A stretch of DNA of 64,000 bases, taken from contig NC_043014.1 of the NCBI RefSeq assembly GCF_006345805.1, positions 25,482,001-25,546,000 of the forward strand, written 5' to 3'. A model generated the notes under the pieces. It worked only from the letters and a program-made list of their open reading frames with translations. It made no database searches and was not told the DNA's origin. Below are positions 1 through 64,000 of this stretch, in pieces; positions within the stretch are counted from its first letter, which is position 1, and the number at the start of each line of letters is the position of its first letter. This DNA is from Octopus sinensis. Lineage: Eukaryota. Position numbers and translations under genes: made by a program.

Positions 1-1
1 A

Positions 2-3000
2 CATTGTATCTTCAGTGGAAAAACGACTTTGATTGGTTTCTTGAGTTTTGAAAGAACTTTTTTGTTGGTTATGGTCTAACTCTTTGGTATTGAGGTGTAG
101 GATTGGCTTTAAAACAGACCCTACTTTGCACTGAATGTTCCAAATGGATTTGGAAGAATCTTGAAAAACTTTTTCTGTTCTTCTAATGGAACTATGGGAA
201 ATGGAGGAAGACAATGAAGAGTAAGCAGAAGAGGAATGAATATTAGAAATAGAAGAGTCTCTTTCGGAAGACTTCTTAAACTGAACCTTCAAACTTGATG
301 CATGTGTCCCGTTAAGAAATTTTTGTCCTTTAGAAAATGTGTAAGAAACTGCTGCTGTACCATGGCGGTTGTGTGTCTTCAAGTGTCCCATCAAATTAGA
401 CTTTTGCGAAAAGGTACGCTGACATAGGCCACATCCATATGGCTTTTCTCCAGTGTGCACTCGAGTGTGTCGATTTCGATCAGAGGATGTGAAAAATGCC
501 TTATCACAGTAATCGCAGTGGTAGGGTCGTTCACCTGTATGTGTGCGGAGATGGTAACGCAAGTGGGAAGACTGTGAAAATGTACGGAAACAGATTTCAC
601 ACTGGTTTGGGGACTTCTCCTCAGAGATTTTTTTATTCCCAGCCACTATAGGTTGAGATGGTGCTGACTGTTCTTTCTCATTTGTCTTGGTAACTGGCAC
701 AAGCTTTTCAACTAAAACTACATCAGATTTTTCCTTTACCAAGTCACATACTTTTTCCTCTGTTGCAACATTTTCTGGATCTTTATCTGACAAACTTAGA
801 GATTTGAGGAGGTTGCTAGTTTCCTTGCTAGTTTCTGTTGTTTGTGGATCAGATGGCTGCTCTTCCATCAAATCAACATTTCCAGTGGTTACATTCATGG
901 TTCCCAAGCTCCTGTTCAGTCCTTTGTTGTTATAGAAGCTTTCATTAGATTTGAATACTGATCTAGATGGAATTCTGCCAGATAAATCTTTCTGTGAAGC
1001 AGATGTTGATATTGTAGAATCAAAGGCTTTAACATTTGTGGCCCAATTCAGGTTATCTTCTTGAGGTTGTTGGTTACACTGGTGTTTAGAAAGCTGAATG
1101 CTATCTGGGAAAGACTTTTCACACACAGCACAGCTTAGTGTAGCTGACAAATATGTGGCCGTATCAGATAGTGAATCATCAGAAATAGTGACTGTTCCAG
1201 ATTTCACAGGCAGCCATGATGAATCTGACTTATTGGATGCATGTGGAGTGGACGTTGTCTTTTCTTTTTTCTTGTACTCTGGTTTTTTCACCAAACTTGG
1301 ATGAGAAGCTTTGAGATGATTAGTGAGACTGTAATAATTAGTAAACTTCTGTTGACAAGCAGGACAACAGAAATTGATTTCAGAATGATTGGTGATTGTA
1401 GAGTGAGTTTGTTGATGTCTTGCCAACATAGAAGAAGTTGAAAATTTTTTTGGGCATAAACGACATCGATAAGGTCTATCACCAGTGTGAGAGCGAGTGT
1501 GGATGAGTAAATTTGAACGCTGAGTGAATCTTTTTCGGCAATGGTTGCATTTGAAAGGTTTCTCACCTGTATGAACTCGTGTGTGACGTTTCAGATCAGA
1601 TGATGTGAAGAAAGCTTTCCCACAATGTCTGCAGCCATAAGGTCTTTCTCCAGTGTGTGTTCGAATGTGATAAGTTAAGTGACATGCCTGAACAAAAGTA
1701 CGACCACATATTTCACACTGGTGTTGTTTACGATTATTTTCTAAACTTGGTGAACTTATTGGAAATTTTGGCCTTATTTTGCCTTCTTGATTTAATGAAG
1801 TTTTAGATTGTTTCATAACAGCCTCGGGGTCATTCCCTGATTCATCCACAGCAGCTTGTGTAATTGTAGTGTCTTTCTGTATGGATGCATTTTGAAAATT
1901 TACCTGCCTTTTCAAACTTTTTACCTGATTTTTAGATTTAGCCTTGGATTTTGTAGCATTATAAGCTACACTTTGTGTATTTTCATTGCATCTTTTGTAA
2001 GCTGGGGATTCTTCAGTAAATGCAGAGTCACCAGTTAACCAACTGTGTCCTGCAATAGAGATCTCTAGAGGTTTAACACTTGGCCTATAGTTGTGAGTGG
2101 TCTTAGAAATTAATCTATTGGACTTAGACCTGTTGAATAATTCAACTTCTTTGGAATCAGAAGCATCTTTTCTCTCCTGTGAGACAGAGTCTGCATCAAA
2201 TTTTGATGTAGATGTTATGTAGGTCGATGATGGATTGTCTTGAAACTTTTTGTCTCCTTTATTAAGTTGCCAATGACCAGATCTAACCTGGAGAAGTGTT
2301 ATTGGTTGAATTGTATTTTCTTTTCTGTGTCTGTCACTCTTCTTATGCACTACAACATGCTGACCAAGACTAGAGAGGTGTTGAAAGCGTTCTAAACACA
2401 TACTACATTGAAATAATTTATTGCCAGGATTCTCCATGTTATTTTGTCTTTGGTATAACTTTTTAGACAAGGAAATGGTGAACTTGTTGGGATAATATGT
2501 TCTATTTTGGGTTTCAACATTACTGACACCAGGCTCAGCAGAATGTTTCACACTGAATGTATGTTGTCTTCCAGCATAGAGTTTCTTATGGTGCCTAACC
2601 TGAACAAGGCTGGTTGTTACCCAACAGCATACATTGCACACGTACTTGCAGATTGAAGTGTGTTTCTTCAAATGCAGTAATAAAAAGACATTGAGATAGA
2701 ACCGACGAGAACAGTAGCCACATCTGAATGGCTTACGTTGTCTATGTCTTGAAGAATGTTGTCTGAGTGCAGATCTGGTGAAAAAGGATTTTGAGCAGAC
2801 TTTACAGGAATAATGTTTCTGCTCATTATGAGTCATGATGTGATTGATCAAAAGGCTGGAGTGGTCAAAGGACTTCATACAAAATGGACATTGGAAACCA
2901 CTATACTGCAAACGAGGTGCTAATGTTGTCATCATACTGACTAATTTCTTTGAACCAACTGGATCCTCAGATTCTACAGAAGCTGGTAAAGATGTAAGAT

Positions 3001-6000
3001 ACATGTTACCATCATTGCTGACATATGTGCTAAGATCTAAAGTAATATTTTCTGAAGGCTCTGCCTTATTTGAAGGGGATTCATTGCAACTGCTATTTTT
3101 TGTTTCACTGTAGGAGTTAGTTATCACTTCTCCTTTATCTGCATTATCTTTTCCATCAACTATCTCTTTGGGTTCTTCCTCAACATGGGACTGTGGCTGA
3201 GGAGAACATAAGTAACCTGCCATAGTTTCAAGGGGTTTTGAAGTTTTCTTCTCATGTACTTGGACAGCTGATTCAGAAGAATTTTCAAGTTCACAATGGG
3301 TTGCCATATGATATTTGAGAAAGTTTGCCCGTGAAAAGCACATTTGGCATATATTGCATTTGTAAGGCTTTTCACCTGTATGTAATCTTCGATGACGATA
3401 TAACATGGCTGTTGAGAAGAATTCACGGGGACAGAAATCACATTTGTATGGCTTTACACCTGAATGTGTTTTTACATGAGAAATAAGATTAGAGCTTTGA
3501 TTGAATCTTTTCTCACAATAGTCACAAGCAAAAGGTTTCTCACCAGTGTGTATGCGTGTGTGACGCTTGAGATCTGAGGATGTAAGGAACTCTTTACCAC
3601 ATGTATTGCAAATATGACAACGTTTCTGTTTGGTAATTCCACTTCTGACATTTAGATGGTTATGAGCATGTGTGGTGTGCTTGGAAAGTAGATGAATGCT
3701 GCTGAAAGTTCGCAAACACAGTTTGCATTTATAGCTTTTGGTTGTATGACATGCAAGATGTTTACTGAGAAGTGGAAAGTCTGAAAAGGATTTATTGCAG
3801 TGACTGCATCTGTATGGCCGTTGTGATGTAGCATGAGTGCGTAAATGGGACACAAGATTTGAATTCTGTGTAAAACGCTTGGCACAAAACTCACATTTGA
3901 AAGGTTTTTCCCCAGTATGAATTCGGGTGTGGCGATTCAAATCGGACGGCTTAGCAAAGGCCTTGCCACAATATACACACTTATATGGACGGTCACCAGT
4001 GTGTGTCCTGATGTGATATGTCAGGTGATTGGCCTGTTGGAATGTCTTACTACACAACATACATGCATACTGGTTCTCTTGGCCACACAACTTATCATCA
4101 CCTTGGATAGAAGTTCTCTTCAAATCCCTGCCATCATCTACGTTAGCATTATTTACAGTGGTTATACTGTTATCTGTACAGTTGCTCTCTCTAAAACATA
4201 CACCATTTGATGATGATAAAGACAGGGGAACAACATTTCCCATTTCATTTTTATTGGCATCAGTGAGTAGGTACCCTTTACTAGCTACTTTGTTAGTACC
4301 ATCATGTGACTCAGATGACAAACATGATTCTTCATCAGCACAAATTTTAGATGCAAGTTTATCCTGAAGTGGAGAAGACAAATCAATGCAGGTAATTTCT
4401 GGGTCAATTTTCAGTCTTTTGTCTGACCTTTCAGAATAGTTACAGTTTAATGTGTTAATATCTACAAATTCTTCACACAAGTAGGAAGACTCACCACTGT
4501 TTGTTACATTATTAGAATCTCTGTCAAAAGCAAAACTTTCTAGATTTGTTAGAGCCTGCATGTCAGGTATTTGGCATTGAATATCCTCTGATATACAAGG
4601 ACTGCTACTTGGAATGTTCAGTGCAGAAACAGCAAAGGAATTAGGAATAAGACTGCTGCACCCTGAGGACTGTTCACTACTATCATCACTAACATAGATA
4701 GGCAAAGTATTACAGTTGGTGGAACCAATGTCTCTGCTAGTTTCCCATTCCTCCAAAATTCCTTCACTTGTTACTAAACATGTGGGAATTTCATGAACTC
4801 TTGTTGATGAATCCCTGCCAGAGTTCACTTCTATATCCTTGCCTAATAATGACACTGGTTCTGTACCTGAGTAAGATGTTGAAACAGTTGAGTTACCTGA
4901 AGGTGTTAACAGCATCATATCATTCGTGCTAGTTAAATCAGCCACATTTGCAGTCTCCTCTAATTTTTGGCAGTTGTCAAAATCTAATTCAACTTTTATG
5001 TTGGATCCAGTCTGGCTTGGAGTTTGACTGATGCTATTTTTCACTATTCTACTACTTGTTTTTGTTTCATTGACACCGGCTTCTTTAGGATTTTCTACTC
5101 CTACAACTTTATCACTATTATATAACAATGACTGGAGGTTGTCAGCTAATGCAATTTCACTCTCAGAACTACTACTGCTTGTGTTGTTACTGCATGAGCT
5201 TTCTTTGCTGAAGTAACCTGCAGCATCAGAAGAAGATTGGACCACTGGCTCCTCGGTAATGACTTTGTCGTCAAAATCAAGTAGCACTGTTTTAACAGTA
5301 AATTGGTTATCAGGTGCCAAATCCTGAAGGACAGACTTACGATCTACTTCATCTTTTGTGACCACTAAAGGTAGTGGATCAACATCCATACTGCTATCAC
5401 ACAAGTCATGTTCCACCTTGAGATGTTGCACAAGATTACTGACTTCAAGAAACTGTCTTGAACAAAGGCTGCACATTAATGGGTTTTGACCTTCAACTGG
5501 GAAATTTTCAGCTGTGGTAGGATTTTCTTTTGCCACATTTGTTGGTGAAGAACTGATACCAGACATTAAGCTAGACAGCAGCTGTTTATCCCAACTACTA
5601 ACAGTTGATGGGAAGAAGTCAAGAGGAACCACTTTATCTTCTAGTTTCTTTACCTCAACTTGTTTAGAAACAATATTTAACAGTCCCTGAGTGCCTTTAT
5701 TATTTCTGTTAGTAGTAATATTATTATTGTTGATTGTATCATTAGGTGGGCTCTTGGTAGTACTGCTTTTTTTAGCAATGTCACCTTTGTTACTGATAAT
5801 GTTGTCAGTAGGAGTGCTGTTATCATTGTGGTGTACACGAATGTGTTGTGTAAGGGCAGCCCGTGTTGTGAAACCAATACTACACTGCATGCAGTGGTGT
5901 GGATAAACCTTGGTATGAGTGCGCAAATGAACTTTAAGGTTGGAGTTCTGTGTGAACCTCTTTCCACAGAAACGACATTGAAATGGCTTCTCTCCAGTGT

Positions 6001-6415
6001 GAATGCGAGTGTGTCTGTTAAGATCAGATGAAGTGGCAAAACGTTTTTCACAAAACATGCATCCATACGGCCTCTCACCTGTGTGCATTCGAACATGGAT
6101 TGTCAGCATAACTCCACTTACAAATACTTTGCCACAAATGTTACATTCATGGTGACCTCGTTTGCTGTTATCACTATGCTGTGACACTTTATGTGAATTG
6201 AGAAGTTCAACACTGCTAAAAGTTTTATTGCATTTTTGGCAGCAGTATTGTTTAGTAATTGGTGAGTGGTGGCCAGCACTTTCTTCATTTTCAGCAGCAT
6301 GGGTGCGCATATGACTTACAAGGTTATTCTTCCGACTAAAACGGCGAGAACACCACTTGCAGAAAAATGGCCTCTCCCCAGTGTGTACACGTGTGTGCTG
6401 GTTAAGATTAGACAT
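2..6415 (-). CDS. Giant multi-cluster C2H2 zinc-finger protein (ZNF-A), >=2138 aa, about 30 fingers, one uninterrupted reading frame, 3'-partial (runs off window start)
   Basis: Hand translation of the minus strand gives tandem C-x2-C-x12-H-x3-H fingers with TGEKP/TGERP linkers, e.g. [28 protein letters not shown] (~6450), FKCEFCAKRFTQNSNLVSHLRTH (~3900), YGCGLCQRTFSQKSNLMGHLKTH (~440). Clusters lie at ~6450-5830, ~4070-3295, ~2895-2345, ~1720-1395 and ~603-372, with single fingers near 5450 and 1100. All share one frame, open at base 2. Spacers were not fully hand-checked, but the ORF track lists no ATG-to-stop piece in this frame, implying no internal stop. The frame stays open upstream to TAA at 6603-6601; first in-frame ATG is 6415. 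Confidence 0.93.
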   Translation of the reverse strand, partial: MSNLNQHTRVHTGERPFFCKWCSRRFSRKNNLVSHMRTHAAENEESAGHHSPITKQYCCQKCNKTFSSVELLNSHKVSQHSDNSKRGHHECNICGKVFVSGVMLTIHVRMHTGERPYGCMFCEKRFATSSDLNRHTRIHTGEKPFQCRFCGKRFTQNSNLKVHLRTHTKVYPHHCMQCSIGFTTRAALTQHIRVHHNDNSTPTDNIISNKGDIAKKSSTTKSPPNDTINNNNITTNRNNKGTQGLLNIVSKQVEVKKLEDKVVPLDFFPSTVSSWDKQLLSSLMSGISSSPTNVAKENPTTAENFPVEGQNPLMCSLCSRQFLEVSNLVQHLKVEHDLCDSSMDVDPLPLVVTKDEVDRKSVLQDLAPDNQFTVKTVLLDFDDKVITEEPVVQSSSDAAGYFSKESSCSNNTSSSSSESEIALADNLQSLLYNSDKVVGVENPKEAGVNETKTSSRIVKNSISQTPSQTGSNIKVELDFDNCQKLEETANVADLTSTNDMMLLTPSGNSTVSTSYSGTEPVSLLGKDIEVNSGRDSSTRVHEIPTCLVTSEGILEEWETSRDIGSTNCNTLPIYVSDDSSEQSSGCSSLIPNSFAVSALNIPSSSPCISEDIQCQIPDMQALTNLESFAFDRDSNNVTNSGESSYLCEEFVDINTLNCNYSERSDKRLKIDPEITCIDLSSPLQDKLASKICADEESCLSSESHDGTNKVASKGYLLTDANKNEMGNVVPLSLSSSNGVCFRESNCTDNSITTVNNANVDDGRDLKRTSIQGDDKLCGQENQYACMLCSKTFQQANHLTYHIRTHTGDRPYKCVYCGKAFAKPSDLNRHTRIHTGEKPFKCEFCAKRFTQNSNLVSHLRTHATSQRPYRCSHCNKSFSDFPLLSKHLACHTTKSYKCKLCLRTFSSIHLLSKHTTHAHNHLNVRSGITKQKRCHICNTCGKEFLTSSDLKRHTRIHTGEKPFACDYCEKRFNQSSNLISHVKTHSGVKPYKCDFCPREFFSTAMLYRHRRLHTGEKPYKCNICQMCFSRANFLKYHMATHCELENSSESAVQVHEKKTSKPLETMAGYLCSPQPQSHVEEEPKEIVDGKDNADKGEVITNSYSETKNSSCNESPSNKAEPSENITLDLSTYVSNDGNMYLTSLPASVESEDPVGSKKLVSMMTTLAPRLQYSGFQCPFCMKSFDHSSLLINHIMTHNEQKHYSCKVCSKSFFTRSALRQHSSRHRQRKPFRCGYCSRRFYLNVFLLLHLKKHTSICKYVCNVCCWVTTSLVQVRHHKKLYAGRQHTFSVKHSAEPGVSNVETQNRTYYPNKFTISLSKKLYQRQNNMENPGNKLFQCSMCLERFQHLSSLGQHVVVHKKSDRHRKENTIQPITLLQVRSGHWQLNKGDKKFQDNPSSTYITSTSKFDADSVSQERKDASDSKEVELFNRSKSNRLISKTTHNYRPSVKPLEISIAGHSWLTGDSAFTEESPAYKRCNENTQSVAYNATKSKAKSKNQVKSLKRQVNFQNASIQKDTTITQAAVDESGNDPEAVMKQSKTSLNQEGKIRPKFPISSPSLENNRKQHQCEICGRTFVQACHLTYHIRTHTGERPYGCRHCGKAFFTSSDLKRHTRVHTGEKPFKCNHCRKRFTQRSNLLIHTRSHTGDRPYRCRLCPKKFSTSSMLARHQQTHSTITNHSEINFCCPACQQKFTNYYSLTNHLKASHPSLVKKPEYKKKEKTTSTPHASNKSDSSWLPVKSGTVTISDDSLSDTATYLSATLSCAVCEKSFPDSIQLSKHQCNQQPQEDNLNWATNVKAFDSTISTSASQKDLSGRIPSRSVFKSNESFYNNKGLNRSLGTMNVTTGNVDLMEEQPSDPQTTETSKETSNLLKSLSLSDKDPENVATEEKVCDLVKEKSDVVLVEKLVPVTKTNEKEQSAPSQPIVAGNKKISEEKSPNQCEICFRTFSQSSHLRYHLRTHTGERPYHCDYCDKAFFTSSDRNRHTRVHTGEKPYGCGLCQRTFSQKSNLMGHLKTHNRHGTAAVSYTFSKGQKFLNGTHASSLKVQFKKSSERDSSISNIHSSSAYSSLSSSISHSSIRRTEKVFQDSSKSIWNIQCKVGSVLKPILHLNTKELDHNQQKSSFKTQETNQSRFSTEDTM

Positions 6416-6968
6416 TGTAGAGAACACCTTATCACATGATCTGCATTGATAAGCCTTGTAGCCAGGGTAGATCTGCAGATATTTATTAAAATGGCCAGAA
6501 TAGTTAATGATTTGTAAGAAATACTTGCAAGTATAATCCACATGTACCGTCAGTAGGAAATGGCAAATGTGAGATATTTTAAGAGGAATTTATATGATGA
6601 TTAGCAACAGATATTGGTTGTTGTAGTTTGGGTGGAGTCAATGGCTGTTCCCTTTGGACGGGATCCATATATGAGAAGGTCATAACTAAGCAACTGGAAG
6701 AGTTTTCATGGCTAAGAAGTTAAAGCACATCACTTGGCCCCATATGTTGTAGGAGTGAGAGTAAAAAGACTTTACAGCAAGAGTGTAGCTGTTGCTACGT
6801 AGAAGATTGATGATGGGAATGTTTTCTGAATCTAGCTGCAACAGATGTTGATCAGACTTGACTGCATGGTAGTGAGACAGTATTGCCATGTGTATCCATG
6901 ACAACACGTCTGACTGGATGCAGCCAGTCATGATTACTTTCAACAAGTCACAATAAGAAAGTGTAAAC

Positions 6969-6990
6969 CTGCAGCTGAGAAAAAATAGCA
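6969..6990 (-). promoter_or_regulatory. Candidate tandem splice acceptors upstream of ZNF-A
   Basis: Minus strand reads ctattttttctcAG-ctgcAG-gtttacac: pyrimidine tract followed by two AGs 6 nt apart. Confidence 0.35.
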
Positions 6991-7100
6991 AGGTTTGCAT
7001 CCCGTAAAAACACTGGGTTCATCCCATTTGAATTCATGTCTTGTTAACAGTAGAGATTCATTTTTGACTAATCATCTTAAAAATTACATAACATTGGTAT

Positions 7101-7150
7101 AATAGTAGTAGTAGTAGCAGTAGTAGTAGTAGTAGTAATTGTTGTTGTTG
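7101..7150. repeat. (TAG)n then (GTT)n trinucleotide microsatellite
   Basis: tagtagtagtagtagcagtagtagtagtagtagtaattgttgttgttg read directly. Confidence 0.9.
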
Positions 7151-7198
7151 AAGAGGCAAAGTTCTCTGAAGCTCTTGTTAGTTGTTCATGATCCAGAC

Positions 7199-7220
7199 CT
7201 GTGATGAAAAAGAATATCAT
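7199..7220 (-). promoter_or_regulatory. Candidate splice acceptor of a ZNF-A leader exon
   Basis: Minus strand atattctttttcatcacAG|gtctggatc: good polypyrimidine tract plus CAG. Confidence 0.5.
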
Positions 7221-7699
7221 TATAAACACCAAAAATCTCACCCACATCAAGGTTAAAAAACAATATTGAATAACTGTGGGGAAAAAAAAAGGTGTGATAA
7301 AAAACAAATTTTTTTTTGCTTATTTTGTTATCCACACACACTCTACATGCCCTTGCATATCTACCATAACCCCCGCCCCCCAGCCATTCTCATTTCTCTC
7401 ATCATCATGTTACATTCACCTCTATCTCTAAACATCTTCCTTCACACTCTTATGTAACATACCCCTCTATCCCTTCTGTACCACTTAATATTCCACCCAC
7501 TATACCTTGTAGATATGTCCCCACCAGATCTTCACCATCTCTCTCTCTCTCTACCTCTCTATCACTTTTCCCTCTTCATTCTTGCCCCACTGAGGTAGCC
7601 AAGTATCTCCTCTATAGTAAGACACCCATCTTTATCTCTCTTTTATACTTTAACCTCTCAACCAACCCAAAGCCACTTCCCTCAGTACCATTCCCTCTC

Positions 7700-7935
7700 C
7701 CAGCTGAAGGGTTCTTGTCTTGCAAGTTACTAGGTGACCTCACTGATGCTGGTGCCATGTAAAAATGCACCAGGTGCCACACAAAATGCATCCAGTACAT
7801 TCAGTAAAGTGGTTGGCAAGAGGAAGGGTACCTAACCATACAAACCAAACAATGGAGCCTGATACAGTTCTCTGGCTTGCCAGTTCCTGCCAAACCATCT
7901 AGCATGGAAAATGGACATTAACTGATGATGATGAA
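7700..7935 (+). mobile_element. 3' UTR fragment of an abundant RTE-type LINE with (GAT)n tail
   Basis: Similar in reverse complement to copies at ~17963, ~22770, ~43262 and ~56724; ends agcatggaaaatggacattaactgatgatgatga. Confidence 0.6.
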
Positions 7936-8984
7936 AGTTAGTCTCAGAAAGAGATTAGCCCAAATCCATGGTCTTCTTTAAATCACCAGTGAACAAGTCA
8001 GAAATAGGGTAATTGGGAAATGCTAGCATGGTTAATGTTCACTTTGATTTCTTGCAAAGTGGCTTGCTTGGGGGGATAAAAAAAGCACAAAGTGGGGAAA
8101 ACAATTTTAGTGTGGTGTTATTCTAGATGGAAAGAAGGATTGGGTCCACAACTAAAGAAAGTGTCTGAAAGAAATAAAGTGAGATAGATAATATAATGGG
8201 CAAAGCAAGGGTGTGTGCAAGTGTGCATGAGTATGTGCAGATTTTAGTTTGGATAAGGAGATGTACAGTCAGCTGAAATTGTTGTTGTTTAGTCCCAATT
8301 CAATCTGATAGAGCAAAGTTATGATTAAAGATATAGCAGCTATTAGCTTTTTAGAAGTGTGTAGGACTATATTACTTACCAACTTCCTCACCTTCAGAGT
8401 TTTTTTATCCATATAATTTTTTTTCTTCACGATGGTGTTGGACAAATTTAAAAAGTTTAAAACTATCTTAATATTATAAAACATAGCAATTTGTCTGCTC
8501 TCTTTTTACTCCCTGTAGCCTCCTGCTACCTCTGTAAGAAACACCAATCTATTGTTCCCTTGATTGAGAGGGTGGGATGTAATTTGAGTAAGATTTCTAA
8601 CAAATCAAGTAACCACATAAGAGCTCCCTTGTTGGTCCATAAAAGGGACTAGTTGGAGAAGCAGAAGCAGCAGTGGAAGAGTACAGTAAACAACATTGTC
8701 AATGGTTGTAAAGAGTTTATGATTGAGGAGACGCAGTAGATCAATTTCGTATGAGAAAGGAAATTCTATATACATAAATATGCAATGGTGTCTGTGTGTG
8801 TGTTTGGAGTTACTCCAACTCCTCCCACACTGTCCAACCAATTTTAATGATTTTTGATACATAGATAGATCACATGCCCTGAAGTTTTCAAAAATTCGAT
8901 AATGCTCAGTTGGCATCAATTTTCGTGAGCTCAATTGAACTGGAAATTCCCATTATGATGTTATTTTCCCTGCAGCTTATGCAT

Positions 8985-9600
8985 TTTTTGTCCGATTTTG
9001 ATGAAACTTGATGAGTGAGCAAGGCTCATGGCAGTGAGTTGATGTCAGTATATGACGTCGACAATTGCACCTGAGCGGTGGTTTTATAAAATCAATAGGC
9101 TTTTTGTGTGCAAATACCCACAGGGATTTTATTTTTAGCCATAACTTTTATATTTTTTATCTGATTTTAATGAATTTGAGATGTAGGTAAATTTTGTGGT
9201 GGAGGAGACGGTAAAGGTGTTTATTTAATTCAAAAGGGCTCAAAAAGGGCACAAATGCAAGTAGAAATTTTACATGTGATTACACTTCATGTCCATTAGT
9301 TGATGTCAGCATGAAGAGTTGACAAAAATTTGATAATTGCGTGTGAGTAGGGGATTTTAAGAAATCAATAGGTTTTTTTGTATGCAATTACCTATAGAAT
9401 TAATATTTTATGCTGTAACTTTTACAGAATTCATCTGATTTTGATGAAATTTGACATTTAGGTAAAGTTTATGGTTAGAGTCATGTAGTAGAATTAAAAT
9501 TAAAGTGGTGAAAGGCAGAAATTGTCAAAATTCACTCACAATAAAATAATGAACTGATTTTGAAGAAAACTGACCCCCTTCGACATATGAAACATTGATT
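8985..9600. repeat. Degenerate internally repetitive element, ~180-200 bp period, core ctgattttgatgaaatttga
   Basis: Core variants at ~8990 (ccgattttgatgaaacttga), ~9160 (ctgattttaatgaatttga), ~9435 (ctgattttgatgaaatttga) and ~9555 (ctgattttgaagaaaactga). Neighbouring motifs such as aaatcaataggctttt also recur. Probably a non-autonomous DNA element. Confidence 0.5.
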
Positions 9601-10639
9601 ATTCATATAATGTATTGGGATTTAAAAGTCAATGGGATAATTTTCATGTAAATGGTCACATGGATTCTATTTTATGACATCACCTTAACACTTTTCTTTG
9701 GATTTTGCTGAGATTGGACACGCTGAGCAATTTTGCACAGAGGATGGCATTAAGGGGGAGAGAAATAAACAAACATCACTCTCAACGGGTTGAGGTACAC
9801 CCTGTAGTTTGACTGCGAATTCAGATGGTCCAGTATGTAGGAGTATGTCAAAAGCATTAACCAGATAAAATCCCTGCCAGATAAAATCCAAACCAGATAT
9901 AACATCTTAATGGGTAATAGTTGGCATGGGGAATGTAGAAGATTTCATTACAAGGTCAGAGGTAGGCTTAACTTCAACACAGAAAAAAACACGAGCAAAG
10001 CTGGGTCCAACAGCTAGTTATACATATATACAGCTGATACATTTACCCCTACTAGATTAAGTGTATTGGCTGTATTATTATCAATCCCACAGAGATAAAA
10101 TACAAGCCTGACTACACTTGAATTTGAACTAATATACTGTAATGTTTGTAGTATGGACAACCCTTGCCTTTTGTTTGACCTAACTGACTCAGTCACATTC
10201 TCAGTATATTATTGGTATACATTTTACTTATTCAAAGAAACAAGGAAAGCTAAAATGAACACTTGGCAAAATGTATATTCAGAAATACAAATCCTTTGGG
10301 AGTTGATTCCATAATATTCTAGTGTGACTCTTATAATCTGAGATAATTCTATCACTTGAAAAATGTTAAATAACTCATGAGCATATAGATGGGTGGGAAG
10401 GCTCTCTGTTGTGACCTAAACTCTTAGAATTGCAGTCAATTCTCTCTCAATTCACACCCATTATGCATGAAATAAAGACAGCATGACTAGATGTTGAATG
10501 TTGTTTCCATTCCTCATATGTCTACTCACCAGACAAAAGTTTATGGGACTAATGATAACATTGACTAAACCATCAGGTGCTGTTATAGTCTGCTGGTCAC
10601 AATGTGTTTCCAATTTTGTCTTGACTGCGCCATTCTCTT

Positions 10640-11690
10640 CCATCTTGATCCAAATTACTTAAATAATCGTCTTCCCATCATTGTAGAGGCCTTCTAAGTA
10701 GCCTTTTCTTATCTCTTGGATACCACTTGGCAACTGAACAGGTCCACCTGTTGTCTGTGAGCCTTGAGATATTTCTGGCCCAGTGAACTTGTGCTTTCAG
10801 TATTCTGCAATCACAACATCCACTCTGCTCCATTTTCAAATATGATCTCATAATGATATTCTTAACATGGATCTTTCTATGGCTCTTTGTGTCATAACCT
10901 ATCAATGTTCTATCCTTTTTGTAGTAGCCCACATCTCACTTGCATAGGAATGTTACTGAAAAGTCTGGTATGCACAGTATTGTCTCTAGCTTTATTTATA
11001 TTAAATACCTTCCATCCTGCCCTTATTCTCTTTGAGATTTCAGCATCCCTATCTCAGTACGTATTCACTGTACACCCTAAATAGATGTACTTCTTTACTT
11101 CCTTGATTTCATTGCTTCTCACCTCTATTTAGCCTTGTGCTATGTCTTCCGACTACATATATTTTGTTTCCATTTGGTTCACTTTAAGACCAACTGCTAA
11201 GCTCTGAGTAACCATCTCTGTCAGCATAGTCAGCAGCTGGTCTGTATTTTCAGTGATGAGTATAATGTCATCTGCAAATCAAAAGTGTATTAGTTACTCA
11301 CCATTGATGTTCATGTCGCCTGTCCAGTCAATGTCTTTGATGACCATTTCTAAACATGTGGTAAAGAGCCCTATTGGGACCCTTACTGGTGGTGATAGCA
11401 AAGCTGTATCTGTTGTGCATCCAGAGTTTGCATCCCTGAGCAGTTTGATGTATTGCACCTTAACACCTTGCATTTGCAGAGATTTCAGCACTATGTTCAT
11501 TTCAAAACCATTGAAGGCCTTTTTGTAATAAACAGAAATGATACACAGAAGCTTATATTCATTTGCTCATTCTATGAACTGTGTTAGAGTGAATATAAGA
11601 TCTATCATATTGTAGTTCTTATAGAAACCTGCAGTGTTTCGATAGTCTGGTGACTATGACCTTTGTAAACAGCATATAGAGGCGTGACAA
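10640..11690 (-). mobile_element. Degenerate RTE-1-like non-LTR retrotransposon fragment (RT and C-terminus)
   Basis: ORF 11294-11500 (LQMQGVKVQYIKLL...LFTTCLEMVIKDIDWTGDMNINGE) continues into a broken ADDII motif. ORF 10678-10932 (WARNISRLTDNRWTCSVAKWYPRDKKR) matches the RTE C-terminal WAGH...RWT...W.PR..KR pattern. Confidence 0.8.
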
Positions 11691-11759
11691 GAGTCATATG
11701 GGGTAATAATTTTTTAAAATCTTCTTTATCACCCTTTTTATAATGCAGGATGGTATTTG

Positions 11760-13075
11760 ACTCTCTTCACAGTGAGGGTATTTTACCCTCCTTCAGATAG
11801 TTGTTGTTGTGTAAAGCTGGAACAATGCAAACTACAAAATGAAAATAAAATAAAACAAAGCTACAGTTTTATCTTGTATTTCTATATTTCAGGATGAAGA
11901 CCCCCTTCTTCAGGACATTCGGAAAAGCAGTGGTTGGAAAAAGTTTGTTGTTTAGTTGTGTGTGTGTGTGTGTAGGAGGAAGGGGGCAGGGCAGGAAGGT
12001 GATGTGTGGACTGTTGTTTCTATAGCAACAGTCTGCTTTGTGTAGTTCCTTCCTATTGTTAATGGCTAGTTTCATTTATAAGGAGAGCTTCCATAATTCT
12101 GAGACTGGCCCTGTTGCCTTGGATTACCTTGATGCAAACTTTGAAATTCCAGGTTTGGCACTTCTTAAGGTGTTTCTTTATCGAAGTGTCTGTCTGCATA
12201 TGCTCCTTTATACAGATGTGTAGTTTCCTAGTGGTACTTCCTATATAGGATGCTCTACATTTATTGCAGACTACCTCATATACTACATAGGCCCGTGAGC
12301 ACCCCACGGTGCACTCTGTGGTATTTTTCCTTGACAGGACTTTTCTCAAGGATGGACTGGTATGTACCAACTGTATGTTAAGTCCCTCCCCGCAAATGGC
12401 ATGCTGGATAGCTGCTGTTGTTCTGTCCTCAAAGTAGGGCAGTCTAAGGAAGCACTTTACTAACCTGATGTTAAGGGCTTTCTTGTGTTGTTTACCTGCT
12501 TTCATGCTTTGCAGATGCAGTTGTTTGGCGCCTGATGGCGGATAACCATTGTGTGCTAAGTTCCTGAGGAACCGCATGGTGTTGGTGGCTTTGTCAGTTA
12601 CTTCATTGCAGCTGTCTCTTATGCATGTTATCTCATTCTGTATGTATGCAGCTTTGGATCTGGTGGGCAGGCCTGATTTGTAATGTGCATACAGATACCT
12701 ACTGGCCACTTTTTTTTTTAATAAAAATTCATCTAGATGTAACCCTCCTCTGTGATCCTGATTTGAAAATCCAGCAGAGAGAGGGTTCTGGACACATGTG
12801 GGTGTTCTATCTCTAACTTTATGTGATTGTCGATGTTGAATTTTTTATGTATGGTGATTGCTTCTTCCTGGGAAGGGGCAAGCGTCAGGATGTCATTGAC
12901 GTACCTAGAGAAGAAGACACATGAGTGGCAGGTGTTAAGCACTGTGTGTTTGAGCTGGTCCATGTACAAGATAGCCAGCAGGCCTGAGAAGCTGGATCTG
13001 TTTAAATATCTCATCATTGAATTGGAAGTAGGTGTTCCCTACTATTTTGACAAGTAGTTCATAGATATCCGAGGG
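11760..13075 (-). mobile_element. Penelope-like element (RT, thumb, GIY-YIG endonuclease), degenerate, 5'-truncated
   Basis: ORF 12733-13017 has the RT core LAILYMD...FSRYVNDIL...LSLLDFQI. ORF 12059-12709 has the thumb (YLYAHYKSGLP...NGYP) and a GIY-YIG-like VVYEVVCNKCRASYIGSTTRKLHICIKEH. Confidence 0.88.
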
Positions 13076-13894
13076 TGTAAGGCCAGATAGGTGAAGGTTG
13101 GTGAAAGAGGAAGGGGAAGAAGAGAAAGGAGAAATGGAGGCAGAAGGAGAGGAGGAGGAAAGGAAGAAATGGGGGAGATAAGGGGGGATGAGAGAAGAGT
13201 TGTGATGCGATCAACAATGATATCGAGCAGGCATGGATGAATAGAAGGAGACAATGGAGATGGTGCCTCCCTCTATACTTCTGTGCCCACTCTTCTTAAA
13301 TGTAACTGATTTATTCAGCCTGCAACAACCTGGGAAACTGCATTTCTTGTTTTCCAGTTGTCAATTTTAAATTTAAGTTTGAGTTAAACATACCATAATG
13401 CCTGTGCACAGAAACATTTCTACTAAGTCTCAAGTCTACAATATTTACGAATTTTATTTAGTGCTTAATTATCTTTAATCTCGTCTAAGTGAAACTGAAC
13501 CAACTTCCTGTTTCAATGTTAAAATGTGAAACTTGATAAAAAAATTAAGCTTAATGTGAAACTAATTTAAAACATTTTCAGTTTTTTGGTATTTATTTTT
13601 TTTAAGTATAAAGTATATATTATATGATATGTAGAAAAATAATAGAACAATTATTTATGTGCACCTGACCAATTTAAAATAAAAGAAAATAATATTGTAG
13701 CGAGTCATAAAAGACGGCAATATGACGTAATGGTCGTTTGCCCAAACAAGCATAACTGTTGGTATCCCATTGGTTAAAATTACTGCCCATTTTTGAATTC
13801 TAAATTTTCATCAAAGAGAATTCTTTCACGAAATACGGTTCTTAGAATTCAGGTATGTGCAGTTATAAAAACCCTGATTTTTGGGAAATTAATC

Positions 13895-14013
13895 AGTGTT
13901 TGTAGGATTGTTACTAAACTCCATGACACTCATAGTGTTTGTAGGATTGTTACTAAACTCCATGGCACTCATGATAGTGTTCGTAGGATTGTTACTAAAC
14001 TCCACAACACTCA
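13895..14013. repeat. Minisatellite, 3 copies of a 39-42 bp unit
   Basis: agtgtttgtaggattgttactaaactccatgacactcat starts at 13895, 13934 and 13976 with few changes. Confidence 0.9.
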
Positions 14014-14578
14014 CTCATTGAGATATTGGCTATTTTTTTATGCCATGTCAGTGATAAAAATCCAGCAAGACTTATGCGGATTGTTGTGAACTCTAGTAGT
14101 TAGTACGAAGGATTAGCTAGTGTGAATTTTAAGTCGTAATTCTCTATGACAAAATGACTTTACTTTCCAATTGTACTATAAATGCTAAATGTACATAAAT
14201 AAACTAATGTAGTAATTATTTTCTCTTTCTTCATGTTCTTCAACTTGATAATGAAATATATTTCTGTTAATAAAATTTTGCGTAATGAAACTGTCATCTA
14301 TTTTCTATTGAAAATTTATATATTTTTCACAACTGTCTATACTTTTATTATGTGGTAGTTTATCTACGGGATCACATCGGGAGGTCACCACTTTTTATAA
14401 CCACGTTTTGTTATCATATAATACTTATTGTTCCGCAGACTCCATTTTAAAATGAATGAAAATGATCTATATTAAAATGCTATATTAATGCTGTTTATGG
14501 AAAGTTAATTTAATTTCACTTTAGTTGAGAAAAAAGATAAATAGAGCCTTCAATTTCTTTATTATATAAGATCAAATA

Positions 14579-14790
14579 AGGAGGCAAGTTGGCAGAATTG
14601 TTAGCACACTGGATGAAATGCTTAGTGGTATTTTGCCTGTCACTCCATTCTGAGTTCAAATTCCGCTGAGATCAACTTTGCTTTTGGGGTCAATAAATTA
14701 AATAGCAATGAAACACTAGAGTTAATGTTATCAACTAGTCTCCTCCCCCAAATTTCAGGTCTTGTGCCGATAGTTGAAAGGATTATGTAA
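14579..14790 (+). mobile_element. tRNA-derived SINE (family 1)
   Basis: Head with A-box-like tggcagaattgttagc and B-box-like gagttcaaattcc, then a ggggtcaataaattaaa core; a related copy lies at ~60060-60285. Confidence 0.75.
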
Positions 14791-15078
14791 GATCATATAA
14801 AACTGAATATTGTAATATGATGTAAACAGCTTCTTAGCATGTATTCTGTAAAGTGAGAAGACATTCTGCCCTATAGTCATAATAAAAAAAATAAGATAGA
14901 GAATAAAAAAGGTATAACATGGGCAGCATTGTCCATAAAAAAAAGGTTGTGAAATACTTCCTTACAGAAGAAAATAAAGCTTTGTGCCTTAAATGTAGTG
15001 AAAGGATTGCTTTTATGAGACTAAGCATAGATCAAGTCCTTCAAAAATATTTGCTATTTGTTGGCTAAATGAGAATTA

Positions 15079-16372
15079 CGAGGGATGTCCAAAAAGTAAT
15101 GCCCCTGACCCACTTCCCATAGCAGTAGAGCAACAAAACATGGCACAGTTATTAGTCTTTTTCTACATAGGAACTACCCAGAGTTACGCATTTCTCCCAT
15201 CGTTTGATGCAGCTCTGGAGACCGTTTTTGTAGAAGACCGCAGCTTGGTCCTCCAACCACGACATGACTTCAGAAATCAAGGCTGCATCATCTGGGAAAC
15301 GCTTTCCTTTCAAAAACAACTTCATGGCTGGGAAGAGGTGAAAATCAGAGGGTGCAAGGTCAGGAGAGAAGGGGGGATGGGGGAGGAGTGCATAGCCGCA
15401 CGCCTGAGCTTCTGATCTGGCGACACGCGAGTTGTGGACCGGAGCGTTGTCCTGTAGGAGGAGGATGCCTTTGCTGATCTTGCCCCGCCTCTTGATTTTG
15501 ATAGCTTCTCTTAATTTCCTCAAAAGTGAAGCATAATAGGCTCCTGTAATTGTGGTACCCTTTGCCAGGAAATCTGTCATCACTACTCTGTCCTGGTCCC
15601 AGAAGACTGTGAGCATGACCTTGCCAGCGGAGGGCTGCACTCTTGCCTTCTTTGGAGGAGGTGAGTCACGGTGCTTCCACTGCATTGACTGGGCTTTGGT
15701 CTCTGGATCATAGTGATGGACCCAGGTTTCATCCTGTGTAATCAGTCTTTTGAAAAATTTTGACTCATCTTCTTGGCACATCTCCAAATTTCATCCTCGA
15801 GCACTCGACGCGTTCTTGCTTCTGGAAAGGTGTGAGCAACCTGGTAATCCATCTGGCAAATACCTTTTGCATATGCAAATGGTCATGAATGATAGTTTCC
15901 ACAGACCCAGTACTAATCTCGACCTCATGGGCTATTTGGTGAATAGTTATGCGTCGATCTTCCAAAATGGCAGCCTCAACTTGACGGACAGATGCCTCAT
16001 CAATGGCAGAAGCGGGGCGACCAGATCTGGGAGCTGTTTCCACAGAGTTCCGACCATGTTTGAATTCACGATGCCAGCGTTTTACAAGGTCATATGATGG
16101 GGCATCATCACCATAAGTTATTTTCATTTCATCAAAAGTCTCCCATGGTGTGCGTCCTTTCAAATACAAAAACCGGATCACTGCTCAACACTCAACAGGC
16201 TCCATTTCACACTTGACTCAGTTCAAACACCTGTAAATCAGAAACCACAATTAGTTCAGAGCTGTAATTTGCCACTTAATCTATAGAGATATAAATAATT
16301 GCACATGCAAAATTTCAGCTAGATCAAACAACTGCAAGTGGGTCAGGGGCATTACTTATTGAACGTCCCTCG
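15079..16372 (-). mobile_element. Full-length mariner (DD34D) DNA transposon, 1294 bp, 37-bp TIRs, TA target duplication
   Basis: Left TA|CGAGGGATGTCCAAAAAGTAATGCCCCTGACCCACTT; right end reverse complement TA|CGAGGGACGTTCAATAAGTAATGCCCCTGACCCACTT (3 mismatches). TA at 15077-15078 and 16373-16374. Confidence 0.96.
15152..16205 (-). pseudogene. Mariner transposase with one nonsense codon and one frameshift
   Basis: ATG at 16205 gives MEPVEC*AVIRFLYLKG (TGA at codon 7, likely from CGA). HTH domain in ORF 15765-16181, +1 frameshift near 15790. Catalytic ORF 15152-15787 has TQDETW, QDNAPVH and HPPFSPDLAPSD, with 34 residues between the second and third Asp. Confidence 0.93.
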
Positions 16373-17482
16373 TACCATGTACTGGTAGGAATCTTATCAA
16401 CGAATGCATGATGGAAGCAGTAGAGGAAATATGTCCAGTATAAAATAAGTTTGTTTCAGAATATCAGTCTTGCTGCAAATAATTTGTTCATAAAATATAA
16501 GATATTGAGCATAATATAATTTCTCAAGTGATTGACCAAAAGTTTTATGTTGTATTCTCTTGCACTTGATGGAACCTCTCAAGTGGTATTCAGTTATGAC
16601 ATCGTCAGATTATAATGCTGAATGGAAATACTTATAAGTGTAACAACCAATGGAGAAAGAAATGCATGTGCAGTAAAAGGTTTGGTAAGGTAAATTACAA
16701 AAGCTTGTGAAGTTAGTAGATGGTCAAAACCTATGTTTCTTCATCGTATTGTATATCAGCAAGCAATGTGCAGTAAATATTTGAATGTCTGATGCCATAA
16801 AACCTATTATGTCAGCTTATATTTCATTCAGTCTCCACAACTTACTCATCAACAGTCTTACAATTTTCTGTAGGATATTGATTTTGAGTTTCATAACTTG
16901 CCTAATCATACATCAGTTCAATAGCTTAGATTTAGAAATGTCCTATCAATATTTTTACCCTAAAATAAAAATGAAAAGCACTAGAAACCAAAAGTTTTTC
17001 CATACAAACCAAAGTTATTTCCAAATTTGGAGTAGGGTGGCCTAGGCTATTCCTGGGAAGTATGACTTATAATCGAAGTTATATCCTATGGATATACAGT
17101 ACTGCCACTTCTAAAATCAGAAAAATTCTGAATTTCAAAACATATCTGGTCCCAAATAAGTGATTGTGTACCTGTATTTCTAATGAGAGGAGAGTTGACC
17201 CAAATTACTAATATCAAACAGTAAATGGTAATGGAAATTAGCATTTTTTTATGGTACTGACAGATCATATGAATCAATTTACTCTGAAATTGTAAGGAGA
17301 AACAACTTGATCTGTGATTTTAAAGCATTCAAAGCTAAAAAGAGTAATTTTAATAATTGGTGCTACAAAAGTTGAAGCTTGATATTTTAGACATTTTGAA
17401 ATTAAAATATCAGTTTCACATTTTCATTCCATATCCTTCTTTCAGAAATATACTGAAAGTAGTTATTTTTATGAAAAGCATG

Positions 17483-17512
17483 AAAATAAAATAAAATAAA
17501 ATAAAATAAAAT
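17483..17512. repeat. (AAAAT)n microsatellite
   Basis: aaaataaaataaaataaaataaaataaaat read directly. Confidence 0.9.
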
Positions 17513-17962
17513 CAGACTCTAAGAGGAGGTATGTACCAGGACAATGGTTGAATAGTAAATTTGAGATGTTTGTGCTCTCAGAAAGGAAACAAAATTCTTC
17601 TACCATCATGGTACACATAGAAACTTATTTCATTTTGTGGTCTTGATTGGTTAGTTCAAGCTAAGACACTGATTCATACAGCCACTGCCAGCCAGTGTTG
17701 CTGACTGACTCAGTCATTATAAGTCTGAGTTGCTGATTAACTAAAACAACGAATACTATTCAAACTCATTGATATTCGTTAACGCAACATGAAAAAGTAT
17801 ATTATTAGGATACGCTTATCAACAAAAAGGGCAGATCAAACCTGGTACATTATTAGGATACACTTATCAACAATTTATTTATTTGGGAAAGTACTGAAAG
17901 TTCTAGATAAATGAACAATGTAACATACATACATACATACTTACACACATACACACACACAT

Positions 17963-18600
17963 CCATCATCATCATTTAACGTCTGCTTTTTATGCTGGCA
18001 TGGGTTGGACAGTTTGATGGGATCTGGTGAACCAGGAAGCTGTCCAGACTCTAAATTGTCTGTTATGGTAGGATTTTTACAGCTGGATGCCCTTCCTAAT
18101 GCCAACCACTTTACAGAGTGTGCTGGGTGTTTTTTACATTCCACTGGCACAAGTGTGCTTATGCAGCACCAACATGGGTGCATTTTATGTGGCACCTGTA
18201 AAGAACAAGCCTGTATGTATGGATGACAATGATTTTACTTGGCTTGACACATCTTCTCAAGTACAGCAAATTGCCACAACTTCCAGTCTCTTGTCATTGC
18301 CACAGTGAGGTCCAGTATCTGAAGATCCTTTTTCATTACTTCGTCCGACATCTTCCTGGGTTAACCCCTCTCACAGGTTGCCTCCACAATTGGAGCTTGC
18401 CACTTCTTTATGCATCTGTCTCCATGCATACACATCATGTGGCCAAACCAATGCAGTCTTCTCTCTTGCACACAACATCTGATACCAGTTTTCTTCTTAA
18501 AAGCAATCACTCTGTCATGTGTGCACACTGACATTACTAAACCAGTGGAGTATGCTAGCTTTATTTCTTTATATATATGGGTAGTCAACAAAATCAAAAA
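17963..18600 (-). mobile_element. 5'-truncated RTE LINE 3' end
   Basis: ORF 18361-18603 contains RRLHWFGHMMCMHGDRCIKK (RTE C-terminus); 3' UTR with tacagctggatgcccttcctaatgccaacc and a (GAT)n tail at ~17965. Confidence 0.8.
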
Positions 18601-18688
18601 CAATGTGGATGTGCAACATTAAAAATATAAAATGGCAACAATTTATCCATTGCACCTGTATATCTATGTGCATATATATATATACATA

Positions 18689-18749
18689 TAATAATAATAA
18701 TAATAATAATAACAATAATAATAATAACAATAATAATAATAATAACAAT
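18689..18749. repeat. (AAT)/(AAC) microsatellite
   Basis: aataataataataataataacaataata... read directly. Confidence 0.9.
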
Positions 18750-19649
18750 TATTACAAGGTAGCATTAGCATTACCTTTAACTCATTTTTATATATAAATA
18801 CAGCCTCAACTAGACCTACACCTGTTTCTACTACATCAATTAGTAATTGTTGCAATTACAACCTTACTATAATATCTGTGAAGTTTCTTCAGGGTTTTCA
18901 CTTTAATAGTCTTTGACATTTAACTGGTTAAAATTTAATGTTGATTTTCATTGTGTTCTATGATGTGGATTTGTACATTAATTTAGATGCGAACTACATT
19001 CAATTCTGAGAATTGATTGAATGATCACTCATTTATTCCTCATAGTTTTTTTTCAAAAATTTTGCCATTTAAATGTTTATAACTCATTTATATTGAGAAA
19101 AGGTGAATTTTCTCATATGCGAGAATCTTAAAGTTTGTTCATATCTAGAATTTATTATATTACCCTCAGACATAAAAATTTGGTACAATTCTTCTATACA
19201 TAAGTGACATCTATTAGTTCCTGATCTGTATGGTTTTGCAGCACTAATTAATTCCTAATCAATATTATAGTTTTTGTTTCTGCCTTTAATATACCAGATA
19301 AACCTACTTAGACTTGTTTGCAACATTTTTGTTTTTATTTCTAAATGAATTTAAGTGATTAGCCAGTCCTTTTTTAAAAAATTAGTGCAGTTGCACTGAT
19401 GTCAAAGTATTCAGTTCTTTCAAAGGTAACTTTACATCTATATATTACATTTTTAGTTTTACATTTATTATCAACATAACAGGAGACCTGTATATGTGTG
19501 TGTGTATGTATGCATATATATTTATATAGACATCCAGGCACACATATATATGCATATATAGATATATGCATGTATACGCATATATACATATGCATATATA
19601 CGCATATATTTATATGTATATATACACATATATATATATGCATATATAT

Positions 19650-22600
19650 GCAGGTAGGGGAGCTCCGAAAGAGGTCTCGGGAAGTAGCATCCCTGCCTTC
19701 CCAAGCTAGTTTTCCACCACATTTCTTAAAAATCATGACCACTCATGTCTAGAAACTGAGGTATGCTCCCTGTAGGAAATGTCTAGAACCTGAGGTATGC
19801 TTCCTGTAGGAAATCCAGCTCCAAAAAAAACTCATGACAATAGCAAAGAAGCATGGGCACCAGCCAGCCCAAAGATTGGGGTGAGCTGCACCTGTCTACC
19901 TCAAAAGGAAAGTGCAAATCGTCATCTTGGGTCATGCAAGCATGACTTGCCTTATGATGGCTGATGACCTGAGAAGCTTGGAGTGAGGTTGGAAAGTTGG
20001 AATGTGGGAAGTCTGCATAGAAGGGGAACTGAAGTGTGTGGGGAATTGAGGTGGAGGATGGTGGATGTGTGCTGTGTGCAAGAGGCTAGGTGGAAAAGCC
20101 AGGGTGCAAGATTTGTAGGGGTCAAGAGAAGAAGGTACAAGTTGTGGGGGTTGGGAAATTGGCAAGGGGACTGGAAGAGTGGGAGTTTTAGTGAAGGAAG
20201 AACTCTGTGAGAATGTAGTGGAGGTCAGGAGAAAGAGTGATAGTGATGCCAGAAGTATTAGCATTTGAGGAAGAAGTGGTGAGGGTGATTTGTGAGGATG
20301 GTCCACAAAGTGGAAAGAGGGATCACTGAGAAAGAGCGGTTCTTTGATGAAATGGCAAGAGAGCGGGACTTACATAGGATAGATGATTTGGTTTTGGGCA
20401 TGGGTGATTTTAATAGAATTGTTGGGAAATGGATCCAAGGCTTTGAGGGTGTGCATGGGGGAAACGGAATTGGGGAGAGAAATATGGAAGAAAGGATGCT
20501 GTTGAAGTTTTGCGATGAGAAGGAGTTGTGTGTGGCGAACACATGGTTAAGGAAAACATAGAAAAGGAAGGTGACTTTCAGCGCAGGAAGGAATGAGACA
20601 GATTGATTTTGTATTGGTTGGCAGGAAAAACAGAAAATATCTGAGAGATGTGAAGACAATACCAGGGGAGTTGCAGTACAGGTTGGTGGTTGCTGACTTG
20701 GATAAGAAGAAAATTAAAAAGTGTGTGAGAAAGGTAACGGTTAAAGGCATGTGACAAAGCACGTGGAAGGACGAATGGTAGGAGAGATCGAGGAGATACG
20801 TGGTGGTGGAACAAGGAGGTGAGGGATGCGATAGCAAAGAAAAAGGCACACAAAGTTTTATGTGATAATAGGACTGAGCAAATAAAAGCCTGGTATATTA
20901 ACATGAGAAATTGTACAAAGAGGGTGGTTGCGAGATCTATAAAGAAGAAAGCTGAGAAGTTGAGCAGGCTGAGTGAGAACCCAGATAGAGTGTTTAGGTT
21001 TATTAAATCAATGAAAAATAATGGAAGAGATGTTGAGGGAGGAAGATGCATGAGGGAGAGTGATTGAAAGTTGAATCTTAGTGAGAAGGACAGAGGAAGA
21101 GTTTGGAAGGAGCGTATGGAGGGAATGATAAATGAGAGAATGAATGGGATCAGATGGTGGAAGCTGCTGTGGTGAAGGAGCCAGTGGAGAGGGTTAGTCA
21201 GGAAGAAGTAGTGGAGGCAATGAAGGAAATGAAAACAAGAAAAGTAGCTGGTCCATCAGAAGTAAGTATAGAAATGATAACTGCAAGTAGAAAGATAGGG
21301 ATTGTTGTGCTGATGGAGTTCTGCCAGTGTGTGTTGGATGGAGGAGGAATGCCAGATGATTGGGCACTAAGTGTGGTGGTACTGATCTTCAAGGGAAAGT
21401 TACTGGAGCATGCAATGACGAAAAGGGTGTTGAAGAGAATTTGGAAAACAGTGGATATGGACGAGATACAATTTGGTTTTATGCCAGGAAAGGGGACAAT
21501 AGATGCAGTGTTTATTGTAAGGAGAGTGCAAGAGAAATACCAAGATAAGGAGAAAGAGTTGTACATGTGCTTTGTTGATCTGGAGAAGGCATTTGATAGG
21601 GTTTCAAGGAAGGTGATTGAGTGGGCATTAAGGAAGGTGTACTAGAGGTAATAGTGAGGGCAATGATGAGTTTGTATGAAAGGGTAAAGACAAGAGTTAG
21701 AGTTGGATCTGAGCTGTCGGAGGAGTTTGTGATGAAAGTTGGCATGCATCAGGGATCTGGGTTGTCACTGTTGTTGTTTGAAATACTGGTTGATGTGATG
21801 ACACGGAGTGCAAAAGAGGGATTGATAATAGAGATACTGTATGCAGATGACCGTGTTCTGATGAGTAAAATGATGGAGGTATTGAGGGAGAAGTTTTGGA
21901 AATGGAAGGAGGTGTTTGAAGCTAAGGGGGTGAAAGGAGAAGTATTAGTAAGATAGAGCCATGTTGTGTGTGTGGGAGGAGGGTAATGGCAAATGCGGTG
22001 TTGTGTATGAAATGGATTCATGGTAGATGTACGAAAATGAAGAAGGTGACCCCAAGGATGGCAAGAGATTTTATTTGTGGAAGATGTGAGAAAGGAGCTG
22101 GAGAGCTGGCGGAACCAGTGGAAATGCCTTGTGACAAGGTGGAAATGGTGAGAGGGTTTTGTTATTTGGGAGATAGGGTTGATGTAAGTGGTGGATGTGA
22201 AGCAACTGTGACAGCGAGAGTGAGACTTGGCTGTGTGAAGGTCAAGGAATGTGGAGCATTATTATATGGGAAAAGGTTTTCCTTGAAGATGAAAGGAAGG
22301 GTTTATCAAAGTTGCATGAGATCTGCAATGCTGTATGCAAGTGAGACATGATGTCTGAGGGAAAGTGAAATGGCAATTTTGAGAAGGACTAAGAGAGCAA
22401 TAGTGAGAGCAGTATGTGGTGTGAAACTATTGGATAAAAGGAGGGCTGAGGACTTGATGGGGATGCTGGGGCTGGAGGAATTGGTGGAACAGCTGGCAAG
22501 GGCGAATGGAGTGCAGTGGCATGGACATGTAATGAGGAGGGATGAGGATCATGTTCTAAGGAGAGTGCTTGAGTTTAAAGCAAATGAACTGCAAAAGCGA

Positions 22601-22770
22601 GGTCAACCAAAGAAAACATGGAGGGGACAGGTGGAGGAGGAGATTGAGAGGGAGGATGCCCAAAACCAGGCAAGATGGTGAGATGGTGTGAGAGCAGTTG
22701 CTGTAAGAGTGGGGTAGATCCAGCCACCCTACTTTAATGGGGACAAACCCGGTTTTAAAATATTGGAATT
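19650..22770 (+). mobile_element. Near full-length degenerate RTE (BovB-like clade) LINE: APE endonuclease plus RT
   Basis: Consecutive broken ORFs: SWNVGSL...VDVCCVQEARW (APE I-II), MGDFN...CVANTW, QFGFMPGKGTIDAVF...FVDLEKAFDRV, HQGSGLS...LYADD, FICGRC, FCYLGD, WHGHVMRR. Many frameshifts and stops. A ~36-bp tandem duplication sits in the 5' UTR at ~19745-19814. Confidence 0.93.
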
Positions 22771-23155
22771 CATCATCGTCATCATCATCGTTTAATGTCC
22801 ATCTTCCATGTGATGGAACGGTACCACAAAAGCTGGCCAGGCTGCAGCCTGCACCAGGCTTCTGTGACTATTTTGGCAGGATTTTTACAGCTGGATGCAC
22901 TTCCTAACACCAACCACTCAAAAGAATGGACTTACTGCTTTTTACGTGGCACAAGCACAGACGAGGTGAGTGGTGCTTCATATGTGGCACTAGCACAGGT
23001 GAGGTGGGTAGTGCTTTTCACATGGCACAAGCACAGGAGGGGTCAGTTTTGGCAGGGTTTTACAGATGGATGCCCTTCCAAACAACAACCACTCCACAGT
23101 GTGTATTGAGTGCTTTTAAGGGGCAACTGCACTGACAGGGTCACCAAGTACTTGC
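22770..23155 (-). mobile_element. RTE-type LINE 3' UTR fragment, tail-to-tail with the preceding RTE
   Basis: catcatcatcgtttaatgtcc...tttacagctggatgcacttcctaacaccaacc, same family as 17963. Confidence 0.7.
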
Positions 23156-23169
23156 AAGACATAAAATGC

Positions 23170-23176
23170 ATATATA

Positions 23177-23226
<50 letters not shown>

Positions 23227-23348
23227 ATATATATGCATATATACACATATATATATGTGCATACATATATATATATACATGAATATGTATATATGTATAA
23301 GTATAAATACATATATATGTGTGTGTGCATATATATATATATATATAG
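23170..23348. repeat. (TA)n-rich microsatellite
   Basis: Direct reading. Confidence 0.95.
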
Positions 23349-23349
23349 T

Positions 23350-23620
23350 TAATAAAAAACATCTGAAAGAAGCACATTCTAAAGAATACAACAGTAATTA
23401 TTACAACAAAAATTTTATATCTTGGACATAGAGTTAACCAAGGTTTCGCATCTACAAAGCCAAGCCTTATGGACAGCTCATCAGATTCTACATAAATATA
23501 AAATTTAAAATATCTACAGCTTGGATATAAAGAAATGCTCAAAACTTGAGGAATACATCTTAACAGAAAAACATTAATGAAAACGAGTTATCTCCCCTGA
23601 ATCAGAGGGAGGAAAAAACC
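23350..23620 (+). mobile_element. Penelope-like thumb-domain fragment
   Basis: Translates roughly to [12 protein letters not shown]..., resembling the PLE (S/I)PY.Q..R..R.CS motif; very degenerate. Confidence 0.45.
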
Positions 23621-24189
23621 CTTATAGACCTGAAGAGGCCTAACTAGCAAATGGGGAGATCCAATTTTCCAGTAAGTATCACTTGAAGTGAATACATTTA
23701 GAAAACATTTCTTTACAGTTGCACCAGGTTTCTTATAGTCCTTAAGAATTTTGGCTCTTTCTGTGATGCAGATCTTGCAACAGCTACTTCCACTCTGGCA
23801 GACCAAGGATGTAACAAACTATCTTCCTGGGACCCTGAAAGATGACTGGCGGTTAAGAAAACATTGGTTGAACAAAGTACTCACAGAACCAATATATTTA
23901 CACACATGGGATGTGGCCCTATTCACACTCCTGGTCATCTTCTGAGGTGGTGGAACTGGGAATGGTGGATAACTCCTCCAAGTTACTGGTCCTGGATAGG
24001 TCATTATTTTTAGGTGCAGTGTTTGTACTCATGTTAACATACATTGCGGGCCTGGTCACTCTATCTGTATCTATGGTTTGTTCATTATCCATGGCGGTGG
24101 TACCAGGGTCTTTGGTGATGCTCTCTGTGATACTGGTCCTGGACTGGTTATTATCTCTGGGCATGGCTATTGGTGTGAGAACTAGTTAA

Positions 24190-24700
24190 TCTGCTAATAA
24201 TATTGTACATTAATGTTATTGCAGATGTTACTTTAGATCTGGGCTCTTGTACATACAGGTCCTATCACAAGCCAAATGAGAGAATATCTTATATTAGTAC
24301 AGCCTCCTGCCACTCCACTATAGTTTTCAAGAACCTAGTGAAAGGTGTAAGCAAGAGGACCTCAAATCTATCCTTGAGCCAAGATATCTTCGATGCAGCT
24401 GCCCCCTACTACAACGAGGCACTGGGATTGAGTGAGTTTAACACCTGGAAAAGGAAGCACCACAGGAGTGTCATTTGGTTTGCTCCACTCTTCTCACTCA
24501 ACATCAAGATGTGTGGGAAAGATTTTCCTTAAATTGATAGATATACATTTAACGCACATACATACACACACACTCGAATACAGGTATTTATTTAACAGGC
24601 ATAATCTAAGAGTCTCCTTTAGTTGTGCACCTAACATAAAAAAACATTTTAGCAAGTACCCACAATACAAGGGAGGAGTTTTGCTCTTGCAGGTTTTATA
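24190..24700 (+). mobile_element. Penelope-like element fragment (RT end, thumb, linker)
   Basis: ORFs 24203-24532 and 24432-24701: DVTLDLGSCTYRSYHKPNE...SCHSTIVFKNL...AAPYYNEAL...VIWFAPLFS...FLKLIDIH...LFNRHNLRVSFSCAPNI. Confidence 0.8.
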
Positions 24701-24989
24701 ATAATTGTTCAGTAGGAGACTGATGCGAGGCTGAAGGGGTCATCTCTGAGGCTATGGTGATACCTAGACCTGATATCTGCAACAACAGTAATGTACCATC
24801 AAATAGCAATATTATTAGTACCATGGACAATAAACAAACCATAGATACAGATAGAGTGACCAGGCCTGCGATGTATATTACCGGCAGTACAAATGCTGTA
24901 CATAGTACAGCATTTGTACTGGTGGTACTATGATAGTTGTAAGGTGTTAAATGGTCAAGTGACCTAAAAGTGACTTACTATGGATTATA

Positions 24990-25995
24990 GCAGTGATTGG
25001 GACTGTTTTTAAATGAATTCTTGGGAATCTCTTGAATGTATCATTTTTAATATTTGCATGTGTTTGCGTTATTCTAAGGCTGTGGTGGATATGTCGTTTT
25101 GTAGTAAAGAGAGTCTCTTTACTAATTCATTGGCTACATGTTGTATTGTCCCTGAATTGATAGAGGGGAAAAATTCTGAAGCTTGGATTTTTGTTATTGG
25201 CACAAATGTCTATGTGTTGGCTGAATGCTATTTTTGTTTTGGGGAATTTTGATCTGGGATCTGTGCAGAGCCATTCTTGTACATAGACTGTTTTTTGTTT
25301 GGCCTATGTATTGCTCTTGACACCCAGAGCAGGTTAGTGCACATATCAGGTTCTCCGAAGCACATGTGAAGTTGCTTTTCCCTGTGAGACGTTGTCCCTG
25401 TTTGAAGGAGAACTCTGATCCCACAATTAAATTGACGCATATCCCACAGTTGGGTTTTCTGCATTTTTTTACTGACAGCTTCTCTGTTGTTGTTGAGCGT
25501 ATTCAGGTTTGTGTTAAGCGACTTTTCATAGATTTTGGGCTGTCTCTTGCTTTTTATGATGGTGTGTGTTTGGAGGATTAAGTTCATTTTGTTGTCCTTT
25601 CTCAGCAGGGGAATGTTTTGGAAGATGGTGTCGAAGGCTTCATTGTTGAGAGGGTTGTATGTGGAGATGTATGGTAGGGCTTTTGGTTGTAAATCCTTTT
25701 TTAATTTGGGATGTCCGAGTTCCTGGATGTTGAGTTGAAGAGCACGTTGAAAGCATATGTCAATTAGTGAAGGTGGGTAGTTCCTGGTGATGAGTGTATC
25801 CTTTAGTTCATGTAATCATGTGTCTGGTGTTTGCATTAGAAACTATAGTACATATATCCTTTTTGCTAGGTTGAAGGGGATATTCATTCTGGAGTGTCTA
25901 GGGTGGCATGAGTTGAATGGTAGATATTGCTTGGAGTCCGTGGGCTTATAGTATATATCTGTTTCTATTACGTTGTTAGATTTCTTAATGAGGAT
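24990..25995 (-). mobile_element. Penelope-like element 3' half with GIY-YIG endonuclease
   Basis: IETDIYYKPTDSKQYLPFNSCHPRHSRMNIPFNLAKRI (thumb) and NFTCASENLICALTCSGCQEQYIGQTKNSLCTRMALHRSQI (GIY-YIG). Confidence 0.88.
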
Positions 25996-26607
25996 GTGTG
26001 GGAGGTTTGGTTGGGGTGGGGGGAAGGAGGAGCAATATGGAATTAAAAGGATTTTTTTGTTTCTGGGCACACACAGACGCACACATACACACACACAACA
26101 CCCTGATAAATACCATTCACACACATACACACACCACCAGGACAATTATAACAGCACAAACATACTCAAACAAACACACACTCATGTACACACACATAAC
26201 ATCCCCACCAACACAAAACACACAAACATACTCACACACCCGCAGATGCACACATACACACACACGAACAAACACAAACACACACACAACACCCTAACAA
26301 ATATTGATCACACACACACACACAAACGTGCACACAGATACACATACCATCCTGCCAATATAAAACACATATAGACCCATATACATATGCAACAATAAAC
26401 TTTGGGACCAATCAAAAATGGCTCCCACACACAAACACATGTATAAACACACACACTTAGGGACGTGCACCGATACATGCACACTATTCTGACCTCTAAG
26501 ACCAGTCCCCAAAACCACTGAACCATGACAGACTAGCCCAGAAACAAAAAAATCCTTTTAATTCCACATTGCTCCTCCTTCTCCCCACCCCAACCAACCT
26601 CCCACAC
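25996..26607. repeat. Fold-back unit: ~72-bp near-perfect inverted arms around a CA-rich core
   Basis: 25996-26068 is the reverse complement of 26536-26607 (2 substitutions, 1 indel). Confidence 0.9.
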
Positions 26608-27182
26608 TGTCCCTTAAAATAGCAAACATTCCTTAGCTACACACAAGACAGAAAAAATGCCAAAAAGGTTGGTTCCTCTCGAATTTTTTGTAAATTCTAA
26701 AACATATCTCCTTCTGTGTATATATATGTACTACCAAACAAACATGATTTTTATTGAACTCCTAATATTTTTGTTGAATATTTTCTTAAATACTTTCTTG
26801 TAAACTGTTTTTAACATTTTCTTATTATTATCAAAAAAATGTATATGTGTAACTGAATACCTTCGTGACAACCAGTACTTAACACAACAAAGCTTATACA
26901 ATGCTTTACATTTTACTTTTGACAATCTTTTTCTAAAAAAGTGAAACCAGTTAAGTGAACAAACATCTTTAAAATTGCATTTTCAAACCTTCTTTCATAT
27001 ATATTTTCTCTCATGCAATATCTTACAAATTTACTTTGTTATATATATATATTCCAAGAAAATTAGAGGTTGTGAATCCAACAAACTAAGGGATAATATC
27101 CCAATTTATATTCCTGTATGTTATATTTTAATAATTACTGGTATCTTTATATTTTTTAAATTTTATTTATATTTTTTTATTT

Positions 27183-28088
27183 TATCTAGTTTCAGCTCAC
27201 GGGCTGTGACCATGCTGGGGCACCGCCATTTGGTGTTGCTACATGATTTTACTTCACGAATGCTTTTAGCAATTGACATTTGATGCATGAGAGAGTTTGA
27301 TGCAGCTGCCCTCATCTGCACCTCCTGCCGTGAAGTTGGTTCATCTGAGACACCTGACAGGAAGAGGTCCAGCTTTATTTTAAAGACATCTGCATCCACC
27401 CCATGCAGGTCTCCCAGGTCCTTTGGGAGGATACTGAAGAGCTGTGGGTCTCTGAAGCCCAGGCTATCACAGTATCTTGTCCTACATCTTGATGGCAAAT
27501 TTGGAGTCCTTGGCACTCTGCATTGGCGCCCAGTTGTAGTATTTGTGTAACTCTCGATGCCAAAGTTTGGGACAAGTCCTTCCAGATGTATATTATGGCA
27601 TATCTTTCTTGCCTACGCTCTAAGGAATAGAGTCTTAATCTCTTGAGTCTTTCCCAATAGCTTATATGCTGCACAGAGGCTATCTTCTTCATGTAGCTTC
27701 ATTGGATTGCCTCCAGTTCTGAGATTAATTTGACTCTGGTTGGTGACCATAGCTGAGAGCAATAGTCAAAGTGGCTTAGGACAAGTGTCCTCCAGAGGAC
27801 CATCATGGTTTCTTGGTCTCTTGTTTTAAAAGCACTAAGAATCCATCCAGTCAGCCGCCTACATTTCATTGCCAATTTAGCAACATGCACATGAAAGGTT
27901 GCATCATTACTCATGTAAATACCCAGGTCTTGCACTGATTGTGCCTCTGGGATTGCAATCCCTCTGGGTCCAGTGTATTTATTGGGTATTGCATTTAGTT
28001 TTGCATGCTGATAGCATAAAGCTTGAAACTTTTCAGCATTGAACTGCATACTATTCTTTTCAGCCCACTTGTATATTTTGTCCAGCTC
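27183..28088 (-). mobile_element. 5'-truncated CR1-clade LINE (3' end of ORF2 plus 3' UTR)
   Basis: ELDKIYKWAEKNSMQFNAEKFQAL...VQDLGI...LSHFDYCSQLWSP, SYWERLKRLRLYSLERRQER, FKIKLDLFLSGVSDEP. Confidence 0.9.
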
Positions 28089-28107
28089 ACATATATATAT
28101 ATATATA

Positions 28108-29792
28108 CTAGCATAGTTACCCGGCATTGCCCGAGTTACATACAATTGAAGAATTAGACTTTTCTGTTATATTTTCTGCAATGAACTGAAATACCTATGT
28201 TTCGAATTTCATCTAAATTCCTGATGAGGGTTATTTCCCTCTTTACACACCCAAACAAAATTGTAATCATGCCACGTGTATCCCATACTACTGATTTTTA
28301 TGCGCATATTTCAAAATTCCAGTCTTATAGAACTTGTTAAAAGGATTTTGCTCCTGAAAAATGGAGGTCATGGAGCTCTAAAATGTGAGAATTAACGCCC
28401 CTATTGGGGGTGGGCATCTTAATGTCAACCAGAGAAGTTGAATTGTTGAGAATCTTTTTAACTTGGGTCTTATATCTATTGTTTGAATTTCTTTGAAATA
28501 GGAAATATATGTTCACTGGGTTTGTAAAAGAGAGCAAAGCTACAGAAAACCAAAAGATGAATGATCACAATAAGCAGTCAGCTACACTACCTTAGTCGTT
28601 ACCACTCCCAATGTAGTGTTCCTCACCATCCAGGTGACAGGTACAGCTGTAAGATGCATTACGAATCTATAGCAATTGGAAGGGCGTGACCCAACTGAAA
28701 TAAACATCAACAACTGTGTGACATGAGGGCTAAGGAGAAATGAAAGTGTCACCTCTGGAGTTTGCAAATGACCACTATACTCATACGTATCTGGACAGAA
28801 TAAATTTACAATCTATAAATGTCTTTGAATAATCAGTCACTCATCTGGGAAGGCCTTGAAATCAATGTTACCATGTGGGGACTATGTGTGACCCAGTGAT
28901 AATAAAAAGACTGAAAGGAGGTCTGCAATCAAATAACTTTACTCAACACTTTGCAACTGAATCAGTGGAGGCAAAGATGCCTTTCATTTACTTGAAAATT
29001 TATGCAGCACATTGCAGAAATCACAATGTAAGTGTATGTCAAAGCAAAGTGTTACACTGTTGTACCATTGAATTACAAATAATGCTCATCTTCTATGCTC
29101 GGATGACCCCACAGCTTCCAAGAGTACAACTATTTGTCTTTGCTTAGATAAAATGACAAAATTGTGGGTGTTAAGTCCCCATGAAGGAGTCTTTCTAACT
29201 TGTAAGAAGACGAAATTTTATAAATATTACTTCATTTGTATCTAATATCTATGGTTAAAATTTCATCAACAGCAAAAATATATGAATTGTCATGGGAGTT
29301 GTGGCCCTTATGCATAGAATATAATTTCCAAATTTCGTAAAGATCCATTCAGTACTTTTGACTTAGTTTTGGATCATAAAAGAAATGACTAAAATTTGGG
29401 AGTTAAGGCCCACATTAGGATGTCTTAGAATCCTCATGTGAAGTGGAAACTTTGAGAATACTTCTTGATGTGTGTCAATTACCCATGGTTGAAATTTCAT
29501 GAACATCGAAAATTTATGAATTTTCATGGGGGGGTTCTGCCCCCTTTAAGCCATCTGAAATTCAAACCAAACATATTGCATTATACCCGCCCTTATGCAT
29601 TGAATCTAAGTTTCAAATATCATAAGGATCCATTCAGTAATTTTGGTCCATGAAATTGTATGAAACACACAGCATTACTCTTCTCCCTAAGTTTGGATTT
29701 TGTGTTCCAAATTTCATTATGGTCGGTGCAGCAGTTTTAGAATGTATAAGTAATACACGAACACATGAAGACATTGTCTTTGATATAATAGA
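28108..29792 (-). mobile_element. Non-autonomous Helitron-like element (~1.7 kb)
   Basis: Minus-strand 3' end hairpin (ctcgggcaatgccggg) then ...TGCTAG|T at 28108; putative 5' TC end near 29792 followed by an aaaactgctgcaccgaccataatgaaatttgg motif. The 5' boundary is uncertain. Confidence 0.55.
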
Positions 29793-29843
29793 AATGAATG
29801 TGCACATACACATATATGTATATATATGTGTGTGTGTGTGTAT

Positions 29844-29859
<16 letters not shown>

Positions 29860-29875
<16 letters not shown>

Positions 29876-30594
29876 AAGATAAATTGATAGATACAACTGA
29901 GTGGGCAAACAAAAATATGATACACAGCGTAGTGAGTTTTTATGTTGATAAGCCTGGTACTTATTCAATTAGTTTCTTCTTGTGAAAGCAGAAAGTTATG
30001 GGGATGTAAATAAACAAACAGCAGTTGTGAAGCAGTGATGAGGGTGAAAAAAGAAAACAAAGTTACACTCACTTAAATATATACATACATATATATACGA
30101 TTGATTTCTTTAAGTTTCTGTCTACGAAATCCATATATATATATATATAATATATATATATATATATTATATATATATATATATGTATGTATACAAACAC
30201 ACACACACACACACAAAAAGATAAACTGTGTGGGCAAACAAAAATATGAGATACTGCCTAGTGGTTTTTTAAATTTATTTTGATAAGCCTGGTACTTATT
30301 CTATCAGTTTCATCTTGTGAAAACAGTAAGTTATGGGGATGTAAATAAATGAACAGCAGTTGTGAGGCAGTGACGAGGGAGAAACATAAAGACACACACA
30401 CAGACTTACATATATACATACATATATATATCTGGTTGATTTCTTTCAGTTTCTGTCTACAAAATCCACTGACAAGGCTTTGGTTGGTCTGAGGCTATAG
30501 CAGAAGACACATACCAAGTCACCACACAGTGGGACTGAACCCAGGACCATGTGTTTTGGAACGAAGTTTGTTACCACACAGCCACACTTGCACC
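29860..30594 (-). mobile_element. tRNA-derived SINE (family 2) with ~335-bp tandem duplication of its body
   Basis: Two diverged copies of gggcaaacaaaaatatga...gataagcctggtacttatt...gttatggggatgtaaata...tttctgtctac (at ~29897 and ~30232); the tRNA-like head at 30430-30594 is present once. Confidence 0.75.
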
Positions 30595-30636
30595 TATGTA
30601 TATGTGTGTATGTGAGTATGGGTGTATATATATATA

Positions 30637-31223
30637 TGCATGTATATATGTGTATATATATGTGTACATATTACATGTACATCTATTTGTATAGAAATAA
30701 ATGTATACATACACACACACATACATAGGTGCAGGTGTGGCTGTGTGGTAACAAACTTCATTCCAAAACACATGGTCCTGGGTTTAAATTTAAATTTAAA
30801 ATAATAAGGGTGAGAAATTGAATATTAATTTGATTAATATGAATTGAAAACCAGTGGTGTAGCATATAAGACTATAGCGGATCTTCTTCTAGCAAAATGG
30901 ATGTCCACTGTTAATGGTTCATCCCTCTTATATAATAGTTTGACTTTAATAGTTTCAGTATTAAAGTGAAAGTATCTGACATTACAATAGAGAGATGTTT
31001 TTGTTTCACTTTTAACACGTAATACTGAAATAGTGGAGAAGATATGATATTGCTGTGGGCTCGCCTTAGGCAAGAAGTTAGAAATGATTTTGCCCATGAC
31101 ACTACATGGACCCTAAGTAAGGCATGTGTAAAATTTGAATGAAATTGGTTGTGTAGTTCTCAAGTTTTAGGGAAACACACAGACAGACAGACAGACACAC
31201 ATTCTCAGTTTTATATATATAGA
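30637..31223 (-). mobile_element. Non-autonomous Helitron, same family as 52244-53227, 3' terminus missing
   Basis: 5' A|TCTATATATATAAAACTGAG at 31223; ~30990-31223 aligns in reverse complement with 52244-52480, and 30638-30684 with 53141-53187. Confidence 0.8.
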
Positions 31224-31229
31224 TATAAA

Positions 31230-34200
31230 TGCAAAAGGACCAAAAGACAAAGGAAGAAAAAGTTGCATGTCACCTGCATCAAAACTAAAATATTCCAATG
31301 TAGTGCGCACTATCTCTAAAAGCCAGCCCTGTCCAGAAGTTGCCATAAAGACTTCAGCTGAGCAACAATCTTCTTTATACATGGCACAAAAGTTTGTGCA
31401 ATAAATGACCTGGCTACGTCAATTCCAGAGCTGGAGCCATCCCCACCAACAAACAAGAATGCCACAGCCAATGGATCCAGCGTGGTCACCATTGGCATCA
31501 GCACAGATGTCACACCAACATACTTTATAAACATCAGAGGACTGTTGCAACTTAGTAATGGAACCAAAATTACCTTCCTGAGGGACCTTGTGGCATGAAA
31601 TCAAGGACTATGCCTAGCACTCACCAAAACACACCTAAAACCTCACATCACAGATATAGAAATACATATACCAAAGGATGCTTTCTTGTGAAGTGACAGT
31701 AAAGAGAGGAATCATGGTGGAGTTGTCATGTACATCCATGATGATCTCACAAAACAGATTCTTTTGTTGCACTCAAACTCAGTGTGCGACAGTAATTGTA
31801 CACATAAGACAACTCAATATAGTTACATGTACTACTTATTGCCCACCAGATGCTCCAAATCCCATGCCTTGCAAGAATAGATGAAGTCTTAACCAAACTA
31901 GACTGTACATCTCATGGGGGGTTTCAACCTGCCCAATGTAGGATGGCCTTAAGACATTTTCCTCTCAGGAATGACATGATGTGATTAAAGTCAGGTTGAA
32001 TCACTGCTCGACCACATCAAGTTACACACGGAGCAAATAATACTCCAGCCAAGCAGGGAAAACAATATACTTGATTTCTATTTCACAAACAATATGGGTC
32101 TTATCCATAATGTGAAAGTAATACCAACATTAGTCTTGGATCACAGCATAATAGAGCTGACCATGTACAGACCAAAGGAACCCACGGACATATAGCCTAT
32201 GAGAAGCATTCAAAACCTAACCAATCTGAACTACCACAACGCAGGTTGAAAATCAATAGAGAAAGATCATCAGACAGGACTGGTCCCAATGTCTCTCTAC
32301 ACCTGACATTGATATAAAACTGAAAATTTTCATGTCCATAGTGCAAGTCATATGCCTCTATTTTGTCCCTGAGAGAAAGGCGAGTACACATAAAAACAAG
32401 ATTCCCAGGGGCAGAAAAGTTCTTATGAGACAGCATACAAAAATTACAAACTGCCTCAACATAAAACACAGTAGCAGTGAAAAATCCTGCCTTGAAACAG
32501 CACTGCTGGAGATTGAGAAACATATGAAATGCTCACATGAAAAAGAAAGACACAGAAGCCTGAGTTCTAAAAAAATATGCCAAAGAAACTGTCTCCATGG
32601 ATTGCAATTTAAGGTCATTCCTCCAAAATGATGATTCCCACACAGGAAATCCAATAAGGATAAGTGAAACACTGAATAAACATTTCAAAAGTGTCCTCAC
32701 CCCACCTGTATGGCACATGAAAATTAGCAAACCTGTAGAATTCCTTACCACTACAGAAGTAGAAAGGGAGGCAGTAACAATTGATTACATCAACATCAAA
32801 GAAGAGAATGTAATACTAGCAATAGATGACACAGACACAAACTCAGCTGCAGGCCCCGATGGATTCCCAGCAATCCTTCTCAAGTCATGTAAATGAGTCC
32901 TTGCAAAACCATTGCAGCTTCTTTTTCAGTGATTCCTTGTAAATGGCAAGCTCCTGGGAAAACTAAAGGAGAGAATAATATGCCCTATTCATAAAGGAGG
33001 AAGCAGAGTAGATACTAAAAATTATAGGCCTATCTCCCTGACCTCACACATCAGAAAAATCATGGACTGAATAGTCTAAAGGAAACCACATTCCTTGAAG
33101 AGAATAACTTGCTGACTGACACCCAGCACGGTTTTTGACCTGCTAGAAGCTGCCTGACACAGCTCTTATAGCACTACAACTGGATGCTAAAGCAGCTTCT
33201 CAACAACTTAGATGTGGATGTGATATATCTTGACTTTGCAAAAGCCTTTGATAAAGCCAACCATGGTATGATCTCAGTGAGATCTCAGCATAATTGGAAA
33301 ACCTGGAGAATGGCTGCATGTCCTTCTAAAAGATAGATGTCAGGCAGTGGTGGCCAATGGCGTCACCTCCAAGGAAATGCAAATAATGAGTGGTGTTCCC
33401 CAGGGCACTGTCTTGGGGCCACTGCTATTCATAGTGGCCCTCAGCTGTTCAGGTAGCCACCCTTGCTAGCTATGCAGAAGATACAAACATCTCTCAGAGG
33501 ATACAGAACCCTGGGGATATTGCTTATCTGCAATGGGAATTGGATGCAATATACAGGTGGGCTGAGGAAAACAATATGCACTTTAATGCTGGAAAATTAG
33601 AAGCCCTCTGCTACCAACACATAAAGCTCAATGTAAAGCAGACAGGATACACTGGCCCAGGAGGGATTGCAATACCTGAATCAAAATCAGTGCACAACCT
33701 GGGCATCTTTCCAGGTGCGTATGACTAAGTTGGCAATAAAATGCAGATGGTTGGCCAGATGGATCCTTCAAACTTTCAGAATGAGAGAAAAGGAAACTAT
33801 GATGGTCCTCTGGGGAACATTCATCCTCAGCCATTTGAGTTACTGCTCCCAATTGTGGTTACCACACAATGTAAATTTAACAATAGAACACAAAGCAATC
33901 CAGAGAAACTACACAAAGATCATCTCAATGTGACATTTTACCTACTCAAAGAGATTGAAAAAGTTAAGACTCAACTCCCTAGAATGTAGGAGGAAAAGAT
34001 GCATAGTAATAAACATATGGAAAAGAGTAGAACCTGTATCAAAATTTGGGATTATCAGTTACAGAAACAGCAGAATGGGTTTCCAATGCACAAAAGCAAA
34101 AATTCCCAATGTTGCAATCAGAATACAGTACCAGATACTGCAACACCTTGGGGTTCAGGCACCCACAGCTCTTAAATATCCTCCCACAAAGCCCCTGAGA

Positions 34201-34420
34201 TACCAACAAAGGGTGGATGTAGGGATCTTCAAAACAAAAGTGGATCTACTCCTGTCCAGAGTTCTGCATGACCCAACCACACGGCAATAAACAAAGATGA
34301 CAGCAGGAACATCAAACTCACCTCATTCACCAAATGCCACACATCAGAGGAGGTTTAGTACAAGTGTAGCAAAGTGAATGTTGCTGCCTAGCATGGCAAC
34401 AGATCTCAAGCTGAAATATT
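31230..34420 (+). mobile_element. Near full-length degenerate CR1-clade LINE (possible ORF1 remnant, APE, RT, 3' UTR)
   Basis: Broken APE motifs (~31600-32150), AAGPDGFPAILLKSCK, NYRPISLTS, QHGF, VDVIYLDFAKAFDK, SGVPQGTVLGPLLF, a YA(E)D variant of YADD, and a C-terminus and UTR like 27183 and 37806. Confidence 0.88.
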
Positions 34421-35942
34421 TTAATAAGCCTTATTGTATAATTTTGTATTCTATATAAATACTGATTGTTATGTAATGATTTAGTTATCGAAGTTATGTA
34501 TATAATTATTAGATTTTAACTCTACGTTTATTTGTAAGACTTTACTTAGCCAAAGAGATTTATAGATCGTTAATAGTATTACGAGTTTTTTTAAAGTTAA
34601 GTTTCATGTCTATACATTTATTGATAGCATAAATTTTAGTCTTTATGCTTTATGCTATATGTGTTGATAGTTATTTAGTTATTATTTTAAATATTTTATA
34701 ATTGTTAGATGTGTACTTAAATCTAATATATGAATAGCGACTTTTTAGTTAAATAATTTGGTAATTAAATTTTTGGACTATAACTGTGTTAAGGATATTT
34801 GTGAGTTTATTATGTTTTTTTAATCTATTTTGTATATTCATATATATTTCTAATTGTAGACTTCGTTCTATTATAACTTATATATAGCTATTTTCAATTG
34901 ATAATTTATAGTAGTATTTTTCATTGATAAATATATTCGTAGTATTTATTGGATACTATATAACTACGGATTGATAATATCATTGTATAAGTATTTAGTC
35001 GTTGAAGATATGTATTTCACTATTTCATTTTAGTTCTTAACTATACGGTTTTTGGAAGTTATTAATTAGCCAATGAGATATATGGATCGTTAAATACTTA
35101 TAGGGTTCTTTTAAGATAGTTTATTTGTTTACATTTTGCTTTTTCATCTTTAATCTTTTAATTTTTAATATATTTCATAAGTAATAATGAATAATTAATT
35201 TATTTAGATTTTTATTATACGTGTATATATATTTATTGATAGAGATAATTTTAGATCTTAATTCTTATATTTATATACATTTATATATATTCATTGATAA
35301 TTTAGTTATTATTCAAATATTATATAATTATTTGATTTAAATTTAAATTTAATAATATGAATAGTGATTATTTTTTTGATTATTTTTTTGTTAAATAATT
35401 AGGTAATTAGATATTGACTATAACTGAGATTAGATTATTTATGAGTTAATTATGTTTTTTTAAAGCCATATTATATCTGAATAGATAAGTACATTTTCTA
35501 TCTATTCTTACCTTAAAAATTAATATTTAACATTATAATCGATTGTATGACATAATCATAATCGTTAAAGTTTCTTGTTTGATAACAGGGTTTTTTATAA
35601 GAAAAATTATTATTTTATTTATTTCTTAAAAAAATATTGTTTAAATATATTTGATTATTTATTTAACTATTATCATTAACCTGAAGATTGACTATAACCA
35701 TAATTCGAATTATTAACTGAATTTAAATTATTGTAATTCGAATTAGGTTATGGGCATGAAACGATCGTAGTGGTTTTACTTTTTATCTTATATTAAATTT
35801 TTTAATACTTTTTGATAGTTATATATATTTAAAATAAAAAATAAAAGAATAAAAATAAAAATAATTAAATATATATTAAAATAAATTAATAATTTTAAAT
35901 TTTTAACTTTAAATTTAAATAATTTAAATTTTAAATTTTGTA
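34420..35942. other. Extremely AT-rich low-complexity block abutting the assembly gap
   Basis: Very few G/C; degenerate internal duplication with a drifting ~520-650 bp offset. Confidence 0.75.
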
Positions 35943-36042
35943 NNNNNNNNNNNNNNNNNNNNNNNNNNNNNNNNNNNNNNNNNNNNNNNNNNNNNNNNNN
36001 NNNNNNNNNNNNNNNNNNNNNNNNNNNNNNNNNNNNNNNNNN
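35943..36042. other. Assembly gap (100 N)
   Basis: Run of N; contiguity across it is not guaranteed. Confidence 1.
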
Positions 36043-37191
36043 TAGATAAGATTTCTAGTCGTAAAAGAATTATTGATAACAAACATAACTTACGCACCGA
36101 TACAGAGCGAATGATGGCAGATAACCCTTATTATTCCCCTATTACCAATCTAAAAGTAAATATAACACTTTCAAAAGTAATTACGCTATGAATACTAGTA
36201 AGAATATTTGGTTAATAATTCCTTACGGGACACAAATTAAATCTAATCTCCCACTGCTGTTTCGTCAAGCTATTGCTAGGCATTTTCAAATAATTCTAGA
36301 TATTACTCTATAATTAATTCACATAAGGTTAGGATAGGTTTTTCAAACACAAAAAAAAAATCTCTTGCAAATTATATCTTCTCATATAATAACAAACTGT
36401 TAAATATTAATACATTTACTAATACTAACATTAATTTAGCTACTCCATCCCAACCCTCTAGAAATATTAATAACAAGGTTATCGTTATCTGAAGTCAATC
36501 CCAATAGAATTAAATTTATGTCAAGTAACTCTAAGATTAAAATTCTATATACCAGTGTATAATCAGTACTCGTAATAAAGTACGATTTTACATTGGAAGC
36601 ACATCGTTAGAGTTATCTAAGAGAATTTCTATCCATTACTCAACATTTAGGGATAGAAATAAACGGAATAGTACCGGTCTCAGCAAACTGATTTGGGATT
36701 TAAAAGACCACAATGAACAATTTCATTTAGAATGGTTGATCCCTCTCAATTTCGATACCATATGACAAAGGCAAGAAATTCTGTCTTCTCTGCAATTCTG
36801 AGCTATTTTTCATTATTTTTTCTAAAAATACTCTAGTAAACACGGTTATAGAACGAGCATACAGATGTAAGCATTGGCAGAAACATACTTTTAGTGCATA
36901 TGAGTAGTCTCTATCATTATATATAGTTTAGACTTTAATTTCCTTTATATTTAACATTCACTATTAATATCCCTACTCTTTCTATTAGCTACTTATGACG
37001 TTATATCATATAACGTTTTTTTAAACAATATTAATAGCGTTCTGTCTATCGCTATACGAATCCATCATTTTTTGCTAAAATGTCGTATTGACAAGTTCGT
37101 TTTTTCACTTTCCGAAGAGAAGATTGCATTGTTTATACCTTTTATTCTTTTGAATAAGTATCAGTGGAATTTTTGAAACATATGTAGAAAG
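36043..37191 (+). mobile_element. Penelope-like element 3' part (linker, GIY-YIG, terminal repeat region)
   Basis: KNIWLIIPYGTQIKSNL...RHF..., then FYIGSTS...HYSTFRDRNKRNSTGLSKLIWDLKDHNEQFHLEW...KFCLLCNSE (frameshifted), followed by a hammerhead-like terminus. Confidence 0.78.
37108..37191 (+). ncRNA. Type I hammerhead-ribozyme-like motif at PLE 3' end, probably inactivated
   Basis: Stem I CTTTC(37108-12)/GAAAG(37187-91); core C-GAAGA (CUGANGA lacking U); long stem II capped by ttattc-tttt-gaataa; GAAA(37175-78); palindromic stem III CATATG; GUA cleavage triplet. Confidence 0.62.
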
Positions 37192-37229
37192 TAAAATACT
37201 TGTTTAAACCTGCGTTAACTCCATTTTTT

Positions 37230-37388
37230 ATTCATATATATATATGTATATATATGAATATATATATATGTGTATATATATATATGTGTATATATATGTG
37301 TATATATATATATGTATATATATATATATGTGTATATATATGTGTATATATATGTGTATATATATATATATGCGTATATATATATGTA

Positions 37389-37419
<31 letters not shown>

Positions 37420-37533
37420 TGTAATTATATGATGATGATTTTGATGATTTTTCCAGTTTCAGCTAATGAGCTGTGGCCATGCTGGAGCACCGCCATATAT
37501 ATGTATATATATATGTATATATATATATGTATG

Positions 37534-37575
<42 letters not shown>

Positions 37576-37578
37576 ATA

Positions 37579-37624
<46 letters not shown>

Positions 37625-37805
37625 TATTATGTATATATGTATGTATATGTATATATGTATGTATATATATATATGTATGTATATATGTATGTATATATAT
37701 ATATGTATGTATATATGTATGTATATATATATATTTGTATATATATGTATGTATATATATATATATATATGTATGTATATATATATATTTGTATGTATAT
37801 ATGTA
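37230..37805. repeat. (TA)n/(TATG)n microsatellite containing a ~60-bp CR1 3'-tip fragment at ~37435-37495
   Basis: Direct reading; embedded ccagtttcagctaatgagctgtggccatgctggagcaccgcc matches the CR1 3' ends. Confidence 0.9.
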
Positions 37806-39725
37806 TAAATCCTTAAATCCTTAAAAATGTTTTAGCCCGAAGGCCGCGGCCATGCTGGGGCACCACCTCTGAATGAGCTACACTAATTTGTGAATCCCCC
37901 TCTGATACGTGGCACTTGATCAACAAGGGAGTTTGATGCTGCTGCCCGCATCCGCGTCTCCTGTCGTGAGGTAGGCTCATCTGGGACTCCCGACAAGAGA
38001 GATCCGTTTTAGTTTTAAAGAAACCCACATCCACACCATGTAAGTCTCTCAGGCATTATGGAGGATGTTAAAGAGCTGTGGTCCTCTGAAACCCAAGCTG
38101 TTTCAGTATCTGGACCTGTATTTTGATGGTGATGTTGAATCCTTGGCACCATGCAGTGGCCCCCGTTCTGCGGTTGGAGTAACTTTGAATGCCGAAGTTT
38201 GGGACAAGACCCTCCCAGGATTTTCCAGATGTTATCACCGCATATCTCTCCCGCCTCTGCTCTAGGGAGAAGATGTTTAATACCTTCAGTCTTTCCCATA
38301 GCTGATATTTTTGCATTGAGACGATTTTCTTTGTGTGGCTTCTCTGAATTGCTTCGAGTTCTGTTGTTTTTATATTGTGTGGTGACCAAAGTTGGGAGCA
38401 GTAGTCCAAGCGGCTGAGGACGAATGTTTTCCATAGGACCATCAGTGTCTCCTTCTCTCTTGTTCTGAAAGTTCGGAGAATCCATCCAGCTAGCCATCTG
38501 CATTTTATCACACCAGATTAGCAATATGCATTTGGAAAGATGCATCATTGCTCATGTCAATGCCCAGGTCACGCACTGATTTTGACTCAGGGATTGCAAT
38601 TCTTCCTGGGCCAGTGTATCCAGTCTTCACGTCATTTACCTTTGTGTGCCAGTAGCGCAGGGCCTGGAACTTACCTGCATTAACTGCATGTTGTTGTCCT
38701 CAGCCCACCTGTATATTGTGTCCAGCTCATGTGCAGATGCACATTTTTCAGGGTTTTGTATTGCGTGGGAGACTTTTGTGTCATCTGCATAGCTAGCAAG
38801 GGTGGTCATCTTAGCAACTGAAGGGATGTCTGAAAGGGCCACTATGAACATCAGTGGCCACAAGACAGTGCCCTGTGGGACACCGCTTGTTATTTGCATT
38901 TCCTTGGAGGTGGCTCCATTGCTCACAACTGCCTGTTTTCTGTCTTTTAGGAAGTTGTGTAGCCACTCTCCAAGTTTCCCGCCTATGCCGAGACCACGCA
39001 GTTTGTGACAGATCATACCATGGTCGACTTTATCAAAGGCTTTTGCAAAGTCGAGATATATTACATCCACATTTGAGCCATTTAGTAGCTGTTTCAACAC
39101 CCAGTCATAGTGTTGCAGGAGCTGTGTTAGGCAGCCTCTACCTGGTCAAAATCCATGCTGGGTGTCAGACAGCAAGTCTTCTTCAAGGAACATGATTAGT
39201 TTCTTACGGACTATTCGTTCCATGACTTTGCTGATGTGTGAGGTCAGAGAGATAGGCCTATAATTTTTAGCATCTGCTCTGCTACCTCCCTTATGGATAG
39301 GGCATATTACCCCCTCTTTCAATTTGACTGGGAGCTTACCACATGCAAGAAAGCTCTGAAAAAGAAGCTGTAGCAGTTTTGCAAGGGCTCGTTTGCACGA
39401 TTTGAGAAGGATCGCTGGGAATCCATCAGGTCCAGCAGCTGAGTTTGTGTCAATCTCATCTATGGCTAGTGTGATATCATCTTCGATGTTGATGTACTCA
39501 ATTTTTGTCTCTTTGGCCGCAGGTAAAGTGGCAAAGAATTCTTCTGGGTTGTTTACTTGCCTGTGTCCTAGAGGTGTAGTGAACACACTTTGGAACTGTT
39601 CGTTCAGTATTTCACTTATCCTCGTGGGATTTCCTGTGAGAGAGCCATCTTTTTGGAAGAGAGGTCCTATTCTCTGGTGCACTGTGGCTGTCTCTTTGGC
39701 AAACTTAAAGAAAGCTTTAGGGTTT
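37806..39725 (-). mobile_element. 5'-truncated CR1-clade LINE with RT domain and (TTTAAGGA)n-type tail
   Basis: ORFs 39146-39682 (AAGPDGFPAILLKSC, NYRPISLTS, QHGF), 38636-39100 (VDVIYLDFAKAFDKV, SGVPQG, YADD) and 38068-38511 (LSRLDYCSQLWSP, LEQRRER); tail read as aatccttaaatccttaaaaatg on the + strand. Confidence 0.93.
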
Positions 39726-39729
39726 GATT

Positions 39730-40244
39730 TTATGTATATATGTATGTATATATTTTATGTATATATATGTATATGTATATATGTATATGTATATATGTAT
39801 ATGTAATGTATATGTATATGTATATATGTATGTGTATATATGTATGTGTATATGTATATATGTATGTGTATATGTATGTGTATATGTATGTATATATGTA
39901 TGTGTATATATGTATGTGTATATGTATATATGTATGTGTATATGTATATATGTATGTGTATATGTATATATGTATGTGTATATATATATGTATATGTATG
40001 TATATGTATTTGTATGTATATGTATGTGTATGTATATATGTATATGTATATATATGTATATGTATGTGTATGTATGTGTATGTATATGTGTGTATATGTA
40101 TGTGTATGTATATATGTATGTGTATGTATATGTATATGTGTATGTATGTATATGTGTATGTATGTATATGTATGTGTATGTATGTATGTATATGTGTATG
40201 TATGTATATGTATATGTGTATGTATGTATGTATATGTATGTATG

Positions 40245-40275
<31 letters not shown>

Positions 40276-40395
40276 GTATATATATATATATATATGTATG
40301 TATATATATATATGTATGTATATACATATATGTATGTATATATATATGTATGTATGTTATATATATGTATGTATGTATATATGTATGTATGTATA

Positions 40396-40428
<33 letters not shown>

Positions 40429-40987
40429 ATATGTATGTATGTATATATATATGTATGTATGTATGTATGTATATATGTATGTATGTATATATGTATGTAT
40501 GTATATATGTATGTATGTATATATGTATGTATGTATATATATGTATGTATGTATGTATGTATATATGTATGTATGTATATATATATATGTATATATATAT
40601 ATGTATGTATATATATATATGTATGTATGTATGTATATATATATATATGTATGTATGTATATATATGTATGTATGTATATATATATATATATGTATGTAT
40701 GTATATATATGTATGTATGTATTATATATATATATATGTATGTATGTATATATATATATATGTATGTAGTATGTATGTATATATATATATATGTATGTGT
40801 ATATATATATATGTATGTATGTATTATATATATATATGTGTATATATATATATGTATGTATGTTGTATATATATATATATGTATGTATTATATATATATG
40901 TATGTATGTATGTATATATATATGTATGTATATATATATATATGTATGTATATATTTGTATGTATGTATATATAATATGTATGTATG

Positions 40988-41020
<33 letters not shown>

Positions 41021-41278
41021 ATATATATATATGTATGTATATATGTATGTATGTATATAATATATATAATGTATGTAGATATATATATGTGTATGTATAT
41101 ATATATATATGTATGTAGATATATATATGTGTATGTATATATATATATGTGTATGTATGTATATATATATATATGTATGTATATATATATATGTATGTAT
41201 GTATGTATATATAGTATGTATATATATATATATGTATGTATATATTTGTATGTATGTATATATATATATGTATGTATG

Positions 41279-41311
<33 letters not shown>

Positions 41312-41746
41312 ATATATATATATGTATGTATATATGTATGTATGTATATATATATATATATGTATGTAGATATATATATGTGTATGTATATATATATATA
41401 TGTATGTAGATATATATATGTGTATGTATATATATATGTGTATGTATATATATATGTGTATGTATATATGTATATATATATATATTGTATATATATATGT
41501 ATATATATATACGTATATGTATATATATATATACGTATATATATATATACGTATATATATATATATGTATATATATATATACGTATATATATATATATAT
41601 ACGTATATATATATATGTATGTATATATATATATATATGTATATATATTTATGCATATATATATATACACATGTACATATATATGTGTATATTTATATAT
41701 GTCTACATGTGTGTGTTTATGTGTGTGTATATATATATATATATAT
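39730..41746. repeat. ~2-kb compound (TA)n/(TATG)n/(TATATG)n microsatellite
   Basis: Direct reading; source of the spurious 254-633 aa ORFs in the track. Confidence 0.98.
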
Positions 41747-42133
41747 TAATCCTTAAATCCTTAAAAATGTTTTTGACTGCGTCTATGCTGGAGCACTGCC
41801 TTTAGTCAAGCAAGTCGACCCCATGACTTATTCTTTGTAAGCCTGGTACTTATTCTATTGGCCTCTTTTGCTGAACCGCTAAGTTACGGGGATGTAAACA
41901 CACCAGTATCACTTGTCAAGTGATGTTGGGGGGACAAACACAGAACCACAAACAAACACACACGTATGTACATATACACATATATGACTCTTTTTTCAGT
42001 TTCCATCTACCAAATGAACTTACAAGGCTTTGGACGGCCTGAGGCTATAGTAGAAGACACTTGCCCAAGGTACCTCGCAGTGGGACTGAACCTGTGTGGT
42101 AAGCAAGCTGCTTACCACACAGCCACTCCTACA
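41747..42133 (-). mobile_element. Complete tRNA-derived SINE (family 2) with CR1-like 3' tail
   Basis: Minus strand: head ggtgtaggagtggctgtgtggtaag...ggttcagtcccactgc, a CA/TA spacer, body gtttacatccccgtaacttagcgg...aagtaccaggcttac, and 3' gcagtgctccagcat...catttttaaggatttaaggatt. Confidence 0.85.
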
Positions 42134-43261
42134 CCTATATATATATGTGTTTGTTGTGTGTATTTATATATAATGTAGATAGTGTGAAACTGAAGCCATG
42201 TTCTGCTGAAGCACATTTGCTGTTACAATCTATTATGTAGATGTCATTGTTCCATTGATGTGAATTATATATATGAGTTGAAAATTCTGGAAATATCCTC
42301 GCAGAATTTTTAATATAACAAAACAGGAAGTTGAAAAATTTTTGGGTATTTTTTATTCACTATGACACATTTCACTTGCTAGGAAATGAGGGTACCATTT
42401 GTTCTCTGCCAGAAGAATTTTTTATAGGAAATCTCTTACATGTTTATGCAACATTTAAAGCTTTGTAATTCTTACTAGCAAATGAAACATATTTAATGGT
42501 GAATAAATAATATCGAAAAAGTTTTCGTCTTGTTCTGGCAATTTGCTGTACTTGATATGACATGTCAAGCTAAGTAAAATCGCTGTCTTCCACACATACA
42601 GACTTGTCCTTTCAGGTACTGATGACATGTTAAAAGTACCCGTGCTGGTGCTGTGTTAACGCATCTATGCCAGTGCTGTGTTAATGCACCTGTACTAGTA
42701 GCACCCAGCACTCTGTTAAATGGTTGGTATTAGGAAGGGCATCCAACCATAGAAACCATGCTATAACAGACTGTTGGAGTCTAGCAGCTCCCAGCTGGCC
42801 AGCTCCATTTTAAACGATGATGATGATTGTGATACACACATACACAATGAGCTTGTGTATAGTTCCATTCACAAGATATTACACAATCTGACGATGTAGT
42901 AGAAGCACTTGCCCAGGTCCTGTACAATTAGATCAAATCTAGTGACACATGGCTGCAAAATGAACTTCTTAACCACACAGTCATTATCTACCCAGGCATA
43001 ATTTGGAACCATAATTTACTATGTAGTTTCCTTTCTTCAGTAGCCTTTAGCACAGTATTGTGACTGTCTTGGAAATATCCATTAGGAAGACAATTTTTTT
43101 ATATACAAGGGTATTCAAAAGTTTTCTAAATAACAGACTTTCTATGAATTTTAGCAAAGTCAACCTTCTGGTGTCAGTCTATTGATTATACAAAGAAACG
43201 ACTCTACTCTGACTTCAACACATTTGTGTTTTAGCATGGGCAGAGTATCTTTGAAAGATCA

Positions 43262-44790
43262 TTATCATCAATGTCATCATTTATGGTTTGGATGGTTTGA
43301 CTGAAAACTAGTAAGCGGTGGAGCTGCACCAGGTTCCAAACTGATTTGGCATGATTTCTACAGCTGGATGTTTTTCCTAATGCCAACAACTCAGTATAGT
43401 AGGTGCTTTTTACACAGTGTATTGGATGCTTTTTACATGCTACTGGCAGGGGTGCAAGTTACTGGACACTGGCATTGGCCATGACTACAATTTCACTTGG
43501 TTTGATGGGGCCTGTTTAGCATAGCATATCGTCCAATGTTCGGAGGGTACTTTTTGTGTGCCCCTGGCACAAGTGCCAGTTATGCAACACTGGCATCGGC
43601 CACAACTGATTTCACTTGGCTTGACGGGTCTTCTCAACCATGGCATATCACCAAAGGTCTCAGTCACTTGTCATTGCCTCTGTTCAAAGATCATGCTTCA
43701 CCACCTTGTCCCATGTCTTCCTGAGTCCACCTCTTCCACAGGTTCCTTCCACCATTAGAGACTGGCACTTCTTCACACACACCTGTCCTCATCCATATAT
43801 ATCACATCTGATGCCTCTTATGCCCAACTTTTCTCTCAAGATGCTTTCACTGTTGTGCATGCACACTGACATTGCACATCCAGTGAAGCATACTAGCTTC
43901 ATTTCTTTCAAGCCTTTGCATGTCCTTGGTGGTCACAGCCTCGCACACAGGCATCATACAATCTGCCTTTCATTGAAGGAGAGGCCCTTTATTACCAACA
44001 GCGATAGGAGCTCTCTGAACTTTGCCCAGCCTATTCTTATTCTAGCAGCTATGCTCTCAGAGCATCCACCTCCACTACTGCCTTGGTGACTTGGGTAATG
44101 GAAGCTATCAACTACTTCTAGTTTTCCCTGCTGGCATTTGATGGAGTCTATTTTCTGTACATTTTGGTGGTAATTGTACCTGTGCACCTTCTACATACAA
44201 ATTATTTTCCCTGTTAACCTTCCTCCGATATTGCTGCACCTCTTATGTGCCCATAGCTTACACCGGGCACATCTTATCGAGTTACTACCTATGTAGGACC
44301 ATCTATGTGAAGGGATTTGTGATTTGTCTGCTCTCCCATTTACTAAGACTTTGATTTTTGCTAGATTAACTCTAAGGTCCCTTGAGTCTAGACCTTGCTG
44401 GTAGTGATTTTGCTATAAGAACACGGTCATCAGCATAGGGAAACTCCCAGGGGCAGCTTGTCTTAAATTCTCCTGTTATTGCTTGGAGGACTACGATGAA
44501 CAAGCAGGGGCTGAGGGACTGATCCTTGGTGAACCCTTACTTGTACCCTGAATTTATTGCTATACTCATTGCTAATCTTCACCTTACAGACAGCATCCCT
44601 GTAGCTTTCGCATTGACCACCAGATAAGAGCACGGGGGAACTCTGTCAAAGGCTCTCTCCATGTCGACAAAAGCCAGGTACAAGGGTTTATTTTTGGCTA
44701 GATATTTCTCCTGAAGTTGCATACACAGGAATATAACATCAGTCATGCTCCTGCCTGGCACAAATCTGAACTGTATCTCATTTACACTAA
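43262..44790 (-). mobile_element. Degenerate RTE LINE 3' portion
   Basis: MPGRSMTDVIFLCMQLQEKYLAKNKPLYLAFVDMERAFDRVP (44579-44761) and GGGCSESIAARIRIGWAKFRELL (43954-44187), then the family 3' UTR. Confidence 0.85.
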
Positions 44791-46197
44791 CTCTCTTCCT
44801 AATTAATTGAGTTATTGCAAATTAATATGGTCACTTTAAAAAAATCTATTTTAAATTAAAAGGAAAATCTAATTATATTTATTGAGAAAATGTAATTATA
44901 AGTAGTAAAGTTAGAAATATAAATTGTAAATTGTCACTAATGAACAAAAATGTATCTTATTATGTCATCCATAAAAATGTATCTTATTATGTGAAATGCA
45001 GACTTCTTTCAAAAAGCTTTTTTAATATTGGGACATAATAGTAATTCCTCTGATTTAGGTATAAGCTCTTTTCTATAATAGGAATGGAAATGGTTTAGTG
45101 GTTTTGACTTAGTGTGCAACTTGTAATTTATTGAATCAATGATTGAGCTTCTAAGCAGTCACTTGATCTGCTAGAAATGGCAGCCAAATTAGTGTGGTTG
45201 AAAAGTACAACCACATGGTTTCAGGTTCTATCCCACCAGTATCTTCTGTAGCTAATATAGCCCAGGGCTGACTAATGCTTTATGAATGAATTTTTAGAAA
45301 CTGTACACAGCCCATTTGCCCAATGGTCTTAACTTTCCTTTCCTTTCCCCTTTCCAAGATAAGTGAAATAAATTTACTTGAGAAACAGGTTAGGGTTAGT
45401 GATCTGAAAGACATTTAACTGTTAAAAGAACGTTTCTGTAATATATATTTATCTAACTCCTGCTAATATGGAAAAATGGACGTAAAACAAACAAATGGTT
45501 TTAAAAAAGTAAGCGCACATTGGACAGTGTAGGCCTATGTATATAAAGACACTGGATCATGGGTTGGATGAATCAGTGCTGAGCCTCAGCTAAATAACAA
45601 ATAATACTTGGCTGACAGTTGTGGGGATGAAAGTCATGAAAAAATACACTGGATGATATCATCCTTCATATACTATATCTGAATAGTATTTGGATTAGTT
45701 ACAAATTGAGTTAACGACCACCATCCCTGAACTGTAAAGTTAGGAAATAAGATTTTGTGATATTTGGGTATTTATTCTGAGTGAAAAGGAATAGCAATAG
45801 CCAGGAATTGAAAATCATGTTGCTGTTTGACATGATAGAGAGCTGGATGGTGTTACCTTTGGAGTTAGTCTAATAAAGTTCTTATCCCACCATAGATATT
45901 GTATTGTACTCTAAACTGAAATTTAGATTACTGCTTCACTTCATTAATATGGAAAACCCCTGTTCTGAGAATTTCTCCAAAAGCCTCGATTTGTAGAACT
46001 ATACAATTCTTTCTTACAATAGGAAATATTATTTAAAAAAGTTCAAAAATATTTATAACTTATTTTCACTTGTTTATCAGATGTGTGTATTATTGAATTA
46101 AGACATCGTTCCTTTGATTAATGCTTAAATTATGTATATTAAAAAAACACAATTTAGTCTTAGTCTTCTTTATTTAAATAACTTTGTCTTAAACCTC

Positions 46198-46213
46198 ATT
46201 TTTATTGTTGTAG
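46198..46213 (+). promoter_or_regulatory. Candidate splice acceptor of the large ZNF-B exon
   Basis: attttattgttgtAG|ATGATTCC at 46213/46214, where AT-rich intron-like sequence gives way to exon-like composition. Confidence 0.55.
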
Positions 46214-46514
46214 ATGATTCCTGATCTTAATGGAAGCATTATGTCACCAGGAAGAGAACTGTTTGCCATATGTGATGGTCAACTCCTTGAAGTAAGATGT
46301 TGTGCAGATCGAGGTCCAACTAAAACTATTCACTCTAACTTTATCTTAACTTACAACACCATGGATCCTGCAAGTTTGCTTATCATAAAACACACCTGTT
46401 AACAGGTGAATAGCAGCAGTTTTGCAGAGCGAAGTGTAGTGGATTGGTGCACTACTGCTAAATATTGTATTCACTAGCTGAACTAACAGATCTCTAACTG
46501 CATTTAAAATAATC

Positions 46515-48638
46515 ATGACGAGTGCAGCACGACTAGCAGTGAATGCCCTTGCAGTTAGTGAGCAAATTAGCAGTGGTAATGTACCAACATCCAACTCTGG
46601 CAACACCAAGTCGTTCAAGTGCCAGTTTTGTGCGAAGGAGTTTCCCAAGTCTTGTAATCTGACAACGCACCTCCGCACTCACACAGGTGAGAAACCTTAC
46701 CTTTGTGGGGTGTGTCAACGCGGCTTTTCACAATCGGGCAGCCTCCATGTGCACCAGCGAACCCACACTGGAGAGAAGCCTTACAAATGTCATCTGTGTG
46801 ACAAGCGTTTCGTCCAAGTGGGCAGCCTCAGTGTGCACCTGAAGATCCACACGGGTGAGCAGCCGCACCAGTGTCATTTATGTCAGCAACGGTTTGCGCA
46901 ATCAAGTTCATTGCGAAGGCACATAAAAATCCATAAGGGCGAGAAGAACTACAAATGTAAGTTTTGCTCAAAAGACTTTGTGCAGTCATCACAACTTGTC
47001 AAACACACTCGCACTCACACTGGCGAAAAGCCATATGCATGTAAGTTCTGTGACAAAAGGTTCTCACAATCTAACTCACTTGAGATTCATCAGCGTGTAC
47101 ACACAGGCGAAAGGCCTTATAAATGTGATTTTTGTGACAAAAGATTCCCCCAGTCTTCACTGTTAACCCGTCACATTCAGGTACATACGCGTGAAAATTT
47201 CTGCAAATGTGACTTCTGTGACAAACCATTTCCTCTGCAAAGCCTCCTTGATGAACATATGCAATTACATCGAGATAACCCATATGAATGCGAATATTGC
47301 AATAAATGTTTTTCTAAAGCAACGCGACTGATGGAACATCTCAAAGAACACACAGGTGAGGAACCTTATAGGTGCAGATTCTGTGACAAAACATTCACCA
47401 GACATAGAAACTTATGCCAGCATCTCAAATTTCACACGCGGCAACGAGCACTTGTGTTCCCAGAAGTAGATAAATTCTGGGAAGAGTTGCAAGATCCTAA
47501 TGGTGTCAAGACGACGGCATCTCATGCTGCAGTTTGCGATGTACTAACGCCGTCCTGCTTCAAAGATGATAGTGATTTGTTTAAAACTATTGCAGCTGGT
47601 GCACTAAGGGAAAAGATTCAGTCAACTGATACAGATACAAGCATGGAGTTAGCTGCAGATTTAGCTACTTGTTGTAAAAATGAACAACACTTAGATGCAT
47701 GTGATGCAGCAAACAATGCAACAGCTGTGACAAATGGAAGAAATGGATACTCACCACAGATTGATACAGACACTGATAAAAAACTGGAGCTCTCTACTAC
47801 CCTACGCTGCTGCAGTGATCCACCTTCTGGAGTTTGTGATAATGCTACTGTTGAAGGCCAAAGCATTGATCAAAGTTACAAACCTCTGCAAGTTGATCTG
47901 CAAATTTCAGAACAGGCATCAAACCATGGAGAGAAAACATGCAAAGTTCTGTGTGCTCCTGCCTCCGATTCCTCTGTTGTGCACACTTACATTTCAACAT
48001 CTGAACCTGGTGCTATTACTGCTGATTTACCGACCAACTCAAAGCCAGGTGACCCAACTGCTACAGTTGTAAGTGCCACCTATCATTGTGGCGACACAAT
48101 TATCACTGGCAACTCTATGTTTGATAGTAGTACACTTCCTAAAACAAGTAGGGCATGTTTAGTGAGTCTACGTACTTGTGAACCCAGTGTATTCACAAAT
48201 GCCACAGCAGCACCACCTCCAGTTCAGCTGGAGAGGGCTATGAGCGCAGAATTAGCAGTAGTTGATCAGTTGGTATCAAACAGCCAGGCAGCAGTTCGAC
48301 ACAAAGATGGAACAGCTGTTGAGATCAGCAAACCAAACCTGTTTGAATGTGACATGGATATCAAACTTTACCTCCCAGACAGAGATGCCAACACTGTCAC
48401 TGCACACCAGCCACCACCGTCCCCTGCAATCACCACTGCCCCCTCATTGGTACCACATACTGTCCATATTCCTGCTACAATGAGAGACACCAAACGTAAA
48501 GGCTCAGAGTTGTGCACATTCACATGTAAAGGCAATATGTATATCAAACCAACTGTAACAACTCTCCCTACAGATTATGTTGAAAAAAGCCGTAGTCCTG
48601 GATCATATGACTGTGACCTTCCCTATGGTTATGGATAA
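46515..48638 (+). CDS. C2H2 zinc-finger protein (ZNF-B), 707 aa, 10 tandem N-terminal fingers plus a long T/S/D/A-rich C-terminal region, intronless CDS
   Basis: The ORF track translation shows 10 consecutive C-x2-C-x12-H-x3-H fingers with TGEKP-type linkers. An in-frame TGA at 46479 upstream supports ATG 46515 as the start. Confidence 0.95.
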
Positions 48639-50756
48639 CTAGTGAATTGGCCTGATCAACATGAAGCTCAGCAGAGAATGGAAGTCATTTCAACATGTTC
48701 TGCTATTATGACCATTTTTTTCTATTGTGTTGCAATTATGTGTAGACCAAGTAAAACCACAACAAACATGGGTACTGGTCATGCATTTCTCACTTTTCAT
48801 GTCTGTTTTAGGTGTGCTGTAGTTGCACCAAGTTATATTTTGTAATTATTATTTTTTTTTAAACAAAGAAAAATTTAAAAGGGTTCTGATTAGATGGTGT
48901 TCCACAAATTCACAATCTGAGGCTCACTGTAATGATGAAGAAAGAGAATACAGTAATTGGCATTCTGTGAAGATGGCTTTGTGTAGAGAAATAATTTGAT
49001 GGATACCGGGTGCCTAAAACACATGACATGAACCTCACAATAAAATCTTGTGTTTCACCAATCATACCTGTGATTTGTAGGTGTAATCTGAGTAGATTTG
49101 TCCATTACACTTGTGATAATACTACTGTCAGGGTGTGCTCGTTATTATACATTGAGAAGTTTCCAGAAAATTGAAACTGAACTATTAATTTGAATAGGTT
49201 AAATGATCATGACTGATTAAGACAAAAATTTAAAGAAAAAACATCATAAAACAAAAAGAAAAATTTGAGATCAGAGAGATGAATGGTAAACCAAGGAACT
49301 TCACTATTTCTTAAAATGTTTTTCCCCCCTCATTCTCGTCTTGACAGATAGATGTTCACTACATTGTACTGTTGTGCAGAAAGTTAAACTGTCCGGCTGT
49401 TATGTTGTAAATCTTCAGATTTTGGTTTTCACTTGGGATCCTTGTGTAATTGCTAAGTCACTCTGCAGTGCTTGGTGTGATGACCAGGTACATCCCTCAC
49501 ACTCCCCCCTGCTGTTGTAATAAATATGTAAAAAAAACCAGCAAAAAAAAAGAACCAAACAAAAATCCAACTGTTTTCTTTTTAAAAATCTCTAATGAAT
49601 TAAGATTAAAAAACTCTGTGTGTGTGTGTATTGCGTGTGTGGACTTAGCCTATCTACTTCAGATACTGATTTGTGTTTGATTTGTTTATATTTTGGTTCA
49701 TCTAGGTAATCTTTCATTTTCCTCTTCAACTCTATTTCTGACATGAATTCACACAAATTTGTCCTAACAACCCAATTTATGATACAGATAAGATCTGTCA
49801 AAATTAGGACTGAAACTTCTAGCCAGAATTAGTGTTGTGTTGGTCTGACCATTGGCCTATTACTATAAATACAACTGCTGTAACTACCCTGCTGCATATG
49901 AACTTGAAAATATCAGTGTAGTGCACTGTCTTCCTTGAGTGTGGTGAAAGAATATTTATACGTGTGAGATTGGTGACTGGTCAAATTAGCCTCACTTCCA
50001 TATATATATGCGTGAATGTTATATTTGAATGTTGTAGAGATAGTTGTAATAAATATTTTTGAATTGTACGAATATCTGTGTTTGAGTATAAATAAATGAG
50101 TGCAAGCATGCATGCATGTATATAGTTTCAATCAATCATTTAAATGCAGGAGCATTTAAAACAAAAAAACAAACAACATATCATATATATAACAAGTCAA
50201 ATTTATCTTCTAGTTAGAGAGAATTGTGAGTTCATGATAAAAATGATGTATTTTTACATGCATACAACAGATTGCACCAGACTTCTAGATGCCATGATAA
50301 TTTAAATAGATTTCTTTCTATCATCTCTTCTTGCTATGGTTTATCTGCCATCACAATGAAGAAAAATACCAGCAAAAATGTTCATTATCCAAAATATTTG
50401 CAACAGGTCTATATATATGAGATAACCGACTCAGGAGGATGAAACATCTGCAGTTGCTTCTTAATAATGCTAATCTCAATTGGCCGTGCTTCAAAAGCTT
50501 CTCCATCTACATTGTACCAAAGTTCTTCACCCTTTATGCAAAAGAAACAAATAATTCAACTTACATTATAATAAACTCCCCTCATTCATCCTTGTCAACT
50601 AACATAAAAATATTTAAAAGCTTCAAACTTCTTTCTGCTTGCTTGTTTTTCTAGGCAGTTATACAGAGGATGAGGGACAGTACCCATGATCTTTGTAAGC
50701 TCTCTTAGACTGGTGAACTGATTCCCAGTTTGAATGATCTGAATGTACAGAGTTCT

Positions 50757-51570
50757 TCTTACAGTTCAATGCTGTGTCTCTTTTATACAGATGTTTGTGT
50801 GGTATATTACTATTCAGTGTCTTTCATAATAATGTTTATTTAGGTCTGCAAATACAACATATCTCCATACAATATGATACTGTCTTTCATTATGTTTGTA
50901 TGGCTTTGTTGTACAATATATATAGCTTAATGCTGTTTCTTTTATACAGATAATGTTTGTTTAAATCTGTTAATACAACATATCTCCATACAGCTTAATG
51001 CTGCATCTCTTTCATACTATCTTTTTAATGTTACTATGGGTCTGTTGAAAAACATCACCATACAGCTTAATGCTGTCACTTTTACACAGATGTTTGTTTA
51101 AGTCTGTTAATAGAACATATCACCTTAATACTTAATAGTAAATAAATACAGCTTAATACTATCTCTTTTACATATGTTGCAATACATTGGCATACAATTC
51201 AATAGTGTTTCTTTCATATAGATAACTAGCAGTATCGCCCGGCATTGCTCGGGTTTGTAAGGGAAATAACTATATAAGCATTTTTAGAGAGTTACTTCCC
51301 TTATATAAAACAGTGAAAAATGGATTAAAAATGATGGTAAATTTTTTTTTTTAATCGTAGACACGCGCTAATACCCAGAAGGGCTCAATATGAATCACGA
51401 CTATAAGATACCCGCTTTTGGTTAAACTGCACCGCAAAATGTGGGAGTAGTTAGGAATCTAAATCGGAGTAGACAGACACACACAACTACAGTTTTATAT
51501 ATAAAGATATTTGGATGGATGTTTTAAAACAGCATATCTCCATGCAGCTTTAGACTGTGTTTCATTTATG
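50757..51570. repeat. Degenerate ~60-75 bp minisatellite interrupted by a Helitron
   Basis: Recurring catatctccatacagcttaatgctg...cttttatacagatgtttgtttaagtctgttaatac (about 7 copies); resumes after 51507 as cagcatatctccatgcagcttt. Confidence 0.75.
51226..51507 (-). mobile_element. Complete 282-bp non-autonomous Helitron
   Basis: Minus strand A|TCTTTATATATAAAACTG ... cccgagcaatgccggg hairpin ... ATACTGCTAG|T: canonical 5' TC, 3' CTAG, A/T insertion site, no TSD. Confidence 0.88.
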
Positions 51571-52243
51571 AGATCCAACATTTTTTAGGTCTCATCTATC
51601 AACTCCAGCTTCTGATATACATTCTTCTACAATTATTTTTTTTTAGCTGACTAATCAACCAACCAATCAAGCTATGGCATCTCTTTACCTAGAAACTGTA
51701 GCTGTCTCTCCTATGTATATTAGCCAATATATTTAAGATCAAATCATACTTATTCAATTATCTGCATGTTCAGCAGCAACAGACATGAAATCAGTCTTAT
51801 TTACCTCTTCAATTTCAGGGGATAACTTCAATTTGTATGCCTTTAAATGGTTATTTTCCTGACTGCCAAGCTTTAAACGTCTATGTTTAGCTCTGGACCA
51901 TCTATATGAAAAAAAAAATCGAAAACAATTAGTGAAAAATCAGAGTTAGACAAACTACAAAGTTCATGTACTGGATTGTAGCAATTGTCAAGAGTTCAAA
52001 TAGTGTTCAGGCGATTTCTGTGTAATAATTAGACAAGGGACGTCACTCTATTCGACTTCAAGTACTGACGCTTAGCATAAGTATCACACCTGTACAGATT
52101 AGCAATCTATTCATCTCTCCCCTCTCTCTCACACACAACAATTAATTCTTCAGGAATTTATTTTTAAAAAACTGATTCACATGAGCAAGGATTTAAATAA
52201 TATCAAACTATCACAAATGGGAATAAAAAGCATTTGATAGAAA

Positions 52244-53227
52244 TCTTTATATATATAAAACTGAGGATGTGTGTCTGTCTGTGTGTTTCCCTAAAACTTG
52301 AGAACTACACAACCAATTTCATTCAAATTTTACACATGCCTTACTTAGGGTCCGGGGAGTTCAACTTCTTGCCTAGAGCGAGCCCATAGCAATATCATAT
52401 CTTCACTATTTCAGTATTACGTGTTAAAAGTGAAACAAAAATGTTTCACTATTTTATGTCAGATGCTTTCACTTTAACAATAAAAATAATAATAACAATT
52501 GAATTATATGTAGTAAGTAATAATTAAAATCAAACTAAAGTATAATATAATCGTAACATAACAAAAGTAAAGATAGCAATTGGTATAAAATTGCATCAAT
52601 GATTTGAACTTGAATAAGTGGTTTCACATGAATGGGAATAAATTAAAAATAAAATTAGCGTGCAGAAATGGATAATAAAAAATTAAATTAAAGAAAAGAC
52701 TATTGTCTATAAAGTATACAATGTAGAGAAAAAAGAAGATTTGAACACATGGAGGAAAGCACCTTTGAAAAGTGTCTTGGTGTGACTATGAAAGATATCT
52801 AATCAGAGGCGGTAAATTCGCCACAATAGAAGCAAGGTTCGAGTCAACGGAGCGTGCAAGGGAGTACTCGACTTGAACTTGCAAAGTGGAAATATTTTAT
52901 TTTCACCTTTATATCTGGGACGTAGGACATCCCGGAAAAAAATTTTAATGCCTCTCCCCCCCCCCAAGAAGTAGAGGTAGGCTGGATTGTAGCCACACTT
53001 CTATACAAAATGGAGGACAAGATACAATTCATCGAAATTACAAGAGACGGGCTAACAATTCCAGTCTGTTATATATTTTGAGTATTGTTATCACTAGCGA
53101 TATCAAGATATAACTTTGTATTTTGCATTTTATGTGTAGATGTATATATTTAGATGTACATGTAATATGTACACATATATACATGCACTAGCACTATGAC
53201 CCAGCAACGACAGGTCTTTAATGCTAG
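52244..53227 (+). mobile_element. Complete 984-bp non-autonomous Helitron
   Basis: A|TCTTTATATATATAAAACTGAGG at 52244; subterminal hairpin gacccagcaacgacaggtc (53198-53216); ends ATGCTAG|T at 53227. Confidence 0.85.
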
Positions 53228-53554
53228 TAGTAAATAAATACAAATCCATGAGAGACATTCTCGAAAAGGGACCTTCAACCTTTCATAAAAAGCAGTACTA
53301 AATCATCCTCAAACAATACCCAACCAAATTAAAAAAGTAAAGTTGCATTAGATAATGTAATCATAAATACATGTTGGGGAGGAGGGAGAAAATATGGATG
53401 ATCACAGCTAGAATCAGAGTTGGTAACTGAATAATTAGATTACTAAAAGTACATCAATAGAAGTCACTAATGATAGAGTGGGTAAAGGTACGCTACATTA
53501 ATTAGCAATTGGCAGGTGAGAGGGGTAGAACATTATATGTGTGTGTGTGTTGCT

Positions 53555-53702
53555 ATGTGGTTAAGAAGCTTGTTTCCCAATCACATTGTCTTGGGTTCAG
53601 TTCCACAGTGGCACCTTGGGTAAATGTCTTTTACTATATCCACCAGGCTCACCAAATCTTTGTGAGTCAATTTGAAGATGATAGAAACTGAAAAGTCTGT
53701 CA
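53555..53702 (+). mobile_element. tRNA-derived SINE head (family 2), degenerate
   Basis: gctatgtggttaagaagcttgtttccc...gggttcagttccacagtggcaccttgggtaaatgtc...gaaactgaaaag. Confidence 0.75.
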
Positions 53703-55214
53703 TATATATACTGAATAATTTTTTCATTGCCAAAACAATGCAAGTTACAAAAAAATATATACTTATATGTAGGTATCATACCCCTGACATTATCCAATAT
53801 GTTCCCTTTTTCTTTTTTAACTGAAGAGTCTTGTTTGAAAGATGTTTGGCTGCTTTTTATAGTGAGTTTAGGGATGCTTATGCTTACTTCACAACAATAG
53901 TTCTCACCCTCACACTATAGCAACCCATTTTGATAATAATTATATGTGACTTTTTTTTTTTAAATAAAAAAAAATATTTTCCAGAAATTTAATACACCAA
54001 CACTTAATATTTTTCTTGTGGATATATACCTGAGACTTTGATTTCAGTAAATGTTGCATTGTGGTCCTTATTACCTACCAATGGCTTACTGAACATGTTC
54101 ATGAACATTTTATCAAATATTTCAAAAGTAAAAGAGTTTTGTTTTCATAGCTCTTTCAGAACTTTTCTGCAACGCACAAGATGGGAACTGCTGTATGGGC
54201 AATATAAGTGGAATCAAATTACTGGTTTTCAACTGCTTATCAAAACTAAATCATAGACTCAATTAACTAGGAACCTAGTTCTAATTAAGGGCCACACTAT
54301 ATGGTGTTACTGAAAATTTATAGGTGCATGATCACAAATTTTGGACAGAGTCAACAAATTCTCATTCAGGCATCTGCTGGGACAACTGGAATTCAAATCA
54401 ATACAATAAGCTCTAAGGTCAGCATCCCACTCCCAGTTATTGTTCTGTCAATTATAAGACAAATATCTTCCAAGCAATGATGCAAATATTATATTACAAG
54501 TAACTTTTTCTCTGAAATACTTGATAATTATTCTTTATTTCATTAGCTGGTTTAGCTTAATAAGGCGATACTTTTATATTGAATTAGGAAGTAAAAACCC
54601 TCAAAACTTAAATCTTACAAATGAGTTCTTTAAAACAAAAAAGTCTGAGGTAGAAAAGCAATGTTTGGAATCTTTTCAAAGCCCCTCAATAACTAGGGTG
54701 AGTAAGCAATAACAGGGTAAAGTTCGTGCAGTTATGTTCAATTTCAATTTTCAATTGTGTAACTAAATGGAAAATACAGAAAGGTATTTCTAGAAATGCA
54801 GTCCTAGAGAAGAATGAATGTTCAATAAGAACTCTGATAAGGGAGATACAATGGAAGTGATGAAAAGGATTAAGGTAAAGGCATTAAATCATAGATTACA
54901 ATGTCAATTATAAAAAAATATGTATTCAACACAGACACAAGGTTGTGAGAAGGACTTTTCTGGATTACTGAATTAGGAGGTTGCAAATTTTTCATTGTAT
55001 AACAAACATAGTATAGGGCTCCTTAGCCCAACAAGAGGTCAAATTAACACCACTACCTCGCCCCATGCATACTTTTAGTGTAGTACACTTTGTTACAAAC
55101 AGGCCAGCTTTCCAGTCTGAGAATAAACTTCCGTCAATCAGTCTTGGAGACCCTCAAAAGGATAATAAGCATTGTCTTTCCTCTGCCTTAGTTCTTTTAT
55201 TCTTTTACTTGTTT

Positions 55215-55400
55215 CAGTCTTTTGATTGTGGCAATGCTGAAACACCATCTTGAAGGGTTTTATTAGAACAAATTGACCCCAGGACTTATTTCTTTAAGCC
55301 TAGCATTCTATTGGTCTCTTTTGAACCACAAAGTTACGGGGACATAAACACACTAACACCGGTTGTCAAGCAAAGATGGAGAGACAGACAATGATACAGA
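55215..55400 (-). mobile_element. SINE family 2 body and 3' part (its head is at 56270-56425)
   Basis: gaacaaattgaccccaggacttatt...aagttacggggacataaacac matches the 41790-41930 body. Confidence 0.75.
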
Positions 55401-55403
55401 TGT

Positions 55404-56236
55404 ATTGTTGTTGGCATCCTTTTTGCCTTGGGAGACAATGGAGTTGTGCAGAAAATAATCTAGTCTGGCTTTTACATTTTATGTCCTAATAGATCTACTG
55501 TGGCTGTGTAGTCCTATCCTGGACAAACACTCCCTCTGGCAGGTGCCGCAAATGTAGCAAAGACTTTGCCTGGCTGGTTGTAATGTCATAGTTTCTTGTT
55601 GACGTCTTTTCTTGTCTTTCCATTTCTTCTCTGTCACTCCTTTGTGTTCCCTCTTTTGCAGTACGTTGCCAATCTCCACGGTTGCTGGCAACTGTTTCCC
55701 AGTTGCTAATATAGATGTCACAGGCCTTCATATCCCTTTTGAAAACATCCTTGTATCGTAAGAACGGTCTTCCCACAGACCTAGTGCCCCTAGCAAGCTC
55801 TCCGGAGAGTATGTCCTTGGGGATTCTGCCATCTTCCATACGGCTAACACGTTCAAGCCATCTCATATGTCTTTGTGTGAGGAGTGCAAACGTGCTTGGT
55901 ATTCCTGCTTGCTTGAGGACATGATTCTGCCATTTGATGCCAAGGATTTTCCCGGAGGCAGCGCAGGTGAAAGATATTTAGGCAACGCTCTTGGCGTGTA
56001 TATGGCATCCAAGTCTCACTTCCATACAGTAGAGTGCTAAGTACCCATGCCTGGTAAATTTTCATTTTTGTGGTCTCGTTAGTTTATTGTTGTCCCATGC
56101 CCATTTGGAGAGTTGGGCCATCACAGCAGCTGCCTTGCCAATGCATATATTGAGCTCGGCATCAAGGGATAAGTTGTAGGTGACGGTAGTGCCAAGATAG
56201 GTAAACTTCTCCACCTCCTGTAGTCTGAGGTCTCCA
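55404..56236 (-). mobile_element. RTE-BovB-like LINE 3' fragment
   Basis: LQEVEKFTYLGT...IGKAA, KIYQAWVLSTLLYGSETW, MRWL.RVSRMEDGRIPKDILSGEL...GRPFLRYKD, C-terminal YICGTCQRECLSRIGLHSH; tail ggatgccaacaacaa. Confidence 0.9.
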
Positions 56237-56269
<33 letters not shown>

Positions 56270-56271
<2 letters not shown>

Positions 56272-56425
56272 TGGGGCTTCTTTCAGTTTCTGTCAACCAA
56301 ATCCACTTACAAGGCTTTGGTTGGCCTGAGGCTATAGTAGAAGACACTTGCCCAAGGTGCCATACAGTGGAACTGAACCTGGAACCATGTGGTAGGGAAG
56401 CAATTTCTTACCACACAGCCACGCG
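56270..56425 (-). mobile_element. SINE family 2 tRNA-like head
   Basis: Reverse complement of gtggctgtgtggtaagaaattgcttcc...ggttccaggttcagttccactg...cttgggcaagtgtcttctactatagcc. Confidence 0.8.
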
Positions 56426-56723
56426 TGTACCTATTTGTTGTGTAAAAAAGGAAAAAGTGAATTTTAAAGCTATGTGATACATAGTAGAAAGCACATTCAA
56501 CTTAAAAGAAATCTCATTTTAATTAAACATAAAGAAAATAAATAGAGAAAAATAAGGCATTGAGTCATGAATGTTTTCATAATTTTTCACTATGAAGCTT
56601 TCTGATGCTCATCACAATAAGTATGTTAACACCAAATTAACTATTTTTCATACCTATAGTATCTGAGATTAATTCATCCTCTGAATGTAAGCCTACTTCT
56701 GTTAATTTTCATAATTATGATCA

Positions 56724-56935
56724 TCGTTATTTAATGTCTGCTTTCCAAGCTAGCATGGGTTTGATTGAGGACTGGCAAGCTGGGAGGCTACACCTGGATG
56801 CCCTTCCTAATACAAACCACTCCGAGAGTGTAGCGGGTGCTTTTTACGTGCCAATGACCACAATCGAATGGTGCTTTTTATGTATCACCAGCATGGGCCC
56901 CAGTCAGGCAGTACTGGCATCAGTCACATTCGAAT
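56724..56935 (-). mobile_element. RTE-type LINE 3' UTR fragment
   Basis: atcatcgttatttaatgtctgctttccaagctagcatggg...ctggatgcccttcctaatac. Confidence 0.7.
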
Positions 56936-57179
56936 GATGAGGGAAATTATATTGGAAATGGAATGAGGTGAAGGACTCACTGTCTTAATGTATGTAGTTA
57001 TGTTTCTGTTAATGCTTTGGAAATCATAAATAAGAATGGAATTCTGGTAAAGAAATATTGGGAAAAGTGTGTAGGCTGAGAGTCTGGAAGGTGTGACATG
57101 TTGAGTGAAGGAATAAATAAAGATGGATGCACTGAGTATTATAATATAAGAAAGATGGTCACACTAATTTAAAGGGGCA

Positions 57180-58115
57180 CAGTAAAAATACTGGAAAAAT
57201 TATGATTGTTAAGAGCAGCCTTACATAACATTAAGTTTATAAATTTTAGTGGGCCACTGAGAGTTACAATGTTAGCTGTGAAAATTTGAAAATAATACAG
57301 GATGCTAGAGGTATTTGAGGACAATTGAATGAATTAATTAAAAAGTTTTCATTTCTTCTAAAAGTTTGGACACTATAAGGACACTGCAATTCATCCAATG
57401 GGCTCTAAACATTATCGATAATGACGTCAGAAAACCAATGAGGGCTGTTGCCAAAGAATTTCAGATGTCAGAGTGGACTGTCAGAATGGTAGTGCATGAG
57501 GAGATTCAATACCAGTCATATGTACTGAGGATAGGCTAATTCATGTCTACAAAGACACATTAAAAACTTCAATCAAGACCAAAAAGTCTCCTATAGGAGA
57601 AATGACATGGTTAATAGCAGATCCTGATGTTCCCAGAGTGAAGCACACTAAGTTTCCAGCAACTATAATGGTTTTAAGGAGTGGTGTGTAATGAAGATCA
57701 TGTCATATCACTTCACATCTTCCCACATGATCTTGAATTAATGGATGAAGTATGCAATAGAAGGACATGTGTTTCAACTAGACTCAGCATCTTTTTATAA
57801 AGCCCACATAACTCAAGAATGGATATCAACTTTTATGATAATTTAACACCAAACTTATGGCCTCTGAACGCGCTAGATTTAGATACCGCAGAGTACTATG
57901 CTCATATTGTTGTTGGAAGGGAAACTAATTAACATTCTCACCAGTCCAGCATTGAAGGGTCATCAAAGCTGAAGACAAATTCATAGAATAATTATGTAAG
58001 AAACCATATGGAGAACATGTGCACAAGTTTTTATTAAAATTAATTTGGTTTTTGCTAGATTAGAGTAGTTTTATTAAATTAACAAATATGTCCTGAAATG
58101 CTTCTTGCACACTGT
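57180..58115 (+). pseudogene. Decayed maT/DD37D-like (Tc1-mariner superfamily) transposase
   Basis: Broken frames give IDNDVRKPMRAVAKEFQMSEWTVRMVVHEEIQYQSY, VPRVKHTKFPATIMV, FQ*DSA...HITQEW and TPNLWPLN.LDL, typical of maT transposases. TIRs were not resolved. Confidence 0.7.
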
Positions 58116-60059
58116 ATTTATTAAGAAAGCAGGTATAACTAAAAATACTAAAATATCAAAAATATTTATAAGATAGTATCACACACAAAAATGTAAAATC
58201 AAATTCAATATCAAAATTATTTTCATTCGTTATCCCCTACTTGTAATTCATAACTAAACATGAGAGTAGCAAAATTTTAAATCATCTAATTCTACAGAAT
58301 TTTTGAGGTACAGCTTAGCCCTTATTATTGCACAGAATTACTATAAAATTAATATGATGAGTTCAAGAAGCTTAGAACTCCATTTCTCCAACTAATTGAG
58401 AGAACACTAAAGTGTGAGATGACTGAATGAAGATGCTTACCCTTCTTTTATCACTGAGCTTTTCTCTGGTAAGGCAGGACCAATGCCAATATCCAAGATA
58501 CTTGCACCCTGGAAAAAGTTTTTTAAATTCTCAGTCAAACAAGAACAATAGTAATAATTTATAACATAGGCACAAGGCCAAAAAATTTGGCAAGAGGTGT
58601 AGATGATTTAATTGATTCCAGCAGTTGTCTGGTATTATTTTATCAATAAGCTGAAGTAGTGTTTTAGCATGAAAGATACCAGTCAATATGTGCACGATAG
58701 ATAACTGTATAGGCAATGTGACATAATGGATGATGAATTCTGGCTGAAAACAATACCATGCACCATTGACAAAGGCTACTTGTAGAAGAGGAAGATGTTG
58801 AAAGAATTACAGATTTGAGTTCAGGTGTCAAAATGCTCGGTCTCACAGCTGAGAACCTCTGACAACTGGCAATATGTTGTACTGCAGACCTGACAAACTC
58901 AAGCTAGTGTAGAGAAACATTGATAATGATGTTGATGATGATAAGCAAACAGTAATAGCTTCATCTAATTAATTCAATGTATCCAGCTAAGAAAGATTGG
59001 ATACTATAACACCCTCAAATTCAGGAGAAAATACAAAACAAATTCCCAGATATAAAAATAGTCCCAAAAAGTAAAGTACATTTCTTTAACATCTGCTTTC
59101 ATATCAGAATGGATCAGACAGATCAGAAAATACATTTATACTTGAATTGCGAGAGCAGTTATTATATTTTTATAACAAAAATGGTGTAATGTAGACAATA
59201 ATACAAAGTAAGAAATCTCTAGAAACTAACCAAATTATCAGTTTGATAAGTACTGGATGTGACAGTCAACTCAATAGTAGACATCTGCTCTTGGATCCAG
59301 TCTTTGTCTTCAATTTCATATTCTTCAACATAAGCTATCAAAAATAAAACACAAATAAAATACTTGAATTTTTTTTCGTTTTTAGCATGGCTTAGAGGAA
59401 GAAGGACAATGAGTATGATTCTTTTCAGAGCCTCTAGGACTGGTTGGAGTGAGTTTTTCCTCAAATTAGACACCAGTCTTGAATGCATGCAATAGAATAC
59501 CTAGTGGTATTGTTAAACAAAACAATTCATTAAGTCAACAAGTCAAGAACAAGAATGGTCTCTTTGGCGCACTTCTTTACAATCCTCACAAGGCTTTGAT
59601 CAATCCAAGATAGTCACTTTCTGAAGTTTCTGCATAGTAGGAATGAATCTGAAATTACATAATTGCAAAGAGAAATTCTTAACCACAGAGGCATGTCTGA
59701 ACCCTAGCTATGCCATACTAATACAGTCATAATTTTGATTCCTATTTTAAGATAGCACATAGATAACATAGTATTAAATTTAATTCTTTATTGGCATGAA
59801 TTTACAAACCATATCCCCACTGGAACTGACTATAGTTTCTTGCACAGGCTCCTTACTAAGTCATTGAAGTGAACAAATATATATAATTTTAATGTGTTGG
59901 AGTTTTATTTCGTATTATTATTATATTGTTATTGTCAATAAAATAAAATACTAGGATAGAAAAAAAAAAGAAAATTTAAGATCCTGTGTCTATTTAGAAA
60001 CAATTATTTTGCTATTTAAGAGTGGACAATTAGCAGAATCAAAATTTGTTTTGGTTCTT

Positions 60060-60285
60060 TACATTTTAAGTTGAAATCTAGTCAAGGTCAACTTTGCTTT
60101 CCATCCCTCCAGGGTCAATAAAACAAAGCACCAGTCAAGAACTAGGGACAATTTTATCAGCCAACCCACCTCCAATATTTCAGGCCTTGTCCCAGTGTTT
60201 GGAATTTTAGAGCAGTGGACTGGCAGAATCATTAAAGCATTTGGCAAAATGCTTTGCAGCATTTCTGGGTTCAAATCTTGCCAAA
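60060..60285 (+). mobile_element. Two tandem degenerate SINE family 1 fragments
   Basis: aaggtcaactttgctttccatccctccagggtcaataaaac...tttcaggccttgtccc, then ctggcagaatcattaaagc...gggttcaaatcttgcc. Confidence 0.65.
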
Positions 60286-60289
60286 GATA

Positions 60290-62480
60290 TTCCTAACATT
60301 GGACTACAACAAGCAACCTTAAATGCCAAGAACCTTCCTAAGTATCCTAGTTGTTCTGGAGCTGCACTAAACCAGGTTTTATGCCTATTTCTTCAAATTT
60401 TTAGGGATAATTCCTAATGCAACTATAACAACAGGGATACATTTTACCCACACTTTCCATAGCCTCTGTAGCTCAATGGCTAGGTCTTGGTACTTTGCTA
60501 TTTTCTCTATACCACTCATATTGACTTTGTTTGTCTATCTTGGTTTATAGCCAATTAGTCCTCAATACTTGATCCTGTGCTGCTACTAACAAACTTTCTG
60601 TCTCCCTTTTCAGCCTTCCTTTCTGCAACCACAACCATGCCTCTCTATTACTATTTTCTGTCCCTATCTTTGGAAGTTTATCATGCAATGCCTTCTCTTA
60701 CTTCTTTTTCTGATTTTTAACCTCATTTAGCTTTTTGGTTTCCCTATTCCAACTGTTAGCTCTTAATAAAATTTCCCCGCTATTACCTACTCTTATGATG
60801 AGGGTTAACACGTCTGGTGTAAAATAGTATTACACAAATAAATAGTTGGTTGTGGTTATCTAAAAACAACCAATTGCAGAAATATAGGTTAACATAGAAC
60901 ACACTCTGTACTACTCCAATGTAGGTACAATACTCGGTATTCACAGTTCAGCTACTGACTGTTAAACTAATACACATTGAACTAACATCCGTCAACTACT
61001 CCCTTGACAGTTACACTCAGTTCTTATTTACTGTAATCAGTTAGCCCACCTTCAGTCACGTGGAGCATTCAGGATTCTCCCATAACACCTACAGAAAAGG
61101 ATATATCTATTCTAACTAACTCCATACTGTCTTCTACTGATATTAGACCTCCACTGCCTTTCTTTCTAGGTAAATATAGTCTTGCTACAACTGCTCTTGG
61201 ATGAAGTCCTCCATTCATATTGAATTCCTACATAGTTCTTCTGCCTAGATTTGCTTATTTTGTCCAATCTACAAGAGCTGCTAAATATTTAAGTGACAAT
61301 ACTGTCCAAATATTTACAGCTTTCACTAGATTCAGGCCATTTAGCTTTGACTTCATTAACTTCCTCACCCTTCTGATGTACTCCTCCTAAATATTTGCCT
61401 TCATTTCTAATACTTCTAGATACTTATAACTTTCTCCTTCTTTTAGTGACTTTAATGTTTGGTCATATGGAATGCCTTCATTGCTAACTACCTGTCATTT
61501 TTTTTATGACTAATATTGTGCACTTCTCTTTGCTGAAGAGTATTACAGTTTGTATAAAGGAATTTATCTATTTTTATTCTTACTAAAAAGCTTCAGATCA
61601 TCCATGTAGAGCAAATGGTTAATTTTTTCTTTACTATCTCTAAACTGATACTCTGCCTTTGCTTTTCTTAATACTATACTGAAGGGGATTAAATATAATA
61701 CAAATATTAAAAGGGATAACAAGTCTCCCTGGAAAATTCCTCTCCTGATATTAAGTTTTCCTAAGGCTGTATCACCTGAGTGGAGATTTACTTTCCATTT
61801 CTTCATGCTATAGCTAATTAACTTACATGTTCTCTGCAATACTGAATAGTCTCAAACATTTACTTATCCAAGACTGTGGAATCATGTCATAGGCTTTCTT
61901 ATAATCTATCCATGCTATTGTTAATTGTTTCCTTTCAGATTTTGCTTCTTTTAGGACTGCTGGATATAATAGATCATATGTTCATCTAGCCTTCTTTCTG
62001 CAACCTTTCTGTTCTTCTGGCAGCAAATTCTAACTGTCAAGCTGCTCATAAATGCTTTCTGAGAGCATTCCTCTTAATAGTTTCTACATCAATGATAAGC
62101 AAGTGATTGGTCTAAATTACTAGCTATATTGCCTTGTTTTTGTCTTTCATAAGGAGTACTGTTCTCCCTTTTGTAATTCAATCTGGTATTACTCCTCCAT
62201 TCAGGCAATCCTGAAATTGTTCCCTTAGTCTTCCTGTAAGCTACTAAATTTCTTTAACCAGTACCCTTGAATTAAATCTGGTCCTGGGCCCTTCCAATTC
62301 AGCATTCTTCCTAACACTTTACTCATTAATGCACTAATTAGTTTTAGATCTGGCTGCTTCTTGCTAGCTACTTCTTCCCTCACTTTCTTTAACCATACTG
62401 CATTTCCATCATGATTGACTGGCTTATTCCAAATATCACTCCATATCTTGCACCTTGACATTTAGAATTTGCTGCCAGAA
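60290..62480 (-). mobile_element. Degenerate R4/Dong-clade LINE (RT plus restriction-like-endonuclease-type C-terminus)
   Basis: WSDIWNKPVNH...WKGPGPDLIQGYWLK (62225-62461), IRRGIFQGDLLS...KINHLLYMDDLKLFSKN (61564-61839), and C-terminal VIVALGIIPK...LRKVLGI near 60320-60420. Confidence 0.82.
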
Positions 62481-62489
62481 GAACTTTAC

Positions 62490-63255
62490 TCAGTCAGCTG
62501 TTTGATGTGAACTGCGTTCACTACGCGTGCAAGCATGCGTAAATTGCATGAAAAATAAAAAATCAAGATATAAAAACAAATCGCCATAAACATAGTAGAA
62601 ATTCGGCGAAGAAATGAATTTTCGGGATGTAACCTGGAGGGTTTTTTCGTATTAATTGTTTGGACTTTGTGAACACATACCAATTGTTTTCATAACATTT
62701 TTTAATAACTTTGAATTAAATGTGACCATTTTGCATTGAGTCTGCAGTTTGAATCACTTTAACCAAATTTTAGCAGGCCGGATTTTTGATCATCACGATA
62801 CATCATCAGCGACTCTCCCCTGAAATCCCCGTTGAGAAATACTGATCTAAAAGAATAATTCAACAATGCAATTATTTGATCAACAAAAATTTATGAAACA
62901 CTTCTACATACTTCCTATTGAGGAAATGGAACACATAAGCGCAAAATTAGAGGGCATTAAATGCTTGATTGTAAAACCAAAATAATTGAATTTTGATTGA
63001 ACTTCATCCAAGTTTAGCTTAATTTGCCCATGCATAGAACGCACGAGCGCATGTACGTACATTGTGTAAGGAAGTATTGATTTTGCACTCGCAGATTAAT
63101 CGATTTTCCTCAGTGCGATAAATAGTCACACGTGCAAAAATCATTTGCACTGCTTTGCTTTCGTATGACGCAGCGTGCTACGAGTTCAGCGAGATCAGTT
63201 ACTTGTGAGTTGTAACAATTTTTGCTTCCACTGGTAAGCCGGGCAATACTGCTAG
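62490..63255 (+). mobile_element. Helitron-like element, 3' end defined, 5' end uncertain
   Basis: Ends gccgggcaatactgCTAG|T at 63252-63255, the same terminus type as 51226 and 28108. Confidence 0.55.
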
Positions 63256-63309
63256 TATATATATAGATATATAACTCACAAATTATATATGCCTTCACTC
63301 TACCAGTTA

Positions 63310-63320
63310 GTCTCTCTCTC

Positions 63321-63351
<31 letters not shown>

Positions 63352-63361
63352 GTATGTATAT

Positions 63362-63452
<91 letters not shown>

Positions 63453-63480
63453 TATGTTTATATATACATATGTATGTGGG
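63310..63480. repeat. (TA)n microsatellite
   Basis: Direct reading. Confidence 0.95.
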
Positions 63481-63766
63481 TGTGTAAAATACTTTGTAAG
63501 CTTCAGCCAAATCGATATTTTATTATAACTTTGATTTCAATGTATTAATTATGAACAATTTATTTTCAAACTTGGCTGTGTTTTTCAAGCTATTATATGT
63601 CCATCAATTTTTTCTTTGTTCGTTAGGTTTGTATTTCACTTTGATTCCAATTTTTGGCTACATTAGATATGAAAGAATTATAGATTTGCGATATGTGTGA
63701 AGCACAGAGATTCATGACTTTTTCTTTTGCACTGTCTTTCATTTTTTTATAACCCTTTCACTCATA

Positions 63767-64000
63767 CGAGGTGGTATCAAAAGGTTCCCAGACTAGTTCT
63801 GTAGCACACCAACATGATTGTATGCGCAGTGAGAGCTAGCAGTGACCTTCAAATAGTGTGCCAAGTGACATTGTTGTGTTTACTTTGCAAGTTGTGAATT
63901 CATCAGCTTGTGCATGAGGATAGTCAGAGGATAATCAATGACATTGCTGATGTTGTTGGGTCTATGCAAGCAATTCTAATGCCTGAATTGAACATGTGAC
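63767..64000 (+). mobile_element. Degenerate, internally deleted mariner 5' end (runs off window)
   Basis: TA|CGAGGTGGTATCAAAAGGTTCC TIR-like start; translation IHQLVHEDSQRIINDIADVVGL...QAILMPELNM resembles a mariner HTH. Confidence 0.65.

What the first reader, a model, noticed from the sequence alone, without database searches (positions are those of the whole stretch)
2..6600. Hidden >2100-codon, ~30-finger intronless zinc-finger ORF absent from the ORF track
Seen: a single minus-strand frame stays open from 6600 to the window edge and encodes five finger clusters separated by 100-450 aa low-complexity spacers, plus lone fingers, including a C2HC-like LSCAVC...HQC near 1100. The track shows only off-frame fragments because no stop is in the window. 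Established: octopus genomes have a large expansion of clustered C2H2-ZNF genes. Inference: an uninterrupted >6.4-kb coding stretch with this spaced, multi-cluster layout suggests a multivalent DNA/chromatin organiser rather than a simple single-site factor.
Basis: partly seen in the sequence, partly recalled or inferred. Interest (0 to 1): 0.72.

Follow-up and report, generated by a model that had tools for sequence, protein, structure and literature searches.

The report
Annotated giant octopus zinc-finger gene
The long open frame is real, but it is the single coding exon of an already catalogued Octopus gene for a 2,276-residue protein with 33 C2H2 zinc fingers in separated clusters, conserved among three Octopus species: an ordinary member of a very large gene family.

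Summary
The minus-strand frame is open from 6589 to the window edge: 2,196 codons, with a chance probability of about 1e-64. It carries 29 canonical C2H2 fingers in five clusters plus two lone fingers, and two degenerate fingers.

It is not a hidden gene. The ORF track omits it only because it runs off the window. The window is Octopus sinensis chromosome CM016876.1, and the exact protein (2,276 aa, one uninterrupted CDS starting at ATG 6415) is already in NCBI and UniRef. Models 97-100% identical exist in O. vulgaris and O. bimaculoides. The protein runs 138 aa past the window and adds four more fingers.

Selection is purifying: dN/dS is 0.07 in fingers and 0.40 in spacers, and all indels are in-frame. 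The spacers are Ser/Thr/Asn-rich, and the one modelled is predicted unfolded. Pfam finds only zinc-finger-type families.

Two details are new:
- A finger pair with near-identical recognition helices (xxSDLxR + QxSNLxx) recurs six times. That fits multivalent binding of one short motif, but this is inference only.
- The annotated start cuts finger 1 in half, and O. vulgaris has a stop just upstream.

It is not a ZNF236 orthologue. No orthologue outside Octopus was found among public proteins; other cephalopod genomes could not be searched. Interest is low.

The parts
2..6415 (-). In-window part of the annotated CDS. It runs from ATG 6415-6413 (residue 59 of the open frame) to the window edge. 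The CDS continues 417 nt beyond position 1 (138 codons plus stop, 4 more fingers).
   Evidence: P0121 (2,276 aa, O. sinensis) matches the window exactly. L003 gene 10001-16831 is a single uninterrupted CDS.
6416..6589 (-). In-frame open extension upstream of the annotated ATG (58 codons, no ATG). Codons 47-58 encode the first half of finger 1 (YQCRSCDKVFST).
   Evidence: O. vulgaris has TAA at codon 48 (window-equivalent 6448-6446); O. sinensis and O. bimaculoides have CAA.
6473..6474 (-). Candidate splice-acceptor AG (..aatatctgcag|ATC), phase 0 before codon 40. Not verified.
   Evidence: Read directly from the sequence. The AG is kept in O. bimaculoides and O. vulgaris. No transcript evidence.
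6590..6592 (-). In-frame TAA that closes the open frame on its 5' side.
5828..6451 (-). Finger cluster A, F1-F7 (2 + 1 + 4 fingers). Contains repeated pair 1 (TSSDLNR/QNSNLKV, 6067-5915).
   Evidence: Pfam.
5408..5479 (-). Lone finger F8.
4070..5407 (-). Spacer 1 (446 aa). Ser/Thr/Asn-rich, no domain, predicted unfolded.
   Evidence: composition over all spacers. (AlphaFold2 mean pLDDT 27.5, no residue above 50). (a 306-aa piece of it, 5407-4490, has no homologue). (no non-finger Pfam family).
3293..4069 (-). Finger cluster B, F9-F17 (5 + 4 fingers). Contains repeated pairs 2 (3985-3833) and 3 (3616-3464).
   Evidence: Best solved-structure matches are ZNF568, Aart, PRDM9 and CTCF arrays.
2660..2896 (-). 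Finger cluster C, F18-F20 (atypical helices), followed by a degenerate finger at 2644-2576.
2345..2413 (-). Lone finger F21.
1301..1723 (-). Finger cluster D, F22-F26. Contains repeated pair 4 (1639-1487).
1076..1138 (-). Degenerate 'C2HC-like' finger LSCAVCEKSFPDSIQLSKHQC (C-x2-C-x12-H-x1-C).
371..607 (-). Finger cluster E, F27-F29. Contains repeated pair 5 (523-371). Pair 6 and cluster F (4 fingers) lie beyond the window edge.

Best explanation
Positions 2-6589 (minus strand) are most of the single large coding exon of a real, already annotated Octopus gene. The window is from O. sinensis chromosome CM016876.1.

Shown:
- The gene encodes a 2,276-aa Krüppel-type C2H2 zinc-finger protein.
- The extended frame has 33 canonical fingers: six multi-finger clusters (7, 9, 3, 5, 3, 4) and two lone fingers.
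- The clusters are joined by 82-447-aa Ser/Thr/Asn-rich linkers.
- The exon contains no other Pfam domain type.
- The gene is under purifying selection, very strong on the fingers and their recognition helices.

Inferred:
- It most likely acts as a nuclear, sequence-specific DNA-binding factor in which each canonical TGEKP-linked cluster reads a short site.
- The linkers are probably disordered.
- A finger pair with almost the same specificity residues (xxSDLxR then QxSNLxx, often preceded by QxxHLxY) recurs in six places. The protein is therefore predicted to contact several copies of one similar 6-9-bp core at once. By the classical -1/3/6 recognition code, recalled from memory, that core is roughly 5'-NAA-GCN-(NGA)-3'. 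This would make it a multivalent binder of reiterated or clustered motifs.
For: - The open frame of 2,196 codons has log10 P of about -64 by chance.
- Pfam zf-C2H2 and zf-H2C2_2 score far above their cut-offs, and only zinc-finger-type families match.
- The exact protein is in NCBI, UniRef and nr. It is called as one uninterrupted CDS in O. sinensis, O. vulgaris and O. bimaculoides.
- The window is 100% identical to the O. sinensis locus.
- O. sinensis versus O. bimaculoides: dS 0.046. dN/dS is 0.24 overall, 0.067 in fingers and 0.40 in spacers. Both are below neutral, with binomial P of 2e-14 and 9e-5.
- All 5 indels are whole codons.
- Only 2 of 231 recognition-helix residues differ, one of them in the truncated finger 1.
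- The six xxSD[LR]xR + QxSNLxx pairs compare with none among 8,599 fingers of 371 other hit proteins.
- The three-finger modules containing these pairs are 39-64% identical in protein and 46-61% in DNA, so the duplications are old and the helices have been retained.
- The closest solved structures are DNA-bound arrays: ZNF568, Aart, PRDM9 and CTCF.
- Spacer 1 has AlphaFold2 mean pLDDT 27.5. The spacers are 35% S+T+N+Q and show no self-similarity.
Against: - There is no expression, localisation or binding evidence of any kind.
- The DNA motif comes from a rule of thumb recalled from memory, not from a trained predictor.
- Several fingers (F3, F12, F13, F18-F21, F26) have atypical helices or linkers. 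They may bind RNA or protein, or nothing.
- The N-terminus is uncertain, so an upstream exon carrying an effector domain cannot be excluded.
- The low pLDDT of the spacer rests on a three-sequence alignment, which weakens it as evidence for disorder.
Confidence: 0.8

Rival explanations
1. It is a lineage-specific product of the octopus C2H2 expansion. Its job would be to recognise and silence transposable elements or satellite repeats, like a KZFP or FiNZ factor but without a recognisable repressor domain in this exon.
For: - No orthologue outside three Octopus species appears in a 5.8-billion-protein collection. The next-best hit scores 1,197 bits against 5,010 for self.
- A 306-aa piece of spacer 1 has no homologue at all.
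- The surroundings are rich in transposable elements: mariner and reverse-transcriptase fragments.
- Octopus ZNF ORFs as a class were predicted to match TE consensus sequences (PMC10547256).
- Octopus-specific C2H2 expansion clusters are documented (PMC12513265).
Against: - Recognition helices are almost invariant between O. sinensis and O. bimaculoides, and finger dN/dS is 0.067. That is the opposite of an arms-race signature.
- It is not part of a tandem array of close paralogues. The only other ZNF in the 64 kb is about 40% identical.
- The internal duplications are old.
- No KRAB, SCAN, BTB, ZAD or FiNZ-type domain was found.
Confidence: 0.2
2. It is the octopus orthologue of the conserved bilaterian multi-cluster protein ZNF236.
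For: The overall design is similar: about 30 fingers in several clusters separated by long linkers, about 2,000 aa, and no effector domain. ZNF236-type proteins appear among the hits. P0358 is 'zinc finger protein 236-like' from Diadema setosum.
Against: - ZNF236-type proteins (P0358, P0359, P0364) share a [9,4,4,4,4,4-5] layout. They also share helix signatures (KPSDLVR-VKSTLxS-TxGSLxV-TSGxxKx and KSSHLKQ-SSGVLKA-TxGSLKR) across a sea urchin and unnamed Logan assemblies.
- The octopus protein has a [7,1,9,3,1,5,3,4] layout and none of those signatures.
- Collinear BLAST chain scores are no better for P0359 (474) than for unrelated giant ZNFs (515-609).
Confidence: 0.04
3. Many of the fingers do not bind DNA. 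The protein would be mainly an RNA-binding or protein-scaffolding factor, with the fingers serving as interaction modules along a disordered chain.
For: There are lone and atypical fingers (F8, F21, F26, and F18-F20 with hydrophobic helices such as LNVFLLL) and two degenerate fingers. There is a weak zf-C2H2_jaz (double-stranded-RNA-binding finger) match. Linkers are long and apparently disordered.
Against: Most fingers (about 22 of 33) sit in arrays with canonical 5-residue TGEKP-type linkers and polar or basic helix positions typical of DNA readers. The best structural relatives are DNA complexes. The jaz match has no stretch that passes on its own.
Confidence: 0.1
4. It is a chance or decaying ORF (pseudogene) or an assembly artefact.
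For: The annotated start truncates finger 1, and O. vulgaris carries a stop just upstream. This shows some erosion at the 5' end. No transcript evidence was obtained.
Against: P(open by chance) is about 1e-64. The same 6.8-kb frame is intact in three independent assemblies, with only in-frame indels and dN/dS well below 1.
Confidence: 0.01

Closest known systems
The gene's own public models: P0121 (O. sinensis), P0001 (O. vulgaris), P0122 (O. bimaculoides)
   Same: Identical or 97% identical protein. Same single uninterrupted CDS and same start at the window's ATG 6415.
   Different: None: this is the same gene. The models start inside finger 1, so they may be 5'-truncated. Source names were withheld by the tools.
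ZNF236 family (for example 'zinc finger protein 236-like' of Diadema setosum, P0358)
   Same: About 30 Krüppel-type fingers in several clusters separated by long linkers, about 1,900 aa, and no recognisable effector domain. It works like this in layout.
   Different: The cluster pattern is [9,4,4,4,4,5] against [7,1,9,3,1,5,3,4]. The conserved helix signatures are absent from the octopus protein, and there is no preferential collinear similarity. Not an orthologue.
Other giant multi-cluster Octopus ZNFs: LOC106883442 (P0021, 2,405 aa; Argonauta counterpart P0011; unnamed P0023) and LOC115211127 (P0082, 2,780 aa)
   Same: The design is the same. Each has an N-terminal cluster, a lone finger about 80-120 aa later, a linker of about 420-450 aa, and then repeated 4-6-finger modules whose helices recur from cluster to cluster.
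   Different: The repeated helix sets differ (xxSDLxV-ISRNLxA-QKSALTV in P0021). Identity is only 25-30%, and any cluster aligns to any cluster. At most they are distant paralogues.
Structurally solved DNA-binding arrays: ZNF568 (5v3m), designed Aart (2i13), PRDM9 (5v3g), CTCF (7w1m)
   Same: Canonical C2H2 fingers with TGEKP linkers. Cluster B matches at E values from 6e-81 to 3e-44.
   Different: Those are single contiguous arrays, and ZNF568 and PRDM9 carry KRAB or PR-SET domains. This protein has six separated arrays and no such domain in the exon.

Membership tests
Krüppel-type C2H2 zinc-finger proteins (Pfam PF00096 / PF13465) | C-x2-4-C-x12-H-x3-5-H motif, repeated | tested here: met
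   29 canonical motifs in the window and 33 in the full frame.
Krüppel-type C2H2 zinc-finger proteins (Pfam PF00096 / PF13465) | Profile score above the curated cut-off | tested here: met
   zf-C2H2 scores 334 bits (cut-off 25.2). zf-H2C2_2 scores 391 bits (cut-off 40).
Krüppel-type C2H2 zinc-finger proteins (Pfam PF00096 / PF13465) | Conserved TGEKP-type 5-residue linkers between adjacent fingers | tested here: met
   Most within-cluster gaps are exactly 5 residues (HTGEKPF/Y, HTGERPY).
Krüppel-type C2H2 zinc-finger proteins (Pfam PF00096 / PF13465) | Zinc-dependent sequence-specific DNA binding | not testable with these tools
   Supported only by analogy to the solved DNA complexes that are the best PDB matches.
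ZNF236 orthology group | Cluster layout of 9 fingers followed by repeated 4-finger clusters | tested here: not met
   ZNF236-type proteins are [9,4,4,4,4,4-5]. This protein is [7,1,9,3,1,5,3,4].
ZNF236 orthology group | Shared recognition-helix signatures of the 4-finger clusters | tested here: not met
   KPSDLVR/VKSTLxS/TxGSLxV and KSSHLKQ/SSGVLKA/TxGSLKR are conserved in P0358, P0359 and P0364 but absent here.
ZNF236 orthology group | Preferential collinear similarity or reciprocal best hit | tested here: not met
   The chain score is 474 for P0359, against 515-609 for unrelated giant ZNFs. ZNF236-type proteins are not among the top hits.
Effector-domain ZNF classes (KRAB, SCAN, BTB/POZ, ZAD, FiNZ) | N-terminal effector domain | tested here: inconclusive
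   None is in the 2,196-codon frame. An upstream exon cannot be excluded, because the 5' end is unresolved.
Octopus lineage-specific C2H2 expansion clusters (PMC12513265) | Restricted to octopods, with many close paralogues | tested here: inconclusive
   Orthologues were found only in three Octopus species. No close paralogue was found either: the best other octopus hits are 25-30% identical. Other cephalopod genomes could not be searched.
Octopus lineage-specific C2H2 expansion clusters (PMC12513265) | Tandem genomic clustering with related ZNF genes | tested here: not met
   Only one other ZNF ORF lies in the 64 kb (46482-48635, + strand). It is about 40% identical and has a different architecture.

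The most novel reading that the evidence does not exclude
The gene is confined to the genus Octopus, or to Octopodidae. Its six iso-specific finger pairs, strung on disordered linkers, let one molecule bridge several copies of the same short motif. That would make it a dedicated organiser or compactor of a reiterated DNA element (a satellite or TE family) in octopus chromatin. It would be a cephalopod-specific architectural factor evolved independently of CTCF-type proteins.
Probability: 0.1. Interest if true: 0.5.

Novelty: already known. Interest (0 to 1): 0.15.

Why it matters
It matters little as a discovery. The gene is already catalogued and belongs to the best-known gene-family expansion of octopus genomes.

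Its value is mainly practical:
- It shows that the 'ORF track' silently drops ORFs that run off a window edge.
- It flags a probable 5' annotation problem: the start codon lies inside finger 1, and there is a stop polymorphism or substitution in O. vulgaris.

The six-fold recurrence of one finger pair gives a cheap, testable hypothesis about multivalent DNA recognition. That could be of modest interest to people studying cephalopod ZNF expansions.

Tried and rejected
1. Searching the N-terminal 330 aa for transcript-derived or fragmentary models that would reveal an upstream exon. It returned only generic ZNFs of 42% identity or less, so it was uninformative.

2. Searching a 306-aa finger-free piece of spacer 1 for fragmentary orthologues. 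There were zero hits.

3. An exhaustive HMMER search of 1.84 billion cluster representatives with residues 1101-1624, which cover atypical cluster C and its spacers. All best stretches fell on the three fingers and none on the spacers. The gene's own cluster was not listed, so this search cannot speak to close orthologues.

4. The ZNF236 orthology idea, which came from memory of its layout. It was rejected after comparing cluster layouts, helix signatures and collinear chains.

5. The upstream same-frame ORF at 7018-6689 as a possible 5' coding exon. It is separated from the main frame by stops, its sequence does not look protein-like, and it was not pursued.

6. Self-BLAST of finger-masked spacers. 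The spacers share no similarity with each other, so only the finger modules were duplicated, or spacer similarity has decayed.

7. Albertin et al. 2015 (PMC4795812) could not be read because it is not held. The 2025 cephalopod C2H2 paper says nothing on exon structure or ZNF236.

Full report
**Observation.** Translating the minus strand of the first 9 kb shows one frame with no stop from 6589 down to position 2, which is 2,196 codons. The next-longest open stretch there is 141 codons. An in-frame TAA sits at 6592-6590. From the local base composition, the chance of 2,196 stop-free codons is about 1e-64.

A C-x2-4-C-x12-H-x3-5-H scan finds 29 canonical fingers in the window. There are five multi-finger clusters (7, 9, 3, 5 and 3 fingers) and two lone fingers, with spacers of 82-447 aa. 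There are also two degenerate fingers.

Pfam reports zf-C2H2 (334 bits) and zf-H2C2_2 (391 bits), and only zinc-finger-type families at E ≤ 0.01. The ORF lister does show only off-frame fragments of 92-139 aa, because by design it omits ORFs that run off the window. The only corrections are the boundary (6589, not 6600) and the finger counts.

**Identity.** A search of 5.8 billion proteins returned a 100%-identical 2,276-aa protein (P0001, 5,010 bits). Its 90% cluster has three members, all held by NCBI, UniRef and nr. They map as follows:
- O. vulgaris, GCA_951406725.2 OX597833.1
- O. bimaculoides, GCA_001194135.2 CM046620.1
- O. sinensis, GCA_006345805.1 CM016876.1

The window is 100% identical over 16.4 kb to the O. 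sinensis locus, so that is its source. In all three genomes the gene is called as one uninterrupted CDS of 6.8 kb. The gene is thus not hidden; it is an existing public model.

**Is it a functional coding gene?** Between O. sinensis and O. bimaculoides dS is 0.046. dN/dS is 0.24 overall, 0.067 in finger-plus-linker residues and 0.40 in the spacers. Both partitions have significantly fewer non-synonymous changes than neutrality predicts, with P = 2e-14 and 9e-5. All five indels are whole codons. Flanking non-coding DNA is 85-90% identical with many indels, against 97-99% in the CDS.

Only 5 residues differ within the 33 fingers, and only 2 of 231 recognition-helix positions differ. One of those two is in the truncated finger 1. 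This is a constrained gene. It does not look like a decaying ORF, and it does not show an arms-race pattern on its specificity residues.

**The 5' end.** The annotated Met (residue 59 of the open frame) lies inside finger 1. The two cysteines and the hairpin of that finger (YQCRSCDKVFST) are encoded in frame just upstream. That upstream stretch has no ATG between the TAA at 6592 and 6415.

A plausible acceptor (ctgcag|ATC, AG at 6474-6473, phase 0) precedes codon 40, and its AG is kept in all three species. However, the O. vulgaris assembly has TAA instead of CAA at codon 48, one codon before the first cysteine. Two readings remain:
- The public models are 5'-truncated, and the O. vulgaris change is a polymorphism or a recent loss.
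- Translation really starts at 6415, and the half-finger is a relic.

'Intronless' is therefore true of the annotated CDS but unproven for the gene. A protein search with the N-terminal 330 aa found no fragmentary or transcript-derived models that could settle it.

**Architecture and likely mechanism.** The fingers are the canonical DNA-reading kind. Within clusters the gaps are mostly exactly five residues (TGEKP-type). The best solved relatives of cluster B are the ZNF568, Aart, PRDM9 and CTCF arrays, at E values from 6e-81 to 3e-44.

The spacers total about 1,400 aa. They are 15% Ser and 35% S+T+N+Q, and have no self-similarity. A 306-aa piece of spacer 1 has no homologue, and AlphaFold2 gives the whole of spacer 1 a mean pLDDT of 27.5 with no residue above 50. 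The shallow alignment is a caveat. Flexible disordered tethers are the most likely reading.

The most distinctive feature is a finger pair with recognition helices xxSD[LR]xR followed by QxSNLxx. It occurs six times, five of them in the window, and in three places is preceded by QxxHLxY. No such pair occurs among 8,599 fingers of the 371 other proteins retrieved. The three-finger modules containing these pairs are only 39-64% identical in protein and 46-61% in DNA. The duplications are therefore old, and the specificity residues have been retained.

From the classical -1/3/6 recognition code, which I recall from memory and did not compute, each pair would read roughly 5'-NAA-GCN-3'. An NGA triplet would be added where the third finger is present. 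The inference is a multivalent protein that can engage several copies of one short motif.

**Comparison with known families.** It is a member of the Krüppel-type C2H2 class: motif, linkers and profile scores are all met. It resembles ZNF236 in layout but is not its orthologue. ZNF236-type proteins include P0358, named 'zinc finger protein 236-like' in Diadema setosum. They share a [9,4,4,4,4,4-5] layout and conserved helix signatures that are absent here. Collinear BLAST chains are no better to P0359 (474) than to unrelated giants (515-609).

Octopus has other giant multi-cluster ZNFs with the same design principle: P0021/P0011/P0023 and P0082. They use different repeated helices and are only 25-30% identical.

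Apart from the three Octopus models, the best hit in the protein collection is a gecko poly-ZNF at 1,197 bits. No orthologue is therefore annotated elsewhere, including in Argonauta, whose proteins are in the collection. An exhaustive profile-free search with cluster C and its spacers matched only generic fingers. Cephalopod genomes themselves could not be searched with the tools, so the gene's age is open.

Published work documents the large, partly octopus-specific C2H2 expansions (PMC12513265). It also predicts TE targeting for octopus ZNF ORFs as a class (PMC10547256). This gene's conserved helices and lack of tandem close paralogues make it an atypical candidate for that role.

**Verdict.** The finding is a correct reading of the sequence but an ordinary object: an already catalogued, selectively constrained, giant multi-cluster C2H2 gene. 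Two details are modestly new. One is the six-fold iso-specific finger pair. The other is the ambiguous 5' end, including the O. vulgaris stop. Interest is low.

Noticed in passing
window 46482-48635 (+): A second zinc-finger ORF, 718 codons open. It has 10-11 canonical C2H2 fingers in its first 320 residues, then a finger-free tail of about 400 aa. Its fingers are about 40% identical to the big gene's, so it is not a tandem duplicate.
   Followed up: partly
window-equivalent 6446-6448; L001 (O. vulgaris) about 9968-9970: O. vulgaris has TAA where O. sinensis and O. bimaculoides have CAA, one codon before the first cysteine of finger 1. This lies in the in-frame stretch upstream of the annotated start codon.
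   Followed up: partly
window 6606-7000: The roughly 400 bp directly upstream of the open frame are 92-97% identical between O. sinensis and O. bimaculoides, as conserved as the CDS. Further upstream identity drops to 85-90% with indels. This may be a 5' UTR or promoter, or the end of an intron.
   Followed up: no
window 15155-16184 (-): Remnants of a mariner/Mos1-type transposase: Transposase_1 (PF01359, E = 8e-24) and HTH_48 (PF17906), in two adjacent frames.
   Followed up: partly
window 38639-39145 (-) and 21136-21642 (+): Reverse-transcriptase (RVT_1) fragments, presumably from LINE-type retroelements. The 20-22 kb region also has a strong GC skew (0.63).
   Followed up: no
window 39731-41746, 37234-37807 and 35943-36042: A 2-kb (TATA/TACA)n microsatellite with GC about 0.19, a 570-bp (AT)n-type array, and a 100-N assembly gap.
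   Followed up: no
(representative library): The gene's own 50% cluster did not appear among the top 150 hits of the exhaustive search, although a self-match should have scored highest. That library apparently lacks or withholds it, so its negative result says nothing about close orthologues.
   Followed up: no

What the first reader, a model, noticed from the sequence alone, without database searches (positions are those of the whole stretch)
372..6060. One DNA-recognition module reiterated five times in ZNF-A
Seen, helix positions -1 to 6: TSSDLNR-QNSNLKV (~6050-5900), QANHLTY-KPSDLNR-QNSNLVS (~4060-3830), TSSDLKR-QSSNLIS-STAMLYR (~3615-3370), QACHLTY-TSSDLKR-QRSNLLI-TSSMLAR (~1720-1400) and QSSHLRY-TSSDRNR-QKSNLMG (~603-372). 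Contact residues (Q/H/Y; T/D/R; Q/N) are kept while backbone residues and codons differ. Established: positions -1, 3 and 6 set triplet specificity and arrays read DNA antiparallel. Inference: the protein carries several spaced copies of a reader for about 5'-nAA-GCy-nGA-3'. It could engage multiple copies of one motif at once, for example looping DNA or coating a repeat family, maintained by selection on specificity. The last copy has lost the core Leu (L to R).
Basis: partly seen in the sequence, partly recalled or inferred. Interest (0 to 1): 0.8.

Follow-up and report, generated by a model that had tools for sequence, protein, structure and literature searches.

The report
Octopus zinc-finger protein with reiterated reader
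A giant, uncharacterised octopus zinc-finger gene carries six (ancestrally seven) widely spaced copies of one three-finger DNA-reading cassette. Their base-contacting residues have stayed almost unchanged while everything else diverged, so the protein is probably a multivalent reader of one short DNA motif.

Summary
Window 2-6589 (minus strand) is one open reading frame of 2196 codons that runs off the window's left edge. It is 100% identical to a 2276-aa database protein.

The repeated unit is a cassette A (Q..HL.Y), B (T/K.SDL.R), C (Q.SNL..). The B-C core occurs five times in the window and a sixth time just outside it. A decayed seventh copy lies upstream of the annotated start.

This is not chance or generic zinc-finger consensus. 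None of 208 other long poly-ZNFs has a B-C pair. Contact positions are 0.77-0.87 identical between copies, against 0.28-0.39 for other variable positions; ordinary poly-ZNFs show the reverse.

The copies are old. Silent sites between them are fully randomised, and copies pair by position with a distant cephalopod orthologue in which 55 of 56 helix residues are identical.

The best reading is ancient intragenic duplication followed by purifying selection on specificity. The predicted motif (about 5'-nAA-GC(T/G)-nGA-3') and the looping or repeat-coating role remain untested.

Other giant cephalopod ZNFs and vertebrate ZNF236 show the same design, each with its own cassette.

The parts
2..6589 (-). 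ZNF-A open reading frame. It has 2196 codons, no stop and no intron, and is open at the window's left edge. The annotated CDS starts at the Met at 6413-6415 and ends about 240 nt beyond window position 1.
6299..6535 (-). Relic cassette m0. Finger A0 has lost its zinc ligands (6467-6535). B0 is TMSNLNQ (6383-6445) and C0 is RKNNLVS (6299-6361). The cassette is intact (QLGHLTY-KMSDLSR-QKSNLMS) in the distant orthologue L003.
5828..6145 (-). Cassette m1: variant A SGVMLTI (6083-6145), B TSSDLNR (5999-6061), C QNSNLKV (5915-5977), D TRAALTQ (5828-5893).
5408..5473 (-). Lone finger EVSNLVQ. It and its flank are conserved in the distant orthologue.
4064..5407 (-). 448-residue Ser/Asn/Thr-rich spacer with a few conserved islands (5273-5302, 4742-4795, 4445-4486, 4373-4402).
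3662..4063 (-). Cassette m2: A QANHLTY (4001-4063), B KPSDLNR (3917-3979), C QNSNLVS (3833-3895), then DFPLLSK (3746-3808) and SIHLLSK (3662-3727).
3293..3610 (-). Cassette m3, which has no A finger: B TSSDLKR (3548-3610), C QSSNLIS (3464-3526), D STAMLYR (3380-3442), RANFLKY (3293-3358).
2345..2890 (-). Non-cassette fingers HSSLLIN, TRSALRQ and LNVFLLL (2660-2890) and lone finger HLSSLGQ (2345-2407). Their helices are only about 0.52 identical to the distant orthologue.
1301..1717 (-). Cassette m4: A QACHLTY (1655-1717), B TSSDLKR (1571-1633), C QRSNLLI (1487-1549), D TSSMLAR (1403-1465), NYYSLTN (1301-1366).
371..601 (-). Cassette m5: A QSSHLRY (539-601), B TSSDRNR with Arg at helix position 4 (455-517), C QKSNLMG (371-433).

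Best explanation
ZNF-A is an intronless, uncharacterised Octopus gene for a C2H2 zinc-finger protein of at least 2276 aa. Its fingers sit in small clusters separated by spacers of 80-450 residues.

An ancestral three-finger cassette was duplicated within the gene to seven copies. This happened before Octopus split from a much more distant cephalopod. The cassette is A-B-C, joined by canonical TGE(K/R)P linkers and sometimes followed by a fourth finger.

Since then each copy has been held by purifying selection, strongest on the helix residues that contact bases. Framework residues, silent sites and spacers have drifted. In Octopus the N-terminal copy fell outside the translated region and decayed.

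Shown here: the reiteration, its age, and the selection pattern.

Inferred from the canonical C2H2 recognition code and antiparallel docking: each cassette reads about 5'-nAA (finger C), GC(T/G) (finger B), nGA (finger A, where present)-3'. The protein would then be a multivalent reader that can hold several copies of one short motif at once, on clustered sites, a dispersed or tandem repeat, or distant sites brought together. Avidity would compensate for the low information of a single cassette.
For: Anatomy:
- One ORF with 29 fingers in the window and 32 in the full protein.
- Pfam finds only C2H2 families. PDB matches are ordinary DNA-binding arrays. AlphaFold2 models cassette m5 as three beta-beta-alpha fingers with pLDDT 91.
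- Linkers after A and B are canonical and conserved (identity 0.87 and 0.93). The linker after C is not (0.17), which marks a three-finger unit.

Reiteration beyond chance.

Age of the copies:
- Codon identity at identical residues is 0.423 against 0.424 expected.
- Copies m0-m3 pair by position with those of orthologue L003/P0212, which was found with a spacer-only query at E 8.5e-50.

Selection:
- dN/dS is 0.06 in fingers against 0.37 in spacers, with no replacement in any A/B/C finger between two Octopus assemblies.
- Against L003, A/B/C helices are 0.98 identical, non-cassette finger helices 0.52 and spacers 0.33, with silent sites saturated.
- The untranslated relic m0 has lost contact residues and zinc ligands and diverges near-neutrally.

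Precedent for separated clusters that read the same element: ZEB1/2 (PMC8304685) and ZAS/HIVEP proteins (PMC3048431).
Against: - No binding data exist. The motif is only a code-based prediction, and Tyr at position 6 and Thr/Lys at position -1 are weakly determined.
- The cassettes are not identical. Position -1 of B is T or K, position 6 of C varies (V, S, S, I, G, A), and finger A is canonical in only three window cassettes.
- The predicted motif is not enriched in the 64-kb window. No repeat family carrying it was sought genome-wide.
- Outside the helices the copies are only slightly more alike than generic fingers (0.42 against 0.34 +/- 0.07), so common descent rests on modest framework signal.
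- The octopus-specific background is small: about 100 fingers of three paralogues plus 10 of the neighbouring ZNF.
- The organism of the distant orthologue is unknown.
Confidence: 0.6

Rival explanations
1. The cassettes are conserved but are not equivalent readers of one motif. Either the variable positions (-1 of B, 6 of C, presence or type of A and D fingers) tune each cluster to a different site, or some clusters bind RNA or protein. The protein would then read a composite or heterogeneous set of targets rather than many copies of one.
For: - Cassette-specific residues (KPSDLNR in m2 against TSSDLNR in m1; QNSNLKV, QNSNLVS and QSSNLIS) are themselves conserved position by position in the distant orthologue. 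This suggests each copy has its own constraint.
- The variant A finger of m1 (SGVMLTI) is identical in both species.
- Fourth fingers differ between cassettes.
Against: - Positions 2, 3 and 6 of B and -1, 2 and 3 of C are invariant in all six copies.
- These positions dominate specificity in the canonical code.
- Canonical linkers argue for DNA binding.
Confidence: 0.25
2. The likeness is kept by recent duplication or by ongoing gene conversion between copies (concerted evolution). It would not be due to selection on specificity.
For: In a tree of B-C units the copies of ZNF-A group together against those of a paralogous giant ZNF. This holds even with helix columns removed, with support 89/97.
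Against: - Silent sites between copies are fully randomised: 0.423 observed against 0.424 expected codon identity.
- DNA identity between copies is only 53-62%.
- Copies pair by position, not by species, with the distant orthologue.
- Framework positions have diverged to near background.
Confidence: 0.05
3. Convergence: fingers that were not copies of one another independently acquired the same contact residues.
For: Framework identity between copies is only about 1.3 SD above that to generic finger pairs.
Against: - The same order A-B-C with the same linker types recurs each time.
- Shared non-contact signatures recur as well, such as KRFTQ before the C helix and HTR[IV]HTGEKPF after B.
- DNA-level repeats of 81-114 nt are detected.
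- The protein-specific clade survives without helix columns.
Confidence: 0.05
4. These are just the commonest helices of octopus or generic poly-ZNFs, so the recurrence is chance.
For: Q.SNL.. alone is moderately common. Q-N-x accounts for 3.7% of background fingers.
Against: - T/K-D-R is at 0.5% and Q-H-Y at 0.07%.
- B-C adjacency is 0 in 208 proteins against 6 of 6 here. There is none in three octopod paralogues or in the neighbouring ZNF.
Confidence: 0.02

Closest known systems
ZEB1/ZEB2 (deltaEF1/SIP1)
   Same: C2H2 clusters separated by a long flexible linker each bind the same short element, CACCT(G). Both are needed, and the spacing and orientation of the half-sites can vary (PMC8304685).
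   Different: ZEB proteins have two clusters, a homeodomain and known cofactor motifs. ZNF-A has six or seven cassettes and no other Pfam domain. No sequence relationship beyond generic fingers was seen.
ZAS / HIVEP / Schnurri proteins
   Same: These are very large proteins with two widely separated finger units, each binding the same consensus GGGGNNNNCC (PMC3048431).
   Different: They have two finger pairs, not three-finger cassettes, and two copies only. They also carry acidic and Ser/Thr-rich modules that define the ZAS domain.
Vertebrate ZNF236
   Same: It has about 30 fingers in clusters of four split by long spacers, and cassettes that recur with the same contact residues: KPSDLVR-VKSTLTA-TSGSLKV-TSGHRKT twice, KSSHLKQ-SSGVLKA-TGGSLRR-TSLNCKK twice, and KPSQL.R-QK.AL..-QK.N... 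twice. It shares the KAFAKPS(D/Q)L.RH.RIH finger with cassette m2.
   Different: - It has three cassette types with two copies each, rather than one type six or seven times.
- No spacer homology was found.
- Its similarity to cassette m4 is no higher than for generic poly-ZNFs, at 37-39%. Orthology is not supported.
- Its only functional lead is a Perturb-seq link to ribosome biogenesis.
Other giant cephalopod ZNFs: LOC115211753/LOC106883442 (P0021, P0011, P0023), LOC115211127/LOC106880551 (P0082, P0046), and unnamed P0084/P0089
   Same: - The size (2300-3000 aa) is similar, and the one paralogue gene examined (P0023, locus L004) is also a single uninterrupted CDS.
- The layout of clusters and long spacers is the same.
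- One cassette is reiterated 6-9 times, and its helices are conserved in distant orthologues.
   Different: - Each has its own contact residues: V-D-V / I-N-A / Q-A-V; S-A-x / Q-H-V / Q-N-R; V-N-K / N-N-R / A-N-x.
- No detectable spacer homology to ZNF-A was found.
- All are uncharacterised.
Drosophila D1 and vertebrate HMGA1 (multi-AT-hook satellite binders)
   Same: This is a functional analogy only. Many spaced copies of one small DNA-reading unit bind a repeated sequence and bundle it (PMC5957525).
   Different: They use AT-hooks that bind the minor groove, not zinc fingers. No evidence here shows that ZNF-A binds a satellite.
Fast-evolving tandem ZNF arrays (KRAB-ZNFs, PRDM9; proposed for expanded octopus ZNFs)
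   Same: They are C2H2 arrays that grow by finger duplication.
   Different: The selection pattern is opposite. In the 208-protein background contact positions are the least conserved (0.13-0.20, against 0.25-0.38 for other positions). In ZNF-A they are the most conserved, fingers have dN/dS 0.06, and no KRAB, SCAN or BTB domain is present.

Membership tests
C2H2 (Krueppel-type) zinc-finger proteins | C-x2-4-C-x12-H-x3-5-H ligand spacing with conserved Phe/Leu core | tested here: met
   29 fingers in the window and 32 in P0001. PF00096 scores 334 bits and PF13465 scores 391 bits.
C2H2 (Krueppel-type) zinc-finger proteins | TGEKP-type linkers between consecutive DNA-binding fingers | tested here: met
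   TGE(K/R)P follows fingers A and B in the cassettes (linker identity 0.87 and 0.93). The linker after C is not conserved (0.17).
C2H2 (Krueppel-type) zinc-finger proteins | beta-beta-alpha fold | tested here: met
   The AlphaFold2 model of cassette m5 has mean pLDDT 91.3 and three hairpin-plus-helix units. This is a prediction only.
C2H2 (Krueppel-type) zinc-finger proteins | sequence-specific DNA binding | not testable with these tools
   Inferred from canonical linkers, contact residues and similarity to solved DNA-bound arrays.
Effector-domain ZNF families (KRAB, SCAN, BTB/POZ, ZAD, PR/SET) | N-terminal effector domain | tested here: not met
   Pfam finds only zinc-finger families in the ORF. 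The intact N-terminus of orthologue P0212 carries precomputed zinc-finger families only.
ZNF236 orthologue | Specific similarity above generic fingers, collinear clusters and spacer homology | tested here: not met
   No spacer HSP with E<1. Identity to cassette m4 is 37-39%, below many generic hits. Cassette types differ.
Lineage-specific, rapidly diversifying octopus ZNF expansion | Recent paralogues, tandem gene cluster, diversifying contact residues | tested here: not met
   - No close paralogue appeared among the hits.
- Only one other ZNF lies in the 64-kb window.
- Contact residues are conserved, and dN/dS in fingers is 0.06.
Multi-cluster same-motif readers (ZEB-like, ZAS-like) | Separated clusters with equivalent specificity residues | tested here: met
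   B positions 2, 3 and 6 and C positions -1, 2 and 3 are invariant in six cassettes.
Multi-cluster same-motif readers (ZEB-like, ZAS-like) | Clusters shown to bind the same DNA element, with cooperative use of several sites | not testable with these tools
   This needs SELEX, PBM, EMSA or ChIP.

The most novel reading that the evidence does not exclude
ZNF-A is one member of an undescribed class of giant, probably intronless cephalopod zinc-finger proteins. At least three ancient paralogues belong to it, and similar unnamed proteins exist elsewhere. Each carries 6-9 spaced copies of its own three-finger reader.

Within a protein all copies keep, and may have changed together, the same contact residues. 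These proteins would act as multivalent architectural readers that bundle, loop or coat a repeated DNA element such as a satellite, a TE family or clustered regulatory sites. That would be a zinc-finger counterpart of multi-AT-hook satellite bundlers.
Probability: 0.2. Interest if true: 0.75.

Novelty: new variant of a known kind. Interest (0 to 1): 0.5.

Why it matters
Expanded octopus ZNFs are usually discussed as fast-evolving genes linked to transposable elements or the nervous system (PMC12513265, PMC10547256). This gene shows the opposite regime: deep conservation of specificity residues in many copies of one reader.

If each cassette reads the same short motif, the protein gives a simple test of how avidity and long flexible spacers turn low-information sites into specific targets. 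It would also show whether cephalopods use such proteins to organise repeated DNA.

The same design recurs, each time with a different cassette, in other giant cephalopod ZNFs and in vertebrate ZNF236. This suggests a general but undescribed architecture class.

The decayed N-terminal copy is a built-in control. Once untranslated, a cassette loses its contact residues and zinc ligands.

Tried and rejected
- **Whole-protein and cassette-region searches.** Both were swamped by generic many-finger proteins. No orthologue appeared beyond the 90% cluster, and the ranking reflects finger number rather than kinship.
- **Spacer-only search of P0212 in the word-indexed database.** It found only itself.
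- **PDB sequence search with cassette m4.** It returned only generic arrays (ZNF568, Aart, PRDM9, CTCF), with no specific relative.
- **Spacer-masked BLAST against paralogues and ZNF236.** Nothing significant came up, so collinearity of the paralogues could not be shown.
- **Predicted motif AAGCYNGA in the window.** There was no enrichment. A 64-kb window cannot test a genome-wide target.
- **Paper search for SRR9970007.** There were no hits, so the organism of the distant orthologue remains unknown. ERZ21867824 is likewise unidentified.
- **Cephalopod C2H2 paper.** It says nothing about finger cassettes or contact residues.
- **ZNF236 orthology.** Considered and rejected (see the membership test).
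- **L-to-R as finger inactivation.** Considered and not upheld. AlphaFold is insensitive to single substitutions, so this point stays open.
- **First column indexing of helix positions.** It was wrong and was redone.

Full report
**What is there**

On the minus strand, window 2-6589 is a single stop-free frame of 2196 codons that runs off the left edge of the window.
- It matches a 2276-aa database protein, P0001, with one residue different. It is identical to cluster member P0121 and 97.4% identical to P0122.
- The encoding loci are single uninterrupted CDSs on chromosome-size contigs of assemblies GCA_951406725.2 and GCA_001194135.2. To my knowledge these are Octopus vulgaris and O. bimaculoides.
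- Contig sizes for paralogues named by species suggest the window comes from O. sinensis. This is an inference.
- Pfam finds only C2H2 families.

**The observation**

A finger scan gives 29 fingers in the window part and 32 in the full protein. They sit in clusters of 1-5 separated by spacers of 80-450 residues.

The repeated unit is a cassette:
- A: Q..HL.Y
- B: T/K.SD(L/R).R
- C: Q.SNL..
- often a fourth finger, ..(A/S)ML.R in m3 and m4

TGE(K/R)P linkers follow A and B. The linker after C is unconserved, so the unit looks like a Zif268-type three-finger reader.

Three corrections apply:
- The B-C core occurs five times in the window. A sixth copy (LQKQLAS-KMSDLRR-QSSNLTA-QSSSLKM) lies in the C-terminal residues just beyond window position 1.
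- Only m2, m4 and m5 have the canonical A finger. m1 has a variant (SGVMLTI), m3 has none, and m6 has LQKQLAS.
- The region at and upstream of the annotated Met holds a decayed seventh copy (see 'Age of the copies').

**Is it more than chance?**

- Among 208 other long poly-ZNFs recovered by the searches (5662 canonical fingers), T/K-D-R at positions -1/3/6 occurs in 0.5%, Q-N-x in 3.7% and Q-H-Y in 0.07%. The adjacent B-C pair never occurs, against six of six here.
- Three octopod paralogues and the neighbouring ZNF in the window (46482-48635) have no such pair.
- Between copies, contact positions (-1, 2, 3, 6) are 0.87 (B), 0.77 (C) and 0.75 (A) identical. Other non-structural positions are 0.39, 0.28 and 0.41.
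- In the background the relation is reversed: 0.13 against 0.25 for random pairs, and 0.20 against 0.38 within proteins.
- None of 20000 random six-finger sets from single proteins reaches the observed excess.
- The DNA repeat finder independently recovers the five copies as a 114-nt family at 62-74% identity.

**Age of the copies**

At residues identical between copies, codon identity is 0.423. The expectation from the gene's own codon usage is 0.424, so silent sites are fully randomised. There is no sign of recent duplication or gene conversion.

A phmmer search with a spacer-only query (window:4064-5827:-) against 1.84 billion representatives found one true homologue, P0212, at E 8.5e-50. 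It lies on a 5.6-kb Logan contig of run SRR9970007 (L003). The contig carries the orthologue in two reading-frame pieces, which I analysed apart.
- Spacers are about 33% identical, and silent sites are saturated with pS 0.75-0.9.
- As a yardstick, a paralogue shows 67% spacer identity between O. bimaculoides and Argonauta, and 34% to an unidentified ENA sample. The Logan organism is therefore far outside the genus, but it is not identified.
- Even so, the A/B/C helices of m1-m3 are identical at 55 of 56 positions, including cassette-specific residues (KPSDLNR in m2, TSSDLNR in m1). Helices of the non-cassette fingers are 0.52 identical.
- In a tree of B-C units the copies pair by position across the two species. 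The reiteration therefore predates their split.

**The relic copy**

The orthologue has an intact N-terminal cassette, QLGHLTY-KMSDLSR-QKSNLMS. In Octopus the same stretch reads differently:
- YTCKYFLQIINYSGHFNKYLQIY, with zinc ligands replaced
- TMSNLNQ
- RKNNLVS

The annotated Met lies inside the second helix. The copy in GCA_951406725.2 has a stop just before that finger. The 174 nt upstream diverge by 4.0% between species, against 1.9% for the CDS and 5.6% further upstream. A cassette that left the translated region lost its contact residues, which supports selection as the reason the others keep theirs.

**Selection within Octopus**

Between the two assemblies, dS is about 0.05. dN/dS is 0.23 overall, 0.06 in fingers plus linkers (7 replacements, none in any A, B or C finger) and 0.37 in spacers.

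**How it probably works**

Shown: canonical fingers and linkers, and conserved contact residues.

Inferred from the established recognition code (positions 6, 3 and -1 read the 5', middle and 3' base; arrays dock antiparallel):
- C (Q-1, N3) reads nAA.
- B (R6, D3, T/K-1) reads GC(T/G).
- A (Q-1, H3, Y6) reads nGA.

Six such units on long, low-complexity spacers would allow several copies of the motif to be held at once. No binding data exist, and the motif is not enriched in this window (13 matches against 12.2 expected).

The Arg at helix position 4 of cassette m5:
- is fixed in all three Octopus proteins
- occurs in 1.3% of background fingers
- occurs in Zif268 finger 3 (sequence printed)

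The cassette models as three confident fingers. This last point is weak evidence.

**Context**

Other giant octopod ZNFs among the hits have the same design, each with its own cassette:
- LOC115211753/LOC106883442 reiterates V.SDL.V-ISRNLTA-QKSALTV six times. These copies are conserved position by position in Argonauta and in a distant sample.
- LOC115211127 reiterates S.SAL..-Q.AHLDV-QK.NR.R about eight times.
- Unnamed proteins P0084 and P0089 carry seven VHSNLIK-NPSNLTR-ASSNLK. cassettes.
- Vertebrate ZNF236 has three cassette types, each present twice.

Cassettes group by protein even without helix columns. No spacer homology links the paralogues. Whether each gene amplified its own cassette or underwent old concerted change is unresolved.

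Known precedents for separated clusters that read one element are ZEB1/2 (PMC8304685) and ZAS/HIVEP proteins (PMC3048431). Multi-AT-hook satellite bundlers are a functional analogy (PMC5957525).

**Verdict**

The evolutionary part of the interpretation (one reader, reiterated, kept by selection on specificity) is well supported. The DNA motif and the multivalent or looping function are reasonable but untested.

This is a new variant of a known kind: a multi-cluster ZNF whose clusters share specificity. It stands out for the number of copies, their age, and the recurrence of the design in several uncharacterised giant ZNFs.

Noticed in passing
window 6299-6589 (minus strand): A relic N-terminal cassette lies upstream of and across the annotated start codon. 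It is intact in the distant orthologue L003. The copy in assembly GCA_951406725.2 has a stop codon just before the relic B finger, and the stretch diverges near-neutrally. The true start of the gene is uncertain.
   Followed up: yes
left of window position 1 (P0001 residues 2158-2262; locus L002 about 16470-16790): A sixth cassette (LQKQLAS-KMSDLRR-QSSNLTA-QSSSLKM) and the stop codon lie outside the window. Its B and C fingers most resemble the N-terminal cassette m0 (CKWC...FSQ.SNL..HLRTH).
   Followed up: partly
window 5273-5302, 4742-4795, 4445-4486, 4373-4402, 2996-3037 (minus strand): Short islands in the otherwise fast-evolving spacers are conserved with the distant orthologue: FTVKTVLLDF, HEIPTCLVTSEGILEEWE, SYLCEEFVDINTLN, PEITCIDLSS and DLSTYVSNDGNMYL. 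They may be docking motifs. No Pfam family matches them.
   Followed up: no
window 46482-48635 (plus strand): A second ZNF open frame of 718 codons has ten contiguous fingers followed by a tail of about 380 residues without fingers. Its helices ([21 protein letters not shown], ...) show no cassette reiteration and none of the ZNF-A helix types.
   Followed up: partly
window 15155-16184 (minus strand): Mariner/Mos1-type transposase remnants (HTH_48 and Transposase_1) are split over two frames.
   Followed up: partly
window 21136-21642 (plus strand) and 38639-39145 (minus strand): Reverse-transcriptase fragments (RVT_1) from decayed retroelements. Neighbouring ORFs at 27166-28166, 38071-38517 and 39149-39754 gave no Pfam hit or were not scanned.
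   Followed up: partly
window about 34000-38000 and 39700-41800: Very AT-rich simple-sequence tracts (GC 0.19-0.27) give long spurious YIYIHT-type ORFs in several frames. There is also a strong GC-skew spike (0.63) at 20000-22000.
   Followed up: no
L003 about nt 3690-3720: The distant orthologue's reading frame shifts from frame 2 to frame 1 between cassettes m2 and m3. This could be an assembly error or a real change. The two pieces were analysed separately.
   Followed up: no
proteins P0084 and P0089 (Logan and ENA, unnamed): These 2650-aa proteins carry seven cassettes, VHSNLIK-NPSNLTR-ASSNLK.(-fourth finger), separated by spacers of 170-600 residues. They are the cleanest example of the same architecture. 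The organism is unknown.
   Followed up: partly
window 12062-12844 (minus strand): An open frame of 261 codons has a single Cys/His-rich stretch (CNKCRASYIGSTTRKLHICIKEH) and no Pfam match. It may be a repeat-element remnant.
   Followed up: no
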